From contig CAMNWO010000005.1 in assembly GCA_946565805.1 (NCBI GenBank), forward strand, positions 4,062 to 68,061: a DNA stretch of 64,000 bases, in the 5' to 3' direction. The translations under genes and the position numbers were made by a program. Under the pieces are notes generated by a model. That model was not told the DNA's origin. It made no database searches and worked only from the letters and a program-made list of their open reading frames with translations. Shown here in pieces: positions 1-64,000 of this stretch. The first letter of the stretch is position 1; each line of letters starts with the position of its first letter. Source of the DNA: an uncultured Clostridium sp. (lineage in GTDB: Bacteria > Bacillota > Clostridia > TANB77 > CAG-508).

Positions 1-2
1 CC

Positions 3-227
3 GCTCATGCCAAAAGAAATGAGTTGCGAGCTTTTGCACAAAGTTTAAATGATTTAAGTTCTGTGTTTATAACACATGGAGAGCCAGAAACACGTAGCAA
101 TTATGGTCAGTATCTAAAAGACTATTTAGATGAGTCGGTTCAGATTTCTAATCTTGACCCAGTGAATGTCTACCGAATTAACGCAAACGGAATAGCAGAT
201 GTATATTCTGCTTATTTCCACACATAA
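3..227 (+). CDS. 3' fragment of an MBL-fold/beta-CASP-type RNA-metabolising hydrolase (5' part outside window)
   Basis: Frame 3 is open from the window edge; the track ORF 24-227 is only its TTG-initiated tail. Translation AHAKRNELRAFAQSL...VFITHGEPE resembles the C-terminal His motif and HGE segment of beta-CASP nucleases. TAA at 225-227 is followed by a hairpin. Confidence 0.4.
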   Translation, partial: AHAKRNELRAFAQSLNDLSSVFITHGEPETRSNYGQYLKDYLDESVQISNLDPVNVYRINANGIADVYSAYFHT

Positions 228-236
228 TCAATCTAT

Positions 237-267
237 AAAAGAGCAAAGTTTTAAGCTTTGCTCTTTT
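237..267. terminator. bidirectional intrinsic terminator between convergent genes
   Basis: Perfect 12-bp stem aaaagagcaaag (237-248) / ctttgctctttt (256-267), with A/T runs on both sides. Confidence 0.7.
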
Positions 268-274
268 TCTGACC

Positions 275-1240
275 TTAAATAATTTCATGTATTTTTTTCA
301 AAATCTCATCATTTACTTCTGTTTTAAAAGTAACAGATATTTTTGACTCTGTTACATTGAATTCTAGCATTTCTAATTTATTTTCTTCTACTATCTCTAA
401 TATTTTCTTTATAATAGAAAAATTTCTTATTATGCCATTTCCAATAACAGAAATCCTAGAGACTTCTTTTTTTACAATACTTTTAACGGTATTTTCTTCG
501 ATTATATCTGATATGACTGTTCCTGGTCTATTGTTAAATGTCGATTTTGTAATGATGGGTACTTTAAATTTTTCTCCAATTTCCACACAACGATTATGCA
601 ATACTTTAGCTCCTTCACTCGAAATTTCTAACATTTCTTCATACGAAACTGCTGGTAGTTTTTTGGCATTTTCTATTTTGTTTGGGTCTGTTGTATAAAC
701 TCCATCTACATCAGAGAAAATATAACAATTTTTAGCTCCTAGAGCTGCCGATATAGCAACTGCTGTTGTATCTGATCCTCCTCTTCCTAATGTTGTAATA
801 TCTTTATTTTCATTCATTCCTTGAAAGCCTGCAATAATAACAATATTTCTTTTTTCTAATTCTCGTTTTATTCTTGCCGTATCAATCCATTTAATTGTTG
901 CATTTTGATTGGTATTATTGGTATAAATTCCTGCTTGCCACCCAGTTAAGGAAACAGCTCGGTATCCCATTTGATTTAATAACATACTTAATTTAGCTGT
1001 TGAAATTTGTTCTCCTGTACTTAACAATACATCCATTTCTCTGTCTTGTGTTATGGAAGATAACTCTTTTGCTTCTGAAATTAGTTTATCTGTTGTTTTT
1101 CCTTGTGCTGAAACTACAACTACAATATTATGATTTTTTTGATATAATCCAATTATTTTTTCAGCTACCATTTTTAGTTTTTCGTTATCAGCAAGAGAAC
1201 TACCTCCAAACTTTAAAACAATTGTGTCCACCTTAATCAC
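275..1240 (-). CDS. lysC: aspartate kinase (short form, single ACT-like tail)
   Basis: KFGGSS near the N-terminus and LGRGGSDTTA match the amino-acid kinase fold. Only ~75 aa of ACT-like sequence follows, so 321 aa is short for this family. Confidence 0.7.
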   Translation of the reverse strand: MIKVDTIVLKFGGSSLADNEKLKMVAEKIIGLYQKNHNIVVVVSAQGKTTDKLISEAKELSSITQDREMDVLLSTGEQISTAKLSMLLNQMGYRAVSLTGWQAGIYTNNTNQNATIKWIDTARIKRELEKRNIVIIAGFQGMNENKDITTLGRGGSDTTAVAISAALGAKNCYIFSDVDGVYTTDPNKIENAKKLPAVSYEEMLEISSEGAKVLHNRCVEIGEKFKVPIITKSTFNNRPGTVISDIIEENTVKSIVKKEVSRISVIGNGIIRNFSIIKKILEIVEENKLEMLEFNVTESKISVTFKTEVNDEILKKIHEII

Positions 1241-1257
1241 TCGCCTTTTGTAAAATA

Positions 1258-1297
1258 ATATAGAGAGCGGATTTTATTTTAAATCTACTCTCTATAT
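1258..1297 (-). terminator. long hairpin downstream of prfB
   Basis: atatagagag (1258-1267) pairs with ctctctatat (1288-1297), with an inner ggattt/aaatct extension. On the minus strand it is followed by AUUAUUUUAC. Confidence 0.5.
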
Positions 1298-1322
1298 TGT
1301 ATGTTATAATTGTTTAAAAAGT

Positions 1323-2424
1323 TTATAATTTCAGTTTCAAATAGCTTTCCATAAATTCATCAATTTCTCCATCCATAACTGCTTGTACATTTCCAACTTC
1401 ATAATTGGTTCTGTGGTCTTTTACCATCGTATAAGGACAAAATACATAAGAACGAATTTGACTTCCCCATGCAATATCCATTTGGACACCTTTTAAATCC
1501 TCAATTTTTTCTTTTTGTTCTTTTTCTTTTAAATCTAATAATTTGGATTTTAACATTTTCATCGCAGTTTCTCTATTTTGAATTTGTGAACGTTCTGATT
1601 GACAAGCTACCACAATGTTGGTTGGTATATGTGTTATTCTTACTGCTGAAGAGGTTTTGTTGATATGTTGCCCTCCTGCTCCTGAAGCACGATAGGTATC
1701 CACTCTTAAGTCATCTGGATTAATTTCTAATTCAATGTCATCTGTTATTTCTGGTAAAACCTCCAAAGAGGCAAAAGATGTATGCCTTCTTCCTCCACTG
1801 TCAAAAGGAGAAATTCTTACTAATCGATGAACTCCCATTTCAGATTTCATGTAACCATAAGCATTTTCCCCTACAATTTCAAAAGTTACACTTTTTATCC
1901 CAGCTTCTTCTCCTTCTAAGTAATCTAATTCTTTCACTTCATAATTATTTTTATTAGCCCATCTGGTATACATACGGTATAACATCTCTGCCCAGTCTTG
2001 CGATTCTGTTCCTCCTGCTCCTGGATGAATGGTAACAATTGCATTGTTGTTATCATATTTTCCAGATAGAAAAGTAGCAACTTCAAATTTCTCAATTTGT
2101 TTTTGTGTTTTATTTGTATTTCTTAGAATTTCTTTTGCAATTTCTTCATCTGGCTCTAGTTCTACTAATTCAGTTAGTTCTTCTAAATTATTAATTTCAT
2201 TTTTTATTTCAGTATATTGATTGGTTTTATTCTTGATTGCCTTTATTTTAGCTAATACTTTGCTGGAACTTTTGCTATCTCCCCAAAAATTCTCTTCCAT
2301 TGTTTTCTTTTCTAGTTCTTCTAATTGTTTATTTAGCTCAGCAATGTCAAAGAGATTCACCCAATTCTTGTAGTTTTTGTTTTAAAGCTTGAAGTATTTT
2401 TGTGTTTTCTTCTAACTCTAACAT
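1323..2424 (-). CDS. prfB: peptide chain release factor 2, expressed through a programmed +1 frameshift
   Basis: SPF (SPFDSGGRRHTSFA) and GGQ (GAGGQHINKT) motifs. ATG at 2422-2424 follows AAGGAGAG; 25 codons (MLELEENTKILQALKQKLQELGESL) end at in-frame TGA 2347-2349; the +1 frame continues as DIAELNK... to 1323. Confidence 0.93.
2346..2352 (-). promoter_or_regulatory. RF2 autoregulatory +1 frameshift site CTT TGA C
   Basis: Minus-strand sequence TTGGGTGAATCT CTT TGA C. The slippery CUU-U plus UGA-C context is identical to the canonical prfB site. Confidence 0.9.
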
Positions 2425-2447
2425 GTTTATCACTCTCCTTCTTTATT

Positions 2448-2476
2448 ATCATATCTTATTTTCTTTTTTAATTCAA
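2448..2476 (-). promoter_or_regulatory. candidate sigma-A promoter for prfB
   Basis: Minus strand TTGAAT (2471-2476), 17-nt spacer, TATGAT (2448-2453); it lies just downstream of the island terminator. Confidence 0.4.
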
Positions 2477-2491
2477 GTACATTTATTTCAT

Positions 2492-2527
2492 TTTAAAAAA
2501 ACCTGCCAATATTAATTGGCAGGTTTG
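2492..2527 (-). terminator. intrinsic terminator ending the kinase operon
   Basis: Stem aaacctgccaat / attggcaggttt with loop ttaa; on the minus strand it is followed by TTTTTTTAAAA. Confidence 0.85.
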
Positions 2528-2541
2528 ATGCGCATGCTCTC

Positions 2542-5500
2542 CTATTTCTTAGAAACATCATATAGAACATAATCTGTTATCACACTGAAACCTCGAGAGT
2601 TAAAGTTGCACAAACGTGAATTTGGAGTCATAATTGTGCACTCCATCTTCTTGTGGGTCATTTTATTTGTTTTGATAATGTACAGATTGTCTTGACTAGG
2701 AATGTAAATAACTCCCTTATTAAAGGCGACATTTTTCACATTCATGTCATTAACATCTGCTGGAATTTGACCTTCTGTGTAATGTCCATTTGATGCGTTA
2801 ATGATAAGAAACTTTCCTTTCGTACTAATTACTAGCCACATCTTTGAGACATCATCATAAAGAATGTTGTACTTAGAATTGGAATTCGAATCGATTTGGC
2901 AAAGCTCTTCGCTATTGCAATAAATCTTATCTCTTCCCTCTTTGTCGCGCTTAACTTGCATAAACTTTGCATTGAATTGTACCAAAAAACCAACGGTTTC
3001 CTGGTTTTTCAAGAATTTGATTTTATCTCGTCCTATGACATCAATTAAACCAAACTCAATCCTGTGGATAATATTTTCTCTACTTATGTAAAGAACATTA
3101 TCATTTACTACAACGTTATCTGTATCATAGCAGAATTTCTCTTCAAAAATTTGATGGTCTGACCTGATGTCAAATCCAACAATTCTATTTGAGTATACTG
3201 CCAAAGCAAGGGTATAACCATATAAAGGCAAAATATCGATAATTTCCATACAATTTGGAAAATGTGCATAATGTTCTGCTTTGTCATCTAATATAGTAGC
3301 ATAATAATCATTACTTTCTCTGCCTATAGCAGAACAAGTATTGATAATGCGAACTACATTTCTGGAAAAAGGATTGTTCTTTTTGGCAATAAACTTCGAA
3401 CCAATTGGAATAATATCTTTCTTTTCTGTATTTCCTGTATATAGAGCTTGATATTGTGCCTTAAGTTCTGGAACAATGCTACGTCTAAGATCTCCTTCGA
3501 AAGTGTTCAAAAAAACATTTTTCAGATCATCTCTCATCCAATCATCCCATGGTACTGCAATAGGAGGGATGGCTATGCCATGATTTCCTAAAAGAGATAA
3601 ACGGCGTTCCATTCTTTCGGGAATTTCTAAAATGTGTCCATCTACCTCATAAACCCCATTGAAAGGATGTATAAAAGTGAGATAGTGAAATGCTTGAACA
3701 GCCATTGAATACCAGTCATCTTTTTTAGTAATATTACCATTATTCTTAGATACTGGGTCAATATATCCATCTGTCCAAAAGATTGGCGAAATATTATCTA
3801 CACCCATTCCATCAAAGTCCAAAAAATATACGTTTTTGTCCTTATCAAAAAGAATATTTCCACCATTCAAATCACCAATAAAGATATTTGCCTTATCATG
3901 TAAAGTTTGAACTCCTTCACTTATTGTAATTAAAATTTCGAGTATATCTTTACGAGTAATACCTAAATCGTTTACTTGCTTCGTATCACATAAAGCAGAG
4001 ATTGGCTCGCCCTTTACTTTTTGATCCATGATATAGCCTAAGATCTTATTCGTTTTTTTGTCAACCAGAATTTTCTTGGGAAAAATGTACTTAAACTTAT
4101 GATTTTGCTGGTTGATTTCTTCCAAGATTTCTGTTTTTGCTATAATAGCAGAGAGAATTTTGCTCTTAAAAGAATAATCAATTTGATCTTCTTTGAAAAC
4201 TTTTGCAACACTATTATTTTTATATTCATATATAATAGCCTCTCCGCCTTGACCAAATTCTTTCCAATCAGAAATATTAGAAGAATTTACATACTTAATG
4301 TCTAGCTTTTTCATTTTCGTTCTATCCACACATCTAGGGCAGAATAAATCGTCAGCCTTATAATAAATTTTGTGAATAGAACAATACATGGTTAAAGTTT
4401 CAGCATATTCACCAAGTAAATTTAGAAGGTAGTCTATATTTCCTCTTTTTACCCAATTTACAGCAGAGATATCAATATCCTTATCTAAGTTAATCACATT
4501 AAGGATGTACTGGCATGTCCATTTTAATGTATTGGCCTGCTTTCCTTCTTCTCCCAAAAATTCAACATTAACAATTTGTACTTGTCCCTTATAGTTCTTA
4601 CTTAAGAAAACATCACCAAATGGATTTTGAATGAAATATAGCTGATTGTTAACAAGCTCTTTTACTTGTAAAATCAACCGTATTAAACACTTAATTCTTG
4701 GCAAGTTTTTTAAGTTCTCCACATCTTTTATGTCTTTAAAATCTAAATTGTCAAAATCGATAGCATTATAAAGATATCCTATAAATTTTTGATTACTAGC
4801 TGATAAAGCTTTTTTGTAAGGAAGGAAACAATCTTGCTGTAATGGATAAGCTTCTTCGCTCATTCTTCTAGTAATTATTTTATCAATATTTGCTTCCATT
4901 TTTGCCATATTAAGACTTTCTTCTTTATAAACTTTGAGATTATACTCACAAGAAAGTTTATAATGAATAGCATAGTTATCCTCAAAAACTTTAGCTAAAT
5001 TTTCTAACTCATCCTGTTGTATTATTTGACGTGTCTTCAAGCAAACTGGACACATTTGTTTTGAGCTATCATAATAAATTTTGTGTTCTTCACAATATGC
5101 ATCCATTTCCTCAGCAAGACAAATCAAATAGGATTCATAGTCGTAGAGGGACTCGTGTAAACCTAAATCCACAAAGGCATTTTCATTATACCCTCTGTTT
5201 GTTAATTGCTTAAAGAATTTTTTAATAAATTCTAATGTTGAGTCCTCACCACTTCTTAAGATTTCAAAAACTTCATCTAGTTTATTGATATAGAAGAAAA
5301 ACTCATCATCCCGCAAAGTTATATAAATATTTGACAAATGGATAAAGTATCTACCAAAGTTAGTCATTAACATCCCCGCGATTTGCAATATTTCCTTGTT
5401 GTTGTATTTTAAGAAACTATCCATTGTGATTGGCTCTCCAAAGAAAGGTGTTGTTATATACCCTGAAACATAATATAAATTATCTGAATTGAGATCGAAA

Positions 5501-7182
5501 GAATAAATAATTTCCGATATTTCAACAAATTCTACATATTTATTAAAGCCGTAAAATTTATTCGCAATCTCATCATCCAAAGAGTTCATTTTGCGTGCTA
5601 GCGTATAAATGTTTTCTCTCTTATTAAAAGTTACTACAAGTCTTCCATCTGGTAGCCTTTCTTTTGTATTTCTTTCCATCTTAACGTTGTACCTATCCTT
5701 CACTTCTTGTTCAAATGCGAAGGGAATCGTCTCCAATGGATTGTATAAAAAATTTCTGTCAAACAACAAGTTCTTATCAATAGGTTTCCCATCGTACAGG
5801 ATAAAGCTATTAAATTTCTCAGTTGCTCTATCAATGTCTACTTTTTTTGCCATAACAAAGTTATAGAATTCTTTTGCAAGCCTAGGAGACAGATATCGAA
5901 CTTCCTTTTTCTCATAAAGAGTTAACTTGTCTGAAATTTCACCATACGTTTTTTCTAAATAAGCACGAAGCAATTTGAAAAATAGCATGGTAATATCTTC
6001 GTCTATCTTTTGAGGACTTTCTGAAACAAGTCTAAACAAGCTATCAACTTCAACAATTTTAAAATTATTGTTTGGATAACACACTACTTCTGTTTCTATG
6101 TCAAATTCATGTTTATCTGTTTCAAACTCAGAATGTGCTTTTACACATAGTCCATGAAGATAACTGCTTAACTTAGAAACAAAATCAAGAATATCAGCTT
6201 GGCTTTCAAATGCAACATCTAAAATTGCTGATTTATTTTTACCTGCTGTGCATTCATATTCATATCCAATAATGTTATCATCAAAATCAACAACGAAAGT
6301 TTTAAAACAGTCTTCCAAATCTTCCCTTGTACAATTAAGAAATCCTTCGTTTGTCCCACTCTTTAAAAGTTCGCTAAACTTATTATCCATTTCTCGATAG
6401 ATTTTTATACGGTTATCATAAATGGTATAGTTTTCTGTCTTCTCTGTTACTGGCAATTTATTACTGAAATTGGAGTCACCAATAATATATACATTAGGCT
6501 GGTAGGATGATAGAAAACGTATTATGCCTTCCTTTTGTAAAACTAAATCAATATTTGGAATAGTTCCATTTGCACAATAGTTATAACACATTTGAATAAT
6601 TGACATGCCATAAGGAAAATCACGTAATCTACAAATTTCATTTTTTTCAATGATTGTCTGGTAAAATTCTTCCATGTTATCTTCACCTGAAAGTACATAA
6701 TGAACATATTTTATAAGACATCCATTTTCTGTACCCCCAAGTTTAAAAAATGAAAGAAAACTAGATAAATAGATACATGTTTCCTTATTAAAAACAGTCT
6801 CATCAATGGTATACCCCTTTTCCTGCATTTTCTGTGCAAAAGAAACTAGTTCTTGAAGCTTTTCAAAGTCTCCTAGTTGTTTCCACTCCTCTACTAAATA
6901 GGATTGCATATCAGCAAATAACATTTGCACACAATTTGATTTATCAGCTATAAAATCTGTAACTTTAAAATCAATATGCTTCTTAGATGAAATCGTTTCT
7001 TTCCATTGTTTTAAACTTTTTACAACGGGAAAAATCCTTTTTCCAACTTCTTTGTCTTCTAGCAAGACAACTATTTTGCCATCCCGATAATAGATTTTTT
7101 CTTTGCCAATAACTTCAGATACTAATTGATAAGAGCTTTTTTCAAAATTATTGAAAATAAATTTTTTAAATTTATCATTCAT
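2542..7182 (-). CDS. giant Ser/Thr protein kinase: N-terminal region, degenerate kinase-like repeats, two Zn-ribbons, one active Hanks-type kinase, beta-rich C-terminal domain
   Basis: AAAGGAGA SD precedes ATG 7182. Kinase motifs: GQGGEA (4237-4254), AKVFK, IGDLNGGN, DFDGMG (DFD 3811-3819), GYIDP, DDWYSMAV. CxxH..CPxC knuckles lie at 5041-5094 and 4330-4383. Confidence 0.8.
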   Translation of the reverse strand: MNDKFKKFIFNNFEKSSYQLVSEVIGKEKIYYRDGKIVVLLEDKEVGKRIFPVVKSLKQWKETISSKKHIDFKVTDFIADKSNCVQMLFADMQSYLVEEWKQLGDFEKLQELVSFAQKMQEKGYTIDETVFNKETCIYLSSFLSFFKLGGTENGCLIKYVHYVLSGEDNMEEFYQTIIEKNEICRLRDFPYGMSIIQMCYNYCANGTIPNIDLVLQKEGIIRFLSSYQPNVYIIGDSNFSNKLPVTEKTENYTIYDNRIKIYREMDNKFSELLKSGTNEGFLNCTREDLEDCFKTFVVDFDDNIIGYEYECTAGKNKSAILDVAFESQADILDFVSKLSSYLHGLCVKAHSEFETDKHEFDIETEVVCYPNNNFKIVEVDSLFRLVSESPQKIDEDITMLFFKLLRAYLEKTYGEISDKLTLYEKKEVRYLSPRLAKEFYNFVMAKKVDIDRATEKFNSFILYDGKPIDKNLLFDRNFLYNPLETIPFAFEQEVKDRYNVKMERNTKERLPDGRLVVTFNKRENIYTLARKMNSLDDEIANKFYGFNKYVEFVEISEIIYSFDLNSDNLYYVSGYITTPFFGEPITMDSFLKYNNKEILQIAGMLMTNFGRYFIHLSNIYITLRDDEFFFYINKLDEVFEILRSGEDSTLEFIKKFFKQLTNRGYNENAFVDLGLHESLYDYESYLICLAEEMDAYCEEHKIYYDSSKQMCPVCLKTRQIIQQDELENLAKVFEDNYAIHYKLSCEYNLKVYKEESLNMAKMEANIDKIITRRMSEEAYPLQQDCFLPYKKALSASNQKFIGYLYNAIDFDNLDFKDIKDVENLKNLPRIKCLIRLILQVKELVNNQLYFIQNPFGDVFLSKNYKGQVQIVNVEFLGEEGKQANTLKWTCQYILNVINLDKDIDISAVNWVKRGNIDYLLNLLGEYAETLTMYCSIHKIYYKADDLFCPRCVDRTKMKKLDIKYVNSSNISDWKEFGQGGEAIIYEYKNNSVAKVFKEDQIDYSFKSKILSAIIAKTEILEEINQQNHKFKYIFPKKILVDKKTNKILGYIMDQKVKGEPISALCDTKQVNDLGITRKDILEILITISEGVQTLHDKANIFIGDLNGGNILFDKDKNVYFLDFDGMGVDNISPIFWTDGYIDPVSKNNGNITKKDDWYSMAVQAFHYLTFIHPFNGVYEVDGHILEIPERMERRLSLLGNHGIAIPPIAVPWDDWMRDDLKNVFLNTFEGDLRRSIVPELKAQYQALYTGNTEKKDIIPIGSKFIAKKNNPFSRNVVRIINTCSAIGRESNDYYATILDDKAEHYAHFPNCMEIIDILPLYGYTLALAVYSNRIVGFDIRSDHQIFEEKFCYDTDNVVVNDNVLYISRENIIHRIEFGLIDVIGRDKIKFLKNQETVGFLVQFNAKFMQVKRDKEGRDKIYCNSEELCQIDSNSNSKYNILYDDVSKMWLVISTKGKFLIINASNGHYTEGQIPADVNDMNVKNVAFNKGVIYIPSQDNLYIIKTNKMTHKKMECTIMTPNSRLCNFNSRGFSVITDYVLYDVSKK

Positions 7183-7205
7183 AAGTTTTCTCCTTTTTTA
7201 GTCTG

Positions 7206-7227
7206 TAGGGGGAATTACATCCCCCTA
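7206..7227 (-). promoter_or_regulatory. GC-rich intercistronic stem-loop between the vWA stop and the kinase SD
   Basis: taggggga (7206-7213) / tcccccta (7220-7227) form a perfect 8-bp stem with a 6-nt loop. No U-tract follows on the minus strand, so it is not a classical terminator. Confidence 0.5.
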
Positions 7228-7231
7228 TCCC

Positions 7232-7939
7232 TTATATTGCATCAATCCAATCATCGTCTTCTAAGGCTTGAGCTGTTCTTTGAGAATATCCCTGGGACTG
7301 ACTCGAATGCATTCCCTGACTAAAGAAGTCCGCTCCCAAAGATTTATAGCTCTGTGATTGCTCTTTACATGAATTAGGAAGAGTAACTCCAAGGAAGTTT
7401 AAGAGTGCAGATCGATTTGTTACATCAACAGTTGCCTTAAATCCCAGCTTTCTCCCATATTCTGCGCTAATGTCTTTACCGAATGCTGCAAATGCTGTAT
7501 CTATTCCAGAATAGTTCATTCTAGCAACAGCTTTTCTTCCCTGTTCATCTGTCATTTTATCACGACAAGGTTCTCCGTCTGAAAAGCACACAAAAGTTGC
7601 TCTTGGAACGATTCCTGTACGTTTAACAACTTCACGAACGTAGTTGCAAAGAAGATCTGCAGATTTTGAAATCGAATAATTCAGTGCAGTTGCTCCATCT
7701 GCATAATAATGGTCACTCATCTCACTTACTGGTCTAAATTCACCAGGATAAAACTCCCCATTAAACCGACAAACAGATACAGCAATAGAATTTTTTAAAT
7801 AAAATGTCTCAAAGCTGTCCTTAAATAACCCAATGCCTTTTCGACAATTGCGTACATCATCACACATAGACCCTGATGAGTCCAGAAGTAGTACATAAGC
7901 ATTAATCCTATCTGAAGAAAAATCATAAAAGTTAGCCAT
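7232..7939 (-). CDS. von Willebrand factor A (TerY-like) protein with intact MIDAS
   Basis: LLLDSSGSM (DSSGS at 7868-7882), ADGATAL, CFSDGEP. GGAGG lies 8 nt before ATG 7939, so the track start at 7954 is probably too long. Confidence 0.8.
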   Translation of the reverse strand: MANFYDFSSDRINAYVLLLDSSGSMCDDVRNCRKGIGLFKDSFETFYLKNSIAVSVCRFNGEFYPGEFRPVSEMSDHYYADGATALNYSISKSADLLCNYVREVVKRTGIVPRATFVCFSDGEPCRDKMTDEQGRKAVARMNYSGIDTAFAAFGKDISAEYGRKLGFKATVDVTNRSALLNFLGVTLPNSCKEQSQSYKSLGADFFSQGMHSSQSQGYSQRTAQALEDDDWIDAI

Positions 7940-7955
7940 CGTTTTTACCTCCATT

Positions 7956-9476
7956 TTATAAGTTGTTTGTGTTTGTTTGTAAGTTACTTAATACATTTTC
8001 TAAACCGTTAAAGTAAAAAGAATTTAAAAATACCTTATTATTTTCTACTTTAAAATCGAAATTTAAATTTCGAAGTGTTTGAACAATTTTTGTTTCATTG
8101 TTATCCAAATGAAAAATAACGACATATTCCTTATTAGCAATATTTAGTACTTTTTGTTTCTTTTCTGTAATGGTTTTTGAATGATAAGGATATTTTGTAA
8201 TATATTTCTGGATGTGGCTACTAAGATCATTTGAAGTGTTTTTTACTACCCCAAGTGTATCAAAAAGCACCAATAAGAAATAAATTTCTTTGTAAGTAAT
8301 ATCCTCTGATAAGTTTTCTAGTAGTTTCATCAGTAACCATACACGTTCATCGTGTGTTTTGGCAAAAATACTTACTAAGGCTACCTTTGCTGTATCAATA
8401 GGAGAAACTAAGACTTCTTCTTCGTCTACTGTTATATCCATTCCAGCAATCAATTTCACCTTAATTTTTTCTTCCGCAACTTTGCTAAGCTTTAACATCT
8501 CAAACAAATCTGTTTCAAATGTTAAAATTTCATTCCAAAAATTATTCTCTAAGAGCATTTTTTTGGAATCTTTTAAATCAATAAGATGCGTAAGTAGTTT
8601 TTCTGATCTCATTTTTAGAGCTTTGTAATATCCGTCATTAGAAATGAAAGGTAAAAGCTCAAGTAAGTCAGATAACTCATTCTTTAGGAATGCCATATAA
8701 ACAGTTCCATAATCGAATTCATCAAAGTCTGACATCATAACAGAAGTTTCCTTAAGCAATATATTAGGCGATTTATCAGAGTTACGCACATTAGATTTGA
8801 AAATTTGATAATCTACATATGACAATAACTCTATTACTCGTTCTTTCAACTGCTGGTCTGCTAAAATATAATAGCAATTCTTGAATTCTTCTACAATCTC
8901 TCTTTCCTTCTGAATCGCTTTTTCGAGCTGTAAGCAAACCTTTGCTTTTTCACATTCTTTCGAATGGATTATCGAAACGTTGTATAAAATATTCAATTTT
9001 TTAATTAGTCGCTGTAAGCGCTTTGAGATAATGTGAAACTTTACCGTGCTTTCAATGAACTTTCGAATATCCTTTTGAAGCCTAACTATCTCATCGATTT
9101 TGGAAGTATCACTATCTGGATCAATTTCAAAAGTTAGTAATTTTTTGAGTTCTTCCAAACTTGAATTGTACGAAGCTCTTAAATTTTCTATCCTTTGCAA
9201 AAATCCATTGTATTCTTCCGGAAAATCATTTTCGAAGATAGCAATTTCTTGCAGAAGTTCGTAAAGCTTTGTCATTAATGTCCTCTTGGCAACATTTATG
9301 CGTTCTTGCATTTCTTCTTCTGCTACTTCCTCGTTAAGGTTATCAACAGAAGTATCACTTTGCTCGGTAGTACCTTCTGGCATAGCAAGTGCAGGAATAT
9401 TATTTTCCGCCGTTTCTAAAGAAAATGGGGGAAAAATATTGTTAAAAAAATCATAAATTTTTTGCATAAAAGTCAC
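7956..9476 (-). CDS. 506-aa predicted all-helical/coiled-coil protein of unknown function
   Basis: GTG start 8 nt after AGGAGG. Acidic N-terminus and heptad-like Leu/Ile/Lys/Glu-rich sequence; I recognise no motif. Tightly packed between the two vWA genes. Confidence 0.6.
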   Translation of the reverse strand: MTFMQKIYDFFNNIFPPFSLETAENNIPALAMPEGTTEQSDTSVDNLNEEVAEEEMQERINVAKRTLMTKLYELLQEIAIFENDFPEEYNGFLQRIENLRASYNSSLEELKKLLTFEIDPDSDTSKIDEIVRLQKDIRKFIESTVKFHIISKRLQRLIKKLNILYNVSIIHSKECEKAKVCLQLEKAIQKEREIVEEFKNCYYILADQQLKERVIELLSYVDYQIFKSNVRNSDKSPNILLKETSVMMSDFDEFDYGTVYMAFLKNELSDLLELLPFISNDGYYKALKMRSEKLLTHLIDLKDSKKMLLENNFWNEILTFETDLFEMLKLSKVAEEKIKVKLIAGMDITVDEEEVLVSPIDTAKVALVSIFAKTHDERVWLLMKLLENLSEDITYKEIYFLLVLFDTLGVVKNTSNDLSSHIQKYITKYPYHSKTITEKKQKVLNIANKEYVVIFHLDNNETKIVQTLRNLNFDFKVENNKVFLNSFYFNGLENVLSNLQTNTNNL

Positions 9477-9496
9477 GTTATATTCCTCCTATCCTC

Positions 9497-10243
9497 TTAT
9501 TGAAAAGTTCTTGGAATAGAACCGATCGAATGAAAACCAAGCTCTGCTGCCTCCTTAAAATATTCTTCTGAAAGACAAAAGTATTTGGTTGTTACTTTAA
9601 TCTTTGACGCTACCTTGTAAAAACTGTTCCATGCTTCTTCTTTCGAAGTAACAGAGCTATTGTCTTTACAAGTTCCAATACCAATGATACTAATCTTATC
9701 AATTTGAAGTCTGTCATGTTCTCTTTCTTCGATTGACAAGTATTTCTCATTAACTATTTTCTCGAGCTGAACCAAAGCATCAAATAAACATACTTTTTCT
9801 CCTGTCATTTCATGACATAAGACAGGAACAGCCTTTTCCTTAGAAGTTTCGAAAATTTCACTTTGTTTTACAGTTTCACCATAATTGATGATACATACTA
9901 AATCTGACTTTGCAAAATTTTTAACAATTTGCAAAACAGTATCTTTTTCGTTTCCTACTATTGCCGTATTTTCTACCAAAATAATGGTAAGCTCTTTCTT
10001 TTCCAACCGTTTAATGATTGGTTTTGGAATAATAGGTTTAGAAGAGGCTGTTCTGAAAGTTGTTCCTTCTTCTGGAAGTCCATACATCAATTGAAATTCT
10101 AAATTAGGATCCACAAGTTTGGAAGCTTTTTCTTTTCCAATTGGCTGTTGTTCTTTTTTAGGTTGTTCAACTGTTGCTGGATATTCATCCTTTTTCTTTC
10201 TCCATTTTTTACCCTTTGTTTTTGAATTGTCAAATATACCCAT
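9497..10243 (-). CDS. vWA-like protein with degenerate MIDAS and a Lys/Pro-rich N-terminus
   Basis: LTIILVENTAIV...LVCIINYGETV...ISIIGIGTCKDN...TTKYFCLSEE follows the vWA strand pattern, but the DxSxS positions read ENTAI. AGGAGG SD; its ATG overlaps the upstream stop (TAATG). Confidence 0.55.
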   Translation of the reverse strand: MGIFDNSKTKGKKWRKKKDEYPATVEQPKKEQQPIGKEKASKLVDPNLEFQLMYGLPEEGTTFRTASSKPIIPKPIIKRLEKKELTIILVENTAIVGNEKDTVLQIVKNFAKSDLVCIINYGETVKQSEIFETSKEKAVPVLCHEMTGEKVCLFDALVQLEKIVNEKYLSIEEREHDRLQIDKISIIGIGTCKDNSSVTSKEEAWNSFYKVASKIKVTTKYFCLSEEYFKEAAELGFHSIGSIPRTFQ

Positions 10244-10929
10244 TATTTTTTACCTCCTAACATTCCAATTGTAATATCATCATGAAAAGACATTCTTTTT
10301 TCTTTGAGAATTGTTTCTGTCAGAGAGAAGTTTTCAGCTACAATACTGGTATCTATGTCTTTCATGTCAAATTTTATAATTGGCATAACTCCATCAGTAG
10401 CAATTAATACCTTCTTGAAAACTGTTTTATCAAAGGTAAATGTCTTAAATTGATAATCCTTGAAAGTAGGTGCCATCTGACTACAATATTTGTAGGCATA
10501 GTATGGCGGGCAACTTCCATATGCAAATTTCATATAACTCAATAATCCTTTTGCATTTTGGGTAATAATGTACCCATCTCCAAAAAGTTTCACAATGTAC
10601 TTATCTTCTGTTTCAAAACAAGCTATGATTGTAAACAAAAGATTTTCCATAATGTAATCTCTTTCGAGGTCATCGCTAATTGGATAGTACTTTTTTAACA
10701 TAGTAAGTATGTCATCAAAAACACTTTTTACATTATCTTCAAATTTTTCTAAGCTATCACATTCCTCCTTTCTTGAGAAAAGCTGTCCAAACAACCGTGC
10801 TCCGGAATCGGAATACTTTGCAGCACTGCACCCATCTAAAATAAGTACCATTTTTTCGTTTTCCATTCCAAAATCTTGATTGTTAATTCCATTTGTAAAA
10901 TGCCCAAATCCTTGAGAAGTTATAATCAT
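10243..10929 (-). CDS. PP2C-family (PP2C_2-like) protein phosphatase
   Basis: SQGFGHFTNGINNQDFG, LILDGCSAAKYSDSGA, KLFGDGYII and LIATDGVM match the conserved Asp/Gly blocks of bacterial PP2C_2 proteins. AGGAGA SD. Confidence 0.7.
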   Translation of the reverse strand: MIITSQGFGHFTNGINNQDFGMENEKMVLILDGCSAAKYSDSGARLFGQLFSRKEECDSLEKFEDNVKSVFDDILTMLKKYYPISDDLERDYIMENLLFTIIACFETEDKYIVKLFGDGYIITQNAKGLLSYMKFAYGSCPPYYAYKYCSQMAPTFKDYQFKTFTFDKTVFKKVLIATDGVMPIIKFDMKDIDTSIVAENFSLTETILKEKRMSFHDDITIGMLGGKK

Positions 10930-10978
10930 AATTTCCCTTTCTCCTTTCTATTGTTTATTTCAAAAAAATAACATATAC

Positions 10979-11007
10979 ATAATACCATATTTTATGTAAA
11001 ACATCAA
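10979..11007 (-). promoter_or_regulatory. candidate extended -10 promoter of the PP2C-vWA-kinase operon
   Basis: Minus strand TTGATG (11002-11007), 17-nt spacer ending in TGg, TATTAT (10979-10984). Confidence 0.5.
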
Positions 11008-11010
11008 TAC

Positions 11011-11044
11011 AAAAGGGCGAATTTCTTTCGAAATCCACCCTTTT
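11011..11044 (-). terminator. hairpin downstream of TelA
   Basis: aaaagggcgaatttc / gaaatccaccctttt form a 15-bp stem with two G-U pairs on the RNA and loop tttc. The U-run is only the CCCUUUU at the stem base, so termination may be partial. Confidence 0.5.
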
Positions 11045-11064
11045 GATATGTTTTTTATCTGAAA

Positions 11065-12315
11065 TTAAAATTTCAGACCAGCAACTCCAGTTGGAGTTTT
11101 GCTTGTTTCTGTATTTAATGTTTCAATAGATGTACCAACAACTGGCTCAAGCTGTTCGATTAAGCCATTTAATTCAGTGAGATCTGCCTTCATCTTAGGA
11201 AGCATTTCATCAGCCACTTTCTTAATGTTTTCACAACTATTTATTACTTCTGTTACCGCAGTTTTTGCTGCGTCCGCATTATAAAAACTTGCATACATCG
11301 CTTTCTCAGCTAGCTCTGCTGTCATTCCAACTGATTGACTAACATCTTTTACAAGTTCGTCATTCAGTCGCACAATTGCATTCTGCCCTTCCAAGACCTC
11401 TTTGGTCTTTGCATTTAACAGTGCATTACGTAATTGCTGCCCCACAAGAGCCATACTGTTATTGACCTGCGTGTTAATTGCAATCTGGACATCAATATTA
11501 CTCTTTTTGATTAATGACAGTTGCCCCATGCTTAAATAATACATAATACGGGACTTTTCAAGGTTGTTCATCGTTATTTCAAAAATGTCATGTCCTTCCT
11601 TAAGTTCCTGATAATCATGTGCATATTGTAACATTCCCGTTGTCTGATGCTGCTCTTGGATCGCTTGCATTTCACCAGCAATTCGTTCATCTGCAATCTT
11701 GCCAGCAATAATGTACTTTTCAAGCAAAGAAATTGTCTCAATATCACTCAGCATCGAAGTTGTAATATCTCCCATTGCATTTTTCAACATATTAACCCAA
11801 GTATCGCAAGACGTTTTCAATTCTACCAAAAGTTTATAGCTAGTTACTGCACTTTTTTGAATCTTATCTGTCTTCGATTTGCTTTTGGATCCGCTTGTAA
11901 GTTTCAGTAAGAGTTTCTGAAAAAGGCCTGGCTCTTGAAGAACCATATTGAAATCATCATAACTGTTCGAAGCCTTTTTCGAAAGTTCAATAACTCTTGA
12001 AATGACTTCCTGGTCAGCATGTGAACCTCTTTCATCTTTTAAAAAACTTCCGCACTGCTCAAATGTCCTCTTCAATGCAATAGAACCATAGCTCATAACA
12101 TTTTCAGTTTTTCTAACATCAATGCTATCTGCAAGTTCTAAGATTTCCTGCCGTTCTTTCTCTGAATAAGTTGCTAATGCCTGTTTGCAATTAAGCGGTA
12201 TGACATCATTTTTTGTTGTTGGAACAGAAATCTGTTGTAACCCAATTGCTCCTACGTCTGGTGTCACAACTGTTTCCGGTGTTGTTTGTGTAGCCATTTG
12301 TGTGTTATTTTCCAT
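11065..12315 (-). CDS. telA: TelA-family (toxic anion resistance) protein
   Basis: ILELADSIDVRKTENVMSYGSIALKRTFEQCGSFL and a long helical body of ~400 aa resemble TelA/YceH/YaaN proteins. GGAGG lies 8 nt before ATG 12315. Confidence 0.7.
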   Translation of the reverse strand: MENNTQMATQTTPETVVTPDVGAIGLQQISVPTTKNDVIPLNCKQALATYSEKERQEILELADSIDVRKTENVMSYGSIALKRTFEQCGSFLKDERGSHADQEVISRVIELSKKASNSYDDFNMVLQEPGLFQKLLLKLTSGSKSKSKTDKIQKSAVTSYKLLVELKTSCDTWVNMLKNAMGDITTSMLSDIETISLLEKYIIAGKIADERIAGEMQAIQEQHQTTGMLQYAHDYQELKEGHDIFEITMNNLEKSRIMYYLSMGQLSLIKKSNIDVQIAINTQVNNSMALVGQQLRNALLNAKTKEVLEGQNAIVRLNDELVKDVSQSVGMTAELAEKAMYASFYNADAAKTAVTEVINSCENIKKVADEMLPKMKADLTELNGLIEQLEPVVGTSIETLNTETSKTPTGVAGLKF

Positions 12316-12369
12316 AGTGTTTACCTCCATTGTTTAAACATTAAATTGGTTACTATATTACGTTCACTT

Positions 12370-12398
12370 ATTATATCACCGTTTATTAATTATGTCAA
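12370..12398 (-). promoter_or_regulatory. consensus sigma-A promoter of telA
   Basis: Minus strand TTGACA (12393-12398), 17-nt spacer ending in TGa, TATAAT (12370-12375). Confidence 0.7.
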
Positions 12399-12473
12399 TT
12401 AGCATTGATAAATTTCTTTTCATTTGTATTGAAGGTTATCTTTATTATTAAAAAGTGTTAAGAAAAACGTATT

Positions 12474-12510
12474 AAATAAGAAAATGGCGAAAGAAATTTA
12501 TTCTTCCGCC
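12474..12510 (-). terminator. intrinsic terminator after the 180-aa gene
   Basis: On the minus-strand RNA, GGCGGAAGAA / UUCUUUCGCC pair fully (one G-U), followed by AUUUUCUUAUUU. Confidence 0.7.
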
Positions 12511-12554
12511 ACAAGATTCACTATTCAATTGTTATCTGAAAATTTCAAGTTAGC

Positions 12555-13097
12555 TTACTCGTCTCTGCTTTCTTCGCTTTCTTCCTGCTCATCTTCATAC
12601 ATCCATTTTTGGAAGCCTTCGACAAACTTTTGTGCCGTCTTTTTCGCCTTTTTCTCGGCTTTAGCTACATATTTAGGTCCTTTGTCTTTAACCTTTTCTT
12701 TAGTAGCATTGAAGCCCTCCTGTACTGTGCTACTAACCTCCTCGAATGCAGTTCTGGCATCTTCGTACATCTGCTTAATTTCTTCAGAATACGCAGGCTT
12801 GTTTCCATCTTCGATCATTTCAATCAGTTTGGAGGTATACTCCAAAACAAATTCTTTATCTACTTTTCCGCCACAATAAGATAAAACATGCTGCTGGAGT
12901 GATTTCGCAAGAATAGCATACTGTTTTTCTTCTAAAAGTGGTTCCACAGAACCAAACAGCTGCATCATACATTCATCGATAAGTGGTTTGTCTTTTTCCT
13001 TTGCATATCTCAGAATGTTCCGGATGTCAATCAGTTTCTCATAAGCTTTCTTAACGTTTTCATTCATCATAGTTGCACCAACCTTTCTTAAAGTCAT
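12555..13097 (-). CDS. 180-aa helical protein with a Lys-rich then acidic C-terminus, unknown function
   Basis: ORF with its own promoter and terminator; the start could be the internal ATG at 13070. I recognise no motif. Confidence 0.5.
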   Translation of the reverse strand: MTLRKVGATMMNENVKKAYEKLIDIRNILRYAKEKDKPLIDECMMQLFGSVEPLLEEKQYAILAKSLQQHVLSYCGGKVDKEFVLEYTSKLIEMIEDGNKPAYSEEIKQMYEDARTAFEEVSSTVQEGFNATKEKVKDKGPKYVAKAEKKAKKTAQKFVEGFQKWMYEDEQEESEESRDE

Positions 13098-13115
13098 TTT
13101 TAACGTTACTTTGCT

Positions 13116-13144
13116 ATCTTATCACATTATGTTAAATTTGTCAA
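13116..13144 (-). promoter_or_regulatory. candidate promoter of the 180-aa gene
   Basis: Minus strand TTGACA (13139-13144), 17-nt spacer ending in TGa, TAAGAT (13116-13121). Confidence 0.4.
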
Positions 13145-13176
13145 TTAAAAATAGTGGAAAACTAAATTTCCACTAT
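13143..13176 (-). terminator. secA terminator
   Basis: atagtggaaa (13151-13160) / tttccactat (13167-13176), followed on the minus strand by UUUUUAAUU. Confidence 0.75.
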
Positions 13177-13183
13177 CTTAGTA

Positions 13184-15952
13184 TTATTGATTTTTGCCAC
13201 AGCAATTTTTGTATTTCTTCCCACTTCCACATGGACAAGGATCATTTCTACCAACCTTAGGACCTTCATTACGAACTGTTCTATCAACATCTGTTCCTAT
13301 TTTAGCTCCTCCATCTACACTGTGGATTGCTTCTAAAGCTGCCCCTGTAATTTTAACTGTTTCTTGTCTTTTTGTTTCTCCTTGTTGTCTAATATGCATT
13401 AATATCTTAGTTACATCTACTTTAATGTCATTTATCATTTCGTCAAACATGTCAAAACCTTCTAAACGATACTGAACAACTGGATCTTTTTGACCGTAAG
13501 CACGTAAGCCAATACCATTTTTCAATTCGTCCATGCTATCAATGTGGTTCATCCATTTTTCGTCAACAACTTTAAGCATAACCACTCTTTCTAACTCTCT
13601 CATTTCATCTTGACCAATTTCTTGTTCTTTTTCAGCATAGATTTCCATTGCTTTTTTCTTTAATTCTGCTGAAATGGCATTAGAATCTGTTTTGTTATTT
13701 TTAATATAGTCTAACATATCAATTCCAAAAATATTGATAATTTCTGTATTTAAAGACTCTACATTTAACTCTGAAGTTTCTACATCAATAAACATATCTA
13801 CTATATTATCTGCTACAAATTCAACCATAGAAATAATGCTGTCATGGATATTTTCTCCATCTAAAACTTGTCTTCTTTGTTTATAGATAATTTCTCTTTG
13901 TGCATTCATAACATCGTCATATTTCAATACATTTTTACGAATACTGAAGTTTCTTCCTTCTACTTTCTTTTGCGCATTTTCTACTGCATTTGAAATAATT
14001 CTAGATTCAATTGGCATATCTTCATCTGCCCCAATTGTATTGTATACTTTTGTGATGGCATCTCCACCGAATATTTTCATTAAATCGTCATCTAATCCAA
14101 TATAGAATTTAGACTCACCATTATCTCCTTGACGTCCAGAACGTCCACGTAACTGATTGTCAATTCTTCTTGATTCATGTCTTTCGGTACCTATAATTTT
14201 TAATCCACCAGCTGCAATTACTTTTTCTTTTTCTTCTTTGATCTGTTCATCGTATTTTTTAACCAAACTTCTAAATTGTTCTCTTGCTTTTAGTATTTCT
14301 TGGTCTTCTGTTTCATAGTAGGTATCTGCTTCTTCAATGATTTCATGAGCTACTTTATTTCTTCTCATTTCTTCTTTGGCTAGGAACTCACTATTTCCAC
14401 CAAGCATAATGTCAGTACCACGTCCTGCCATGTTGGTTGCAATTGTAACAGCTCCAAATTTACCAGCTTGTGCTACAATTTCAGCTTCTTTTTCATGGTA
14501 TTTTGCGTTTAATACTTCGTGTTTAATTCCTTCTTTTTTCAATAACTGGCTTAATTTTTCTGATTTTTCAATGGATACTGTACCTACTAAGACTGGTTGT
14601 CCTACTTCATGGCTCTTTTTAATGCTTTCTACAATAGCTCTATATTTAGCATTTTCGTTTTTGTAAATAACATCATTTTCATCTTTACGAACCATTGGCT
14701 TATTGGTTGGAATGTCAACAACGTCTAAGTTATAGATTTCTTCGAATTCTCCTTCTTCTGTCATAGCTGTACCTGTCATACCAGATAATTTATCATACAT
14801 TCTAAATAAGTTTTGGAAGGTAATAGTTGCTAATGTTTTAGACTCGTCTGCAATTTTTACATTTTCTTTTGCTTCAATTGCTTGGTGTAATCCATTGTTG
14901 TATCTTCTTCCATACATAATACGTCCTGTAAATTCGTCAACAATTAATACTTCTCCATCTTTTACGATGTAATCAATGTCTTTTTTCATAACACCATGGG
15001 CTCTTAAAGCTTGGTTTACGTGATGAACTAATGTTGAATTTTCCAAGTCATTGAAGTTTTCTAGGTTAAAAGCATCTTCTGCTTTTTTAATACCTTTTCC
15101 AGTTAATGACGCAGATTTTGCCTTCAAGTCTACGATATAATCGTATTTTTCATTGTCTTCTGCTTGGTCATAATCTTTGATATCTTCTTCTACAATTACT
15201 TTTGGTGTTAGTCTTTTTACAAAGTCATTTGCTTTTTTGTATAGTCCTGATGACTCATTTGCTCTACCAGATATAATTAATGGTGTACGTGCTTCATCAA
15301 TTAAAATACTGTCGATTTCATCAACAATGGCATAATGTAATCCTCTTTGTACTAATTGGTTTTTGTAAATAACCATGTTATCTCTTAGGTAGTCAAATCC
15401 AAATTCATTATTGGTCCCATAAGTTACGTCTGCATTGTAAGCTTCTTGTTTTTCTTTTGGCTCCATTCCGCTAATTACTAATCCAACAGATAGTCCTAAG
15501 AATTTATATAGTTTTCCCATCCATTCACTGTCTCTTTTTGCTAGGTAATCGTTAACAGTAATAACATGCACTCCTTTTCCTTCTAGTGCATTTAAGTATA
15601 CAGGCAAAGTTGCAACTAGAGTTTTTCCTTCTCCTGTTTTCATTTCGGCAATTCTTCCTTGGTGTAGGATAATTCCACCGATTAATTGCACATCAAAATG
15701 TCTCATTCCTAATACTCTTTTAGAGGCTTCTCTTACAACTGCAAATGCTTCTACTAGAATATCGTCTAATGTTTTTCCTTCTTGTAATTGTTTTTTGAAT
15801 TCGTCGGTTTTTGCTCTTAATTGGCTGTCACTTAATTTTGACATTTCTTCTTCTAGTCCATTAATTTTTTCAACTAATGGCATTACTCTTTTTACTTCTT
15901 TTTCACTGTATGATTTGAATATTTTGTTAAATATACTCATTTTTGTCTTCAA
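13184..15952 (-). CDS. secA: preprotein translocase ATPase SecA
   Basis: 922 aa with [28 protein letters not shown] and the C-terminal Zn finger [14 protein letters not shown]. Confidence 0.97.
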
Positions 15953-16038
15953 TCCCTTCTTATGTTTTTTATGTTCTTTTTTCCTTTGTTACTATATCAC
16001 TAAACTTCACATTTAGCAAGTACTTTTTTATATATTTT

Positions 16039-16079
16039 CAAAGGAAAAAACCTCACCTTACAAATTTCGTAAGATGAGG
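16039..16079 (-). terminator. intrinsic terminator
   Basis: On the minus RNA, CCUCAUCUUAC / GUAAGGUGAGG form an 11-bp stem followed by UUUUUUCCUUUG. Confidence 0.75.
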
Positions 16080-16085
16080 TAAAAC

Positions 16086-16595
16086 CTAGTCGGTAAATCT
16101 GATTTGATATCCCAATTTTGTTAAATCTGGAATTGAAATCTGGATAACTTCATATAAATCTTCCTTCTTTCCTTCTTCGAGGTAATTTGGTACAATTGTA
16201 GTTCCTTTTTTCCTGTAGGTAGCATAGATATAGTACTCATTTTGTAACTCTTCAAAGAAAATACCTGCCATTGGTAACGAAAAATTTGTACCCATTTCCT
16301 TTTGTATGGCTTCTTTAACTTCTTCTTGCAATCGAACATTTTCGTAGAGATACATATTTCTTCCATCAATACAACCTTCTAAAAAAATGCTTTTTAACGT
16401 ATTTCTTTCGATCCTATCTAAGATAACCAATACAATAAATAAAATAAAAACTGACAAAATCAAAGTCCAATTAGCTGGATTTGTCATATTGATAATTAAT
16501 ATCAATAAAGTTGCCAATACCAATATCATAAATATTGGTATTAAAATCATCTCGATTTTAGTTACAAGATCATACCGCTTTTTCATTTTTTTCAT
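16086..16595 (-). CDS. membrane protein (two N-terminal TM helices), unknown function
   Basis: 169-aa ORF with hydrophobic segments ILIPIFMILVLATLLILII and LILSVFILFIVLVIL. Confidence 0.5.
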   Translation of the reverse strand: MKKMKKRYDLVTKIEMILIPIFMILVLATLLILIINMTNPANWTLILSVFILFIVLVILDRIERNTLKSIFLEGCIDGRNMYLYENVRLQEEVKEAIQKEMGTNFSLPMAGIFFEELQNEYYIYATYRKKGTTIVPNYLEEGKKEDLYEVIQISIPDLTKLGYQIRFTD

Positions 16596-16677
16596 TGTCG
16601 TTCCTCCTTATTTAAAAAGAATCTATCATTATAAGTTTTTTCGCTTTATTTTAACATATTTCACATAATCTTGCAAG

Positions 16678-17337
16678 TTATCCAATTAAAATAAGCATCA
16701 TTAAAGTGCTTATGGGAACCGTTATATTGTCTCTTCCCTTTCCTGATATTGCTTCAACTGCTGTTATACAATAAGCCATCATCACTGTAATAAGTGTCCA
16801 ATGTGTTGTTTTCCAAAATACTTCTCCATGTTTTGTTGCTAAATATATTCCTAGAAGTAGTGTTGTTATGATAAACATGGTAAAGGATCCAGCATAAGAC
16901 TTTTTAGAACTACTTAGCTTAAACTTTTTACTTCTTATAAGTTTGCCAAATACTCCAGCTAAACCATCACCATATGACATAATTAAATTAGGAATTAATC
17001 CTAGTAAAGGTTCTTTATAAATTCCAAAGGATACAATTGTCAATATTAATAGTGCAATGGCATAATACACAGTGCCAATCCCATCTTGTTTATCTCTTTC
17101 CATCACTTTTATTAAATTCTTTTTGTAAGAAATATAGTTTATGATTACAAATGTAATTGGCACGAACATGGCAAACCATACATTTGTGAAAAAATACATG
17201 GCAATAAACCACCAATTTCCTAACATAATATGTATAAACTTTCTACTAAATTCCGTTCCCTTTTTCTCAAAAATTTTTGCACTTATAATGACAATTCCTA
17301 TATATAAATAAGATACCACTATTCCTAGAAAATTCAT
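16678..17337 (-). CDS. polytopic membrane protein, polyprenol/phytol kinase-like (CTP_transf_1 superfamily) candidate
   Basis: About 6 TM segments; SRKFIHIMLG and MSYGDGLAGVFGK resemble dolichol/phytol kinase-type proteins. Confidence 0.4.
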   Translation of the reverse strand: MNFLGIVVSYLYIGIVIISAKIFEKKGTEFSRKFIHIMLGNWWFIAMYFFTNVWFAMFVPITFVIINYISYKKNLIKVMERDKQDGIGTVYYAIALLILTIVSFGIYKEPLLGLIPNLIMSYGDGLAGVFGKLIRSKKFKLSSSKKSYAGSFTMFIITTLLLGIYLATKHGEVFWKTTHWTLITVMMAYCITAVEAISGKGRDNITVPISTLMMLILIG

Positions 17338-17355
17338 TTTGTTTAATAAGCCTCC

Positions 17356-18021
17356 TTATTTTATGTATTGAAATACTTTTTCTGTTGCTTCCTTAACATT
17401 TTTACATTCTGTAACATCTATTCTTTTCGTTTGTGGATATATTTTATAATATCCTGTTTTTTCTTGTAATCTATCTCTTTCCTCCAACATTTTTCTTATT
17501 TCCTCTTTTGCTATCTTTTTATGGTATTGTTTATATTTTCTGTTTGTTCTTTCTTCTATAGAAGCATCAATAAAAAAATGATAAGTAACAGCTGGATACA
17601 TTTTGATAATGTCTCTGGAAGATAGAATTACATTATAATCCTCTCGATAGGTATCAATTAACTTTCTTCCAAATTGGTATAATTTTTCATTGTTAGCCTT
17701 ATTACTTACTTGCGAGACAGCAAGCGATATTTTGGCACATTGTAAGTCTTCTTCTTGTATTTTTTCTCCTCTTCGATATATCACAGTTTCTCTATTTTCT
17801 ATTTTTATTTCGATTTCTAGTTGTTTCATTACTTCAAATATGTCCAGATTTTCTAGTCCTTGTGAAATATCTTTTAATTCTATCATTCCATAAACAATGG
17901 CACGATATATATTACCTCCATGTAATATGATTGAATTTTCAATTTTTTCTAACAGACCTCTACTGATACTTGTTTTTCCAGAACCTACTGTTCCTTCTAT
18001 TCCTATTACGATATTTTCCAT
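17356..18021 (-). CDS. cytidylate kinase-like P-loop kinase
   Basis: IGIEGTVGSGKTS Walker A and GGNIYRAIV (compare GAMYRA of Cmk); 221 aa. Confidence 0.5.
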   Translation of the reverse strand: MENIVIGIEGTVGSGKTSISRGLLEKIENSIILHGGNIYRAIVYGMIELKDISQGLENLDIFEVMKQLEIEIKIENRETVIYRRGEKIQEEDLQCAKISLAVSQVSNKANNEKLYQFGRKLIDTYREDYNVILSSRDIIKMYPAVTYHFFIDASIEERTNRKYKQYHKKIAKEEIRKMLEERDRLQEKTGYYKIYPQTKRIDVTECKNVKEATEKVFQYIK

Positions 18022-18138
18022 TTTTTCTTCCTTTCCTTTTGGCTTTTAGTATATCATATTTTTTGCTAATTATGAATATTTTTTTGTTTTTCACATAAAT
18101 TCAAGTAAATAGTATTCTTATTAGAAAAGAGGATTTTT

Positions 18139-18687
18139 ATGTTTGTCTATAATATTAAAATTAATGGTAGCAAAACTTTTAAGTATTTTTTTATTGGCGT
18201 TGTTTTGTTTGTTATTGTTATTGTAGGAATTGTAAGTTTTAAAGTTTTCTATGGTGCTAATAATGCAAAAGAGAATTCTTCCTGTTTACCACAAAAACAG
18301 ATTAGCAAATTATCTGCTACTAATTATACCAATATTTTAAAAGCTGTTCATGAAAATATCGATAGTTATGTTGGTATACAGATCAATTTTACTGGATATG
18401 TTTATCGTGTTTTAGATTTAAATGAAAATCAATTTATTTTAGCACGAGATATGATAGTTTCTTCTGATTTTCAATCGGTTGTGGTTGGTTTTTTATGCGA
18501 ATATGATACAGCAAAAGAATTTGAAAATGATACTTGGGTGGAACTAACTGGAAAAATTGTTAAAGGTGAATACCATGGCGATATGCCAATTGTTAAAGTA
18601 ACTAGCCTAAAAAAGGTTGATAAACCAAATGATGAGTTTGTGTATCCTCCCGATGAGAGCTACATTCCAACAGCTGGTGTATTATAA
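18139..18687 (+). CDS. single-pass membrane protein, DUF1980/TIGR03943-like C-terminus (tentative)
   Basis: N-terminal TM FFIGVVLFVIVIVGIV; the C-terminal VELTGKIVKGEYHGDMPIVKV...VYP pattern is the basis for the family guess. Confidence 0.3.
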   Translation: MFVYNIKINGSKTFKYFFIGVVLFVIVIVGIVSFKVFYGANNAKENSSCLPQKQISKLSATNYTNILKAVHENIDSYVGIQINFTGYVYRVLDLNENQFILARDMIVSSDFQSVVVGFLCEYDTAKEFENDTWVELTGKIVKGEYHGDMPIVKVTSLKKVDKPNDEFVYPPDESYIPTAGVL

Positions 18688-18711
18688 AAGGAATAAGTTT
18701 TTCTTATTCCT

Positions 18712-18936
18712 TTATCTCGTTATTTCCTTATTCAATTCCATAATAAAGTCTTCTTGTAACTCCTGTAGACCTTTTAATGAATTTTCTGTGATAAGTGGAT
18801 TAACACCATTTAATTGAATTGATTCTTTTGCTTTTTTAATTTTCATTAAATAATCAGCTGGATTAGAAAAAAGTTGATTTCTTTGTTTTGTTCTTTCAGT
18901 ATACAAGGCTTCTACAAAATTTTGATATTTTGTATC
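18712..18936 (-). other. in-frame continuation of the zeta-toxin reading frame beyond a TGA
   Basis: Same frame as 18937-19602 (19602-18906 = 696, which is 3 x 232). Reading through TGA 18937-18939 gives ...LLVYQS*DTKYQNFVEALYTERTKQ..., 75 more codons. Confidence 0.6.
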
Positions 18937-19602
18937 TCATGATTGATAAACTAACAATGGCTTATTAATACTTTTTCCTCTTTGATAGACATTAATTTTA
19001 TCGCATAAACCTTCTTCTTCTAATTGTCTAATTTCTTCTACAAATACGTTATACATCTTTTCATGGTCTTTTTTTGAAATTCCTCTAGGTGAGTCTCCAG
19101 CTTCTAAAGCTCTTGCCTCTCTTTCATAGCAAGAAAGTCTATTTACAAAAATATCAGTTGCAAGCATATTAATAATTACTTTGTAACCAGCTTCTTTAAA
19201 GGCTTTTACAAATTCTATGTCACTCTTTCCTTTATTAAATACTTTTTCATTTAATATATTAATCTTGTGCTTTTGCAATTCTTTATAAATAAGAGGAGTA
19301 GCAGGTCTTACAAATTGTCTTGTTACATGATAACGTTCCTCTGGTAATAATTCTGTAAGTGCTTCTTCATAATGAGGATGAAATTCTGCAATTTTGTCAG
19401 ATCCTACAACAGTTGCTTTTTCTCCTCTTTCTTTTAATTGATTTTTTAAATACATCTCTACTCCACTTTTCCCTGCTCCTGGTCCAGCTACAATAAATGA
19501 AACTTCTGGATTTTTAGAACTTTTTGACGTTCCATAAATATACGTTAAAAATCGATTGACATTTTCTATAATGTCATTTTCAGTTAAATCAAATTTTCCC
19601 AT
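18937..19602 (-). CDS. zeta-toxin family kinase (core domain), ends at an in-frame TGA
   Basis: VAGPGAGKSG Walker A, VGSDKIAEFHPHYEEAL, GYKVIINMLATDIFVNRLSCYERE and INVYQRG align block-for-block with pSM19035 zeta as I recall it. Confidence 0.75.
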   Translation of the reverse strand: MGKFDLTENDIIENVNRFLTYIYGTSKSSKNPEVSFIVAGPGAGKSGVEMYLKNQLKERGEKATVVGSDKIAEFHPHYEEALTELLPEERYHVTRQFVRPATPLIYKELQKHKINILNEKVFNKGKSDIEFVKAFKEAGYKVIINMLATDIFVNRLSCYEREARALEAGDSPRGISKKDHEKMYNVFVEEIRQLEEEGLCDKINVYQRGKSINKPLLVYQS

Positions 19603-19603
19603 C

Positions 19604-19813
19604 TTACTTCTCCTCTTTTATTTCTTTTAAATATATTTCATATACTTTTTGAATTGTTTCTTCATCTAATTCATATAATTTTTCTTCTTCCTCTACTAAT
19701 TGTTGTAATTTTTCTTTGAAGCTTTCTAAATTAGTTTCTTTATTATTTCTAATAAAGTGTGCAATTTTTCTTTGCATAATATCGATTGCTAATTCTACTT
19801 TTAATTCATCCAT
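19604..19813 (-). CDS. small helical acidic protein, candidate epsilon-like antitoxin
   Basis: 69 aa counted from ATG 19813 (GGAGAG SD). It ends 1 nt before the zeta start, giving the antitoxin-then-toxin order. Confidence 0.45.
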   Translation of the reverse strand: MDELKVELAIDIMQRKIAHFIRNNKETNLESFKEKLQQLVEEEEKLYELDEETIQKVYEIYLKEIKEEK

Positions 19814-19824
19814 CTTCTTCTCTC

Positions 19825-20703
19825 CTATACCCATTCTTCTATTATACTTTTTGGTACTTCCAAATCACCGTATCCAACACCTAATTCAAGATTTTTCTTG
19901 TTCAATCCGTGATAATCACTACCACCACTTTTATATAATTTTTTCTTATGACACAATTCTACTAAATAGTTCGTTTGCTCTTCTGTAAAACAATTGTAAT
20001 AACATTCAATTCCATCAATTGCATAATTATCTACAATTCCAGTAATAAATTCTTCTTTGTTTTCGGCCCATTTGTAAATAAAAAGATGTGGTAAAAATAC
20101 AAGTCCACCAGCTTGTTTCACCATATTGATAGCTTCTGCTAAACTAGGATAGTCTTGACTTTTATCGATGAATAAGATGTGATTTGGATTAGCGCAATAT
20201 TTTTTAGTAAAGGTGGTAAAGTTTTCCCACATGTCTTCTGGTACTTTACTTTGATTTTCTTCATATTTTTTAAAATCGTTGTAAATTGTCAAACTAGCCC
20301 AGTCATTTTTAGGGTTCCAAACAATTTCTTCTTTTGGTGTTAATTTTAATCCCATTTTTAAGCACTTTTCATATAGACTATCTAAATACTTTCTTTGTAA
20401 ATTTTCTCTTGACTTGTCCTTATAAAATTCTTTCATTAATGCATTCATTTTTTCCGTATTGACTTTATAGCCAAGAATTTCTATATTTCTTTTTAAGTAA
20501 GAACATTTAATTTCAATTCCTGGTATAATTTTTCCATGAAATATATTTTTTACATTTATTTGTTTTAGTAATTCATAACTGTTACAATTGTCATGATCTG
20601 TAATTGCTATATATTCTAAGTTCATTTTCTCTGCTTTTTTTAATAGTTCTTCAACCGTATCTGTTCCATCTGAACAAGTTGTATGAATGTGTAAATCTAT
20701 CAT
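19825..20703 (-). CDS. PHP-domain metal-dependent phosphoesterase
   Basis: MIDLHIHTTCSDG, ITDHDN, GGSDYHG. Confidence 0.7.
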   Translation of the reverse strand: MIDLHIHTTCSDGTDTVEELLKKAEKMNLEYIAITDHDNCNSYELLKQINVKNIFHGKIIPGIEIKCSYLKRNIEILGYKVNTEKMNALMKEFYKDKSRENLQRKYLDSLYEKCLKMGLKLTPKEEIVWNPKNDWASLTIYNDFKKYEENQSKVPEDMWENFTTFTKKYCANPNHILFIDKSQDYPSLAEAINMVKQAGGLVFLPHLFIYKWAENKEEFITGIVDNYAIDGIECYYNCFTEEQTNYLVELCHKKKLYKSGGSDYHGLNKKNLELGVGYGDLEVPKSIIEEWV

Positions 20704-20838
20704 TTGTTTCCTCCTTTTTATAATCTCTATTTATATTGTACTACAAGGTTACAAAAAGTTACAAGTGAATTTTCAATTTCTTTACTTTTTCTTCAAAATA
20801 TGATAAAATAAAACAAATTTATTTGGGAGGTAAAACAA

Positions 20839-22374
20839 GTGAAAAATGAATTAATTTTAATCCTAGACTTTGGAGGACAATACAATCAATTAATTGCTAG
20901 ACGTGTTAGAGAATGTAATGTATATTCTGAAGTTGTACCTTACGATATTTCAATCGAAAAAATCAAAGAAAAAAATCCAAAAGGAATTATCTTTACAGGA
21001 GGACCTGCCAGTGTTTATGGTGAAGATGCTCCTCGATGTGCAGAAGGGATTTTTGAATTAGGAATACCAATCCTTGGTATTTGCTATGGTATGCAACTTA
21101 TGACCTATACTTTAGGCGGAAAAGTAGCTAGAGCTGATAAGCGTGAATATGGAACAACTGATGTTTCTATTAACAACTCTTCCCTTCTTTTTAAAGAATT
21201 TGAAACAACCAATGGTTTCTTAATGAGCCATACCGATTATGTAGAAACTGTTCCAGAAGGATTTCATAATATTGGCTCTACATCTTCTTGTCCAAATGCT
21301 GCAATGGAAAATCCAGAAAAGAAATTATATGGAATTCAATTTCATCCAGAAGTAAATAGTTCTATTAATGGCATTCAAGTCATTAAAAATTTCTTATTTA
21401 ATATTTGTAATTGTACAGGAGATTGGATTATTCGTTCTTTTGCACAAGAAAGTATTCAAAAATTAAAAGAAAAAATCGGAGATAAAAAAGCTTTATGTGC
21501 TTTATCTGGTGGTGTTGACTCTTCTGTTGCTGCTGTTTTACTTTCCAAAGCGATCGGAAAGAATTTAACTTGTATTTTCGTTGACCATGGACTTCTTCGT
21601 AAAAATGAAGGTGATGAAGTAGAAGAAATCTTTAGAAATCAATTTGACATCAATCTAATTCGCGTAAATGCTAAAGATAGATTTTTAGAAAAATTAGCTG
21701 GTGTAACAGACCCAGAAACAAAAAGAAAAATTATTGGTGAAGAATTTATTCGCGTATTTGAAGAAGAAGCTAAAAAAATTGGAACCGTTGATTTTTTAGT
21801 ACAAGGAACTATTTATCCAGATGTAATCGAAAGCGGATTAGGAAAAAGTTCTGTCATCAAAAGTCACCACAACGTAGGTGGATTACCTGACTATGTAGAT
21901 TTCAAAGAAATTGTAGAACCATTAAGAGACTTATTTAAAGACGAAGTTAGAAAAACAGGTTTAGAATTAGGAATTCCAGAAAATTTAGTCTATCGACAAC
22001 CATTCCCTGGACCTGGATTAGCTATCCGTGTAATTGGAGATATTACAGATGATAAACTAACCATATTAAAAGATGCAGATAGTATTTTCAGGGAGGAAAT
22101 TGCAAACGCAGGACTTCATAAAAATATTAATCAATACTTTGCTGTCCTTACCAATCTAAAATCTGTTGGTGTTATGGGAGACGAAAGAACTTATGACTAT
22201 ACCATTGCCCTTCGCGCCGTAGAAACAACCGACTTCATGACAGGTGTGTGGAGTAAAATACCTTATGAAATACTAGAAAAAGTATCTTCTCGTATTGTAA
22301 ACGAGGTAAATCATGTAAATAGAATAGTCTATGACATCACTTCAAAACCACCAGCAACCATTGAATGGGAGTAA
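20839..22374 (+). CDS. guaA: GMP synthase (glutamine-hydrolysing)
   Basis: GATase-1 domain (GICYGMQ), [10 protein letters not shown]-loop, C-terminal ...TIEWE; 511 aa. Confidence 0.96.
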
Positions 22375-22560
22375 TTGGGGACGTTTCCTTTTGCTCCTTT
22401 TGGTGCATTTGGGGACACATCTTTTAAACTCAAACTAAAAAACTAAAAATAGTTATGCAAATTTTATAATATGTTGCATAACTATTTTTAGTTAAAGTAA
22501 TTTCTATTAAAGATGTGTCCCCAAATGCACCAAAAGGAGCAAAAGGAAACGTCCCCAATT
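22373..22560. repeat. GC-rich nested-palindrome intergenic element, family B
   Basis: Arms of ~54 nt (aattggggacgtttccttttgctccttttggtgcatttggggacacatctttta and its reverse complement) flank an inner perfect 16-bp hairpin (22445-22460 / 22474-22489). It fills the whole guaA/permease intergenic gap. Confidence 0.85.
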
Positions 22561-22564
22561 CTCC

Positions 22565-23662
22565 CTATTTTCTGTCGAAGATAGTTTTGAATACTCCTTG
22601 ATCGATTAAACTGGCAAATATATTTTTGAAGATAATTAGGACGATTGGTCCAATTAATAATCCTATAATTCCTATTATTTTAAATCCTGTATACATAGCA
22701 ATTAGTGTAAATATTGGATGTACACCTATGTTTTTGCTAACTAGTTTTGGCTCTAATATTTGTCTGGCAATTGACATGATAATAAGTAATACAAGAATAG
22801 CGATACCTAAGTTAATATCACCATTTAACGCACAGATAATGGCCCATGGTATCATAACTGTTCCTGATCCTAGAATAGGTAATGCATCGACAAATCCGAT
22901 GAACAATGCCATTAATAATGGATATTCTACCTGAAATCCCATAAACTGCAAAATATAGAGTCCTACTAATGATATAATAAAGGATACTAAAACTAGTGTA
23001 GCTTCAGCTTTTAAGTATCCTCCCAATGTTTGGATTAAGTCTTTTAGATGTTTTCCTATTTTTCTCACCCATATTTTAGGAAGATGATGTTCTACTTGGT
23101 CTAATATATAAATTTTATCAACACAAATGAAATACAAGGCAATTACTGTAATACCAATACAAATAGCAATGGATGGTAAGCTTGTTACGATATTAATTAA
23201 TCCTGTTAATGAATTTCTGAGCCAATTAGAGGCCGTTTCTAATAAATCCCCTGTTGAACTTTGAATTACATTTAATACTTCATCTGATACATGTATTTTG
23301 TCAAATTGAAAACTTTCTATGAACTTTTGAAATTGCATATAAGCTTTATCAAAGTAATTGTTTAGTCCTTGTAATAGACTAGAAGATTCCGAAAATAGTG
23401 TAATTAATATCCATGCTAAACTTCCTAGAATAATAGCAGATACGATTACAAATATAATAATAGAGCTCGTTCTTCTTGTTAGCTTTGTTTTCGCCATAAT
23501 ATATTTAATAGCTGGTTCTATCATAAGTGATATGACAAAAGCTACTAAAAAAGGCATATAAAATAGTGATAATTTTAAGGCTATATATAATCCTAATAAA
23601 AGTAATAGTACATAACTTATATTCTTGAAAACTCTTGTCCAATAAGATACATTAATTACCAT
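22565..23662 (-). CDS. AI-2E/PerM-like (UPF0118) permease
   Basis: 365-aa polytopic membrane protein with about 8 TM segments; size and layout are typical of YtvI/PerM-type transporters. No diagnostic motif checked. Confidence 0.45.
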   Translation of the reverse strand: MVINVSYWTRVFKNISYVLLLLLGLYIALKLSLFYMPFLVAFVISLMIEPAIKYIMAKTKLTRRTSSIIIFVIVSAIILGSLAWILITLFSESSSLLQGLNNYFDKAYMQFQKFIESFQFDKIHVSDEVLNVIQSSTGDLLETASNWLRNSLTGLINIVTSLPSIAICIGITVIALYFICVDKIYILDQVEHHLPKIWVRKIGKHLKDLIQTLGGYLKAEATLVLVSFIISLVGLYILQFMGFQVEYPLLMALFIGFVDALPILGSGTVMIPWAIICALNGDINLGIAILVLLIIMSIARQILEPKLVSKNIGVHPIFTLIAMYTGFKIIGIIGLLIGPIVLIIFKNIFASLIDQGVFKTIFDRK

Positions 23663-23731
23663 CTCTTTCCTCCCTATCTTATTGTATGTAAAAGAACGGA
23701 AATTATCCGTTCTTTACCTAATTATCTTATT

Positions 23732-24178
23732 TTATTCTGCATTTTTGTGCTCATTACAATTACAAATTCCTTCTATTGTTGTACAAACTTCTTGTACTCC
23801 TAAATCTCTTTCATTTTGTGCTAAATTTCCTAATGTTAGAATTCCAACTACTTTATTGTTTTGGTCGCATACTGGCAATCTTCTAATTTGATTTTGTGCC
23901 ATTTTACTTTGTGCATTTGTCATTTCATCATCTTCTTTACAAGTACACACATTACATGTCATAATATCACTAACTTGACAATTTTTAGTATCTTTTTCGC
24001 ATGCAACAGCACGGAGTAAAATATCTCTGTCTGTTACAATTCCACAAATACAGTTATTGTCGTCACAAACTGGTATACATCCTATATGATTTTCACTCAT
24101 TAATTTTGCTACTTGATTTAAGTTTGCATCTGGTTTTACACAACATACATCATTACACATACACTCTTTTACTTTCAT
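23732..24178 (-). CDS. CBS-pair domain protein, unusually Cys-rich
   Basis: Two CBS-like units (HIGCIPVCDDNN..GIVTDRDIL and IRRLPVCDQNNKVVGILTLGNL). GAAAGGTGG SD before ATG 24178. Confidence 0.65.
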   Translation of the reverse strand: MKVKECMCNDVCCVKPDANLNQVAKLMSENHIGCIPVCDDNNCICGIVTDRDILLRAVACEKDTKNCQVSDIMTCNVCTCKEDDEMTNAQSKMAQNQIRRLPVCDQNNKVVGILTLGNLAQNERDLGVQEVCTTIEGICNCNEHKNAE

Positions 24179-24280
24179 TGTTTTACCACCTTTCAAATTT
24201 TCTCAATTTTAGTTTTAACGAATTTTTAAAAATATATTCGTGAAAAAATGTTGAAAAATGGGAAATTTTTGAAAAAAACA

Positions 24281-24309
24281 TTGACTTTTACATAAAACAA
24301 TTCTATAAT
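24281..24309 (+). promoter_or_regulatory. near-consensus sigma-A promoter driving the orphan tRNA
   Basis: TTGACT (24281-24286), 17-nt spacer, TATAAT (24304-24309). Confidence 0.7.
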
Positions 24310-24337
24310 CATATTGTAAACTAATATGGTTTTGTTG

Positions 24338-24412
24338 GTCCCGACTAGCTTAACTGGCAAAGCAAATCTACTTTGGGTGGATTGGTTAGAGGTTCGAATC
24401 CTCATCGGGACA
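24338..24412 (+). tRNA. tRNA-like gene, anticodon UUG (Gln), with non-canonical features
   Basis: 7-bp acceptor GTCCCGA/TCGGGAC, anticodon stem ATCTA/TGGAT with loop CTTTGGG, T arm GAGG-TTCGAAT-CCTC, GG in the D loop. Deviations: C at position 8, A-A mismatches closing the D and T stems, no encoded CCA. Confidence 0.6.
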
Positions 24413-24442
24413 TTCTTACAGCACATGCTGTGAGAATGCGAA

Positions 24443-24486
24443 AAGTGGCCTTTCTAGACTTTTGTCTGGTGGGGTCACTTTTCCAT
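24443..24486 (+). terminator. terminator after the tRNA
   Basis: aaaagtggcc (24443-24452) / ggtcactttt (24473-24482) with inner ctagac/gtctgg pairing, followed by a T-run. Confidence 0.55.
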
Positions 24487-24510
24487 TATATAAAATATAT
24501 TATACACAAA

Positions 24511-25101
24511 TTACATTTCGTATAAATCCATATCACGAGGCATAATTGGTGGACGATGTCCTGGTCCTCCTGGCGGGAATGGTGGTCTCATTGGTGGCCT
24601 TGGTGGTGCAAATGGTGGACGATGCCCTGGCCTTCCAGGTCTTCCTAATAATTCTCTAATTAATAAAATTCGTATTAAGTCTTGTAATCCTCTGTTTCTA
24701 AATTGTCTATCTTCTCCTCGATTTTCTTTTATTTCTTCTTTTGAAATGCTAGAAGATTTCGTTGTTGTTCTTCCGTTTGTACTTCGATTTTCTACGTTTC
24801 CCCCTACTTCATTTGTTAAATTAATTGTAACATTTATCTCATTATCACTCTCAATTGACAAATAAATTTCATTGGTCAATTCATCGATTAAGTCTGGTGT
24901 GATAGGTCTATTGTTGTTGCTACAAGCTTTGCATATCATAGGATAGACAACTTTATAGATTTCAGGATAGCAATTTTCTATTTCTGCATTCTGGTCATTT
25001 CTTTCATAGTTTATTGCCATAGGTTGTTGCTGATAAGTAGTTCCATAATTGGGATATCCTAAAATGCTTCTTATGTAGTCTTCATATGTTTCATTGTACA
25101 T
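24511..25101 (-). CDS. hypothetical protein with a Pro/Arg/Gly-rich C-terminus
   Basis: 196-aa ORF; C-terminal GRPGRPGHRPPFAPPRPPMRPPFPPGGPGHRPP. Possibly spore- or envelope-associated, which is speculation. Confidence 0.45.
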   Translation of the reverse strand: MYNETYEDYIRSILGYPNYGTTYQQQPMAINYERNDQNAEIENCYPEIYKVVYPMICKACSNNNRPITPDLIDELTNEIYLSIESDNEINVTINLTNEVGGNVENRSTNGRTTTKSSSISKEEIKENRGEDRQFRNRGLQDLIRILLIRELLGRPGRPGHRPPFAPPRPPMRPPFPPGGPGHRPPIMPRDMDLYEM

Positions 25102-25179
25102 ATAATAACCTCCTTACTATTTGGTATATTATATGTACAAAATGAAATTGTGTGTAATTAAAAGTTTATATATTTTTAA

Positions 25180-26583
25180 TTAGATATCATTTACTAATTT
25201 TTTAAATTGATTTCCTCTATCAGCAAAGTCTTTAAACATATCAAAACTTGCGCTAGCAGGAGAAAATAGAACAACATTTCCTGGTTCTGCGGCTTTTCGT
25301 GCCAACGTTACGGTTTGTTCTAAACTCTCGCACATATAAATGTCTAATGTCTTATTTTGATTTTCTAATTCTTGTTTTACAACATCAAAGATTTTACCAG
25401 CAGTTTGACCAATTAATAGCAAAGCTTTCACTTTTTCTACTACTGTTTTAGCAAGTGGTTCATAATCTAAATTTTTATCATAACCACCAGCAATTAAAAC
25501 AATATCTTCTTCAAAAGCATTTAGTCCAGATAATGTTCTTGTAGGTGAAGAAGCCATTGAGTCATTATACCATTTTACATTATTTATTTCTCTTACAAAT
25601 TCAATTCTATGTTCTACTGGTTTAAACTCTTTAATTGCTTCTACTGCAACTTCTATCGACACCATGAATTTTGTTGCTGCTAATGCTGTTGTTATATTTT
25701 CTAAATTGTGTGCTCCTCTTAGGATAACTTCTTCCCCATTCAAAATATGTTTTCTTATTTTGTCTTCGCATTCTTTTATTACTTTACCATCTACAATAAA
25801 ACCATTATCTAATTTTTCCTTATGACTAAAGAAAATAACTTTTCCATTTGCTTGGTTAGCACAGTTTCTTGTTATTTCATTGTCATAATTTAAAACTAAA
25901 ATACCTTTTTCATTTTGATATTTAAAGATATTTTTCTTTGCTTCAATATATTCTTCATAATCTTTATGGATATTTAAATGATTTGGTGTTATATTAGTAA
26001 TAACCGAAATATCTGGACTAACTTCCATTCCCATTAGTTGAAAACTACTTAATTCTAATACTACCATATCTTCTGATTGCATTTCTGGTAATTTTGTGAA
26101 TAATGGTGTTCCAATGTTTCCTCCTAAATAAGTATGATAACCAGCTTTTTGCAAAATGCTATAAATCAAGCTAGTTGTTGTTGTTTTTCCATCACTACCT
26201 GTTACACCAATTATTTTGCAAGGACACATTTTCATTAACATTTCAATTTCTGTTGTGACAATGGCTCCCCTGCTTTCCTCTTGTTGTAACTCTGGTCTTG
26301 TTGGTAAACAACTAGGTGAACGGAAAATAATATCAAATCCTTTTAAATTTTCTAAACAATTTTTTCCTAAAACAAATTCAAATCCATAATTGGTTATTTT
26401 GTCCATTACTTGTTTTGGTATGGCTTCTATATTTCTTTCATCAAAAACAGTAACACGTGCTTTTTTTTCATACATATAGTCAAGCAATGGCAAATTACTA
26501 ACTCCTAATCCTATGATAGCCACTTTTCGAAATTTTATGTATTGATTAAATTCTTCTAATTTTTCATTCACAAAACTCATCAT
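25180..26583 (-). CDS. murD: UDP-N-acetylmuramoylalanine--D-glutamate ligase
   Basis: N-terminal Rossmann VAIIGLGVSN, GVTGSDGKTTTTS P-loop, Mur-ligase length (467 aa). Confidence 0.85.
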   Translation of the reverse strand: MMSFVNEKLEEFNQYIKFRKVAIIGLGVSNLPLLDYMYEKKARVTVFDERNIEAIPKQVMDKITNYGFEFVLGKNCLENLKGFDIIFRSPSCLPTRPELQQEESRGAIVTTEIEMLMKMCPCKIIGVTGSDGKTTTTSLIYSILQKAGYHTYLGGNIGTPLFTKLPEMQSEDMVVLELSSFQLMGMEVSPDISVITNITPNHLNIHKDYEEYIEAKKNIFKYQNEKGILVLNYDNEITRNCANQANGKVIFFSHKEKLDNGFIVDGKVIKECEDKIRKHILNGEEVILRGAHNLENITTALAATKFMVSIEVAVEAIKEFKPVEHRIEFVREINNVKWYNDSMASSPTRTLSGLNAFEEDIVLIAGGYDKNLDYEPLAKTVVEKVKALLLIGQTAGKIFDVVKQELENQNKTLDIYMCESLEQTVTLARKAAEPGNVVLFSPASASFDMFKDFADRGNQFKKLVNDI

Positions 26584-26738
26584 TTACCTCCAACTTATTA
26601 TATTCTTAATTTTATTTTTCGTTCTTACAAGATTTTTTCTTATTATATCGCAAATGTAAAAAAAAGACAAATTGATTTTCGTATATTTTTAAAATTTCTT
26701 GGCAAAAATATAATTGAAACTTGATTGGAGGTGCTTTT

Positions 26739-26843
26739 ATGTCAAAGAAAAATAAAGAAAACAAAAATAATAACAACAACAATAACAGAAACAACCAAAA
26801 CAATAACAATAACGAAAAACAAAACAATAATAACTGTAGATAG
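26739..26843 (+). CDS. 34-aa Asn-rich micro-ORF (MSKKNKENKNNNNNNNRNNQNNNNNEKQNNNNCR)
   Basis: GGAGG (26727-26731) lies 7 nt before ATG 26739; TAG at 26841-26843; a hairpin follows. Too short to appear in the ORF track. Confidence 0.45.
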   Translation: MSKKNKENKNNNNNNNRNNQNNNNNEKQNNNNCR

Positions 26844-26856
26844 TTTTTAAATCAAA

Positions 26857-26902
26857 AAGAACCTTCGCCTAGCTTTATGTTAGACTTAGGTTCTTAATTT
26901 TT
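26857..26902 (+). terminator. hairpin plus T-run after the micro-ORF
   Basis: aagaacct (26857-26864) / aggttctt (26888-26895) with partial inner pairing, then aattttt. Confidence 0.45.
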
Positions 26903-26905
26903 GCA

Positions 26906-27016
26906 AGTTGCCAGTTGCCATTGGTTCCGGGTTTAAATGGCAACTTGTTTATTGTTTATATTCAAAATTAAAGCTATGTTGCCATTTAAACCCGGAACCA
27001 ATGGCAACTGGCAACT
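26906..27016. repeat. GC-rich palindromic intergenic element, family C
   Basis: Arms agttgccagttgccattggttccgggtttaaatggcaac (26906-26944) and its reverse complement (26978-27016). Confidence 0.85.
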
Positions 27017-27036
27017 CAACAAGCTAGTGGCAGGTT

Positions 27037-27663
27037 TTATTTTGTTCCAAAGATTCTATCTCCTGCATCTCCCAATCCTGGTACAATATAGCCGATATCA
27101 TTTAGCTTTTCATCAAGTGCTGCTGTATATATTTTTACATCTGGATGTTCTTCTTCTAATTTTCGAACTCCTTCTGGTGCTGCGATTATACATAAAAATT
27201 TTATTTTTGTAACGCCATCTTCTTTTAACATCGTAATTGTATCGGTTGCAGAACCTCCAGTTGCAAGCATTGGATCCAATACAATTACTTCCCTATTGGA
27301 AATATCGCTTGGCATTTTATAATAATAGCGAACAGGTTTAAGTGTTTCTTCATTTCGGTATAAACCAACATGTCCTACTTTAGCATTTGGCATAGCTTTT
27401 ACTAATCCATCCAACATTCCTGTTCCTGCCCTTAGGATAGGAACAAAAGCATATTGATTTTCGTCTAATTTTTTTGCTTTTGTTTTTCCCATTGGTGTTT
27501 CAATTTCTACTTCTTTTAAAACAGCATCTTCCATAGCTTCATAGCATAAAAAAGTTGCTATTTCTCCAATGATTTCTCTAAATTCTTTCGTTCCTGTTTT
27601 CTTGCTTCTAATAATAGATAATTTGTGTTGTATTAATGGATTGTTTAAAATAATGGCATTCAT
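27037..27663 (-). CDS. upp: uracil phosphoribosyltransferase
   Basis: 208 aa; PRPP motif [14 protein letters not shown]; C-terminal [16 protein letters not shown]. Confidence 0.95.
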
Positions 27664-27814
27664 TTTTATTCCTTCCTTCCTATCTTTCTTTTGCCAATAA
27701 AGATAGACCTTTTTGGCAATTTTTTCTCTAAGAAAAATATACTATATCTTTTAAAAATAGGCAATAGTTTTTATAAAATTGGATCAATTAATGTTCAAAG
27801 CAATTATACATGGA

Positions 27815-27853
27815 AAAACTCCTACAACCATATACTTTGGCCGTAGGAGTTTT
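27815..27853. terminator. bidirectional terminator
   Basis: aaaactcctac (27815-27825) / gtaggagtttt (27843-27853). Confidence 0.65.
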
Positions 27854-27862
27854 GGATATTAG

Positions 27863-28549
27863 TTATAAGTTCTGCATAATTATCGCAATGATAGCGTCCA
27901 TGTTGCCATGCAAAGGATCAAAGCTTCTTAAATAGTCAATCGTCTGCTTTAATGCATCCCAGTCAACATAGAATAAAGGTCCTTCCTCGATAAACTGAAC
28001 TACTCCGAGTTCTTCGACCTCCGGTGTAATGGATACATCTGGATAAGTATCCTTAATTTTTTGATTGGTTTTATCCCAATCATCATGAAGTTTTTTGACC
28101 TCTTGTTTTTTCAGTTCCGTAATCTCTTCCTGAGACTTGCCTTTGTTTATCTCCATAAATTTGGCAAACTTAGCATCGATATCCAGAACCTGATATATCT
28201 TATAGTCTGTTAACAAATGCCAAATATATCCTCGATAAAATGGCTGGTTTCGTTCTTCTGGTGACAGACTATTCCAGCAGAGCATCACATCTGGCTTACT
28301 ACTTAAACCATAGTGTAAGCCTGTTCCAGCGCCCATGACTTCTTTTTGCTGAATACGCTCTTCAAGGTTTGAGAAGTCAGGCATATCTGCTGTCTTAAGA
28401 AACGTGTTGTAATTCTCTTTTGCTCCTGCTATTCCATGAAGTTTAAAGTACTTTTTTAGAATATCTGGCGCTTCTACTCCACGTCTAAAGCTTAAATTTT
28501 TCCGTGTGTTTGGGTTGCAAACTGCTGAATGAACATAATATCCTGGCAT
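27863..28549 (-). CDS. hypothetical His-rich (metal-dependent hydrolase-like?) protein, paralog of 36553-37080
   Basis: GGAGGCA SD before ATG 28549. MPGYYVHSA..GVEAPD..GLHYG..GYIWHLLTD parallels MPSFSIHIA..GNIAPD..SHYD..GYFLHLIAD in the other gene. Confidence 0.4.
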   Translation of the reverse strand: MPGYYVHSAVCNPNTRKNLSFRRGVEAPDILKKYFKLHGIAGAKENYNTFLKTADMPDFSNLEERIQQKEVMGAGTGLHYGLSSKPDVMLCWNSLSPEERNQPFYRGYIWHLLTDYKIYQVLDIDAKFAKFMEINKGKSQEEITELKKQEVKKLHDDWDKTNQKIKDTYPDVSITPEVEELGVVQFIEEGPLFYVDWDALKQTIDYLRSFDPLHGNMDAIIAIIMQNL

Positions 28550-28695
28550 ATAAATGCCTCCTTTCTTTGTGCTTGAACTTTTTAGTTTCAACGGAGATAT
28601 TATAGCATAGTATACATAATTTGTCAATTTTATATCTTTACTTTTTCTTTAATTTGTGATATTATATTTTACATAAATCAAAAGGAGGTATTACT

Positions 28696-29715
28696 ATGGA
28701 TACTATTTCAAATGAAAACTTGTCCAACCTTATCACTCATGCCGAAACTTATGCTATTCTCACGCATAAACGGCCAGATGGAGATGCTATAGCGTCTTCT
28801 TTAGCAATATTCTGGTATCTCATTGATATCGGAAAAAAAACTAGTAACATAGATGTAATCATTCCCGAATTTATGGAAGATTTCTCTTTTATTCAGGGAA
28901 TTGAACATCTAAAAAAGCATCCCACAAAAGACAACTATGATTTGATAATCGTTGTAGATTGTGCAAGCTCAACCTTGTTGGAGGGACTGGATATTTTACA
29001 ACGTTCGAAAACAGTTGTATGCTTTGATCATCACGAAGAAACTTCTATCAATTCTACTTATGAGAGAATTGATACTTCTTCTCCATCATGTACATGCCTA
29101 ATCTACGAAACATTCCATTGTAAGAATGAGAATTTTCTCAACTGTATTGCTATCGGACTAATTTCTGATACAGGAAATTTTACCCTTAATACAGCTCAAA
29201 GAGGAACAGATATTCTTATGGAATTAGCTTGCGCTGGTGTAGACATTGACAACATTACTGCTAAGCTTTCTTCACAAAGCGATAGGACTATGGATCTCGT
29301 CCACCTAGTAAAGTCTAGAGGATATATAGTTCCTACTTATGAAGAAGAAATCTTTTGTACTTATTTGTCGCAAGATGATTTACTCCCTTCCGAGAAGAAT
29401 CTAAACACAGTCAATCATAAAGCTATTATTGCCGAATTACAGAAATTGGTAAAATATTCTTCTTTAATTTTACTGATTGAGAATGATTGTGGAGAACTAA
29501 AAGGCTCTTTGAGAACCTCAAATTCCAAGCTTGATTTAAACGAAATTTGTTGCAGGCTTGTAGCAAAAGGGAAATGTACAAAAGGTGGTGGTCATTCTTA
29601 TTCTTCTGGGTGTACGGTACCTGTTACTTCCTATAAAAACATCAATACTATTTTTGTATGGATTGTTCTGGAAATAGCAAACTATTTATCTGAAAAATAT
29701 AAAAAAGCTCTGTGA
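28696..29715 (+). CDS. DHH/DHHA1 phosphoesterase (NrnA-like)
   Basis: KRPDGDAIASS, CFDHHEE, GGGHSYSSG. Confidence 0.75.
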   Translation: MDTISNENLSNLITHAETYAILTHKRPDGDAIASSLAIFWYLIDIGKKTSNIDVIIPEFMEDFSFIQGIEHLKKHPTKDNYDLIIVVDCASSTLLEGLDILQRSKTVVCFDHHEETSINSTYERIDTSSPSCTCLIYETFHCKNENFLNCIAIGLISDTGNFTLNTAQRGTDILMELACAGVDIDNITAKLSSQSDRTMDLVHLVKSRGYIVPTYEEEIFCTYLSQDDLLPSEKNLNTVNHKAIIAELQKLVKYSSLILLIENDCGELKGSLRTSNSKLDLNEICCRLVAKGKCTKGGGHSYSSGCTVPVTSYKNINTIFVWIVLEIANYLSEKYKKAL

Positions 29716-29736
29716 TTTACATCACAGAGCTTTTTT
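29701..29736. terminator. bidirectional terminator overlapping both stop codons
   Basis: aaaaaagctctgtgat (29701-29716) / atcacagagctttttt (29721-29736), a perfect 16-bp stem. Confidence 0.8.
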
Positions 29737-31486
29737 ATATTTGATATTTTTCTCTTTCTTGATAACTTGTATGTAATAACTTTTCAGCACGATAGCTACC
29801 TGGTTTTTCTAAAAATTCTTCATAAATTTTCTTTACCATTGGATTTTTGTGAGATTTTCTAATCGTACTTTTTTCATCAATTGTATACAAAGCATCTGCT
29901 CTTAACTTTCTAACATCTACTTCTGCTCGTATCTTTGAACTCTTAATTGGTTGGCCTCCTCCCATAACACATCCACCTGGGCAGGCCATAATTTCTACAA
30001 ATTGATAATCTGCTTTTCCTGTTTTTATTTCTTCTAATATTTCTTTTGCATTTGCCAATCCACTTGCTGCAACTACTTTAATGTCTTTTCCTGCAATATT
30101 TATAGTTGCTCTTTTAACACCATCTCCACCACGAACTTGTTCAAAATCAATTTTTTCTAAGTCTTTTCCTGTTAATGTATCTTGTGCTGTACGAAGTGCT
30201 GCTTCCATTACACCTCCTGTTGTTCCAAAAATAGCTGCTGCTCCAGTTGCTTCTCCCATTGGATTATCAAATTTGCTGTCTTCTAACTTTGTAAACTCAA
30301 TATTTGCCTGTTTAATCATTCTAGAAAGTTCACGGGTAGTAATTACATTATCTACATCGCAAAGTCCATTATTTTTCATCTCAGCTCTTTGTCTTTCAAA
30401 CTTTTTAGCAATGCAAGGCATCACTGATACCACATACATCTTTTTAGGATCAATTCCTTCTTTTTTCGCATAATAAGTTTTTAGAAGAGCTCCAAACATT
30501 TGATGTGGTGATTTACAAGTAGATAAATGTGGTAATAATTCTGGATAATTCATTTCTATGTACTTAACCCAACCTGGGCTACATGACGTAATCATTGGAA
30601 GCTGGTCATTTTCTTGGAATCTTTCGATAAATTCATTTGCTTCTTCCATAATCGTAAAGTCTGCACCTGTATTGGTATCAAATACTTTATCAAAGCCTAA
30701 TCTTTTTAGAGAAGTTATCATTTTTCCTGTTACATTTGTACCAATTGGCATATCAAATTCTTCTCCTAAAGCTACTCTTACTGCTGGTGCAGTTTGAACA
30801 ATCACATAAGTATCTGGATCTTTTAATTTAACCCATACATCATCAATCGTCTCTTTTTCATGTAAAGCACCTGTTGGACAAGCTTCAATACATTGACCAC
30901 AAAATGTACAGTTAACATCATTTAGGCTATGGTCTCCCACGGTTGAAATGCAAGAATCAAATCCTCTATTAATACAGTCAATCGCTCCTATTTTTTGCAC
31001 ATTCTTACAAGCTGCTACACATCTTCTACATAAAATACATTTGTTAAAATCTCTTACAATAGATGGAGATACATCATCAATTTGATGTTCCATTCTTTCT
31101 CCTTCAAATTCTACTTTGGAAATATTAAATTTAGTAGCTAAAGCTTGTAATTCACAATTGCCAGAACGAGTGCAAGTTAAACAATCTTTGGCATGGTTGG
31201 ATATAATCAAATCTAATATAACATGTCTTGCTTCCATTACATTTGGTGTATTCGTATGTACTACCATTCCTTCTTCTACCTTTTGAATACAAGAAGTAGC
31301 AAATCCTCTTCTGCCTTCCACTTCTACAATACACATCCTGCAATCTCCCACTTCATTGATGTCTTTTAGAAAGCATAAAGTTGGAATGTCAATTCCTGCT
31401 TGTCTTGCAGCTTGTAAAATAGTAGTTCCTTTTTCTACTTTTACATCTTGATTATCTATGGTTAAGGTTACTAGATTTCCTTCCAT
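29735..31486 (-). CDS. hydA: [FeFe] hydrogenase catalytic subunit
   Basis: H-cluster motifs TSCSPGW, MPCIAKKFE, EIMACPGGCVMGGGQP; N-terminal 2Fe-2S and 4Fe-4S Cys clusters. Confidence 0.93.
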   Translation of the reverse strand: MEGNLVTLTIDNQDVKVEKGTTILQAARQAGIDIPTLCFLKDINEVGDCRMCIVEVEGRRGFATSCIQKVEEGMVVHTNTPNVMEARHVILDLIISNHAKDCLTCTRSGNCELQALATKFNISKVEFEGERMEHQIDDVSPSIVRDFNKCILCRRCVAACKNVQKIGAIDCINRGFDSCISTVGDHSLNDVNCTFCGQCIEACPTGALHEKETIDDVWVKLKDPDTYVIVQTAPAVRVALGEEFDMPIGTNVTGKMITSLKRLGFDKVFDTNTGADFTIMEEANEFIERFQENDQLPMITSCSPGWVKYIEMNYPELLPHLSTCKSPHQMFGALLKTYYAKKEGIDPKKMYVVSVMPCIAKKFERQRAEMKNNGLCDVDNVITTRELSRMIKQANIEFTKLEDSKFDNPMGEATGAAAIFGTTGGVMEAALRTAQDTLTGKDLEKIDFEQVRGGDGVKRATINIAGKDIKVVAASGLANAKEILEEIKTGKADYQFVEIMACPGGCVMGGGQPIKSSKIRAEVDVRKLRADALYTIDEKSTIRKSHKNPMVKKIYEEFLEKPGSYRAEKLLHTSYQEREKYQI

Positions 31487-31500
31487 TGTTTTTTCCTCCT

Positions 31501-31611
31501 AGCGATGTTTTTTGGGACGGGGTCAAAAAACATCATCTTAATCTCTTTTTATTATTCATTTTATTTTTCTAGGAAAAGCGATGTTTTTTGACCCCGTCCC
31601 AAAAAACATCG
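31501..31611. repeat. GC-rich palindromic element, family D, filling the hydB-hydA intercistronic gap
   Basis: Arm agcgatgttttttgggacggggtcaaaaaacatc (31501-31534) and arm agcgatgttttttgaccccgtcccaaaaaacatcg (31577-31611). Each arm is itself a hairpin, and the two arms are mutually complementary. Confidence 0.85.
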
Positions 31612-31612
31612 T

Positions 31613-33472
31613 TTAGTTTCCAATTGCTTTAAATGGACAACTTGCTAAGCAAGTACCACATTTAATACATTTTTCTTGGTCAATTACTCTTTTCTCTCTT
31701 GCTTCTCCTTGAATTGCATTAACTGGGCAAGATTTTTGACATAAGCCACAACCTTTGCATTTTTCTTCGTTAATTGTAATTTTAGACATTGCTTTGCATT
31801 CTAAAGCTCTACAATTTTTATAAACAGCATGTTCTTTAAATTCTTCTCTAAAATATTTTAGTGTGCTAATTACTGGATTTGGTGCACTTTGTCCCAGTCC
31901 GCATATACTTGCTTTTTGAATGTTGGAAGCTAGCTTTTCTAATTTATAAATATCTAATTCTGTTCCTTCTCCATTGCATAATTTTTCTAATATTTCAAGC
32001 ATTCTTTTGGTTCCTATACGACAAGGTGTACATTTTCCGCAGCTTTCACTTACTGTAAATTCTAAATAGAATTTAGCAAGTGATACCATACATTTTGTAT
32101 CATCCATGACAATAAGTCCACCTGACCCCATCATAGATCCAATTTCTTTTAAAGATTCATAATCAATTGGTGTATCTAAATGTTCTTTTGGAATACATCC
32201 ACCAGAAGGTCCTCCTGTTTGTGCTGCTTTAAAGTCTCTTCCATTTGGAATACCACCACCAATTTCGTATACAATTTCTCGTAATGTAGTTCCCATAGGA
32301 ACTTCTACAAGTCCAATGTTGTTGACATTTCCACCCAAAGCAAATACTTTTGTTCCTTTGGAATTTTCTGTTCCTATAGAAGAGTACCATTCACTTCCCT
32401 TTAAAATAATTTGTGCAATATTAGCATAAGTTTCTACATTATTAATTAAAGTTGGTTTTCCCCATAACCCTTCTTGTGCTGGATATGGTGGCTTTACACG
32501 TGGTTGACCACGTTTTCCTTCAATAGATTCTAAAAGAGCTGTTTCTTCTCCACAAACAAAAGCTCCTGCTCCTAGTCTTATTTCGATATCAAAATCAAAA
32601 TTTGTGTTAAAAATATGCTTTCCTAATAAACCATATTCTCTCGCTTGTTTAATAGCAATCTCTAAACGTTTTACAGCGATTGGATACTCAGCCCTTACAT
32701 AAATATATCCTTTATCTGCTCCAATACAATAAGCTGCAATTGCCATAGCTTCTAATACAGAATGAGGGTCTCCTTCTAAGATACTTCTATCCATAAAAGC
32801 TCCTGGATCACCTTCATCGGCATTACACACAACATATTTTTGTTTTCCATCTGAAGCCTTTGTTAATTCCCACTTCTTTCCAGTTGGAAAACCTGCTCCA
32901 CCTCTACCACGTATCCCTGATTTTGTAATTTCTTCAATCACTTCATCTTGAGACATTTGAGTTACTACCTTCTCTAACGCTTGATATCCGTCAAACGCAA
33001 GATACTCATCAATATCTTCTGGATTAATAACACCACAATTTTTAAGAGCAATTCTTTTTTGTTTTTTATAGAAATTCAAATCATCCAAACGATTTACTTT
33101 TGTACCATCAATATCTTTTGCTAATAGTCTTTCTACTTTGTTTCCTTCCACAATATGTGTTTGTATAATCTCTTCACAGTCCCCTGGTTCTACCATAGCA
33201 TAAAAGGTATCTTCTGGTCTTATAATTACAATAGGACCTTTCGCACAAAGACCAAAACATCCTGTTTTAATTACTCTTACATTTTTGATATCTTTTTCTT
33301 TTATAATTCTTTTAAATGTTTCTAATATTTCTGGTGATTTAGATGATGTACATCCCGTTCCTTGGCAAACCAGAATATGTTTTTCTCTTGTATCTGCTTT
33401 TGTATTAACTCTTAAATCTAGTTCTTTTCTTTTTTCTTCTCTAATTTGTTGAAGTTCTTTTGTTGTTTTCAT
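31613..33472 (-). CDS. hydB: hydrogenase NuoF-like flavoprotein subunit
   Basis: GRGGAGFPTGKKW and C-terminal CKGCGLCQKSCP / CIKCGTCLASCP. The true start is ATG 33472, after AAGGAGG; the track's 16-aa extension is a translated repeat arm. Confidence 0.9.
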   Translation of the reverse strand: MKTTKELQQIREEKRKELDLRVNTKADTREKHILVCQGTGCTSSKSPEILETFKRIIKEKDIKNVRVIKTGCFGLCAKGPIVIIRPEDTFYAMVEPGDCEEIIQTHIVEGNKVERLLAKDIDGTKVNRLDDLNFYKKQKRIALKNCGVINPEDIDEYLAFDGYQALEKVVTQMSQDEVIEEITKSGIRGRGGAGFPTGKKWELTKASDGKQKYVVCNADEGDPGAFMDRSILEGDPHSVLEAMAIAAYCIGADKGYIYVRAEYPIAVKRLEIAIKQAREYGLLGKHIFNTNFDFDIEIRLGAGAFVCGEETALLESIEGKRGQPRVKPPYPAQEGLWGKPTLINNVETYANIAQIILKGSEWYSSIGTENSKGTKVFALGGNVNNIGLVEVPMGTTLREIVYEIGGGIPNGRDFKAAQTGGPSGGCIPKEHLDTPIDYESLKEIGSMMGSGGLIVMDDTKCMVSLAKFYLEFTVSESCGKCTPCRIGTKRMLEILEKLCNGEGTELDIYKLEKLASNIQKASICGLGQSAPNPVISTLKYFREEFKEHAVYKNCRALECKAMSKITINEEKCKGCGLCQKSCPVNAIQGEAREKRVIDQEKCIKCGTCLASCPFKAIGN

Positions 33473-33488
33473 AAAAATCCTCCTTTTT

Positions 33489-33568
33489 GAGACACTGGGG
33501 ACAGGTCTATTTTGTCTCATATTTCTTGTTTAATTTATGAGACAGATGAGACCTGTCCCTACTGTCTC
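33489..33568. repeat. GC-rich palindromic element, family A, in the hydC-hydB gap
   Basis: gagacactggggacaggtctattttgtctcat (33489-33520) and the imperfect reverse complement atgagacagatgagacctgtccctactgtctc (33537-33568). It overlaps the last codons and stop of hydC. Confidence 0.8.
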
Positions 33569-34044
33569 ATTAGCTTATCTAATACTTGGTCTAGCTTTTG
33601 AACAGTAGCTTTTCCATATACTTCTCCATTTACAGTAAATACTGGTGCTAGCCCACAAGCTCCTACACATCTAGTTTCTTCAATGGAAAACATTCCATCT
33701 TCAGTTGTTTCCCCTGGCTGAATTTTTAATCTTTCTAGTAATCTGTCCATTATTTTCTGTGATCCTTTTACAAAACATGCTGTACCTAAACATACTGATA
33801 TATTGTATTTTCCTTTTGGCTTTAATGAAAATCTGGAATAAAAAGTAACAACACCATAAATTTCTGCCATTGGAATAGATAAAAATTCAGATAGCTCTTT
33901 TTGAACTTCCATTGGTACATATCCATAATGCTCTTGTATTTCATTTAACATTTGAATTAAATTGTCTTTGATTGGTTGGTATTCTAAAAAAAGTTCTTCT
34001 ATAAATTTATCTTTTTGATTTTCTCCACATCCACATTCACACAT
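33559..34044 (-). CDS. hydC: hydrogenase NuoE-like 2Fe-2S subunit
   Basis: CLGTACFVKG ... CVGACGLAPV; 161 aa. Confidence 0.88.
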   Translation of the reverse strand: MCECGCGENQKDKFIEELFLEYQPIKDNLIQMLNEIQEHYGYVPMEVQKELSEFLSIPMAEIYGVVTFYSRFSLKPKGKYNISVCLGTACFVKGSQKIMDRLLERLKIQPGETTEDGMFSIEETRCVGACGLAPVFTVNGEVYGKATVQKLDQVLDKLMRQ

Positions 34045-34237
34045 ATTTTTTCCTCCCTTTAATACTATGTTATTAAATCATTGTCTAAATTATATCAAAC
34101 CAATTTTTTTTATACAATGCTTTTTAGAAATTTTGCATTTTTTGTCGCTTTTTGTTAACTATTGTTATTTTTCTATTGACATTTTATTTTGAAAATGCGA
34201 AAATATAGTTACATAAAAATAAAAGGAGGATTTTGAA

Positions 34238-34741
34238 ATGGGATATGATTATTCTACTTATTACAGTAATTACAACTATAATTATGATATGCCTACTACT
34301 CTTGTGACAGCAATACTTGGTGCTTTAATGGTTTATTTATTTATTATTTTAGTGATTGCTGTTATTCAATTAATTGCTATGTGGAAGCTATACAAAAAAG
34401 CAGGAGAAAAAGGTTGGAAATCAATTGTTCCAATTTATAATCTTGTAATCTTATTTAAGATTTCTGGCCTTTCACCTTGGCTAATTTTTGCTTATTTCGC
34501 AATTATCATTCCATTTATTGGATGGCTTGTACCAATCGCTTTAAATGCTGTTTTATCTTATAAACTAGCAAAGTCTTATGGAAAAGATGGTGGTTGGGCT
34601 GTTGGTCTTTACTTCTTACCAACTATTTTCTATATGATTTTAGCATTTGGAAAATCTCAATATGTTGGACCAGGTGGAGAAACTGTAACTTGTGAAGATA
34701 ATGTGATTGTTGAAAACAATAATGAAAATACAGAAAATTAA
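34238..34741 (+). CDS. small membrane protein, DUF5684-like
   Basis: MWKLYKKAGEKGWKSIVPIYNLVILFKISG resembles the signature of that family; 3-4 TM segments. Confidence 0.45.
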   Translation: MGYDYSTYYSNYNYNYDMPTTLVTAILGALMVYLFIILVIAVIQLIAMWKLYKKAGEKGWKSIVPIYNLVILFKISGLSPWLIFAYFAIIIPFIGWLVPIALNAVLSYKLAKSYGKDGGWAVGLYFLPTIFYMILAFGKSQYVGPGGETVTCEDNVIVENNNENTEN

Positions 34742-34770
34742 AAAGAAGGTCTTTATAAAGACCTTCTTTT
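34741..34770. terminator. bidirectional terminator
   Basis: aaaagaaggtcttta / taaagaccttctttt, a perfect palindrome overlapping the ispH stop. Confidence 0.75.
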
Positions 34771-35604
34771 TAAAAATTCAATTACTTCGTCTATATTTTC
34801 TTTTGGTGTTGATGCACCAGCCATAATTCCTACTTTAATAGGACTTTCTTCTGTTTTTAATTCTTGAACATTTTCTATTAAAACAGTATTTTTACAATTT
34901 TTCTTTGCTATTTCATATATCTTTTTAGTATTAAAACTATTCTTTCCGCCAATAATAATCATCATATTTACTTTTTTAGAAATTTCTTCTGTTTCTCTTT
35001 GTCTTAATTCTGTTGCTTTACAAATCGTATTTTTAACTATTAGCTTTACATCTTTTTGTAGTTTGTCTTTCAGTAACTGTTCTATCTTTTGAAATCTTTG
35101 TAAACTATATGTCGTTTGTAAAATCACAAGTAATTTCTTTTTATTGGTTTTTTGAAAAGCTTGCATTGCTACTTCAAATTCTTCTTCTTTTTCAAAAATA
35201 TAATAGTCTTTACCACAATGACTTATCGTCCCAATATTTTCTGGATGGTTCTTTTCTCCTAACAAAAAGATAAAATATCCCTTTTCTTTGTATTTTTCAG
35301 CAATTTTATGAACTTTTAAAACATTTGGACAAGTATAGTCTTGTATCTTTATCTTCTCTTTTCTTGCTGTTTCATATATTTCCCTTGGTGCTCCATGTGC
35401 TCGAATCAGAATATTTTCATTAGCCTCTTCGATTGTGTCAATACATTTTATCCCTAAATTTTCTAAATTTTGGACCACCTGCTTATTATGTACAATGTCA
35501 CCCAAACAGCAAATATGTCCTTTTCTACTTTCTAATACTGCACCTTCAACAGCTCTTTTAACACCATAGCAAAATCCTGCTGTTTTTCCTACTAGTATTT
35601 CCAT
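34753..35604 (-). CDS. ispH: 4-hydroxy-3-methylbut-2-enyl diphosphate reductase
   Basis: GFCYGVKRAV; 283 aa; conserved Cys and His positions. Confidence 0.88.
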   Translation of the reverse strand: MEILVGKTAGFCYGVKRAVEGAVLESRKGHICCLGDIVHNKQVVQNLENLGIKCIDTIEEANENILIRAHGAPREIYETARKEKIKIQDYTCPNVLKVHKIAEKYKEKGYFIFLLGEKNHPENIGTISHCGKDYYIFEKEEEFEVAMQAFQKTNKKKLLVILQTTYSLQRFQKIEQLLKDKLQKDVKLIVKNTICKATELRQRETEEISKKVNMMIIIGGKNSFNTKKIYEIAKKNCKNTVLIENVQELKTEESPIKVGIMAGASTPKENIDEVIEFLKRRSL

Positions 35605-35633
35605 CGTTTTTGTTCCCTTCTGTTACTAACTGT

Positions 35634-36542
35634 TTAATTCATTTCGACAGTTCCTACAATACTATTGATATCTTCAATGTTGTGTTTTTTCATATAATTT
35701 TCAATCCCTTCAACTGTATTTACACTTATATATGGATTAATAAAGTTTCCTGCTCCAATTGAAATAGCATTGGCACCAGCTAACATAAATTCAATAGCAT
35801 CCTCGCCATTTACAATTCCTCCCATTCCAAGAACAGGAATATTAACTGCTTGTGCTACTTGATAAACCATACGAACTGCTACTGGTTTAATAGCTGGACC
35901 TGAAAGTCCTCCTGTATTATTAGCAAGAACTGGTCTCCTTTTGTCGATATCAATTTTCATTCCTAATAAAGTGTTAATTAAAGATACCCCATCTGCTCCT
36001 GCATCTTCTACTGCTTTGGCAATAGAAGCAATATCAGTAACATTTGGTGTCAATTTTACGATTAGCGGTTTGTCTAATACTTTTCTTACTGCTGAAGTTA
36101 CTTGTTTTACTCCTTCATAAGTATTTCCAAATGCCATGCATCCTGCTTTTACATTTGGGCATGATAGATTTAATTCTACACCATCAATGTCTAATGTATT
36201 TAATACTTTGCAAAGTTCTACATATTCTTCGACACTTTTTCCAATTGCATTAACAATAATAGCTGTATCAAACTTTTTCAGGAATGGTAAATCATTTTGT
36301 GCAAAATATTCAATTCCTGGATTTTGTAAGCCAATACTATTTAACATTCCACTGGCTGTTTCATAAACTCTAGAAGGTTTATTTCCACTCCAAGGTTTTA
36401 AGGCTGTTCCTTTTGTGATAATTCCGCCTAATTTGCTTAAGTCAAAAAAGTTACTAAATTCTCTTCCATAACCAAATGTTCCTGATGCTACTGTTACTGG
36501 ATTTTTCATTTTTATTCCTGCTAAATCTACTTGTGTGTTCAT
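35634..36542 (-). CDS. pyrD: dihydroorotate dehydrogenase B, catalytic subunit
   Basis: LNLSCPNVK, GGLSGPAIKPVA; 302 aa. Confidence 0.93.
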   Translation of the reverse strand: MNTQVDLAGIKMKNPVTVASGTFGYGREFSNFFDLSKLGGIITKGTALKPWSGNKPSRVYETASGMLNSIGLQNPGIEYFAQNDLPFLKKFDTAIIVNAIGKSVEEYVELCKVLNTLDIDGVELNLSCPNVKAGCMAFGNTYEGVKQVTSAVRKVLDKPLIVKLTPNVTDIASIAKAVEDAGADGVSLINTLLGMKIDIDKRRPVLANNTGGLSGPAIKPVAVRMVYQVAQAVNIPVLGMGGIVNGEDAIEFMLAGANAISIGAGNFINPYISVNTVEGIENYMKKHNIEDINSIVGTVEMN

Positions 36543-36552
36543 TCTTTCCTCC

Positions 36553-37080
36553 TTATATTATTGGATTTTCATTGTTCTTTATTTCTTTTTCCTGCTCTTT
36601 CAAAGATATTTTACTTAAATCATCTATAAATTTCTTTACCTTTTCGAAATCAAGAAATTGTGTTTTTTCTTCCAATGTGATATCAAAATATTTCTCCGCT
36701 TCTTCTGGCACCTCTTTTATTTTATACTTCTCAATAATTGGTTTATTTAAGCAATCCCAATCATGATAAAAATCTGTATTGCTTTTCTTAGCAACCATGC
36801 ACTCTTTTCTAAATATCTTATGATAAAAAAGTTCATCTGCAATTAAATGCAAAAAGTATCCTTTTCCATAATCTGAATGAATATCTATTTCAGTTTGTTC
36901 AACAAATTTAGATAATCCACTATGTCTTTCAGCATAATTATCATAATGGCTTTCATATTTATTGCTACTCAAATCTGGTGCAATGTTCCCCTTAATAAAA
37001 TTTTCTTTACTTCCAATTTCATTTGGATGACATCTCATATATTCGTTCGCTATTGCTATATGAATACTAAAGCTTGGCAT
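36553..37080 (-). CDS. hypothetical His-rich protein embedded in the pyr operon (paralog of 27863-28549)
   Basis: 175-aa ORF between pyrK and pyrD with 10- and 15-nt gaps; shares the motifs listed for 27863-28549. Confidence 0.4.
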   Translation of the reverse strand: MPSFSIHIAIANEYMRCHPNEIGSKENFIKGNIAPDLSSNKYESHYDNYAERHSGLSKFVEQTEIDIHSDYGKGYFLHLIADELFYHKIFRKECMVAKKSNTDFYHDWDCLNKPIIEKYKIKEVPEEAEKYFDITLEEKTQFLDFEKVKKFIDDLSKISLKEQEKEIKNNENPII

Positions 37081-37095
37081 TTTACTTTCCTCTTT

Positions 37096-37887
37096 CTATA
37101 TTTCTACATCTTTGGCATTAAACACAGGTCCTGCTTTACAAACATGCCAATATTCTGGGTTATCAGCTGAGCTTTTGGCAGTTTTAACTGCACATCCCAA
37201 ACATACACCTAAACCACATGCCATCTTTTCTTCTAATGAAATTTGGCATGGAATATCTTTTTCCATTGCTAATTTTTGCACTGCTTTTAGCATAGGTAAT
37301 GGACCACAAGCATAAATAGCATCTACTTTATCTGCTTCGATATCTTCTTTTAAATAATTAATAGCAAAACCTTTTTCAGCATAACTTCCATCATCTGTTG
37401 TTACTACAAGTTTATTAGACACTTCTTTAAATTCTTTTTCTACTACAACAAAATCTTTACTTCTAAAACCTAAATAAGTAGAAACATTTTTATTATCTTC
37501 TTTTGCACATTTTGCTAGCTCATACAATGGAAATACTCCAATTCCTCCACCAATAATAGCAATATTTTGATAATTTTCGTATTTAAAAGTTCCATAACCA
37601 ATTGGTCCTATGATGTCAATTTCTTTTCCTACTTCTCTTTTCGCCAAAATTTCAGTTCCTTTTCCTTTCACTTGGAAAATAAATTCTAAAATACCATTCT
37701 CTCTGTCTAAGTTATAAATACTAATTGGTCTTCTTAAAAAAGGTTCTGTTTGGTCTGTTACTCTTATTTCTATAAAGTTTCCTGGCTTGGCTTCTTTTAC
37801 TATATTAGGTGCTTTTACACTATATTTAAATATGTCTGGTTTTAATTGTTCTTTTTTTACTAATTCTGCAAATACTTGCTTTGACAT
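37096..37887 (-). CDS. pyrK: dihydroorotate dehydrogenase B electron-transfer subunit
   Basis: FAD/NAD-binding fold (RRPISI, GGGIGVFP) and the C-terminal 2Fe-2S motif CGLGVCLGCAV...C. Confidence 0.9.
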   Translation of the reverse strand: MSKQVFAELVKKEQLKPDIFKYSVKAPNIVKEAKPGNFIEIRVTDQTEPFLRRPISIYNLDRENGILEFIFQVKGKGTEILAKREVGKEIDIIGPIGYGTFKYENYQNIAIIGGGIGVFPLYELAKCAKEDNKNVSTYLGFRSKDFVVVEKEFKEVSNKLVVTTDDGSYAEKGFAINYLKEDIEADKVDAIYACGPLPMLKAVQKLAMEKDIPCQISLEEKMACGLGVCLGCAVKTAKSSADNPEYWHVCKAGPVFNAKDVEI

Positions 37888-37927
37888 AATTTTTCCTCCT
37901 TCTAAATTATAATCTATTACATCAGTA

Positions 37928-38851
37928 TTAAAGAATCGCTTGATTTAATTCATCTTTCATTCTTAATGCTTCTGCTCTAGTTGCTTTTGCGTAATCTTCC
38001 TCTACAAATTGGTCTTTCCATCTATCTGATTTATAAGCACACATTAAACTTCTTGATGCATTTACAATACCACCTAATCCATTGTTATCAAATCCTAAAG
38101 CAATATCATTTGCTTTTCCACCTTGTGCACCATAGCCTGGTATTAAGAAATAGGTGTGTGGTGCTACTTTTCTAGTTTGTTCTAATTGTTCTGGATAAGT
38201 TGCCCCTACTACTGCTGCTACACTACTATATCCATTTTCTCCCCTTAATTCTTCTCCCCATTTTTCTACTAAATCAGTTACTTGTGCATATACTTCTTTT
38301 CCATTTTCTAGTTTTAAATCTTGTAATTCTCCAGAAGATGGATTTGATGTTTTTATCAAGACAAAAATTCCTTTGTCATATTTCTTACAATCTTCTATAA
38401 ATGGTTTTACACAGTCAGTTCCCATATAAGGATTTACTGTTACAAAATCCACATCATAAATAGCTTCTTCTTTTTCTCCAATTGGTGTTCTTCCTAAGAA
38501 AGCATTCGAATAGCCAGCTGCTGTTGAACCAATATCTCCTCTTTTGATATCTGCAATAACTACCATTCCTTTTTCTTTCGCATAACGACAAGTCTCTTTA
38601 AAAGCTTCCATTCCTGGTATTCCATACATTTCATAAAAAGCAATTTGTGGTTTAATAGCTGGAATGATATCACATGTGTTGTCAATTAATGCTTTATTGA
38701 ATTCTATGATTGCCTGTGCCACTCCTTCTAAATCTTGTGAATATTTATTCGTTACACATTTTGGTAACATTTCATATCTTGGGTCTAATCCGATTACAGT
38801 TGGATTGTTTGTTTCTTTTATTTTTTTAATTAATTGATCCATTGCATTCAT
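37928..38851 (-). CDS. pyrF: orotidine 5'-phosphate decarboxylase (type 2)
   Basis: DIKRGDIGSTA. The likely start is ATG 38851, with a GGAGAG SD and an ATGA overlap with the upstream stop. Confidence 0.88.
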   Translation of the reverse strand: MNAMDQLIKKIKETNNPTVIGLDPRYEMLPKCVTNKYSQDLEGVAQAIIEFNKALIDNTCDIIPAIKPQIAFYEMYGIPGMEAFKETCRYAKEKGMVVIADIKRGDIGSTAAGYSNAFLGRTPIGEKEEAIYDVDFVTVNPYMGTDCVKPFIEDCKKYDKGIFVLIKTSNPSSGELQDLKLENGKEVYAQVTDLVEKWGEELRGENGYSSVAAVVGATYPEQLEQTRKVAPHTYFLIPGYGAQGGKANDIALGFDNNGLGGIVNASRSLMCAYKSDRWKDQFVEEDYAKATRAEALRMKDELNQAIL

Positions 38852-39201
38852 ATATTTTCTCTCCATTCTTTTTCTTTAAATCCTACTAAAACCACTTTGT
38901 CATTTATAAATAATGGCCTTTTAATCAGCATTCCATTAGAGGCTAATAATTCTATTTTTTCTTGTTCAGTCATACTAGGCAGTTTTTCTTTTAAATTCAA
39001 TTCTTTATATTTTAATCCACTTGTGTTGAAGAACTTTTTGATGTCTAGTCCACTTTGCTGGATCCATTTTTTTAATTCTTCTTTGGCTGGCGTTTCTTCT
39101 ACAATATGTCGTTCCTCAAATGTTACCTGGTTTTCTTCTAACCATTTTTTTGCTTTTTGACAGGTAGAACATTTAGGATACCAAATTAATAAATTTTTCA
39201 T
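38848..39201 (-). CDS. ArsC/Spx/YffB-family thioredoxin-fold protein
   Basis: IWYPKCSTCQKAKKWLEEN; 117 aa; 4-nt overlaps with both pyrC and pyrF. Confidence 0.65.
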   Translation of the reverse strand: MKNLLIWYPKCSTCQKAKKWLEENQVTFEERHIVEETPAKEELKKWIQQSGLDIKKFFNTSGLKYKELNLKEKLPSMTEQEKIELLASNGMLIKRPLFINDKVVLVGFKEKEWRENI

Positions 39202-40469
39202 TTTTGATAAACCACCCTTCCTCCAACGATTGTATATTGTACTCTTCCTTTTAATTCTCTTCCAATAAAAGGTGTATTTTTTGCTTTCGATACTATCATT
39301 TCTTTGGTATAAGTATAAGTTTCATTTGGGTCAAAGATAGTAATGTCTGCTACTTTTCCTTCTTCTATGGTTCCTCTATCAATATGTAATAACTTAGCTG
39401 GGTTATAAGAAGTGACTCTTACTAAGTCTAAATAGGTTAATTCTTGTGTATCTATCAAATTCATAATTTCTGTTGATAGAGCTGTTTCAAATCCAATAAT
39501 TCCATTTGGTGCAGTTGCTAATCCTTTGTTTTTTTCGTCTTCAGCATGTGGAGCATGATCTGTAATAATCGCATCAATGGTTCCTTCTTTTAATCCTTCT
39601 ATAATAGCTTGCCTGTCTTTTTCTTCTCTTAATGGTGGATTCATTTTAGCGTTTACTCCTGATTTTAATACTTCGTCTACTGTGAAGGTAAAATAATGTG
39701 GACAGGTTTCACAAGTAATTTTTACCCCTCTTTTTTTGGCATCTCTTACCATGTTTTTGGTTGTTTTTGTACTAATATGACAAATGTGTGCCCTTACTTC
39801 ATTCGTTTCTGCTATGACAATTTCTCTTGCTGCCATAATTTCTTCTGCTTCTGGTAGTACTCCTTCTACCCCTAATTGTTCTGCTATTTCTCCATTATTG
39901 ATGGCTCCTGCTGCTACGGATTTTTCTTCACAGTGTGATGCTACAAATGTTCCTAGTTTATCGGCTTCTAAGATGGCTTCTCTCATCATTCTACTATTTA
40001 CAACTGGCATACCATCATCTGAAAATGCTATCGCTCCTGCTTGCTTTAATTCCTCAAAATCTACTAGTTCTTCTCCTTTTTCTCCTTTTGATACAGATGC
40101 ATATGGTAATACGTTACATAAGTTTACTCTTTTTGCTTCTTCTATGATTTTTTGCAAAACAATAGCGCTATCTGGTGTTGGTTTTGTATTTGGCATTGGA
40201 CAAATTGTAGTAAAACCACCACAAACGGCGCTTTTGCTACCTGTTTCGATTGTTTCTTTATGCTCAAATCCAGGTTCTCTTAAATGGCAGTGCATATCAA
40301 TCATTCCAGGCATCATATATAAATTTGTACAGTCGATTGTATTGTCTACTGTTTCTGTAATTTCATTGTCGATTTTTTTAATTTTATCATCTTCAATTAA
40401 AATGTCTTTTTTCTCAAATGTATTTGTTTTGTAGTCTATTAATGTTCCATTTTTTAATAATGTTTTCAT
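39198..40469 (-). CDS. pyrC: dihydroorotase
   Basis: DMHCHLREPG, TDHAPH; 423 aa. Confidence 0.93.
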   Translation of the reverse strand: MKTLLKNGTLIDYKTNTFEKKDILIEDDKIKKIDNEITETVDNTIDCTNLYMMPGMIDMHCHLREPGFEHKETIETGSKSAVCGGFTTICPMPNTKPTPDSAIVLQKIIEEAKRVNLCNVLPYASVSKGEKGEELVDFEELKQAGAIAFSDDGMPVVNSRMMREAILEADKLGTFVASHCEEKSVAAGAINNGEIAEQLGVEGVLPEAEEIMAAREIVIAETNEVRAHICHISTKTTKNMVRDAKKRGVKITCETCPHYFTFTVDEVLKSGVNAKMNPPLREEKDRQAIIEGLKEGTIDAIITDHAPHAEDEKNKGLATAPNGIIGFETALSTEIMNLIDTQELTYLDLVRVTSYNPAKLLHIDRGTIEEGKVADITIFDPNETYTYTKEMIVSKAKNTPFIGRELKGRVQYTIVGGRVVYQK

Positions 40470-40560
40470 TTTTTACCTCCCAAAATTCCATTTATATCAT
40501 CTTACCATTTTTAGATTTTTTTTGCAATAATTTTAAATAAAAAAGCACAGTTTGTCATAA

Positions 40561-40600
40561 AATAAAAACAGGTGTCTATCGTTTGATAAATCACCTGCTT
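40561..40600 (-). terminator. terminator after the 91-aa gene
   Basis: On the minus RNA, AGCAGGUG / CACCUGUU form an 8-bp stem followed by UUUAUUUU. Confidence 0.5.
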
Positions 40601-40607
40601 TCGCCTT

Positions 40608-40883
40608 TTAGAACATCATAATCATTTCTGTTAAGTACATAATCTGTTCATCTTGGCTTCTGTTCTCCAGCACAGCTGCCACATCTTCTTTAAACACTGG
40701 ATAGATTGGGTCGCAAAATCTGCTTGTAATGTCCTCTGTATGAAGACACCTTTCAAGCATTTGCTCGTAGGAAAGTCTTTCACAGACAACCATTTTTCGT
40801 ATCATCCTCAATACTGACAGCACATCTGTTGGAGAATTTGTCTCCTGTAATTTCTCCACTACCTTAATTAATTTTAACATCAT
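40608..40883 (-). CDS. 91-aa hypothetical protein
   Basis: ORF only; it looks richer in G+C than its neighbours by eye. Confidence 0.35.
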   Translation of the reverse strand: MMLKLIKVVEKLQETNSPTDVLSVLRMIRKMVVCERLSYEQMLERCLHTEDITSRFCDPIYPVFKEDVAAVLENRSQDEQIMYLTEMIMMF

Positions 40884-41015
40884 GTTATTGTCCTCCTATT
40901 GCTTCTTAATATAGTAGCTACTCCCTCCTGTAAAACTTTCAAGAGAGTATTACATTTGTTCTATACTATTATTTTAACACATTTTAGTGGATTTTTCAAT
41001 CATTTTAGCCTTTTC

Positions 41016-41044
41016 TTGACAAATTCTATTTTTTTCTTTACAAT
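41016..41044 (+). promoter_or_regulatory. candidate promoter of the PRTase-like gene
   Basis: TTGACA (41016-41021), 17-nt spacer, TACAAT (41039-41044). Confidence 0.55.
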
Positions 41045-41078
41045 AATCTTTAGAATTATATTTTTAGGAGGAACTATT

Positions 41079-41936
41079 ATGTCAGATATCATGTCATATT
41101 TATTCGAAACAAAAGCTGTAAAATTTTGTGAAGAAAACAAACCATTCTTTTTAACATCAGGGACGATTTCACCATACTTTGTAAATACTCATTTTCTTTA
41201 TGGAAATGAAAAAGAAGCAACTGAATTCCTATCTTATATTGATACCTTATTAGAAGATAGGGTTGCTCTACCAAAAAAAGTATTTGAAAAGGTATTATCT
41301 CAATATGAAAACAATACCATTTTTAAATACACCATTGATGCTATGATAAAATCTATTTCAGAAAATGTTAGTCTAGATGAAATTGATTATATTTCTGGTG
41401 GTGAGAGAAGAGATTGGTATTTTTCTAATATGATTGCTTATCTTTTAAAGAAACCACATCTTACTTTATTCAAAGATATGGAAGCATTTGTTAGTCCTTA
41501 TGACTTCTCTTCTACAGAAAAGATAACAGATATTAAAGGAAAAACGGTACTAAATGCTTCTGACTTAGTAACAGCTGCTTCTAATTATGTTCGTTCATGG
41601 ATTCCAGCGATTAAAAATTTAAATGGAAAATTACTATGGACTTGCTATGTTGTTGATAGAAAACAAGGTGGAACAGAAGTATTAGAAAAAGAAGGAATTA
41701 AAACCATTCCTCTAGCTTTAGTAGATAATACTCTTTTCGAAAGAGCTTTTGAATTAGGAATTATCAACAATGGGCAATTAGAAATGTTAAAGGGATTTTA
41801 TCATGAGCCATATGAAACGATGAGAAACTTCTTAATCCAACATCCAGAATTTATAGAAGAAGCCTTAAAGTCTGATAATGAAAGAACTCTAAAAAGAGTT
41901 AAACTTTTAACAGAAGGAAACTTATATAATTTGTGA
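41079..41936 (+). CDS. phosphoribosyltransferase-fold protein, orotate PRTase-like (long form)
   Basis: AGGAGG precedes ATG 41079. AVKFCEENKPFFLTSGTISPYFVN resembles the PyrE N-terminus; GGERRDW and VVDRKQGG are also present. 285 aa is longer than classical PyrE. Confidence 0.45.
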   Translation: MSDIMSYLFETKAVKFCEENKPFFLTSGTISPYFVNTHFLYGNEKEATEFLSYIDTLLEDRVALPKKVFEKVLSQYENNTIFKYTIDAMIKSISENVSLDEIDYISGGERRDWYFSNMIAYLLKKPHLTLFKDMEAFVSPYDFSSTEKITDIKGKTVLNASDLVTAASNYVRSWIPAIKNLNGKLLWTCYVVDRKQGGTEVLEKEGIKTIPLALVDNTLFERAFELGIINNGQLEMLKGFYHEPYETMRNFLIQHPEFIEEALKSDNERTLKRVKLLTEGNLYNL

Positions 41937-42040
41937 GACAGTGGGGACAGGTCTTAACTGTCTCATTTTCTAATAAAATATTTTCCTAAAAATAAATATA
42001 AAAAATGAGACAGTTAAGACCTGTCCCCACCGTCTCACAA
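41931..42040. repeat. GC-rich palindromic element, family A
   Basis: ttgtgagacagtggggacaggtcttaactgtctcatttt (41931-41969) and its reverse complement (42002-40, one mismatch). The left arm contains the PRTase stop; the right arm is read as the cysE 3' end. Confidence 0.85.
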
Positions 42041-42552
42041 TTTCATTGCATCTAACCACTGTAACATTGTTTGGTATATTTTTTAATACTGTTGTATTGG
42101 CACCAATTTTCACGTTATCTCCTACTTTAATAGGTCCTAGTACCTTTGCACCTGCTCCTACCATGACATTATTTCCAATGTCAGGATGTCTTTTATATTT
42201 ATCTTTTCCTGTTCCCCCTAATGTTGAATTATGATATATGGTACAGTCATTTCCTACAGTTGCTGTTTCTCCTATTACGATTCCCATACCATGGTCAATA
42301 AATAATCTTCTCCCGAATTTTAGCTCCTGGATGGATTTCAATTCCTGTAAAAAATCTTCCAATTTGGGAGATCAGTCTCGCTAAGAATAACCATTTATGA
42401 CGATATAAAAAATGAGCCATTCTATGAAATACCAAAATATGAAACCCTGGATACAAAATAATTACTTCTAATATATTCCTGCATGCAGGGTCTTTTTCTT
42501 TTATATTTTGGGCGTCTTCTTTTAATTCTTTTAAAAATAACATACCTATCAC
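41970..42552 (-). pseudogene. cysE: serine O-acetyltransferase interrupted by a 1-nt insertion, with its 3' end running into a repeat
   Basis: ORF 42295-42552 ends ...[13 protein letters not shown]; ORF 41970-42362 carries [18 protein letters not shown] and the hexapeptide repeats. The junction is att-c-ggg (extra C corresponds to g at 42315). Confidence 0.7.
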
Positions 42553-42580
42553 CTTATATATGATATGTATTTTATTCTAC

Positions 42581-42696
42581 TTTGCTACTTGCCACTGGTT
42601 CCAGGTTTGCCACTGGTTCCGGGTTTAAATGGCAACTTTATAAAGTTGCCATTTAAACCCGGAACCAGTGGCAAGTAGCAAGTAGCAAGTGGCAAG
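42581..42696. repeat. GC-rich palindromic element, family C
   Basis: Central perfect palindrome ttgccactggttccgggtttaaatggcaacttta | taaagttgccatttaaacccggaaccagtggcaa (42607-42674), plus duplicated outer segments. Confidence 0.85.
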
Positions 42697-43386
42697 TTAT
42701 TCTTCTTGTAATACTTCTTCAATGTTCTCAATGGAAGTAATGTTCCTTAATAACTCATTTTTCTTGAAACCTTTTTTGTTATACTGTCCAACAATATGAA
42801 TGTTTTCTACTTCATTCTCTTTTTCTTCTTTTCTTGGTCTTTTTATTTGTTTAATATCTACTTGATAATTACTTAAATATTCTTCTATTTGTATTAATGC
42901 TTCTTTTACATTTTTACTAATTTTTATGTCCAACTCTAATATATCAAAATGATCTAATTTGTCTGAAATCTTATAAGAATAAGACAAGATAATGTATACA
43001 ATTAAAGTTGTTACAATTCCTCCTAAGTAAAAGCCCGCTCCAATACTCAAACCAATACAAGTAACTGCTAGCAGTCCTGCTGCTGTTGTTAATCCTTTTA
43101 CATTAAATCCATCTCTTAAGATGGTTCCTGCACCAATAAATCCAATTCCAGATAACAATTGTGCTGGTATTCTAGAAGGGTCCATGTCATACAATTTTGA
43201 CATATATTCACCACATAACATGATTAATACAGCACTTATTCCTACTAATGCATGTGTTCTAAATCCTGCTGGTTTACTCCAAGAGGAACGTTCTAAACCT
43301 ATAATTCCAGCCAGCATAAATCCTAATATAAGTTTAACAATAGCTTGGAACCAAAATGAATTTGCTATTTCAAATAATATATTCAT
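42697..43386 (-). CDS. mgtC: MgtC/SapB-family membrane protein
   Basis: GLERSSWSKPAGFRTHALVG; 229 aa. Confidence 0.8.
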   Translation of the reverse strand: MNILFEIANSFWFQAIVKLILGFMLAGIIGLERSSWSKPAGFRTHALVGISAVLIMLCGEYMSKLYDMDPSRIPAQLLSGIGFIGAGTILRDGFNVKGLTTAAGLLAVTCIGLSIGAGFYLGGIVTTLIVYIILSYSYKISDKLDHFDILELDIKISKNVKEALIQIEEYLSNYQVDIKQIKRPRKEEKENEVENIHIVGQYNKKGFKKNELLRNITSIENIEEVLQEE

Positions 43387-43599
43387 TATTCTTCCTTCTC
43401 CTTTCTTTTATTTTGTATCGAATGTTTCAGTCATTTATTATAACACATCTTATTATAAAATAGCAAATTAAATATTTTTATTTTGCTTTCTTGTTTCGAC
43501 AAATTTTGCATTTCTTATTCGTTATAATATTTTTTAAGCTTTGTTTATAAAAAATTCATTTACTGTATTTGTAGCTATTCATAAAAGGGGGAATTTTCT

Positions 43600-43773
43600 A
43601 TGATTTCTAAATATTTATATAGCAAAGTAAAATGTGCTAGAACAACGTTTATCTCTTTATGGTTAAATCCAGAAGAAATTTGTTTTTTAGAAAAACATCA
43701 TGTTACATTTTATGAAAAAGATGGCTTTTATCAAGTAAATTGCGACCAATTAAAAGCTCTTTTTATTAACTAG
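43600..43773 (+). CDS. 57-aa hypothetical protein
   Basis: AAGGGGGA SD before ATG 43600; TAG at 43771-43773; a terminator follows. Not in the ORF track. Confidence 0.3.
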   Translation: MISKYLYSKVKCARTTFISLWLNPEEICFLEKHHVTFYEKDGFYQVNCDQLKALFIN

Positions 43774-43801
43774 TTAACTAACTTAAAATACAGCAAATGG
43801 A

Positions 43802-43832
43802 AAAAGCTCTATTCTATAAGAATAGAGCTTTT
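43802..43832. terminator. bidirectional terminator
   Basis: aaaagctctattc (43802-43814) / gaatagagctttt (43820-43832). Confidence 0.75.
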
Positions 43833-45787
43833 ACAATAACTTTTCTAATTCCTTAATTTTATCACGTAATTCAGCTGCCTTTTCAAATTCCATACTACCT
43901 GCATATTGTAGCATTTGATCTGTTAGTTCTGCAATCACATCCTGAATATTCTCATTTTTTTCTAATTTATATTCTACACTAATATCTTCAACCGTTGTCA
44001 TAGCAATGTTGTCACGTACTGATTTTTGAATAGTTTTTGGTATAATTCCATGTTTTTGATTATATTCTTCTTGAATTTTCCTTCTTCTATTGGTCTCTGA
44101 AATCGCTTTTTCCATGCTATCCGTTAATTCATCAGCATACATAATAACCGTTCCATCTGTATTTCTAGCAGCACGCCCTATTGTTTGTATTAATGATCTT
44201 TCAGAACGCAAAAATCCTTCTTTGTCTGCATCTAGTATAGCTACTAAGGATACCTCTGGTATATCTAAACCTTCTCTTAAAAGATTGATTCCTACTAGCA
44301 CATCAAATTCTCCGTAGCCTTAAGTTACGAATAATCTCCATTCTTTCTAAGGCTTTTGTATCTGAGTGCATATAATTTACTTTTATTTCTAAACTTTTTA
44401 GATATTCCGTTAAGTCTTCTGCCATTTTTTTTGTTAACGTTGTTACCAAAACTCTTTCTTTTCTTTCCACTCGAATTCGTATTTGTTCAATCAAATCATC
44501 AATTTGGTTTGTAACTGGTTTAACTTGTATTTTAGGATCTAGTAATCCAGTTGGCCTTATGATTTGTTCTACCACATTGTCTTTACTATGTTCTTTCTCA
44601 TAGTCTGCTGGTGTCGCACTAACAAATACAACTTGGTTTAAGCGTTGTTCAAATTCTTCAAATTTTAGTGGTCTATTATCAAAAGCAGATGGTAGACGGA
44701 AACCATAATTAACAAGCGATTCTTTTCTTGCTCTATCTCCATTATACATTGCCCTTACTTGTGGAATGGTTGCATGAGACTCGTCCACTAATAATAGAAA
44801 GTCATCTGGAAAATAGTCAAATAATGTATAAGGTGGACTTCCTTCTTCTCTTCCACTAATGTGTCTAGAATAGTTTTCAATCCCAGAACAAAATCCTGTT
44901 TCTCTCATCATTTCCATATCAAAATTGGTTCTTTCTTCAATTCTTTGGGCTTCGATTAATTTGTTTTGCGATTTGAAATATTTGACTCTTTCTTCCATCT
45001 CTCTTTCAATGGTTCCAATCGCTCTTTCCATTTTGTCTTTGGTTGTTACATAGTGAGAAGCAGGCGAAATTAAAATATGCTTTCTATTTCCAATCGATTT
45101 TCCTGTTAATGGATTAATTTCTGTTATTTTTTCAATCTCATCTCCCCAAAACTCTACTCGAACTGCTGATTCTGATTGGTCAGATGGATAAATTTCTACT
45201 ATGTCACCTTTGGCTCGAAAGGTTCCTCTTTTGAAATCGATTTCATTTCTGGTATATTGCATGGTTATTAGTTTTTTCAAAACTTGGTCTCTGGATTTGT
45301 TCATTCCAACTCGCAAGGATAACATCATTTCTTGGTAGTCAACTGGGTCTCCTAATCCATAGATACAAGATACAGAGGCTACTATGATAACGTCCTTTGT
45401 TTCAAACAAAGACAAGGTAGCGGAATGACGTAGCTTGTCTATTTCATCATTAATAGATGAGTCTTTCTCAATAAAGGTATCGGTTGATGGAATATAACTT
45501 TCTGGTTGGTAATAATCGTAATAAGAAACAAAGTATTCCACATTGTTTTCTGGAAAGAACTCTTTGAATTCGCTATATAGTTGTCCTGCTAGTGTCTTAT
45601 TGTGTGCTAAGACTAAGGTTGGCTTTTGTACTTTTTCTATGATATTTGCCATGGTAAAAGTTTTACCAGAACCTGTAACTCCAAGTAAAGTCTGGAATTT
45701 CTTTCCTTCTTGTATTCCTTTGCTTAAGTATTCAATTGCTTGTGGTTGGTCGCCTGTTGGCTTGTATTCTGAATGTAATTTGAACAT
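43831..45787 (-). pseudogene. uvrB: excinuclease ABC subunit B, reading frame broken by a 1-nt insertion
   Basis: [20 protein letters not shown] and the C-terminal UVR motif [18 protein letters not shown] 44303-45787 ends ...RNLRL-RRI*; the +1 frame continues [15 protein letters not shown]. The junction is cta-c-gga (extra C corresponds to g at 44314). Confidence 0.85.
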
Positions 45788-45812
45788 ATTTTTCTCCTCG
45801 CAATCTCTATTC

Positions 45813-46343
45813 TTAGTTATTTTTAAATAATTTATTATATAAGTATTCTGGAACTGATTTTTCTAATCTTTCTTTAACATCAAATAATTGAATAGCGTTT
45901 TCTATTTTTTCTTGACTTTCAGAACCAATTTCTATGCTAGTACCTATATTTTTAATTTCTTCAATCCATACTCTTAAATCGTTATTAGAATACTCTAGTC
46001 CATTTTTTTCAAGCTTAAATTTATATTCATACTCCTTATTAAAATTTGCATTTATGAAATTAATTGCTTCTTTTTCTGTATTGAATTCTTTTTTTAACAA
46101 TACCTTATCTTCTTTATACCCATTTGCCATAGGAGCAGTTTTTCTTATTATTAAAACATCTTTTGTTTTCCATTCATTTTTTTGATAAACTCTAATCTTT
46201 AAAGTATCTTCTGTTATGCTAGTTTCATTTTTATTTTGATATATTAAATCATAAAATGCAAATTCGGATTTTTTTATTAAATTTAATTTTTCTATTACTG
46301 TATTAATGTTTTCCTTATTTACTATAATTCTCGAATATAGCAT
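45813..46343 (-). CDS. CYTH-like (class IV adenylate cyclase/triphosphatase fold) protein, degenerate N-terminal motif
   Basis: LKIRVY and the C-terminal [32 protein letters not shown] resemble CyaB-type proteins. The ExExK position reads IIVNK. Confidence 0.35.
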
Positions 46344-46355
46344 ATATAAAACCTC

Positions 46356-47717
46356 CTAATTATTAATAATTTTCCAATATCCTACTTTATCTGTTCCCTC
46401 TCTTTTTAATGTATCTTTTTCTTTTAGAATATTTACATTTCTTTCTATTGTTCTCACCGTGGTTTTTAACTTAGAGGCTATTTCCTTTTGAGTTATATTT
46501 GGGTTTTGTTGTATCAACTCTAAAATTTTTCTTTGTGTTGAATTTACACCGACATTTACACCGACATTTACACCGACATTTTTAGTAATCTCATTTTCTT
46601 TTTCGTAATTTTTTCTATAAAAAATTATCGTAAATCCTATTTTTTCTTTTCTAAATTCTACTTTCACTTGATTTTCTGTACATTCTTCATATATTCTTCT
46701 TATCCCTGAAGAATAAGTTTCTGCATCATTTGATTTGTATAAAATATTAGCAATTATCGGATTTCTAAACACTGAATGTGCCCTATTTTGTATATAATCT
46801 TCTGGTGTATATTGTTCTGGAAATGTTCCAGGATTATATATTTCTACTTTATTTTTAAATATTGAAATCTCAGTTCCTTTAGGGTCTTGATATAACCTGT
46901 GTACATAACTATTTATAATAGCTTCCCTTATAGAATCTAGTGGAATTTCTGGATATTCTTCTCTTTTATCTGTTATCTTTACATTCCATATAATATTTTT
47001 TCTAATATATTCTTGTCCTATTTTTATTAAATCAAAAATATTTCCCTCTACTTTATCTATATCTATAAATGTGGTCTTGGTATCTGTTGCAAAAATCGCC
47101 ATTTGAAGCTCTACATTATTATTGTCGCAAAATAAAACCTTTCCTGCGTTTAATAATTTATTCTCTTTTAATAATCCTAACTTGTTTAAAACATCTTCTT
47201 TATTTGTATATTGAAATGGAATTCTTTTTGCTTTGTTGGCTCTCTCTATATAATCTTTTAATATATCTTCATTAACATCTTCTATTGTTTTGTCTGAAAT
47301 CCTTGAATCCCAACTTCCACTTTTGTTTTCTGTTTTCAAAAATATTTTTCTCATTTCAGAGATGGAAAGTTTTTGGTCTCTATCACTTACTCTTATATAA
47401 GCTCTTCCATCTGCAAAGTATGGAACATCTTCTCCTTCAAATTCTACTAAAATGCAGTCTTTATCTTCTATTTTTACATTACTTATTTTTGGATAGATTT
47501 TGGGCTCTATCTTATTTGAAATAACTTCTGAAATATATCTTAGTGTCTTTCCACTAACTTCTTGTCCAATTACTGTTCCATCATCTTTTATTCCAAAATA
47601 TAGTTTTCCATGTCTATGTTTATTTAATATAGAAACAATTGATACTATTGCTTCTTTTAGTTCACTTGTAGATTTTTTTAATTCTGTTATTTCATCTTCT
47701 TGGAATTTTCTATTCAA
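46356..47717 (-). CDS. AlbA_2 (Schlafen-like) + HATPase_c_4-like + C-terminal wHTH putative regulator
   Basis: ELKKSTSELKEAIVSIVSILNKHRHGKLYFGIKDDGTVIG, REAIINSYVHRLY, and the C-terminal QRKILELIQQNPNITQKEIASKL. Confidence 0.6.
   Translation of the reverse strand: MNRKFQEDEITELKKSTSELKEAIVSIVSILNKHRHGKLYFGIKDDGTVIGQEVSGKTLRYISEVISNKIEPKIYPKISNVKIEDKDCILVEFEGEDVPYFADGRAYIRVSDRDQKLSISEMRKIFLKTENKSGSWDSRISDKTIEDVNEDILKDYIERANKAKRIPFQYTNKEDVLNKLGLLKENKLLNAGKVLFCDNNNVELQMAIFATDTKTTFIDIDKVEGNIFDLIKIGQEYIRKNIIWNVKITDKREEYPEIPLDSIREAIINSYVHRLYQDPKGTEISIFKNKVEIYNPGTFPEQYTPEDYIQNRAHSVFRNPIIANILYKSNDAETYSSGIRRIYEECTENQVKVEFRKEKIGFTIIFYRKNYEKENEITKNVGVNVGVNVGVNSTQRKILELIQQNPNITQKEIASKLKTTVRTIERNVNILKEKDTLKREGTDKVGYWKIINN
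46543..46578 (-). repeat. 12-bp tandem repeat x3 inside the regulator gene
   Basis: tttacaccgaca x3 encodes (VGVN) repeats, NVGVNVGVNVGVNS, in the linker before the wHTH. Confidence 0.9.
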
Positions 47718-47868
47718 TTCAAATCACCTTCTTTTCTTTTTTATTGTATCAAGATTACTATTTGTTTATAAAATATTTATCAAAAAATTACTTATCCGAA
47801 TTCGGTCGATACTGACGACCAAATTTGATAAACTTCCTTGTTAGTTCTCAAAATTTATCTCTTTGAAT

Positions 47869-47912
47869 TCGCTATATAATTGTCCTGAAAGTGTCTTATT
47901 GTAAATAAGCTT
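47869..47912 (-). pseudogene. uvrB 5' remnant (codons ~63-76)
   Basis: 41/44 nt identical to 45560-45603; encodes ..[14 protein letters not shown]. Confidence 0.7.
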
Positions 47913-47923
47913 TAGATTGCAAA

Positions 47924-48394
47924 CTATAACACTTTCTTAAACAAGTCATCATTTACTCCTATGTGCATATCTATCTCCATTTTAGCTATTTGTTTGTATC
48001 CATTATTAAAATAAAATCTATGTGCTTTTTCTAGTATATTTCCACATGCTAAATATAATATTTTTACATCAACTTCTTTGCAGTATTCTTCTAACATTTG
48101 ATATAATTTTGTACCTATTTTTTTATTTTGATATTCTTCTTGAACATAAAATCTTCTTACTATACCCATATTGTCTCTTTTTTCTAACCCAATGGTTCCT
48201 ATAATTTTATTAGTTTTTGTATCAATAGCTAGCCAAAAGTTCCCACCATTTTTAATATAGTGTTCTTTGATATTGGCAACATCTTGTCTTACCTTGTAAG
48301 GTCTACTTATAAATTTGTGCATACTTTCATTTATAAAATCATTTATTTCTTTCAAATAGCTATTATCATATCCTACATATCTTATTGTTTCCAT
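47924..48394 (-). CDS. GNAT-family N-acetyltransferase
   Basis: VRRFYVQEEYQNKKIGTKLYQML acetyl-CoA motif; 156 aa. Confidence 0.75.
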   Translation of the reverse strand: METIRYVGYDNSYLKEINDFINESMHKFISRPYKVRQDVANIKEHYIKNGGNFWLAIDTKTNKIIGTIGLEKRDNMGIVRRFYVQEEYQNKKIGTKLYQMLEEYCKEVDVKILYLACGNILEKAHRFYFNNGYKQIAKMEIDMHIGVNDDLFKKVL

Positions 48395-48422
48395 TATATT
48401 TTAACCTCTTTCTATTATTCCA

Positions 48423-48454
48423 GTTGGCTTGTATTCTGAATGTAATTTGAACAT
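48423..48454 (-). pseudogene. uvrB 5' remnant (start codon plus 10 codons) with SD
   Basis: 32/32 nt identical to 45756-45787 ([10 protein letters not shown]); preceded by AAAGGAG. Confidence 0.8.
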
Positions 48455-48495
48455 TAATTTATTTCTCCTTTATAATTTTCCAACTTAATTACTAA

Positions 48496-48524
48496 ATTAT
48501 ACCATGCAACACAAATGTTCGCAA
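48496..48524 (-). promoter_or_regulatory. strong extended -10 promoter (probably the ancestral uvrB promoter) with a LexA-box-like sequence
   Basis: Minus strand TTGCGA (48519-48524), 17-nt spacer ending in TGg, TATAAT (48496-48501). GAACATTTGTGT (48509-48520) lies between the -35 and -10 elements. Confidence 0.55.
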
Positions 48525-48573
48525 GTCTTTTTATATATTTTATAAAATTATTATTTTATAAAATCTTCAAAAG

Positions 48574-48603
48574 AAAAAGCAGGATTATTACCTCCTGCTT
48601 TTT
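48574..48603. terminator. bidirectional terminator
   Basis: aaaaagcagga (48574-48584) / tcctgcttttt (48593-48603), a perfect 11-bp stem. Confidence 0.75.
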
Positions 48604-48630
48604 CTACAACTACAAATCAATTATTCCTTC

Positions 48631-48816
48631 TTACAAAAAATCTTGCTCTGTAAATGGAATTCCTGCCATTCTTTTATATTTAAGTCTTTCCTCCCCTGTT
48701 GGTTCTTCAAATTCTTCGTAAAAGATATGCTCGTTTTCTCTTTCTTCTTCTCTTTTTAATTCACTTTCGATATTCCACTCTCTTGATATTATAGTCATTT
48801 TTTCCCTTTCTGCCAT
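48631..48816 (-). CDS. 61-aa acidic hypothetical protein
   Basis: ORF only. Confidence 0.3.
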   Translation of the reverse strand: MAEREKMTIISREWNIESELKREEERENEHIFYEEFEEPTGEERLKYKRMAGIPFTEQDFL

Positions 48817-48948
48817 TTGGCTTCAATGATATGTTTATAAGTTACAATTCTTATGTATTTTATCACAAGCTTACTTGTTTTTCAAGAAAAGCATTATAAT
48901 AAAATATCTTAATTTTCTTATTCACGATTCTCCTCCAATCCTATAATC

Positions 48949-49329
48949 TTATAAATTTTTCTTATATTCCAAAATTCTTTGTTTTCTATATTGAATTGAC
49001 CTTTGCATCATTTCAATTTGCTTATCATACAAATCGCACAGAGATTTTATTTGGACTTGCGTTAAATCTTGCTCTTTTATCTCTCCGCTTCGATATCGCT
49101 TTTGAAGTTTTAATAATTTTGTTCTTTCATCTTCTATATTTTTAATAGACTCTTTAAAGTGTTCTCTTTGAATTTCTTCTGTTGTTAATGTTTTGTCCAC
49201 TGTTTCTATTACCGTTTCATTCTTCTTATTTTTTCTAAAAAAGTTTCTAATTTTAACAAAAATATTATTTTCATTTACTTTTATTAACGATTTCTCATCT
49301 CTATTTTTCTTTCTCAATATCTTCACCAT
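48949..49329 (-). CDS. 126-aa basic coiled-coil hypothetical protein
   Basis: ORF overlaps the upstream gene by 29 nt; Lys/Arg/Glu-rich helices. Confidence 0.4.
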   Translation of the reverse strand: MVKILRKKNRDEKSLIKVNENNIFVKIRNFFRKNKKNETVIETVDKTLTTEEIQREHFKESIKNIEDERTKLLKLQKRYRSGEIKEQDLTQVQIKSLCDLYDKQIEMMQRSIQYRKQRILEYKKNL

Positions 49330-50263
49330 CTTTTGAATTTAACATTTCTCTTTCTACTTCTATAAGTCTTGCTAGCTCTTTTTCTAAGTCAGAAAGTTTT
49401 TCTTCTCTTTGTTCTAAAGGCATCATTTCTTGTACTTCTTCCTCTTCAAAATCCCATATTTCATCGTAATAGTCATTATACATTTCATCTAGTTCTTCAT
49501 CTGTTCCTATCCATTCTCTGCCTTCAAACGTAGGCAATGTTGGTGCTATTTGACTAATATAGGATATCTGCTGTAATACTAGAGAAAGATCTTCCTCTTT
49601 AAAATAAATACTACAAGTTCCTCTGTCTTCTCCATCTATTATAAACTGATTTGCTTTATCTTTTTGTGATAGCAAATTTGCCAATACCTGCATATCTCTT
49701 TCTGTTTTGATGCTTACCTTGTCTTCTATTTTTTCTTCTCCTGTTTTTGTCGTAATTATCAATTGATTCATATTTTCACTTTTTTCCTTATAAGGAAGAT
49801 GCTTACCATTAAGAACAATTGTATAAGATAATTCCGAAGCAGAATTTTCTTCTAAAACCTTGTTCACTTTTTCTAATTTTCTCTTTTCTTCTTTTGGAGC
49901 AGTCACTTTTTCATTCATTATATTTCTAATAATCTCCTCAAAATAAGAAGTATTTTCTCCCATTTTATTTTGAAAAGAAGCCTGATAGGTATTACCTTCT
50001 ATTATATTCCCATAAAGTTCATGGGCATCAACATATTTTTGTGTTCCCAATGTTACAGTAAATTTTTCTTTCTCCGCTAGAAAAGCTGACATTAAATCCA
50101 TAATTTTATTACTTCTTAAAAAAGCAATGTAGGCTTCATTGACCTCATTGGGATTTTTATGATTTGCTAATACTCCATCACAAGACGCAAATGGCTTAAA
50201 GCCGTTATTATCTAATTCATCAATAATAGTCTCAAAATCTTTATCAATTCCACTTATTTTCAT
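49301..50263 (-). CDS. 320-aa hypothetical protein with a strongly acidic C-terminus
   Basis: ORF with SD; I recognise no motif. Confidence 0.45.
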   Translation of the reverse strand: MKISGIDKDFETIIDELDNNGFKPFASCDGVLANHKNPNEVNEAYIAFLRSNKIMDLMSAFLAEKEKFTVTLGTQKYVDAHELYGNIIEGNTYQASFQNKMGENTSYFEEIIRNIMNEKVTAPKEEKRKLEKVNKVLEENSASELSYTIVLNGKHLPYKEKSENMNQLIITTKTGEEKIEDKVSIKTERDMQVLANLLSQKDKANQFIIDGEDRGTCSIYFKEEDLSLVLQQISYISQIAPTLPTFEGREWIGTDEELDEMYNDYYDEIWDFEEEEVQEMMPLEQREEKLSDLEKELARLIEVEREMLNSKDGEDIEKEK

Positions 50264-50278
50264 TTGTACCTCCTATTA

Positions 50279-50935
50279 CTATATTTCAAGCAGGTTATTT
50301 ATCATTTTATATTTAGAATTTATTTCTTCTTTCTCTCGGTTCATCAATCTCACTTCTAATCCTTTTTGGACAGCAATATCTAATAATTTTTCATTATCAT
50401 CTACAAAAATTGCTTCTGTCTTTTGAATTTCATAGTCATCTATTGGATAGTCAAAAAACACTTTATCTTTTTTCTGTACACCATAGATGGATGATATGTA
50501 AATTTTTTCAAAATAATCATAAATCTCATTATTTTTTAGAATTCGAATCGCACAAGGCCAATTGTCTGATAATAATAGCAATGTATATTTTTTGCTAAGT
50601 ATTTCTAACTCTTCTTTTACCTTATCATACATTTTATATTTTTCATCATGATAAGTTATATCATAAGCTATTTTACGAATATCACTATCTTGAATGAAAT
50701 ATTGTATTTCTTTAAAAACATTTCTATAAAATTCGTAAAACATTTCATATTCTTCTTCCTCTGTAGTGATTTTTGAGGAAAGAATATTATTATGCTTTTC
50801 CATTGCTTTTTGCAAATCTTCTTGATTTATCCTATCCATATCAACTATTTTTATCAATAATGGTGTTATAAACCAATGTCCTGTCACTGGATAAAATAAC
50901 ACTTTTCCAAAATCTAAAATCAAATACTTCTTCAT
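50279..50935 (-). CDS. HAD-superfamily hydrolase
   Basis: LILDFGKVLF (motif I), LLLLSDNW, IFVDDNEK. Confidence 0.6.
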   Translation of the reverse strand: MKKYLILDFGKVLFYPVTGHWFITPLLIKIVDMDRINQEDLQKAMEKHNNILSSKITTEEEEYEMFYEFYRNVFKEIQYFIQDSDIRKIAYDITYHDEKYKMYDKVKEELEILSKKYTLLLLSDNWPCAIRILKNNEIYDYFEKIYISSIYGVQKKDKVFFDYPIDDYEIQKTEAIFVDDNEKLLDIAVQKGLEVRLMNREKEEINSKYKMINNLLEI

Positions 50936-51036
50936 TTTTTCCTCCTTACCTATTATAACAAACTTTGCTATTATTTCAAACTATTTTATTCATATTTTAT
51001 CAATTTCTGGTTATACTATTTTTTATATGTTAGGAG

Positions 51037-51600
51037 GTGATTCTTTTGAAACTGACAATATGCGAATTAAGTTATTTAAATGAATTAATCACAAGTTGTG
51101 TAAATACCATTACTTGTATGTCTTTGTTCAAAAATCAAGTTACAAATGAAGAATTAAAATCTTTATTAGAAACCCATTTTCCTATCCACGTAGAAGATTA
51201 TAATCGAAAAGTAGAATTTGTAAAAGATGTTGATTCTGCAACTGGTAAATTAAATGTACCTCAATTAAATACTTCTATTTTTGCTGAAAATGTAGATGTA
51301 ACTAAAACTGCAGAACCAGTTACTGTAAATACTAATGTTACGAAACTAACAGATAGAGAAATTGCTTTATCTTACTTTTTAACATTAAAAAGAGCTGGTA
51401 AAGAGTATGCCATTGCTTCAATGGAAGTTACCAATCCTAATTTAAGACGATTTTTAAAAGATGCTTATACAATGAGCTGTAATCATTCTTATGAAGTTTA
51501 CGAATGGATGGCTAAGAATAACTACTACCCAATTGTTGTTACTACTGCTGAACAGACTGGTACCATTGCAAGCATTTATAATACAATTCCTTTAAATTAG
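51037..51600 (+). CDS. spore coat protein, CotF family
   Basis: LTDREIALSYFLTLKRAGKEYAIASMEVTNPNLRRFLKDAYTMSCNHSYEVYEWM matches the Coat_F pattern. Confidence 0.6.
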   Translation: MILLKLTICELSYLNELITSCVNTITCMSLFKNQVTNEELKSLLETHFPIHVEDYNRKVEFVKDVDSATGKLNVPQLNTSIFAENVDVTKTAEPVTVNTNVTKLTDREIALSYFLTLKRAGKEYAIASMEVTNPNLRRFLKDAYTMSCNHSYEVYEWMAKNNYYPIVVTTAEQTGTIASIYNTIPLN

Positions 51601-51605
51601 CAAGA

Positions 51606-51639
51606 AAAAAGTAACTATATTCAAAATTAGTTACTTTTT
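51606..51639. terminator. bidirectional terminator
   Basis: aaaaagtaacta (51606-51617) / tagttacttttt (51628-51639). Confidence 0.75.
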
Positions 51640-51645
51640 CTATGC

Positions 51646-52326
51646 TTATTCATTTGTCTCTTCTTGAATTGTGAATTCTGAAGTATCTGGCTCTTTCATG
51701 TCATCATCTGTAACAACATCAAACTTTTGCTCATAGGTCGTTACCCATTCTTCTGTTGTACCATCTTCCTTTTTTACTGTTTCAATTGTTTTTACTGCCA
51801 GTCCAGTTTCTTTATTTAAATATATTTTTAACGATATTGCTCCATTACTATATATCGCATTTGTATTCTTTAAACTATCAATCACATAACAGTCTTGCCC
51901 ATCTACTTTTTCTGTATATATCTTTGATACAACGCTATCACGTAAAGTCTCTAACCATGTGGTTGTATCAACAAAGCTAACTACTTTCGAGCTCATTGGA
52001 TTTTTCTCCTCTTTGAATCTACGTAGTATTTTTTGTTCTCCTGCTATTGTGTAAAATCTTCTTTCATGTTGTTCAGTTACTTGAATGATTGTTACTGTAT
52101 TATCTTTCTTTTTCATCACTACTTTTTCAATATCATTTTTTATGAATTTTTCGACTTCTGCACTTTCGCTTACTACTTTGCTATAAATATTTTCTTTTGT
52201 TTCACATTGAGCTACTTTGTTTTGTAAATCTTTTATTATCATAAATTTTCTAATGGTATTAATGCTAAATATAGCTAATAAAACAACTAAAATTATTAAT
52301 ACAATTGTTATTATTTTCTTTTTCAT
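51646..52326 (-). CDS. exported/anchored hypothetical protein
   Basis: N-terminal TM/signal KKKIITIVLIILVVLLAIFSI; 226 aa. Confidence 0.45.
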   Translation of the reverse strand: MKKKIITIVLIILVVLLAIFSINTIRKFMIIKDLQNKVAQCETKENIYSKVVSESAEVEKFIKNDIEKVVMKKKDNTVTIIQVTEQHERRFYTIAGEQKILRRFKEEKNPMSSKVVSFVDTTTWLETLRDSVVSKIYTEKVDGQDCYVIDSLKNTNAIYSNGAISLKIYLNKETGLAVKTIETVKKEDGTTEEWVTTYEQKFDVVTDDDMKEPDTSEFTIQEETNE

Positions 52327-52421
52327 AACAATCCCCTCCTTCTTCTTTTGTACCTCTCCTAAAAGCTACTTTCATTATACCATATTTTTCTTGATTTTTC
52401 AAATACTATACAGCTTTTGTC

Positions 52422-52772
52422 CTATATCTCTGATGCCAGTTTAAAGTTAGTAGTAGTAAATACTGACAAATTTTCGATTCTTTTATATTGACTCCCATCC
52501 ACATTTTCATATAATAACTCTTCTAAATTATTTTTACAAATTAATTCTTCCTTTTTTATTTTGGGCAATTGTTTAATTCGATATTCCAACTTAGAAGCTA
52601 GCGCTCTGTTTTCTGTCTGCCATACCGCCTCTAGTTTTTGAGCCGTATGTGTATACGTATATTTTGCTCCATTTATTTTTGTAAAATGCTCTGTCATCCT
52701 ATGTTCTATATTTGTAGTAATTCCTGTATAAATCGAATTATCCTTGCATCTTAACATATATGTATAATACAT
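52422..52772 (-). CDS. GIY-YIG nuclease-family protein (UPF0213-like)
   Basis: YYTYMLRCKDNSIYTGITTNIEHRMTEH. Confidence 0.75.
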   Translation of the reverse strand: MYYTYMLRCKDNSIYTGITTNIEHRMTEHFTKINGAKYTYTHTAQKLEAVWQTENRALASKLEYRIKQLPKIKKEELICKNNLEELLYENVDGSQYKRIENLSVFTTTNFKLASEI

Positions 52773-52809
52773 CCTTTTCTCCTTTTTTTGTTAATTTGGG
52801 GGCTGGTCA

Positions 52810-52886
52810 GTTTTGTCTAGTTTTGGGACAGGCACAAAACTAGACACTTTGTCGTAATTGGTGCCTGTCCCAAAACTAGACAAAAC
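52810..52886. repeat. GC-rich palindromic element, family E
   Basis: gttttgtctagttttgggacaggcac (52810-52835) and its perfect reverse complement (52861-52886). It lies between rsmF-like and GIY-YIG and abuts the rsmF-like stop. Confidence 0.85.
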
Positions 52887-53809
52887 TAACCACATTTTCT
52901 AATTTTAGCAACAAAGAAGCCTTCGTATTGTTCGTTTGGAAGAACACATAGGGTTCCTTTTATCTTGGTTGGAAGAAGCGGTATTTCTTCTAATCCTTTT
53001 AAGTTAATTGGTACGATTTCTATTTTACTTTCTTTTTTATTTTGCTTTAATATTTCTTGAAGGATTTCTTCATTTTCCTCTGTTAGAATAGAACAAGTTG
53101 AATATACCATTTCTTCTCCATCTTTTAGTAAATTGATGGCTTTTCTTAGTAAGGCTATTTGGGTTTTTACTGATTTTTGTATTAATTGAATGGTAAATGT
53201 TTTTTCTATTTTTTCTTCATCATTTCTTAAATTCAGCGTTCCACTTCCACTACATGGTGCATCTAATAAAATTTGGTCAAAAGAAAAGAAATCATCAATT
53301 TTTCTGGCGTCTTGTACCATGACATATGCTTTTGCTCCTTGTTTTTCTAGGTTGTATTTTAATCGTTCTGCTCGAATTTTATTCATTTCACAAGCTGTGA
53401 TGTTAGCTTTATTATTGGTTATGGACGCTATTTGTGTTGTCTTCCCCCCTGGTGCTGCTGCCATATCTAAGATGTCTTTTTCTTCTTTTGGCTGTAAAAT
53501 AATAGGTGGTAACATAGAGGATAAACTTTGTAAATAGATTTTTCCTTCTTTGTATATTTCTAAATCTTGTATTTCTCTTTCAGAAGCATTTTTTAAAATG
53601 AATGCCTGCTCACTCCATTCTACTGGTTCATATTCTATGTTGTTCTTTTCTAGAATTTCTTTTACTTCCTTTACTTGTGCTTTTAATGTGTTTACACGAA
53701 AGGTAGTTTTTCTTTTTGCTTGATATCCTTGTAGAATCTCTTCGGTTTGTTGTTCTCCATATTGTTTTTCTAACATTTTGATTAAAAATTCTGGTGCTTT
53801 AGCATTCAT
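52886..53809 (-). CDS. RsmB/RsmF-type (NOL1/NOP2/Sun) RNA m5C methyltransferase
   Basis: DMAAAPGGKTT, LLDAPCSGSGT, YSTCS. Confidence 0.8.
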   Translation of the reverse strand: MNAKAPEFLIKMLEKQYGEQQTEEILQGYQAKRKTTFRVNTLKAQVKEVKEILEKNNIEYEPVEWSEQAFILKNASEREIQDLEIYKEGKIYLQSLSSMLPPIILQPKEEKDILDMAAAPGGKTTQIASITNNKANITACEMNKIRAERLKYNLEKQGAKAYVMVQDARKIDDFFSFDQILLDAPCSGSGTLNLRNDEEKIEKTFTIQLIQKSVKTQIALLRKAINLLKDGEEMVYSTCSILTEENEEILQEILKQNKKESKIEIVPINLKGLEEIPLLPTKIKGTLCVLPNEQYEGFFVAKIRKCG

Positions 53810-55055
53810 TACAAAGTTCCTCCTTTTTTGATTTTTCTTTCACCATTTTATATAGTTTTCTTGTAATAGCCAATCCCAAAATTGCCAATATCATCAAACC
53901 TATAATGATGTATAATAAGTCTATTTTTAATAATAACATAGATACTACTAAATTAATGGCGGTTTCTACTATTCTTCTTGCTAATTGTAAATAGGATATA
54001 GCTTTTTGTTGTTGCTGTTCTGTTGTATTTTTTAATATTAAATCACTGCTATAAGCATCAAATGGATCTCTTATTGCTAAAATCAAGTTAAATCCAATGG
54101 TCATACATACAAATTTCAAAATAATGGAACTGTTTAATAGGCTTCCTATTAAAACCATAGCAAATGCTAATATTGTAGTAATAGAGAATAAAATGCTAAC
54201 TTTATCTTTTAATTTAGGATATACCTTTTTAAAAATCAAATTCCCCAAAATTCTAGCAATTCGTGATGTTACAATAATAAAACTTAAATAAGTAGCTGTT
54301 ATTCCTATATCAAAATGTTCTTGAAGATTATATTGGATAAACAATGTTGTATTACCTTGTCCTATATTAATTGTGGAATATAATAAAGCAAAAACGATTA
54401 CAGTCATGCTGGCAATTTTAGAGAATTTCGTTTTTGTCTCTGTTTTCTTCTTTTCTACCACATGTTGTTCTTCTTCACTTACATCAAAGATACAAAAAGT
54501 TAGTAATACATTTATAAAGCAAATGCTGATACAAAAATACATTGGCATATAGTGATGGGTTGCAAACATACTCCCTGCCACTAATGCAATTAGCATGGTA
54601 ATAGCTGAATAGATAATATTAGCCTGATTGGCTACTTTGATATAGTCATTTCCTTTTTTTAAATAATTTAAATTACTTTTTAATACAACATGATCCATTT
54701 TTTTGAATAAGAAGGATGGCTGATACAAAATATATCCTATCAAAATAACCCAATATTGATTACCAAAAGTAATTAGCAAACTACTACATAATAGCATAAT
54801 CGTTCCTAATCGTATGGCTTTTTCATTTCCTATTTTTTGTATTATTTTTAAAGCTGGTATTTGTAACAAAATACATGATAAATTTGAAACAGTTGATAGT
54901 AATGATATTTGGGCAGCTGTTAATCCTTTTACTACTGTTAGAAATAGTGTAGAGATTGCTATAAAAAACATCAAATCTCCTGATATTCCTATAAAAAATG
55001 GTAAAATACTATTACTTACCATTACTTTTCTTCTCTTTAGTTTTTCCCCTTCCAT
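53799..55055 (-). CDS. MFS transporter
   Basis: About 12 TM segments. GAGGAGAG SD before ATG 55055, so the track start at 55097 is probably too long. Confidence 0.6.
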   Translation of the reverse strand: MEGEKLKRRKVMVSNSILPFFIGISGDLMFFIAISTLFLTVVKGLTAAQISLLSTVSNLSCILLQIPALKIIQKIGNEKAIRLGTIMLLCSSLLITFGNQYWVILIGYILYQPSFLFKKMDHVVLKSNLNYLKKGNDYIKVANQANIIYSAITMLIALVAGSMFATHHYMPMYFCISICFINVLLTFCIFDVSEEEQHVVEKKKTETKTKFSKIASMTVIVFALLYSTINIGQGNTTLFIQYNLQEHFDIGITATYLSFIIVTSRIARILGNLIFKKVYPKLKDKVSILFSITTILAFAMVLIGSLLNSSIILKFVCMTIGFNLILAIRDPFDAYSSDLILKNTTEQQQQKAISYLQLARRIVETAINLVVSMLLLKIDLLYIIIGLMILAILGLAITRKLYKMVKEKSKKEELCNEC

Positions 55056-55069
55056 TGTTCTCTCCTCTT

Positions 55070-55615
55070 TTATATCTCGTATCTTTCTACTTCGCAATTA
55101 TCAAGGCTTTTCCCTATTCCTCTTAGTACTTCTATTCCCTCTGGAACGCCTTCTAATATCACCCTCATGGGCATTGCTACACCGCCATGTGTAACTACTA
55201 AGACGGTTTTATTTTCATATTTTTGTTTGATTTTTTCTAAAAATCTTTGGATTCTTTCAAATACATCTCCTGTACTCTCTGCCTCTTTATATTGCTTATT
55301 TAATTTATAATTCCATATTTCATCAAAATCAAATTCTTTTGGCGTTTTTCCTTCAAATTCTCCAAATCTTCTTTCTTGAATATCTTCATCTATAATAATA
55401 GGAATATTTCTTCCCTCTGCAATAATTTCTGCTGTTTTTCTTGCTCTTTTTAAAGGAGATGTTATGATAACATCAATATTTTCACTTTTAAGTTTTTCTC
55501 TTGTTTCTTCTGCTTGTTTGATTCCAGTTTCATTTAATTCAATATCTGTTGTTCCCTGAATCTTAAGTGCTATATTCCAATCCGTTTGTCCATGTCTAGT
55601 TAATAATAATTTCAC
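55070..55615 (-). CDS. histidine phosphatase-family protein (GpmB/CobC-like)
   Basis: LLTRHGQTDWN, VVTHGG. Confidence 0.75.
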   Translation of the reverse strand: MKLLLTRHGQTDWNIALKIQGTTDIELNETGIKQAEETREKLKSENIDVIITSPLKRARKTAEIIAEGRNIPIIIDEDIQERRFGEFEGKTPKEFDFDEIWNYKLNKQYKEAESTGDVFERIQRFLEKIKQKYENKTVLVVTHGGVAMPMRVILEGVPEGIEVLRGIGKSLDNCEVERYEI

Positions 55616-55681
55616 AAATAGTACCTCCTTTATTGTTTATGTCATTTTATCATACATTCTAAAAAAAGCCTAGATTTTTTC

Positions 55682-55710
55682 TTGCACTTTTTTACTTTTT
55701 TCTATATAAT
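55682..55710 (+). promoter_or_regulatory. candidate promoter of the DUF1064 gene
   Basis: TTGCAC (55682-55687), 17-nt spacer, TATAAT (55705-55710). Confidence 0.5.
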
Positions 55711-55740
55711 AATACAAAATTGGACAAGGAGAATAGGAAA

Positions 55741-56094
55741 ATGGAACATTGGACAGTAGAAGATTATAAAAATTTTACAAATGGAACTAGAAGAACTAGT
55801 AAATATAGAGCTAACAAGGTTTCGATTGATGGGCATACTTTTGATAGTCAAAAAGAAGCAGATTATTATTGTGAATTAAAGTTACGATTGCAAGGCAATG
55901 AAATTAATGGTTTTTGTTTGCAACCAACCTTTATTCTGGCACCCAAGTTAAAATACAAGGCTGACTTTATTGTTTTTCATAAGGATAATTCAACTGAAGT
56001 AATTGATGTAAAAGGTTTTAAAACAAAAGAGTATATTGCTAAGAAAAAAGTTTTTGAGGATAAATTTAATTTAAAAATAACAGAAATCGAATAA
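55741..56094 (+). CDS. DUF1064-like (phage-associated PD-(D/E)xK-type) protein
   Basis: KYRANKVSIDGHTFDSQKEADYY...YKADFIVF...VIDVKG..TKEYIAKKK. AAGGAG SD before ATG 55741. Confidence 0.6.
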   Translation: MEHWTVEDYKNFTNGTRRTSKYRANKVSIDGHTFDSQKEADYYCELKLRLQGNEINGFCLQPTFILAPKLKYKADFIVFHKDNSTEVIDVKGFKTKEYIAKKKVFEDKFNLKITEIE

Positions 56095-56099
56095 AAAAA

Positions 56100-56175
56100 T
56101 TAATGGCTACAGTTGTGCCTGTCCCAACATTATCCATTTGTGGTTAATCTGGAACAGGCACACTTTGGCCATTAA
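56100..56175. repeat. GC-rich palindromic element, family E-like
   Basis: ttaatggc/gccattaa plus gtgcctgtccca (56115-56126) / tggaacaggcac (56150-56161). It overlaps the stop of the acyl-CoA ligase gene. Confidence 0.75.
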
Positions 56176-57902
56176 GCATTTTCTTTTAAAAGATTTTTTA
56201 TTTCTTCCTGTCTTTTTACTTTTTTTGTTGTAGTTTTAATTAATTCTTTGTCTGTTAAAATCATGTTTTTAATATATTTATAAGGTGGAAATGTTTTGTT
56301 AATTTCCTTGATTTTTTGCCAAATGATGTCTTCTAACTCTTGTTGTGTAGCATTTGGATATTTTTCATTTACTACTTCTTTGTCATATACAATTTTCACA
56401 GAAAGTTTTAAATCATTTTTGTCTTTATTGTCTGGCATACCATAAACAATACATTCACTTACTTCATCCATTCGATTAATTAAGGTTTCTAGTTCATCTG
56501 GAAAGACTTTTTTTCCATTTTTTAAGACAATCATATCTTTTTTTCTACCAGATAAGAATAGATATCCTTCTTTATCAAAGTAGGCTAAGTCTCCTGTATA
56601 GAACCATCCATCTTTTAAGACAGCATTAGTTGCTTCTTCATTTTCATAATAACCAAGCATTACATTTGGTCCTTTTACTCTAATTTCTCCAATTCCTTGG
56701 TCATCTTGATTATGTAGTTCTAGTTGTACATTTTCCATAGGAAATCCAATGGAACCATATTTCATCTTTTTAACATTCTCTGCCGCAATTACTGGTGATG
56801 TTTCTGTTAGTCCATATCCTTGTACCACATTGATTCCTAGTTCATTAAATCCTTGTGATACTTTTTTATCAAGTGGTGCTCCTCCTGATATTACAAATCT
56901 TAGGCTTCCCCCTAATTCATTTAAAATTTCTTTAAATAATTTTTTTCTAATATCAATATGTAATTTTAACAAAAGATTGCTTAGCTTTTTAGCAAACGCA
57001 ACTGCTTTTGTTTTTCCTTTTTTTGCTACTCCTTGTTCAATTCTTTTATAAATAGCTTCTACTAATAAAGGAACGCCTACAAATATAGAGACTTTATATT
57101 CTTTTAAATTTTGAGCAATATAGCGAAGTCCATCTGGAAATGCTGTGGTTACTCCAAAAGCAAGCATAACTATCATACAAGTGGAACCAAAGATATGATG
57201 GAATGGTAAAAAGGCTATATTTACATCTTCCTTTCTAATATCTTCTACCAATTGCATGCTATATACGTTAGATGCAATATTATTTTGAGAAAGCATAACA
57301 GCTTTTGATTTAGAAGTTGTGCCAGAAGTAAATAACAATATGTTCATTTTATAGCTGTCAATTTCAGCTTCTACATACTCTTTTTTTCCAGCTTCTAACA
57401 TTTCTTTTCCTTGTTCTTTTAATTCTGGAATTGATACATATCCTTCTTGTTTTGACATACAAATATAGTTTTCAGTCTTAGCGTTTCCTCTGTTTTTAAT
57501 TTCTTCTATATTCTCAATATATTTTTCATCAAATACTACTACATCTGCTTTGCTTCGAATGATGCAACTCTCTAATTCATCTACTTGCAACTCTTTGTCT
57601 AGTGGAATACTAACAATTCCTCCTAATAAGTTTGCTAAATGTGTCATAACCCATTCATAAGAGTTTCTTCCTACAATAGCTACTCTTTTATTTTGATATC
57701 CTAGATCATAAAATTTAGTTCCTAGGGCATTTACTTCTTCTAATAATCTTGTATAACTTATATTTTCATAAGTTACTTCTTTCTTTTCATTTTTGTGTTT
57801 TATTACAAATGCTGTTTTTTCATTGTATTTTTTAACAGCGTCTTTTATTAGTTCCTTTATGTTTTCAAATTCTGTGGCTTCAAAATATTTTTCTCTTTCC
57901 AT
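56172..57902 (-). CDS. AMP-forming long-chain acyl-CoA ligase
   Basis: LLFTSGTTSKSKAVML, QGYGLTETS, YTGDLAYFDKEGYLFLSGRKKDMI. Confidence 0.85.
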   Translation of the reverse strand: MEREKYFEATEFENIKELIKDAVKKYNEKTAFVIKHKNEKKEVTYENISYTRLLEEVNALGTKFYDLGYQNKRVAIVGRNSYEWVMTHLANLLGGIVSIPLDKELQVDELESCIIRSKADVVVFDEKYIENIEEIKNRGNAKTENYICMSKQEGYVSIPELKEQGKEMLEAGKKEYVEAEIDSYKMNILLFTSGTTSKSKAVMLSQNNIASNVYSMQLVEDIRKEDVNIAFLPFHHIFGSTCMIVMLAFGVTTAFPDGLRYIAQNLKEYKVSIFVGVPLLVEAIYKRIEQGVAKKGKTKAVAFAKKLSNLLLKLHIDIRKKLFKEILNELGGSLRFVISGGAPLDKKVSQGFNELGINVVQGYGLTETSPVIAAENVKKMKYGSIGFPMENVQLELHNQDDQGIGEIRVKGPNVMLGYYENEEATNAVLKDGWFYTGDLAYFDKEGYLFLSGRKKDMIVLKNGKKVFPDELETLINRMDEVSECIVYGMPDNKDKNDLKLSVKIVYDKEVVNEKYPNATQQELEDIIWQKIKEINKTFPPYKYIKNMILTDKELIKTTTKKVKRQEEIKNLLKENA

Positions 57903-58018
57903 AATTTTTACCCCTCAATCTAGTATCAATTACTAGATTATCATACATTAAATATCTTGTCAAGTTATTGACTAACTATTCAAAAGGTGCTATCATTAGT
58001 GTTACGAGGTGATATAAT

Positions 58019-58513
58019 ATGGACACTGAAATTGAAAATTTTCATCTTCCTAGATGGAATGAACTTCCTACTGTCGATTTATATATTGACCAGATTGTTT
58101 CTTTATTAGAACAGTATTTGACTGGTTATATTAAAAATGATAATGAAAAAGATGAAAAATTGGTTACCAAAACGATGATTAATAACTATGTAAAACATGG
58201 AGTCATTAAGCCTCCTGTTAACAAAAAATATAGCAAAGAACATACAGCATCTTTGTTTGTTATTTTTATTTTGAAAGAAGTTTATAGTATTAGTGATATT
58301 AAAAAGTTAATTCGTTTAGGACTTACTACTTCTTCCATTGAACAAGCATACAATCGCTTTTGCTCTGAATTGGAGAAGGCAATTCGCATCGTTTTTGCTG
58401 AAAAAAACTACGTAAAAAATAGTAGACTTTCACAAGAACAATATATTTTAAGAAATGTGGTTCAATCTTTTGCGAATAAGTTGTATGTGCAAAAGGTTTA
58501 TTTAAAGAAATGA
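58019..58513 (+). CDS. DUF1836-like protein
   Basis: FHLPRWNELPTVDLYIDQIVSLL matches the N-terminal signature of that family. Confidence 0.55.
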   Translation: MDTEIENFHLPRWNELPTVDLYIDQIVSLLEQYLTGYIKNDNEKDEKLVTKTMINNYVKHGVIKPPVNKKYSKEHTASLFVIFILKEVYSISDIKKLIRLGLTTSSIEQAYNRFCSELEKAIRIVFAEKNYVKNSRLSQEQYILRNVVQSFANKLYVQKVYLKK

Positions 58514-58645
58514 AACAATGAGGGATTGAGACGGTGGGGACAGGTCTTGAATGTCTCATTTTTATTTAGATAAAACAATTCCTACTAAAAATATAAAAAT
58601 GAGACATTCAAGACCTGTCCCCACCGTCTCAATCCCTCATTGTTT
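58513..58645. repeat. GC-rich palindromic element, family A
   Basis: Perfect ~51-nt arms aaacaatgagggattgagacggtggggacaggtcttgaatgtctcattttt (58513-58563) and the reverse complement (58595-58645). It fills the convergent intergenic gap. Confidence 0.9.
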
Positions 58646-59211
58646 TATGTTTCTCCATATCCTTTTTCTATCATAGATGCTTCAATTTCATTCACTCTTT
58701 TCATAATAGAAATCAATAATTTCATTAGTATAACCTTCATATTCTTAACATTTATAGCAATACCCTTTGCTAGACAGGCATCCTTTAATTGGCTATATTC
58801 CCTCTTAAAAATTGGCAACATAGACAGAGAAATGCAAACTAATAGTTCGATATCTTCTGGATTTACTTTTAATAATTTTAAAGGCATACAAAGATTTTTT
58901 ATGGTATTTGCTATTCCTCTTACCGTTGTTGTTTTAGAATAAATATAAGTAATATTACATACTAATATTAATTTAATAGCAATCATAAGAGCGTACTCAT
59001 AATTAGCTAACAGACAATTAATCACTACTGTTAATAAAATAAAAGGCAATAATTTAATCATGTTTTCAATGGCTCTTACTAACTTTACTCGAAAACATAC
59101 CATTGCTAAGATATTTAATAAAAATACTACCAACAATGAAATATAACTATCTACAAAAAAGATAAGTGTAGCATATACTATAAAACTTAAAAAAAGTATA
59201 CTATTTTTCAT
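58645..59211 (-). CDS. ecfT: ECF transporter T component (CbiQ/EcfT-like, short)
   Basis: 5 TM segments; C-terminal LAKGI and IEKGYG sit in place of the Ala-Arg-Gly coupling motifs. Overlaps the ecfA stop. Confidence 0.6.
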   Translation of the reverse strand: MKNSILFLSFIVYATLIFFVDSYISLLVVFLLNILAMVCFRVKLVRAIENMIKLLPFILLTVVINCLLANYEYALMIAIKLILVCNITYIYSKTTTVRGIANTIKNLCMPLKLLKVNPEDIELLVCISLSMLPIFKREYSQLKDACLAKGIAINVKNMKVILMKLLISIMKRVNEIEASMIEKGYGET

Positions 59212-60022
59212 TTTTTATCATTTCCTTTATTTTGGTTACTAGTTCGTCAGTTGTATAATCGTCTATATCTATTTTGATTCCTGCTTGTCTTAACTTTTTT
59301 ATTACTTCTAATATAAGTGGTATTTTTACATCATATTGTTCTAAAATTTCTAGGTTCTCCAATAATTCTTCTTTCTTAATTTCCGCTACTATTTTACCTT
59401 CTTGTAACAAAATAATTCTATCGGCTAACAGCATTTCTTCTGCTACATTTGTTATATAGATAATAGTATAACCTTCCTTTTTTAAGTTTTCTACAATATG
59501 ATATATTTTCTCTTTTCCTTTGCTATCAATCATGGTAGTCGGTTCATCAAATATAATATATTTCGGTTGTTTGGCTAGTACTTCACTGATAACTACTCTT
59601 TGCTTTTGTCCTAAAGATAATTCATATAAGTCTTCTTCTATCTTGTCTTCCATATCCACTATTCGAAGTGAGTCTTTGATACGTTTTTCGATTTCTCTTT
59701 TTTCTAAATCTTTTAAAGCAAATGATACCTCATCTTCAATGTTATTAAATATAATTTGGTTCTCTGGGTTTTGAAATACAATTCCTATTTTGTTTCGTAT
59801 TTCTTCTTTATTTTTCTTTTTTGCAATATCCAAATCATCTATTAAAATAGTTCCCTCTTTTGGTTTAATAATTCCAGAAAGTAACTTGCCTAAAGTAGAC
59901 TTTCCAGAGCCATTTTTCCCCATAATCGCGACCGTTTCTTTGTCTTGTATTTTTAAATTTATATCTTTTAAGATATCTTTTCCTTTTTTATAACGATAAG
60001 TTACATTTTCTATTCTAATCAT
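59201..60022 (-). CDS. ecfA: ECF transporter ATPase
   Basis: GKNGSGKSTL, LSLGQKQRV, IIFDEPTTMID. Confidence 0.88.
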   Translation of the reverse strand: MIRIENVTYRYKKGKDILKDINLKIQDKETVAIMGKNGSGKSTLGKLLSGIIKPKEGTILIDDLDIAKKKNKEEIRNKIGIVFQNPENQIIFNNIEDEVSFALKDLEKREIEKRIKDSLRIVDMEDKIEEDLYELSLGQKQRVVISEVLAKQPKYIIFDEPTTMIDSKGKEKIYHIVENLKKEGYTIIYITNVAEEMLLADRIILLQEGKIVAEIKKEELLENLEILEQYDVKIPLILEVIKKLRQAGIKIDIDDYTTDELVTKIKEMIKNEK

Positions 60023-60024
60023 AT

Positions 60025-60561
60025 CTAATCTTCTTGCTCCCTTAAATAGGTATTAAATGGTTTTCTTAATGCTTTTTCTAAGAAGATAATTACGATAACT
60101 TTAATTGGTATCATAATTACTTCTTTTATGATTCTAGCAGAAATTAACACCATAAAAGCTTTTCCTGTTGTAATACTAATCCATAAAGTGTTTAATCCAA
60201 TATTGGCAATGACTGTAACCAATACAGAAGCTAAAATCACTCTTATGATAAATTGTTTATCAGTATAACTATCTTCCTCTTTTTTATATAATAGTACTCC
60301 ATAAATTGCTCCTGACACAGCTGTTGTAATCGTATAGCCAATAAAGTATGACCCAAATGGAAATAAAGTTGCTCCAATTAAATCAGCAAGTACATTAAGC
60401 AATATCGTCCACTTTGGACCTAACCATATAGCACATAACATGGTTGGTACAAAAGAGAATCCAATGGTTACGATTGGCGTTTTTATCGATAAAAATCTAG
60501 ATAATACAATTGACATAGCAAGCAACAAAGCTGCTAAAATTATTTTCTTATTCTTTGACAT
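60025..60561 (-). CDS. ECF S component (folate-family-like)
   Basis: 178 aa, 6 TM segments; ALLLAMSIVLSRFLSIKTPIVTIGFSFVP resembles FolT-type proteins. Confidence 0.55.
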   Translation of the reverse strand: MSKNKKIILAALLLAMSIVLSRFLSIKTPIVTIGFSFVPTMLCAIWLGPKWTILLNVLADLIGATLFPFGSYFIGYTITTAVSGAIYGVLLYKKEEDSYTDKQFIIRVILASVLVTVIANIGLNTLWISITTGKAFMVLISARIIKEVIMIPIKVIVIIFLEKALRKPFNTYLREQED

Positions 60562-60583
60562 TTTGTTTCTCCTTTTGAGGGGA

Positions 60584-60821
60584 GATTAGGGACGTTTCCT
60601 TTTGCTCCTTTTGGTGCAATTTGGGACACATCTTTTAAGACCTTATGCAATTAGAATATGTTTCTATGTATTATTTTTTATAGAAATAACGAATGCAAAT
60701 GAAACTTTCATGTAGCCAAGTTATGAATATAAAAAATAATACATAAAAACATACAAAGAGCCATTATTAAAAGATGTGTCCCAGATTGCACCAAAAGGAG
60801 CAAAAGGAAACGTCCCCAATC
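60584..60821. repeat. GC-rich nested-palindrome element, family B
   Basis: Arms 60584-60638 and 60767-60821 are near-identical to those at 22373-22560. There is an inner inverted repeat, 60658-60682 / 60728-60752. Confidence 0.85.
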
Positions 60822-60825
60822 CCCC

Positions 60826-63450
60826 TTATTTCATTTTTTCTTTTATTCTTACTAGGGTATTAAGTGCATCAATTGGTGTCAATTCGTTTAAATTAATTTT
60901 GTCTACTTCATGTGCAATTTCAGCTAGTTTATAATTGTATAAATCAAATTGACCTTCCACTTGTTTCTTATCTTGTTTTTCTTGTTTTTTTCCTGTTAAA
61001 ATATTTTTTCTTTCCAAAGTACGTAATATTTCGTCTGCTTTTTTTGTTACGACTTTTGGTACTCCTGCTAGACGAGCTACATGGATACCATAACTTTCGT
61101 CGGTTCCACCTCTTATAATTTTTCTTAAGAAGATAATGTCTTCTCCTTTTTCTTTTACAGCAATGGAATAGTTTTTGATTCCTTCTAATTTATCTTCTAA
61201 TTCGGTTAGTTCATGGTAATGAGTAGCAAATAGTGTTTTGGCTCCACATTTTTCTTTATCACTAATAAATTCCGCTACTGCCCAGGCAATGGATAATCCA
61301 TCATAGGTTGAGGTTCCTCTTCCAATTTCGTCTAATATAACTAAACTATTTGCAGTTGCTTCTTTTAAGATAGTAGCTACTTCCATCATTTCTACCATAA
61401 AAGTACTTTGTCCCATGCTTAAGTCATCTGATGCTCCTACTCTTGTGAAGATTTTGTCTACTACTCCAATTTTAGCAGTTTCTGCTGGTACAAAACTTCC
61501 TACTTGTGCCATTAATGTAATCAAGGCTACTTGCCTCATATAGGTTGATTTACCTGCCATGTTTGGTCCTGTGATAATGGATAATCGATTTTCTTGTTTG
61601 TCTAAATAGGTATCGTTTTCAACAAAGCTTCCAGCCCCTAGTATTTTTTCAATCACAGGATGTCTTCCATTTTTTATGTCGATGGTTCCAGATGAATTGA
61701 CTTCTGGCATACAATAATTCATATCTTCTGCTACTTCTGCAAAAGAGGTTAAAACGTCTAAACTAGACACTACTTCACTGGTTTTTTGTAGTCTTTTTAC
61801 ATTTTTAGCGATTTCATCTCTTATTTGTATAAACGCGTTATATTCTAAGTTTACTACTTTTTCTTCGGCTCCTAAAATTTGATTTTCTAAATTTTTTAGT
61901 TCTTCTGTAATATATCTCTCTGCATTTGTTAAGGTCTGTTTTCTAACAAAGCGGTCTGGTACCTGATTTAAATACGATTTGGTTACTTCAATAAAATAAC
62001 CAAATACTTTATTAAATCCTATTTTTAAGTTTTTAATTCCTGTTTTTTCTCTTTCTTCTAATTCTAGTTGAACTAGCCAATTTTTCCCTTCTGTTTGTGC
62101 TGTTTTTAAGGTATCAATCTCTTCATCGTAGCCTAATTTAATGATGCCTCCATCTTTAATAGTCATTGGTGGATCATCCATAATTGCTCCATCAATCAAT
62201 TGGTAAATATCTTGTAATTCGTCTAAATTTTCTGCTAAGTCTTTTAATAAATCTGTTTTACAATTTGTTAAACATCTTTTTACTTCTGGCAATTTTAATA
62301 AAGAATTTTTCAAAGTCACCATGTCTCTAGCATTAGCATTCCCATATGCCATTTTGCCTGCCAAACGTTCTATATCATACACTTTTTTTAGACTCTCTAC
62401 GATATCGCCTCTTAGCATAATATCATCTTTTAGTTCTTTTACTGCATCTAATCTTCGGTTGATTTCTAACACATCCACAAGTGGATCATTTAACCATCTT
62501 CTTAAAGCTCTTCCTCCCATTGAGGTTGATGTTTTATCTAATACCCATAATAGGGTTCCTTTTTTTGATTTATCTCTTAATTTTTCTGTGATTTCAAGAT
62601 TTCTTCTGGCATTAATATCTAATGCCATATATCTAGATAGTTGATATACTACAATTTTATTAATATGGTCTAGTGTCGTTTTTTGTGTTTGTTCGATATA
62701 TTCTACTAAAGCATGAATGGAACCAACAGCTAATGTTCTCTCTTTAAAATCTTCTATGGTTTTACCATTATTGTCTACAACACTAAATCTTAAGTCTAAA
62801 TTTTCTACTTCTGTAGAAAAGAATTTATCATTAAATTTAGTAACATAGACATTTTCAAATCTTTCTTTTATTTTATTTATTTCTTCGGTGCAATCTGCCA
62901 TCATAGAATTAACCACTAATTCAGATGGTGTGTATCTTGCTATTTCATCTAACAACATCGGAAAGTTATGGTTGTCTTTGATTTCTGCGGAATAGAATTC
63001 TCCTGTTGATATATCACAAACGCTAATACCAAAGTAAATGCCTGATTTAAAAATTGACATGATGTAGTTGTTTTTTCTTTCTTCTAGCATATTACTTTCT
63101 ACTACGGTTCCTGGTGTAACAACACGAATTACGCCTCTTTTTACAATTCCTTTTGCATCTTTTGGATTTTCTAATTGTTCGCAAATGGCGACTTTGTATC
63201 CTTTGTTAACTAATTTAGCAATATACATTTCTGCTGCATGATGTGGCACTCCCGCCATCGGTGCTCTTTCGGCTTGTCCACAGTCTTTTCCTGTTAGGGT
63301 TATTTCTAATTCTCTTGCTACTAAAATAGCATCATCGAAAAACATTTCATAGAAATCTCCTAGTCGATAAAATAGGATACAGTCTTTGTATTCTTCTTTG
63401 GTTTCTAAATATTTTTGCATCATTGGTGAATATTGCGTGTTTTCTGCCAT
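60826..63450 (-). CDS. mutS: DNA mismatch repair protein MutS
   Basis: ITGPNMAGKSTYMRQ, ILDEIGRGTSTYDG; 874 aa. Confidence 0.97.
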   Translation of the reverse strand: MAENTQYSPMMQKYLETKEEYKDCILFYRLGDFYEMFFDDAILVARELEITLTGKDCGQAERAPMAGVPHHAAEMYIAKLVNKGYKVAICEQLENPKDAKGIVKRGVIRVVTPGTVVESNMLEERKNNYIMSIFKSGIYFGISVCDISTGEFYSAEIKDNHNFPMLLDEIARYTPSELVVNSMMADCTEEINKIKERFENVYVTKFNDKFFSTEVENLDLRFSVVDNNGKTIEDFKERTLAVGSIHALVEYIEQTQKTTLDHINKIVVYQLSRYMALDINARRNLEITEKLRDKSKKGTLLWVLDKTSTSMGGRALRRWLNDPLVDVLEINRRLDAVKELKDDIMLRGDIVESLKKVYDIERLAGKMAYGNANARDMVTLKNSLLKLPEVKRCLTNCKTDLLKDLAENLDELQDIYQLIDGAIMDDPPMTIKDGGIIKLGYDEEIDTLKTAQTEGKNWLVQLELEEREKTGIKNLKIGFNKVFGYFIEVTKSYLNQVPDRFVRKQTLTNAERYITEELKNLENQILGAEEKVVNLEYNAFIQIRDEIAKNVKRLQKTSEVVSSLDVLTSFAEVAEDMNYCMPEVNSSGTIDIKNGRHPVIEKILGAGSFVENDTYLDKQENRLSIITGPNMAGKSTYMRQVALITLMAQVGSFVPAETAKIGVVDKIFTRVGASDDLSMGQSTFMVEMMEVATILKEATANSLVILDEIGRGTSTYDGLSIAWAVAEFISDKEKCGAKTLFATHYHELTELEDKLEGIKNYSIAVKEKGEDIIFLRKIIRGGTDESYGIHVARLAGVPKVVTKKADEILRTLERKNILTGKKQEKQDKKQVEGQFDLYNYKLAEIAHEVDKINLNELTPIDALNTLVRIKEKMK

Positions 63451-64000
63451 TTATCTTTCTCCTTTCAAATACCACATATGTTCAGAAATAATTTTTAGTT
63501 CTATTACTTTTCCTATTAATTCTTTGTTTCCTTCAAAAATAACAACTTTATTGCTGTCGGTTCTTCCTGTTAACAAATCTTTATTATTTTTGCTTTCTCC
63601 TTCTACTAAAACTTTTTGTATGCTTCCTACATATTTTTGATTATGTTCTTGAATTTGACTTTCTACTAATGCTTTTAGTTTATCAAATCTTTTATGTTTT
63701 TGCTCTTCTGGAACTTGATTTTCCATTCTATCTCCTGGGGTCCCTACTCTTCTAGAATAAATGAACATATAGACTTGTTCAAATTTCACTTTGCTTACCA
63801 CATCTAAGGTATCTTCAAATTCTTCGTCTGTTTCGCCTGGAAAACCAACAATAATATCTGTAGATAGCGTTAAGTTTGGTATGTTTGCTTTCATTTTTTC
63901 TACTAAAGCTAGATATTGCTCTTTGGTATATTTTCGATTCATTTCTTTTAATACTTTTGTGTTTCCAGATTGTAATGGCAAATGCACTAATTTGCATACT
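63451..64000 (-). CDS. miaB: tRNA methylthiotransferase MiaB, 3' part (5' end outside window)
   Basis: Frame open to the window edge; LHLPLQSGN, IVGFPGETDEEF and a C-terminal TRAM domain. Directly abuts mutS. Confidence 0.8.
   Translation of the reverse strand, partial: VCKLVHLPLQSGNTKVLKEMNRKYTKEQYLALVEKMKANIPNLTLSTDIIVGFPGETDEEFEDTLDVVSKVKFEQVYMFIYSRRVGTPGDRMENQVPEEQKHKRFDKLKALVESQIQEHNQKYVGSIQKVLVEGESKNNKDLLTGRTDSNKVVIFEGNKELIGKVIELKIISEHMWYLKGER

What the first reader, a model, noticed from the sequence alone, without database searches (positions are those of the whole stretch)
2492..13142. Accessory island splitting secA-prfB: TelA + PP2C + two vWA + helical orphan + giant Ser/Thr kinase (expanded TerY-P-like module)
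Seen: seven co-oriented minus-strand genes (12555-13097, 11065-12315, 10243-10929, 9497-10243, 7956-9476, 7232-7939, 2542-7182) lie between the secA terminator (13143-13176) and a strong terminator (2492-2527) that precedes a prfB promoter. The last five form one tight operon: a TAATG stop/start overlap at 10241-10245, 20-nt and 16-nt gaps, and an extended -10 promoter at 10979-11007. telA and the 180-aa gene each have their own consensus-like promoter and terminator. Established: secA and prfB are direct neighbours in Bacillus subtilis and many Firmicutes, so this looks like an insertion into a conserved pair. vWA + PP2C + Ser/Thr kinase is the logic of the TerY-P (TerY-phosphorylation) triad, defined by comparative genomics of Ter/TelA stress loci and, to my recollection, later listed among experimentally supported anti-phage systems. 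Inference: this locus is an enlarged relative, adding a second MIDAS-less vWA, a 506-aa helical partner, a 1546-aa multi-pseudokinase kinase and an adjacent TelA. It is a candidate envelope-stress or phage-sensing phosphorylation switch whose architecture I do not recognise as described. Composition is mosaic. Hand counts on single 60-nt lines give 29/60 G+C at 7261-7320 (vWA) and 24/60 at 11281-11340 (telA), versus 18/60 at 3001-3060 (kinase) and 18/60 at 13801-13860 (secA).
Basis: partly seen in the sequence, partly recalled or inferred. Interest (0 to 1): 0.85.

Follow-up and report, generated by a model that had tools for sequence, protein, structure and literature searches.

The report
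Exchangeable giant-kinase signalling cassette in gut Clostridia
Between secA and prfB lies a conserved, previously unnamed six-gene kinase/phosphatase/vWA/TelA cassette, found only in uncultured gut Clostridia, that is present or absent among close relatives and swapped between them, much as immune or conflict genes are.

Summary
Six of the genes form a rigid cassette: telA, then a separate operon of PP2C, a vWA-like protein, a ~500-aa helical protein, a MIDAS vWA protein and a ~1550-aa kinase. The 180-aa gene is not part of it.

The cassette occurs in 42 species-level genomes, all uncultured animal-gut Clostridia, and in no viral contig.

Domain calls largely hold:
- TelA and PP2C pass Pfam.
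- The 235-aa protein is a vWA with an invariant MIDAS.
- The kinase has intact catalytic residues, two Zn ribbons, kinase-fold (pseudokinase) N-terminal units and a beta-rich tail.
- The second "vWA" has only weak support.
- The helical protein has no detectable relative.

"Island" is half right. There are no mobility genes or att repeats, and the window shares the cassette with its sister genome by descent. However, closer relatives have empty secA-prfB sites, neutral divergence in the cassette is 2-7 times that of the flanks in several species pairs, gene trees disagree, and cassette GC3 exceeds flank GC3 in 31 of 31 loci.

I read it as a new, enlarged variant of the TerY-P-type phosphorylation switch, probably conflict-related. 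Function is untested.

The parts
11065..12315 (-). telA: TelA-family protein with its own promoter and terminator, conserved first gene of the cassette
   Evidence: Pfam TelA E 1.1e-19, above the gathering score. Lies directly upstream of the PP2C gene in 33 of 36 informative species genomes. In 32 of 32 loci it is followed by a strong hairpin plus T-rich tail.
12370..12398 (-). telA promoter, TTGACA-17-TATAAT with TG (12 of 12 consensus positions)
11010..11045 (-). telA intrinsic terminator (16-bp stem)
10979..11007 (-). extended -10 promoter of the five-gene operon
10243..10929 (-). PP2C-type Ser/Thr phosphatase, 228 aa
   Evidence: Pfam PP2C_2 E 3.8e-8. Metal-binding motifs D19, D32-G33, D118-G119, D179-G180 and D217-D218 are conserved in at least 93% of 37 orthologues.
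9497..10243 (-). 248-aa protein (about 310 aa in most relatives): disordered K/E/P-rich N-terminus plus an alpha/beta domain, probably a degenerate vWA fold without MIDAS
   Evidence: No Pfam or PDB sequence hit. hhalign against the vWA family gives E 0.003 over 132-147 colinear columns, the best of 10 control comparisons. Always the second gene of the operon.
7956..9476 (-). 506-aa helical protein with a small C-terminal alpha/beta domain and no recognisable relatives
   Evidence: AF2 mean pLDDT 79.6, almost all helices. Foldseek finds no match with E <= 0.001 in PDB or BFVD. An exhaustive HMMER search finds only 97 clusters among 1.84 billion representatives, and the two most distant full-length hits looked up (P0226, P0216) sit in the same cassette.
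7232..7939 (-). 235-aa vWA protein with a complete MIDAS (D20, S22, S24, T84, D121) and a conserved Ser/Gln-rich tail ending in an acidic motif with Trp
   Evidence: Invariant residues in alignment A2. 20 of 34 orthologues hit Pfam VWA, best E 4e-9. Tail residues S190, Q194, S195, F205, F206 and S207 are invariant.
7205..7228 (-). GC-rich hairpin without a U-tract in the spacer between the vWA gene and the kinase gene
   Evidence: Read. 30 of 32 orthologous spacers fold with z < -2 and at least 8 consecutive pairs, and the stems differ in sequence.
5113..7182 (-). kinase residues 1-690: array of protein-kinase-like (pseudokinase) units without catalytic motifs
   Evidence: AF2 mean pLDDT 88.6, pTM 0.72. 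Foldseek against PDB gives 942 matches at E <= 10, and the listed top 50 are nearly all kinase or pseudokinase folds (Pan3, maize pseudokinase 6cpy, CK2, BRAF, APH(2''), NleH2) at probability 0.9-1.0 and E 1e-3 to 4e-2. No G-loop, catalytic-loop or DFG invariants.
5041..5094 (-). Zn ribbon 1 (C697, H700, C711, C714)
   Evidence: Invariant residues. hhalign against Zn ribbon 2 gives probability 96.7%.
4393..5007 (-). kinase residues 726-930: degenerate duplicate of the kinase N-lobe region
   Evidence: hhalign of Zn ribbon 1 plus this region against Zn ribbon 2 plus the kinase gives probability 96.3% over 136 columns.
4330..4383 (-). Zn ribbon 2 (C934, H937, C948, C951)
3433..4302 (-). active Ser/Thr kinase domain (G979-G-E981, K994, D1104, N1109, D1122-F-D1124-G)
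   Evidence: The named catalytic residues are invariant across the family, apart from D1122, which is conserved in at least 90%. 19 of 22 family members hit Pfam Pkinase, best E 2e-10. The window copy itself matches only NCBIfam LanKC kinase (1.9e-7) and PADLOC PD-T4-6 (6e-4).
2545..3432 (-). kinase C-terminal beta-rich domain (residues 1251-1546), internally duplicated, possibly a beta-propeller
   Evidence: The two halves align at E 0.004. A profile against PDB sequences returns only beta-propellers (BamB, semaphorin) but weakly, E 0.04-0.8. No structure was predicted.
2492..2527 (-). terminator closing the operon, upstream of the prfB promoter
   Evidence: Read directly: AAACCTGCCAATTAATATTGGCAGGTTTTTTT.
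12555..13097 (-). 180-aa acidic helical orphan with its own promoter (13144-13116) and terminator (12512-12484); a variable passenger and not a cassette member
   Evidence: Found only in the window and L003/L009, at 65% identity. No family hit. Highest GC3 of the region, 0.389.

Best explanation
This is a chromosomal, self-contained Ser/Thr phosphorylation switch of the TerY-P type (vWA protein + PP2C phosphatase + Zn-ribbon kinase), enlarged into a fixed six-gene cassette. It is restricted to a clade of uncultured gut Clostridia, and it behaves in evolution like a conflict (immune-like) locus.

Shown here:
- Gene order and content are rigid across at least 40 species.
- None of the proteins has a hydrophobic stretch long enough for a transmembrane segment.
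- The kinase, the PP2C and the MIDAS site keep their catalytic or metal-binding residues.
- All genes are under purifying selection (dN/dS 0.06-0.45).
- telA is always a separate transcription unit.
- A conserved hairpin separates the vWA gene from the kinase gene.
- The cassette is present or absent among close relatives and has been exchanged between lineages.

Inferred mechanism:
1. The giant kinase is both sensor and scaffold. Its pseudokinase array, two Zn ribbons and beta-rich C-terminal domain hold it inactive and bind a trigger, either a phage or invader component or a stress signal.
2. Once active, it phosphorylates partner proteins. The best candidate substrate is the invariant Ser-rich tail of the MIDAS vWA protein, by analogy with the archaeal ArnB vWA tail phosphorylated by ArnC.
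3. The MIDAS vWA protein, the degenerate vWA-like protein and the helical protein assemble in a phosphorylation- and metal-dependent way.
4. PP2C resets the system.
5. No nuclease, protease or pore protein is encoded. The output is therefore most likely growth arrest or altered envelope physiology, through phosphorylation of host targets and/or through TelA.
For: Conservation: colinear telA, PP2C, 248-aa, 506-aa, vWA and kinase genes in essentially all 42 genome loci and in the most divergent relatives. Domains. Selection: dN/dS 0.06-0.45 for cassette genes against 0.02-0.08 for secA and prfB, and never above 0.51 in 100-codon windows of the kinase. Conflict-like evolution: (a) empty secA-prfB sites in L053 and L061, whose SecA is 87-91% identical to the window's, while relatives at 70-76% SecA identity carry the cassette at the same site; (b) 4-fold-site divergence of 0.43-1.07 in the cassette against 0.11-0.16 in the flanks (L013 vs L021), 0.68-1.31 against 0.14 for secA and 0.23-0.28 for most other flank genes, two short flank ORFs reaching 0.71-0.74 (L013 vs L020), and 0.66-1.36 against 0.34-0.64 (L005 vs L008); (c) the kinase tree disagrees with the SecA and PrfB trees, for example L017 has PrfB 85-91% identical to group B but a kinase only 38-40% identical; (d) cassette GC3 exceeds flank GC3 in 31 of 31 loci, mean difference +0.10, Wilcoxon p 9e-10, while GC at codon positions 1 and 2 is about equal. 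Precedents: the TerY-P triad is defined as a TerY-like vWA protein, a PP2C and a Ser/Thr kinase with a Zn ribbon, and a variant protects against T7-like phages (PMC11090510, PMC7699616). [quoted passage not shown] The C-terminal domain of the ArnB vWA protein is phosphorylated by ArnC (PMC7472852).
Against: No experiment exists. No recognisable effector is encoded. No PADLOC model named TerY matched any component; the kinase hits only generic kinase models, and I could not confirm that this library holds TerY-P models. The cassette is absent from viral contigs, sits among housekeeping genes without neighbouring defence or mobility genes, and is confined to one bacterial clade, whereas most defence systems spread across phyla. 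No window of the kinase shows dN/dS above 1. Elevated GC3 and elevated synonymous divergence could partly reflect gene-specific codon usage or biased gene conversion, without any immune role. The fold of the second vWA-like protein and the beta-propeller reading of the kinase tail are not established.
Confidence: 0.5

Rival explanations
1. The cassette is a lineage-specific housekeeping stress regulator. It senses envelope, metal or oxidative stress through the MIDAS site and TelA and adjusts physiology by reversible phosphorylation, as first proposed for Ter-linked TerY-P triads. It plays no part in conflict with phages or other invaders.
For: It occupies a conserved chromosomal position among housekeeping genes. 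It has sigma-A-type promoters. Selection is purifying throughout. TelA belongs to a toxic-anion and envelope-stress family. No effector or mobility genes are present. It is absent from viral contigs.
Against: Close relatives lack it entirely, with clean empty sites. Divergent alleles occur in near-identical genomic backgrounds, with 2-7 times the neutral divergence of the flanks. Gene trees are incongruent. GC3 is atypical in 31 of 31 genomes. A core stress regulator would be expected to follow the species tree and to share the host's composition.
Confidence: 0.3
2. The region is a recently inserted mobile genomic island, integrase- or transposase-borne, that split secA-prfB in this genome.
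For: secA and prfB are adjacent in close relatives. GC3 is raised.
Against: No integrase, transposase, tRNA target or flanking direct or inverted repeats were found. 4-fold-site divergence from the sister genome L003 is 0.18-0.26 in the operon and 0.16-0.42 in the flanks, so the cassette was already present in their common ancestor. The same site is occupied in relatives with only 70% SecA identity. The 3' end of secA and prfB show no mosaic structure.
Confidence: 0.05
3. The seven genes are a chance neighbourhood of unrelated or decaying genes and not a functional unit.
For: Most of the window's own proteins fail Pfam thresholds.
Against: Six of the seven genes are colinear across at least 40 species down to 25-30% identity. 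Catalytic residues are invariant and dN/dS is well below 1.
Confidence: 0.02

Closest known systems
TerY-P (TerY-phosphorylation) triad, from Anantharaman, Iyer and Aravind 2012 as summarised in PMC11090510 and PMC4978471; an anti-phage variant was tested by Gao et al. 2020 as summarised in PMC7699616
   Same: It has a standalone vWA protein with a metal-binding MIDAS site, a PP2C phosphatase and a eukaryote-type Ser/Thr kinase carrying Zn ribbons, all in one operon. It is linked to a tellurite-resistance-family gene (TelA). Its distribution is patchy and accessory.
   Different: There are six genes, not three. Extras are a second, MIDAS-less vWA-like protein, a 500-aa helical protein of unknown fold family, and a kinase five times larger with about three N-terminal pseudokinase units, a duplicated Zn-ribbon plus N-lobe module and a beta-rich tail. 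The Zn ribbons precede the kinase-like domains and are not at the C-terminus, and there is no OB fold. No associated restriction or DNA-processing genes are present. No defence-library model named TerY matched. Whether the vWA protein belongs to the TerY clade was not tested.
Actinobacterial kinase (Zn ribbon + beta-strand-rich domain) / PP2C / standalone vWA theme next to GAP1-N2 GTPases (Kaur et al. 2020, PMC7159879)
   Same: [quoted passage not shown] The authors interpret it as regulated assembly of complexes in a conflict system.
   Different: No GAP1-N2 or other GTPase was seen in any context examined. The host is Clostridia, not Actinobacteria. The pseudokinase array, the helical protein and TelA have no counterpart.
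ArnA/ArnB/ArnC/PP2A archaellum regulatory network of Sulfolobus (PMC7472852)
   Same: A vWA protein whose C-terminal region is phosphorylated by a eukaryote-type kinase and reset by a phosphatase, so that phosphorylation controls complex formation. This is a mechanistic precedent for the Ser-rich tail of the vWA protein here.
   Different: It is archaeal, has an FHA partner where this cassette has a helical or vWA-like partner, is not a single operon, and is not homologous beyond the domain level.
Deinococcus radiodurans DRA0331-0334 operon: vWA, Ser/Thr kinase, FHA, PP2C (bioRxiv 10.64898/2026.01.23.701218; abstract only)
   Same: vWA, kinase and PP2C genes lie together in one operon, with kinase-phosphatase antagonism.
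   Different: It contains an FHA protein, an ordinary-sized kinase and no TelA, and it is linked to DNA-damage signalling.

Membership tests
TerY-P triad | Standalone TerY-like vWA protein with a metal-binding MIDAS site | tested here: inconclusive
   A vWA fold family with an invariant D-x-S-x-S...T...D motif is shown. Membership of the TerY clade specifically was not tested, because no TerY reference sequences were obtained. NCBIfam and PADLOC gave no TerY hit.
TerY-P triad | Adjacent PP2C-family phosphatase | tested here: met
   Pfam PP2C_2 E 3.8e-8, above the cut-off, with metal-binding Asp motifs conserved.
TerY-P triad | Adjacent catalytically competent Ser/Thr kinase | tested here: met
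   G-loop, K994, D1104, N1109 and D1124 are invariant, and 19 of 22 family members hit Pfam Pkinase.
TerY-P triad | Kinase fused at its C-terminus to a Zn ribbon (or to an OB fold in the tested anti-phage variant) | tested here: not met
   Two CxxH...CPxC ribbons lie at residues 697-714 and 934-951, each N-terminal of a kinase-like module. The C-terminus is a 300-aa beta-rich domain, and no OB fold was seen.
TerY-P triad | Recognised by defence-system profile libraries | tested here: inconclusive
   No PADLOC model named TerY matched the window proteins (all seven), 34 vWA orthologues, 22 kinases or three PP2C proteins. I could not verify that the library holds such models. A candidate positive control, the L051 triad, also gave none.
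TerY-P triad | Protection against phage when expressed | not testable with these tools
   Needs cloning and phage challenge.
TelA (PF05816) | Full-length match above Pfam's gathering score | tested here: met
   71.1 bits against a cut-off of 30, residues 65-395 on profile positions 3-327 of 332.
vWA domain (PF00092), for the second 248-aa protein | Detectable vWA profile match or fold | tested here: inconclusive
   No Pfam or PDB hit in 29 members. hhalign against the cassette's own vWA family gives E 0.003 and probability 9-10% over 132-147 colinear columns, better than 9 unrelated controls.
Protein-kinase-like fold, for kinase residues 1-690 | Structural similarity to kinases or pseudokinases | tested here: met
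   An AF2 model with pLDDT 88.6 gave, among the top 50 Foldseek PDB matches listed, almost only kinase-fold proteins at probability 0.9-1.0, although E-values were only 1e-3 to 4e-2 and TM-scores were low. No sequence-level similarity to the active domain was found.
Mobile genomic island (integrative element) | Recombinase gene, flanking att repeats, tRNA or other specific target | tested here: not met
   No recurrent recombinase family in the flanks of about 35 loci. No boundary repeats in the window. No viral-contig copy.
GAP1-N2 GTPase-centred conflict systems (kinase/PP2C/vWA theme) | Neighbouring GAP1-N2-type GTPase | tested here: not met
   The precomputed Pfam content of neighbours in 7 contexts shows no GTPase.

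The most novel reading that the evidence does not exclude
The cassette is a new family of bacterial innate-immune sensor. The tandem pseudokinase units of the giant kinase act as integrated decoys or baits for phage-encoded factors, as proposed for plant tandem kinase proteins. Bait engagement releases the C-terminal active kinase. The two vWA-fold proteins, the helical protein and TelA then execute a phosphorylation-gated growth arrest. Highly divergent alleles are kept in the population and swapped at a fixed chromosomal site between secA and prfB.
Probability: 0.15. Interest if true: 0.85.

Novelty: new variant of a known kind. Interest (0 to 1): 0.62.

Why it matters
If the cassette is a working switch, it extends the vWA/PP2C/kinase (TerY-P) signalling logic to a much larger, architecturally distinct machine.

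- It contains a bacterial kinase built from about four kinase-fold modules plus two Zn ribbons.
- It contains two partner proteins with no known relatives.
- It exists only in uncultured gut Clostridia, where no defence or stress system of this kind has been studied.
- Deep alleles exchanged at a fixed housekeeping site, without mobility genes, would be a clear bacterial example of a recombination-maintained hypervariable signalling locus.
- It offers testable targets: K994/D1104, the MIDAS site, the Ser-rich tail and the PP2C.
- It would also give TelA, a long-standing protein of unclear function, a defined signalling partner.

Tried and rejected
1. Direct Pfam, NCBIfam and PADLOC scans of the window proteins. 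Only TelA and PP2C passed. The kinase and vWA calls needed family-wide scans.
2. PDB sequence-profile searches for the vWA, 248-aa and 506-aa families. Nothing significant was found.
3. Foldseek of the 506-aa model against PDB and BFVD. Only generic helical-bundle noise came back (PhoU, translin; TM-score about 0.2), so no assignment was made.
4. An exhaustive HMMER profile search with the 506-aa family, to find relatives in other contexts. None were found outside the cassette among those examined.
5. A viral-contig scan. It was negative.
6. A search for deletion remnants in the empty secA-prfB sites. Only the prfB leader matched.
7. A search for a recombination junction in the 3' end of secA or in prfB. 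None was found.
8. A search for positive selection in 100-codon windows of the kinase. None was found; the maximum dN/dS was 0.51.
9. NG86 dS looked inflated for very divergent proteins, so I replaced it with 4-fold sites in conserved codons. The excess over the flanks persisted at a smaller size.
10. The PADLOC positive control using the small triad in L051 did not return TerY models, so the PADLOC negative carries little weight.
11. The original Ter paper (PMC4104200) is not held. The TerY-P definition is therefore taken from papers that cite it.
12. The ABC-type gene upstream of the telA-less L006 cassette is not recurrent.
13. Public names for cassette proteins were looked up. The only name found was "hypothetical protein".


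Full report
**1. Observation**

The region holds seven co-oriented minus-strand ORFs: 2542-7182 (1546 aa), 7232-7939/7954, 7956-9476, 9497-10243, 10243-10929, 11065-12315/12330 and 12555-13097. They lie between secA (13184-15952) and prfB (1323-2360 plus its frameshift leader).

In both, the upstream in-frame ATG is part of an AATGGAGGTAAA Shine-Dalgarno context.

The promoters and terminators are as described:
- telA promoter at 12398-12370, matching 12 of 12 consensus positions with TG.
- 180-aa gene promoter at 13144-13116.
- Operon promoter at 11007-10979.
- Terminators at 13176-13151, 12512-12484, 11045-11010 and 2527-2492.

Both motif coordinates check out against the family alignments.

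**2. What the proteins are**

On the window's own sequences only TelA (1e-19) and PP2C_2 (4e-8) pass Pfam. The remaining assignments needed relatives.

*Kinase.*
- Homologues are rare. The word-seeded search returned 29 clusters, all 1545-1612 aa long.
- 19 of 22 family members hit Pkinase, best E 2e-10.
- G979-G-E, K994, D1104, N1109 and D1124 are invariant and D1122 is nearly so (at least 90%), as are two CxxH...CPxC Zn ribbons at residues 697-714 and 934-951.
- Zn ribbon 1 plus residues 726-930 is a degenerate duplicate of Zn ribbon 2 plus the kinase N-lobe (hhalign probability 96%).
- Residues 1-725 fold confidently (pLDDT 88.6).
- The Foldseek matches listed for that model are almost exclusively kinase and pseudokinase folds. 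Probabilities are 0.9-1.0, but E-values are modest at 1e-3 to 4e-2.
- The secondary-structure pattern suggests about three units, and none has catalytic motifs.
- The last 300 residues are beta-rich and internally duplicated. They weakly resemble only beta-propellers.

*vWA protein (235 aa).* D20, S22, S24, T84 and D121, a full MIDAS, are invariant. So is a Ser/Gln-rich tail. 20 of 34 orthologues hit Pfam VWA.

*248-aa protein.* It has no family hit. Its only link to vWA is a weak, colinear profile-profile match, E 0.003 and probability about 10%, which is better than nine unrelated controls. I treat this as probable and not shown.

*506-aa protein.*
- It is nearly all helical, with a small C-terminal alpha/beta domain (pLDDT 79.6).
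- It has no structural match with E <= 0.001 in PDB or BFVD.
- An exhaustive HMMER search found only 97 clusters among 1.84 billion representatives.

*PP2C.* All metal-binding Asp motifs are kept.

None of the proteins has a hydrophobic stretch long enough for a transmembrane segment.

**3. The unit and its distribution**

A scan of 185,579 species genomes found 42 loci. All are uncultured Clostridia MAGs from rabbit, mouse, sheep, buffalo and human guts. The scan of IMG/VR found none.

Gene order is telA, PP2C, ~250-320 aa, ~500 aa, ~235 aa, ~1550 aa. It is colinear in essentially every locus with enough flank. It also holds around the two most distant full-length relatives of the helical protein that I looked up.

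telA lies directly upstream in 33 of 36 informative loci. In 32 of 32 loci it is followed by a strong terminator-like hairpin. It is therefore a constant but separately transcribed member.

The 180-aa gene occurs only in the window and its sister L003.

Flanking genes are housekeeping and differ between subclades: secA/prfB/aak in one, and rpsT/tmk/valS-like genes in another. No recombinase family recurs. The island borders in the window carry no repeats.

**4. Island or not**

*Against a recent insertion.*
- Compared with L003 (SecA 99% identical), 4-fold-site divergence is 0.18-0.26 in the five operon genes and 0.34 in telA, against 0.16-0.42 in the flanking housekeeping genes (secA, prfB, aak).
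- The same site is occupied in relatives with only 70-76% SecA identity.

*For accessory, exchangeable behaviour.*
- (a) The closest prfB relatives in metagenomes are L053 (SecA 87%) and L061 (SecA 91%, same downstream synteny). In both, secA lies next to prfB, with no cassette, no telA and no remnants.
- (b) In species pairs with near-identical flanks, the cassette is far more diverged at neutral sites:
  - L013 vs L021: flanks 0.11-0.16, cassette 0.43-1.07.
  - L013 vs L020: secA 0.14 and most other flank genes 0.23-0.28 (two short flank ORFs reach 0.71-0.74), cassette 0.68-1.31.
  - L005 vs L008: flanks 0.34-0.64, cassette 0.66-1.36.
  - L012 vs L018: mosaic, with telA at 0.73.
- (c) The kinase tree conflicts with the SecA and PrfB trees.
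- (d) Cassette GC3 exceeds flank GC3 in 31 of 31 loci, with a mean difference of +0.10 and p 9e-10, while GC at codon positions 1 and 2 is about equal. In the window GC3 is 0.23-0.32 for the six cassette genes, against 0.193 +/- 0.043 for other ORFs.
- Selection is purifying throughout. dN/dS is 0.06-0.45, with no window above 0.51.

Together this describes an old cassette kept at a fixed site. It is lost in some lineages and replaced by divergent alleles through recombination in others.

**5. Mechanism**

*Shown.* The cassette encodes an intact kinase/phosphatase pair, a metal-binding vWA protein with a conserved Ser-rich tail, two unknown partners and TelA, all lacking a hydrophobic stretch long enough for a transmembrane segment. 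telA has its own promoter. A conserved hairpin without a U-tract lies between the vWA and kinase genes.

*Inferred.*
- The pseudokinase array, Zn ribbons and beta-rich tail sense a trigger and gate the kinase.
- The kinase phosphorylates cassette partners, with the vWA tail as the first candidate. The precedent is the ArnB vWA protein, whose C-terminal domain is phosphorylated by ArnC (PMC7472852).
- PP2C resets the system.
- No classical effector is encoded, so the output is probably growth arrest or envelope change, through host-protein phosphorylation and/or TelA.

The evolutionary pattern favours a conflict role over a core stress regulator, but it does not prove one.

**6. Comparison with known systems**

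The logic matches the TerY-P triad: a TerY-like vWA protein, a PP2C and a Ser/Thr kinase with a Zn ribbon. That triad was proposed as a metal-sensing phosphorylation switch, and a variant is active against T7-like phages (PMC11090510, PMC7699616, PMC4978471). [quoted passage not shown]

It differs in several ways:
- six genes in place of three;
- the position and duplication of the Zn ribbons;
- the pseudokinase array;
- the helical and vWA-like partners;
- obligatory TelA linkage;
- no associated nuclease or GTPase genes.

No defence-library model named TerY matched, which is weak evidence. Five full-text literature searches returned no description of this cassette. The only public name found for a cassette protein is "hypothetical protein".

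**7. Verdict**

The cassette is a new variant of a known kind of system. It is of real but not extraordinary interest, because its function is untested and its core logic is already known.

Noticed in passing
window 7205-7228 (minus strand); orthologous spacers in L003-L049: A GC-rich hairpin of 9-16 bp without a U-tract lies between the vWA stop codon and the kinase RBS. 30 of 32 orthologous spacers fold with z < -2, and the stems differ in sequence, so the structure is conserved and not the sequence. It may be an intra-operon attenuator or an mRNA stability or processing element that sets the kinase-to-vWA ratio.
   Followed up: partly
window 7936-7961 and 12312-12337: telA and the vWA gene share an 85% identical 26-nt translation-initiation region (AATGGAGGTAAAnACnATGG). 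Both longest ORFs therefore start with a spurious MEV(K/N)TM.
   Followed up: no
window about 2340-2424 (minus strand): prfB carries the classical programmed +1 frameshift site (CTT TGA C) after a short leader ORF that starts at 2424.
   Followed up: no
L051 881-6859 (minus strand), next to a distant copy of the cassette: A second, small 230-aa + PP2C_2 (337 aa) + Pkinase (578 aa) gene set, together with an IetA-like AAA ATPase (PADLOC 3e-24) and a DUF1257/DUF2997-like protein, lies divergently beside telA. It may be a canonical small triad plus a defence ATPase.
   Followed up: partly
window 12555-13097: The 180-aa acidic helical orphan has its own promoter and terminator. It has the highest GC3 in the region (0.389) and occurs only in the window and L003, at 65% identity. 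The slot between secA and telA holds other genes elsewhere (RhuM + PHP in L005), and an alpha-amylase sits between the kinase and prfB in L003. Both cassette borders are therefore variable cargo slots.
   Followed up: partly
L040 2085-2348 and equivalents in L039-L049: An 88-aa ORF recurs immediately upstream of telA in the most divergent cassette subfamily, and sometimes a second copy lies downstream. Its function is unknown.
   Followed up: no
L006, L023, L024/L025: One kinase subclade lacks telA upstream of the PP2C gene. L006 has a non-recurrent ABC-type protein in that position.
   Followed up: partly
window 24339-24411: This tRNA is the only Rfam gathering-level hit in the 64-kb window.
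   Followed up: no

Follow-up and report, generated by a model that had tools for sequence, protein, structure and literature searches.

A predicted TerY-P-type kinase of uncultured gut Clostridia with one intact kinase domain behind a series of dead kinase-fold copies

We describe here a 1546-aa protein, encoded in a window of 64,000 nucleotides of DNA from an uncultured Clostridium sp., in which one intact predicted kinase domain follows three, probably four, dead copies and precedes a beta-propeller (Table 1). This architecture is an unusual expansion of the known bacterial kinase/phosphatase/vWA stress module. The reading that we consider probable is a TerY-P-type Ser/Thr kinase, which would have grown from an ancestor of ~590 aa by N-terminal duplications and in which a platform of dead domains would steer the one active domain. 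The first-pass annotation had proposed dead tandem kinase folds, then one intact Hanks kinase and a C-terminal propeller or sensor, in a triad with vWA and PP2C proteins; this core reading is supported, and all 14 of the 14 peptides that it quoted were found at the given residues and window coordinates. Its count of three or four units was right about the tandem dead copies, but the kinase-fold units are probably five.

The open reading frame was confirmed, and its product is a cytoplasmic protein free of TM segments (highest KD19 hydrophobicity 1.51). The same architecture was found in ~60 full-length orthologues (29 + 30) of 1540-1620 aa each, and every unit was kept in the orthologues examined. 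The family, which is known solely from metagenome-assembled genomes, falls into more than 110 clusters when grouped at 50% identity, and uncultured gut Clostridia host all of these; the arrangement can therefore be called unusual for triad kinases, as it had been, with regard to architecture but not to rarity.

Table 1. Features of the kinase gene and of its cassette, in window coordinates
Feature	Residues	Position	Strand	Basis
Whole gene, multi-kinase-fold protein	1-1546	2542..7182	-	ORF call, full-length orthologues
N1, putative fifth, most degenerate kinase-like unit	1-230	6493..7182	-	AF2 fold topology
N2, pseudokinase unit (moderate support)	231-472	5767..6492	-	single-kinase profile, AF2 topology, key residues
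U1, pseudokinase unit (moderate support)	473-696	5095..5766	-	single-kinase profile, AF2 topology, key residues
Zn ribbon 1, CEEHKIYYDSSKQMCPVC (CEEHK..CPVC); C697 H700 C711 C714 invariant	697-714	5041..5094	-	motif, conservation
U2, predicted pseudokinase paralogous to U3	715-933	4384..5040	-	hhalign, HMM, key residues
Zn ribbon 2, CSIHKIYYKADDLFCPRC (CSIHK..CPRC); C934 H937 C948 C951 invariant	934-951	4330..4383	-	motif, conservation
U3, predicted intact Hanks-type Ser/Thr kinase	952-1235	3478..4329	-	PDB profile, NCBIfam, residue conservation
Short helix and 7-bladed beta-propeller	1236-1546	2545..3477	-	AF2, Foldseek, homology to small relatives
Intrinsic terminator (10-bp stem, TAAT loop, T6) right after the kinase stop codon		2495..2524	-	read from sequence
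vWA2, TerY-like vWA protein, complete MIDAS		7232..7954	-	invariant MIDAS residues, homology to small-triad vWA
506-aa conserved protein (X506), unknown fold, E/K/L-rich		7956..9476	-	present at every locus
vWA1, 248 aa, possible vWA fold, degenerate MIDAS (ILVENTA)		9497..10243	-	weak hhalign
PP2C-type phosphatase		10243..10929	-	Pfam PP2C_2 at 3.8e-8
TelA (toxic anion resistance family), first cassette gene		11065..12330	-	Pfam TelA at 1.1e-19

Judged by its residues, U3 is a true Hanks-type kinase, and the full catalytic set ascribed to the last unit was recovered. Its profile gave 178 kinase matches in the PDB, among them RSK2 (E 4.7e-9), where the alignment covers the catalytic loop, DFG, APE-like and alphaF motifs, and NCBIfam kinase models match this unit as well. 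G979, G980, E981, K994, D1104, N1109 and D1124 are conserved in 60 of 60 orthologues, and D1122, the first metal-site Asp, in 57 of 60; GQGGEA occupies residues 977-982 (4237-4254), DFDGMG residues 1122-1127 (3802-3819), and YIDP and DDWYS are also present. The beta-strand-rich last ~300 residues, earlier suspected to be a propeller, form a 7-bladed one according to AF2 (pLDDT 88.8, pTM 0.84, ~28 strands) and Foldseek, which returned 1320 matches at E<=1e-3, the 50 listed being all propellers such as WD40 and BamB. The terminator behind the gene is absent from the list produced by a consensus scan.

U2 is a clear paralogue of U3 at the profile level and a predicted pseudokinase. When the orthologue alignments of residues 697-933 and 934-1235 were compared by hhalign, they matched at 96-97% (E 3e-10 to 2e-9) over ~200 collinear columns, against 0.3-1.9% (E 0.03-0.2) for the negative controls (the propeller, and the N-terminal region against the propeller profile). 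Without the ribbon, U2 gave 45% against U3 and 92% (E 8e-7) against the profile of the single-kinase relatives; its HMM i-E was 2.7e-5, and self-BLASTP of the 1546-aa protein detected no repeat. As had been stated for this upstream unit, U2 is devoid of the catalytic Asp, the catalytic-loop Asn and the DFG Asp.

The closest relatives of the protein are 'hypothetical proteins' of ~587 aa (range 550-660 aa) from gut Clostridia and Saccharibacteria/Nomurabacteria (e.g. P0154, P0246, P0282), which align collinearly with residues 960-1532. Each contains just one kinase domain, has no pseudokinase array, and keeps a ribbon with the same CxxH..CPxC motif between kinase and propeller. U3 matched them at 100% (E 3e-64), the propeller matched their C-terminus at 99.5% (E 5e-23), and the vWA protein of their cassettes matched vWA2 at 99.6% (E 4e-24); these cassettes have a PP2C partner too but another gene order (unknown–vWA–PP2C–kinase), and they lack TelA and the 506-aa protein. 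Given the kinase–ribbon–propeller order of these single-kinase proteins, the ancestral module was likely a kinase followed by a ribbon, and U3 appears to have lost the ribbon which formerly separated it from the propeller. The repeating unit suggested before, a Zn ribbon followed by a kinase, holds in so far as ribbons are present, but there are only two (exactly two in 125 of 132 family representatives) and the order was the reverse. In three distant members of the family a Zn ribbon occurs near the N1 junction, around residue 250, and three-unit intermediates exist as well (e.g. P0149).

The kinase gene is the last of a tightly spaced cassette, whose order TelA–PP2C–vWA1–X506–vWA2–kinase is kept at every locus with enough flank; the PP2C and vWA1 genes overlap by 1 nt, and a perfect sigma-70 promoter match (12398-12370) precedes the TelA gene. 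In vWA2 the MIDAS residues D25, S27, S29, T89 and D126 are invariant and the conserved, S/Q-rich C-terminal tail ends in DDDW, while the Pfam VWA match (E 0.11) stays below threshold. vWA1 found no Pfam match, and its assignment as a vWA fold is weakly supported by an hhalign match to vWA2 (3.9%, E 0.011), collinear over 147 columns. The 506-aa protein, always located between the two vWA genes, had no match in Pfam, NCBIfam, PADLOC or PDB.

By its gene content the cassette can be classified as a TerY-P-type triad, a system reportedly described by Anantharaman, Iyer & Aravind in 2012. Later accounts define the TerY-P (TerY-phosphorylation) triad as a TerY-like vWA protein, a PP2C and an STK that carries a fused Zn ribbon (PMC11090510, PMC4978471). 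Adjacent genes for a MIDAS-intact vWA, a PP2C and a Hanks-type kinase, CxxH..CPxC ribbons on the kinase polypeptide and a Ter-system gene (TelA) are shared. The present system differs in the three, probably four, degenerate kinase-fold domains and the C-terminal beta-propeller added to the kinase, in a second, MIDAS-less vWA-like gene and the 506-aa gene, and in its fixed site between secA and prfB without nuclease or restriction partners; furthermore its ribbons lie between kinase-fold units and not C-terminal to the active domain.

The proposed origin starts from a kinase–Zn-ribbon–beta-propeller protein of ~590 aa, the N-terminal kinase(+ribbon) module of which would have been duplicated repeatedly, the catalytic machinery being retained in the last copy only and the earlier ones decaying. 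The dead domains might pack as a rigid platform which, as scaffold or sensor together with the propeller, would bind partners or a signal and control the single active domain of a cytoplasmic phospho-switch. This domain would phosphorylate cassette partners; purely by conjecture, the most plausible substrate is vWA2 on its Ser/Gln-rich tail, the 506-aa protein and TelA being other candidates, and the co-transcribed PP2C would reset the switch, whose output could be a stress or defence response. In JAK JH2–JH1 and similar proteins a dead kinase domain directly precedes the live one on a single chain; by analogy this arrangement suggests allosteric control in cis, although JAK is eukaryotic, has one pseudokinase instead of up to four, and contains neither Zn ribbons nor a propeller nor vWA/PP2C partners.

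A defence role could also be considered, in which the fast-evolving pseudokinases and the propeller would act as decoys or baits for proteins of phages or other invaders, and binding would free the active kinase to start a TelA/vWA-dependent abortive or protective response, as in a bacterial counterpart of the plant tandem-kinase (WTK-vWA) resistance proteins. The literature ties TerY-P triads and TerY-P-like modules to defence (PMC11090510), and the plant proteins that combine kinase, pseudokinase and vWA in tandem serve as immune receptors, the non-catalytic kinase fold being presumed a sensor or decoy (PMC11153570). The likeness to these plant proteins (Pm57, Lr9) is an analogy only: kinase and pseudokinase share one chain coupled functionally to a vWA, but there the vWA is fused and the kinase units are two, whereas here the vWA genes are separate, the units are probably five, and the system further has a PP2C and a propeller. 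Pseudokinase units and propeller do diverge much faster than the slower-evolving catalytic unit (mean pairwise identity 0.28-0.37 in the pseudokinase units vs 0.54), and in the most distant orthologues tblastn aligns only residues ~697-1537; nevertheless, this might be mere relaxed constraint on non-catalytic domains. The cassette, moreover, keeps its secA–prfB site in many genomes and diverges along with those genes, which looks like vertical inheritance rather than a mobile defence island, no PADLOC model matches it, and it contains no nuclease or other obvious effector. We regard an immune receptor as rather unlikely.

The length of the pseudokinase array depends on residues 1-696, and it might be argued that only 715-933 and 952-1235 are kinase-derived, the N-terminal ~700 residues being unrelated alpha/beta domains that look like kinases through weak profile matches and an AlphaFold/Foldseek analysis that took several domains as one model. 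These residues have no sequence match in Pfam or PDB, and in self-BLAST and family-internal hhalign the values did not exceed 22% for U1 (against U3, E 1e-3) and 6% for N2 and N1. An independent, deeper profile built from 145 single-kinase relatives, however, matched U3 at 100%, U2 at 92%, U1 at 82% (E 1.1e-5) and N2 at 62% (E 7.5e-5, 188 columns), with controls at or below 0.7%; the alignments run collinearly and put hinge GY, alphaE and the beta strands onto the corresponding AF2 elements. N2 shares the xKIYxE beta3 motif with U2 and U3 (RIKIYRE, K260), while U1 has Val in place of the beta3 Lys and keeps the hinge GYITT; the catalytic Asp is absent from both, and N2 lacks the DFG Asp too. 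Merged profiles gave 28-55% for N2, and U1/N2 scores vary from 2% to 82% with the choice of profile.

The AF2 model of residues 1-696 (pLDDT 88.5, pTM 0.74) contains three successive bbb-aC-bb-hinge-aE-bb units; in N1 a single b follows aE. The AlphaFold and Foldseek check proposed earlier for the upstream segments was favourable in that 50 of the 50 listed matches were kinases, pseudokinases or kinase-like folds, but they were marginal (best E 1.3e-3, none <=1e-3, rmsd 8-10 Å), and, the query being the whole model, they are not assignable to single domains. The confinement of kinase ancestry to the last two units is improbable to us; U1 and N2 are moderately supported as strongly eroded pseudokinase units and take in the formerly postulated third (aa ~574-680) and possible fourth (aa ~310-395) copies. 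N1, whose profile signal (0.1-0.5%) equals the controls and gives no sequence support, is by its modelled topology probably a fifth kinase-fold unit.

Some pseudokinases bind ATP or catalyse by atypical routes. That U2 and N2 likewise bind nucleotide, catalyse non-canonically or use another substrate, so that the protein would be a multi-enzyme and not a one-kinase scaffold, is very improbable: K750 and K260 (each in 54/60 orthologues), N872 (56/60) and an acidic E/D874 at the metal-binding positions of U2, as well as reported atypical pseudokinases (bioRxiv 10.1101/2025.01.12.632604), would favour it, but D735 replaces the Gly-rich loop of U2 in 59/60, Phe or Asn stands in U2 where the catalytic Asp would be, N2 varies at this position, and the catalytic-loop Asn is not conserved. 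The pseudokinases of the bacterial STK atlas (bioRxiv 10.1101/2025.01.12.632604; PMC12599244), whose texts make no mention of tandem, vWA, von Willebrand, zinc or propeller, are similarly Hanks-derived and without the VAIK Lys, HRD Asp and/or DFG Asp. In U3 itself the motif variants are unusual, DFDG standing for DFG and IGD for HRD.

The 1546-codon ORF on the minus strand of the window encodes a single chain with one intact kinase, three or four kinase-fold domains that are dead, a pair of CHCC ribbons and a propeller. Each of the 14 peptide strings given in the first-pass annotation was recovered in its translation, residue numbers and window coordinates agreeing. By homologue searching, 29 proteins were obtained at full length (1545-1612 aa, 33-95% identity), a repeated word-index search with full alignment yielding the same 29 and adding none, while a scan of species-representative genomes gave 36 loci, all from MAGs of uncultured gut Clostridia (mouse, rabbit, sheep, buffalo, human), with orthologues of 1540-1620 aa and identity down to ~20%. 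Since full-length homologues occur in other genomes, the kinase gene is not an assembly artefact. An exhaustive HMMER search covering 1.84 billion representatives produced 148 hits at E<=1e-30 and 3773 at E<=1e-3; among the 150 matches listed more than 110 were ~1500-1700-aa proteins of the window-kinase type, and below this large family the matches listed included ~40 clusters of 550-660-aa proteins, single-kinase relatives which surfaced only in this search. Cluster look-up provided no name for any member of the kinase family, nor does any source consulted name one. In a rabbit-gut MAG (related locus L003) a 2858-aa ORF was observed just downstream of the kinase orthologue (14435-23008, plus strand), running off the locus end.

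Judged from its sequence, the last kinase unit (U3, residues 952-1235) is a genuine Hanks-type (eukaryote-like) Ser/Thr kinase, predicted to be active. In the alignment of 60 orthologues G979, G980, E981, K994, D1104, N1106, N1109 and D1124 were conserved in every sequence and D1122 in 57 of them. Searched against the PDB, the profile of residues 934-1235 matched RSK2 at E 4.7e-9, with 178 kinase matches at E<=0.01; IGDLNGRNIL was paired with YRDLKPENIL of RSK2 and DFDG with DFG, and the U3 profile further aligned GYIDP with EYMAPE and DDWYSFA with ADWWSFG of kinases. This conservation and the RSK2 alignment bear out the full Hanks-type set which the first-pass annotation had assigned to the last unit, namely the Gly loop, the beta3 Lys, the catalytic loop and the DFG-like, APE-like and alphaF motifs. 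The catalytic loop IGDLNGGN is a non-RD variant with Gly preceding the Asp (IGD for HRD), and the metal-binding motif DFDG is DFG with one extra residue. The divergence of the family is shown by the escape of U3 from single-sequence scanning: hmmscan against Pfam-A gave no Pkinase match on U3, the sole kinase-like match being ABC1 (E 0.028). PF00069 is present in the precomputed annotation of most homologues, and NCBIfam kinase-containing models matched U3 at 2e-7 to 1.5e-3, below the model cut-offs.

Self-BLASTP of the 1546-aa protein (word size 2, E 100) detected no internal repeat, thus the repeats described here are seen by profiles only. When orthologue alignments were compared profile to profile, residues 697-933 matched 934-1235 at 96-97% (E 3e-10 to 2e-9) over ~200 collinear columns spanning the Zn ribbon, the N-lobe, the hinge, alphaE and the catalytic region; without the ribbon, hhalign gave 45% (E 2e-4) for U2 (715-933) against U3. 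An independent profile built from 145 single-kinase relatives matched 715-933 at 92% (E 8e-7) and, used as an HMM, at i-E 2.7e-5. U2 retains the beta3 lysine (K750, 54/60 orthologues) and has D735 in place of the Gly loop (59/60), F850/N853 at the position of the catalytic Asp, no conserved catalytic-loop Asn, and N872 instead of the DFG Asp (56/60); it should be emphasized that the catalytic positions of U2, and likewise those of the two units preceding it, were assigned via the hhalign alignment and depend on it. By these sequence comparisons U2 is clearly paralogous to U3 and has the residue losses of a pseudokinase, and the earlier claim of a paralogous upstream unit devoid of the catalytic Asp/Asn and the DFG Asp was confirmed by both the profile match and the residue losses.

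The first 696 residues are more diverged. Pfam, NCBIfam and PADLOC had no match anywhere in residues 1-930, and the N-terminal profile had 0 matches among PDB sequences. The AlphaFold2 (AF2) model of 1-696, made from a 28-sequence alignment, had a pLDDT of 88.5 and a pTM of 0.74, this high pTM suggesting that the N-terminal domains would pack in a defined arrangement. DSSP analysis of the model divided it into three successive units, N1 (~1-230), N2 (231-472) and U1 (473-696), in each of which three strands lead into a long helix and two long strands, and after the hinge come a second long helix, pairs of short strands and more helices; this is the kinase order beta1-3, alphaC, beta4-5, alphaE, beta6-9, alphaF. 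Foldseek comparison of the whole 1-696 model with the PDB gave 783 matches at E<=10, of which the best 50 were all kinases, pseudokinases or kinase-like folds, those listed including the PAN3 pseudokinase, the LanKC kinase domain, CARK1, a maize pseudokinase, BRAF, CK2, APH(2'') and NleH2; the E-values were marginal (1.3e-3 to 6e-2, none <=1e-3) and the matches are not assignable to individual domains.

Against the single-kinase profile U1 reached 82% (E 1.1e-5; 0.5-62% with other profile choices) and N2 62% (E 7.5e-5; 0.3-55%), N1 attained 0.2% (0.1-2.2%), and the negative controls lay at 0.7%, or 0.3-1.9% (E 0.025-0.23) with other choices. Family-internal hhalign with 30 sequences was not significant for any of the three units, and with 60 sequences or with combined U2+U3 profiles, for which the unit alignments were merged manually, it was suggestive only. 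The profile alignments placed GYITT and IIGYEYE on the beta5/hinge of the model, ILQIAGML... and ADILDFVSKL... on alphaE, and FFFYINKLD and NFKIVEVD on the strand preceding DFG. N2 keeps a beta3 motif, RIKIYRE (K260, 54/60; compare LKVYKE in U2 and AKVFKE in U3), and is variable at the catalytic Asp position; in U1 the beta3 Lys is replaced by V517, and N633 occupies the DFG position. U1 and N2, the third and fourth copies of the first-pass annotation, are therefore moderately supported as kinase-fold copies, by the profile matches and by the marginal Foldseek result on the whole 1-696 model. Iterative unit merging left N1 at the control level, and since its profile signal does not exceed that of the controls, sequence homology of N1 to kinases is not claimed; by fold topology alone, the model suggests N1 as a fifth kinase-fold unit.

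The C-terminal residues 1236-1546 were modelled by AF2 as one helix followed by ~28 strands (pLDDT 88.8, pTM 0.84). Foldseek found 1320 matches to this model at E<=1e-3 (best 9.7e-10), and the best 50 of the 1320 were all beta-propellers, including WD40 proteins, BamB, Cdc4 and DDB1. A propeller had already been suspected in the beta-rich last ~300 residues, and both the model and the structural matches uphold it. Pfam showed no WD40 or PQQ repeat match in the C-terminus, and the propeller profile gave only hints among PDB sequences (E 0.07-1, with SEMA6A and BamB at E 0.3-1). Residues ~1256-1546 are, according to the predicted fold, a 7-bladed beta-propeller with no assignable sequence family.

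The window protein carries two CxxH..CPxC ribbons, after the dead units U1 and U2, and U3 runs directly into the propeller with no ribbon between them. In the small relatives an active-type kinase is followed by a ribbon of this CxxH..CPxC type and a ~280-aa domain; profile matches were 100% (E 3e-64) between their kinase and U3 and 99.5% (E 5e-23) between their C-terminal domain and the window propeller, and one of them can be aligned from end to end with 960-1532 of the window protein. Common in gut Clostridia, the small relatives occur also in Saccharibacteria and Nomurabacteria, and all are annotated 'hypothetical'. An intermediate of 1152 aa (P0149) has the order unit-ribbon-unit-ribbon-kinase-propeller. 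From the build of the small relatives and such intermediates, sequence comparison indicates that the ancestral module is kinase-ribbon-propeller and that the large protein arose via N-terminal duplications of the kinase(+ribbon), with loss of the ribbon that had separated live kinase and propeller and of those after the first two units. The division into ribbon + kinase units made in the first-pass annotation is a legitimate cut of the tandem array; nevertheless it is not the ancestral phase, since in the small relatives the kinase comes before the ribbon. In three distant members (P0148, P0153, P0156) among 132 family representatives a third ribbon, CxxC..CPxC, stands at about residue 250; the N-terminal HMM of the window family did not detect the N-termini of these three, and the ribbon is placed at the N1/N2 junction by its position only. 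It is a weak extra hint for the N1 unit, and in the three proteins the array may have stayed closer to an earlier state.

In its genomic setting the kinase is obligatorily partnered by a PP2C, a MIDAS vWA protein (vWA2), a second vWA-like protein (vWA1), a 506-aa protein (X506) and TelA: all related loci with sufficient flanking sequence have the six genes in identical order.

Features of the kinase cassette and its flanks in the window
Feature	Position (nt)	Strand	Match	Remark
secA-cassette-prfB interval	1323-15952			
prfB ORF	1323-2360	minus		345 aa
prfB, upstream part	2346-2424	minus		
Kinase	2542-7182	minus		1546 aa
vWA2	7232-7954	minus		MIDAS D25, S27, S29, T89, D126 complete and invariant
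X506	7956-9476	minus		506 aa, E/K/L-rich; conserved in every cassette, absent from small cassettes
vWA1	9497-10243	minus		248 aa; possible vWA with degenerate MIDAS
PP2C	10243-10929	minus	PF13672 (PP2C_2), 3.8e-8	
Hairpin between TelA and PP2C	11010-11045	minus		16 bp, no good T-run
TelA	11065-12330	minus	Pfam, 1.1e-19	
Sigma-70 promoter match before TelA	12370-12398	minus		perfect, extended -10
Acidic protein	12555-13097	minus		180 aa, lysine-rich

Nothing matched X506 in Pfam, in NCBIfam, in PADLOC or among PDB sequences; vWA1 reached only 3.9% against vWA2 in hhalign and is kept as a possible vWA domain, and the Pfam VWA model scored vWA2 at E 0.11. The last ~45 residues of vWA2 form a conserved, Ser/Gln-rich tail with an acidic-Trp end (SCKEQSxSxKSLGxxFFSQ...YSQxTAQALxDDDW), in which S195, Q199, S200 and S212 are invariant and which may act as phospho-acceptor or as docking motif. 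From PP2C through vWA1, X506 and vWA2 to the kinase the successive gaps are -1, 20, 1 and 49 nt, and a terminator lies directly behind the stop codon of the kinase gene. The hairpin between TelA and PP2C may uncouple TelA in part from the five downstream genes. None of the six cassette proteins contains a hydrophobic segment of membrane-spanning length. The small relatives are encoded in four-gene cassettes (unknown-vWA-PP2C-kinase), the vWA of which is homologous to vWA2 (99.6%, E 4e-24); their 304-aa protein was considered as a counterpart of vWA1 or X506 and is unrelated to either. In one gut Clostridia contig and one Saccharibacteria contig the small cassettes adjoin NAD salvage genes (NAD synthase, NAPRTase, NUDIX/NrtR-type regulator; L039 1425-6033 and 11178-13129, L040 10782-14692), an adjacency which may be due to transfer as a block or to a functional connection.

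The cassette occupies the same position between secA and prfB in at least ten genomes (the window and loci L001, L002, L005, L006, L010, L011, L013, L014 and L019). Because this position is shared although the kinases concerned are only 36-83% identical, long vertical inheritance at one site within a clade is suggested. A mobile defence island was judged less likely in view of the conserved synteny, and no defence-system model of PADLOC matches the cassette.

Compared with the TerY-P triad, as it is defined in papers citing the original description, the window system shares the clustering of a vWA gene (vWA2, 49 nt upstream) and a PP2C gene with the kinase, and the Ter-family gene TelA is co-located. 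The triad kinase, in those papers, has a C-terminal Zn ribbon, which the window protein possesses in altered form only, its ribbons following the dead U1 and U2, whereas the kinase-then-ribbon order is present in its nearest single-kinase relatives. Relative to the triads as so described, the multi-pseudokinase array, the propeller, two extra genes and the fixed genomic site are departures. Poorly understood TerY-P/TelA stress modules are linked by the family to abundant uncultured gut Clostridia. In word searches, two recent surveys covering kinases and pseudokinases of bacteria (bioRxiv 10.1101/2025.01.12.632604; PMC12599244) showed no mention of tandem arrays, vWA, zinc or propellers.

The mean pairwise identity of the pseudokinase units and the propeller is 0.28-0.37 versus 0.54 for U3, and in the full-length orthologues no pseudokinase unit or propeller has been deleted. 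The faster evolution of these domains fits either a scaffold under relaxed constraint or diversifying recognition surfaces. In the mechanism that we propose, U3 would phosphorylate its cassette partners, the best candidate being vWA2 via the conserved tail ending in DDDW; PP2C would reverse this phosphorylation, and the pseudokinase platform together with the propeller would bind partners or a signal and control U3 in cis. Diversifying recognition surfaces also lead to another reading, by analogy a bacterial 'integrated decoy' sensor formed by the four fast-evolving pseudokinase domains and the propeller, in which proteins of an invader (phage), aimed at kinases or at their substrates, would bind a dead domain and so release the live kinase, which would switch on a vWA/TelA protective response, PP2C switching it off. 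We regard this as unlikely, since the locus resembles a chromosomal one passed on vertically and no effector is obvious in it. Plant tandem kinase-pseudokinase-vWA proteins are immune receptors (PMC11153570), and their logic is echoed in the window family; the likeness is meant as functional analogy only and does not imply descent from a common tandem. If the decoy reading were true, the cassette would be a prokaryotic mechanistic counterpart of these receptors, held at a fixed chromosomal site throughout a gut-Clostridia clade.

Specialists in kinases would find the architecture unexpected, and it offers a testable model of bacterial pseudokinase function, the function itself being inferred. 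To our knowledge bacterial pseudokinases have been little studied, and the family is a natural system in which to ask whether dead kinase domains of bacteria serve as scaffold, allosteric regulator or decoy, with a clear evolutionary series leading from a single kinase-ribbon-propeller through three-unit intermediates to five units. If the function is ordinary housekeeping signalling, the family is of value mainly for its architecture.

Two further features were observed at the flanks of the cassette. Between secA and TelA lies the gene of the very acidic protein, which probably does not belong to the cassette, since it was found in one related locus only (L002, 65% identity). On the other side, prfB has a classical programmed +1 frameshift: ORF0 starts with ATG at 2424, comprises 25 codons (MLELEENTKILQALKQKLQELGESL) and ends in CTT TGA C, and the 345-aa ORF, listed from 2360, is its +1-frame continuation.
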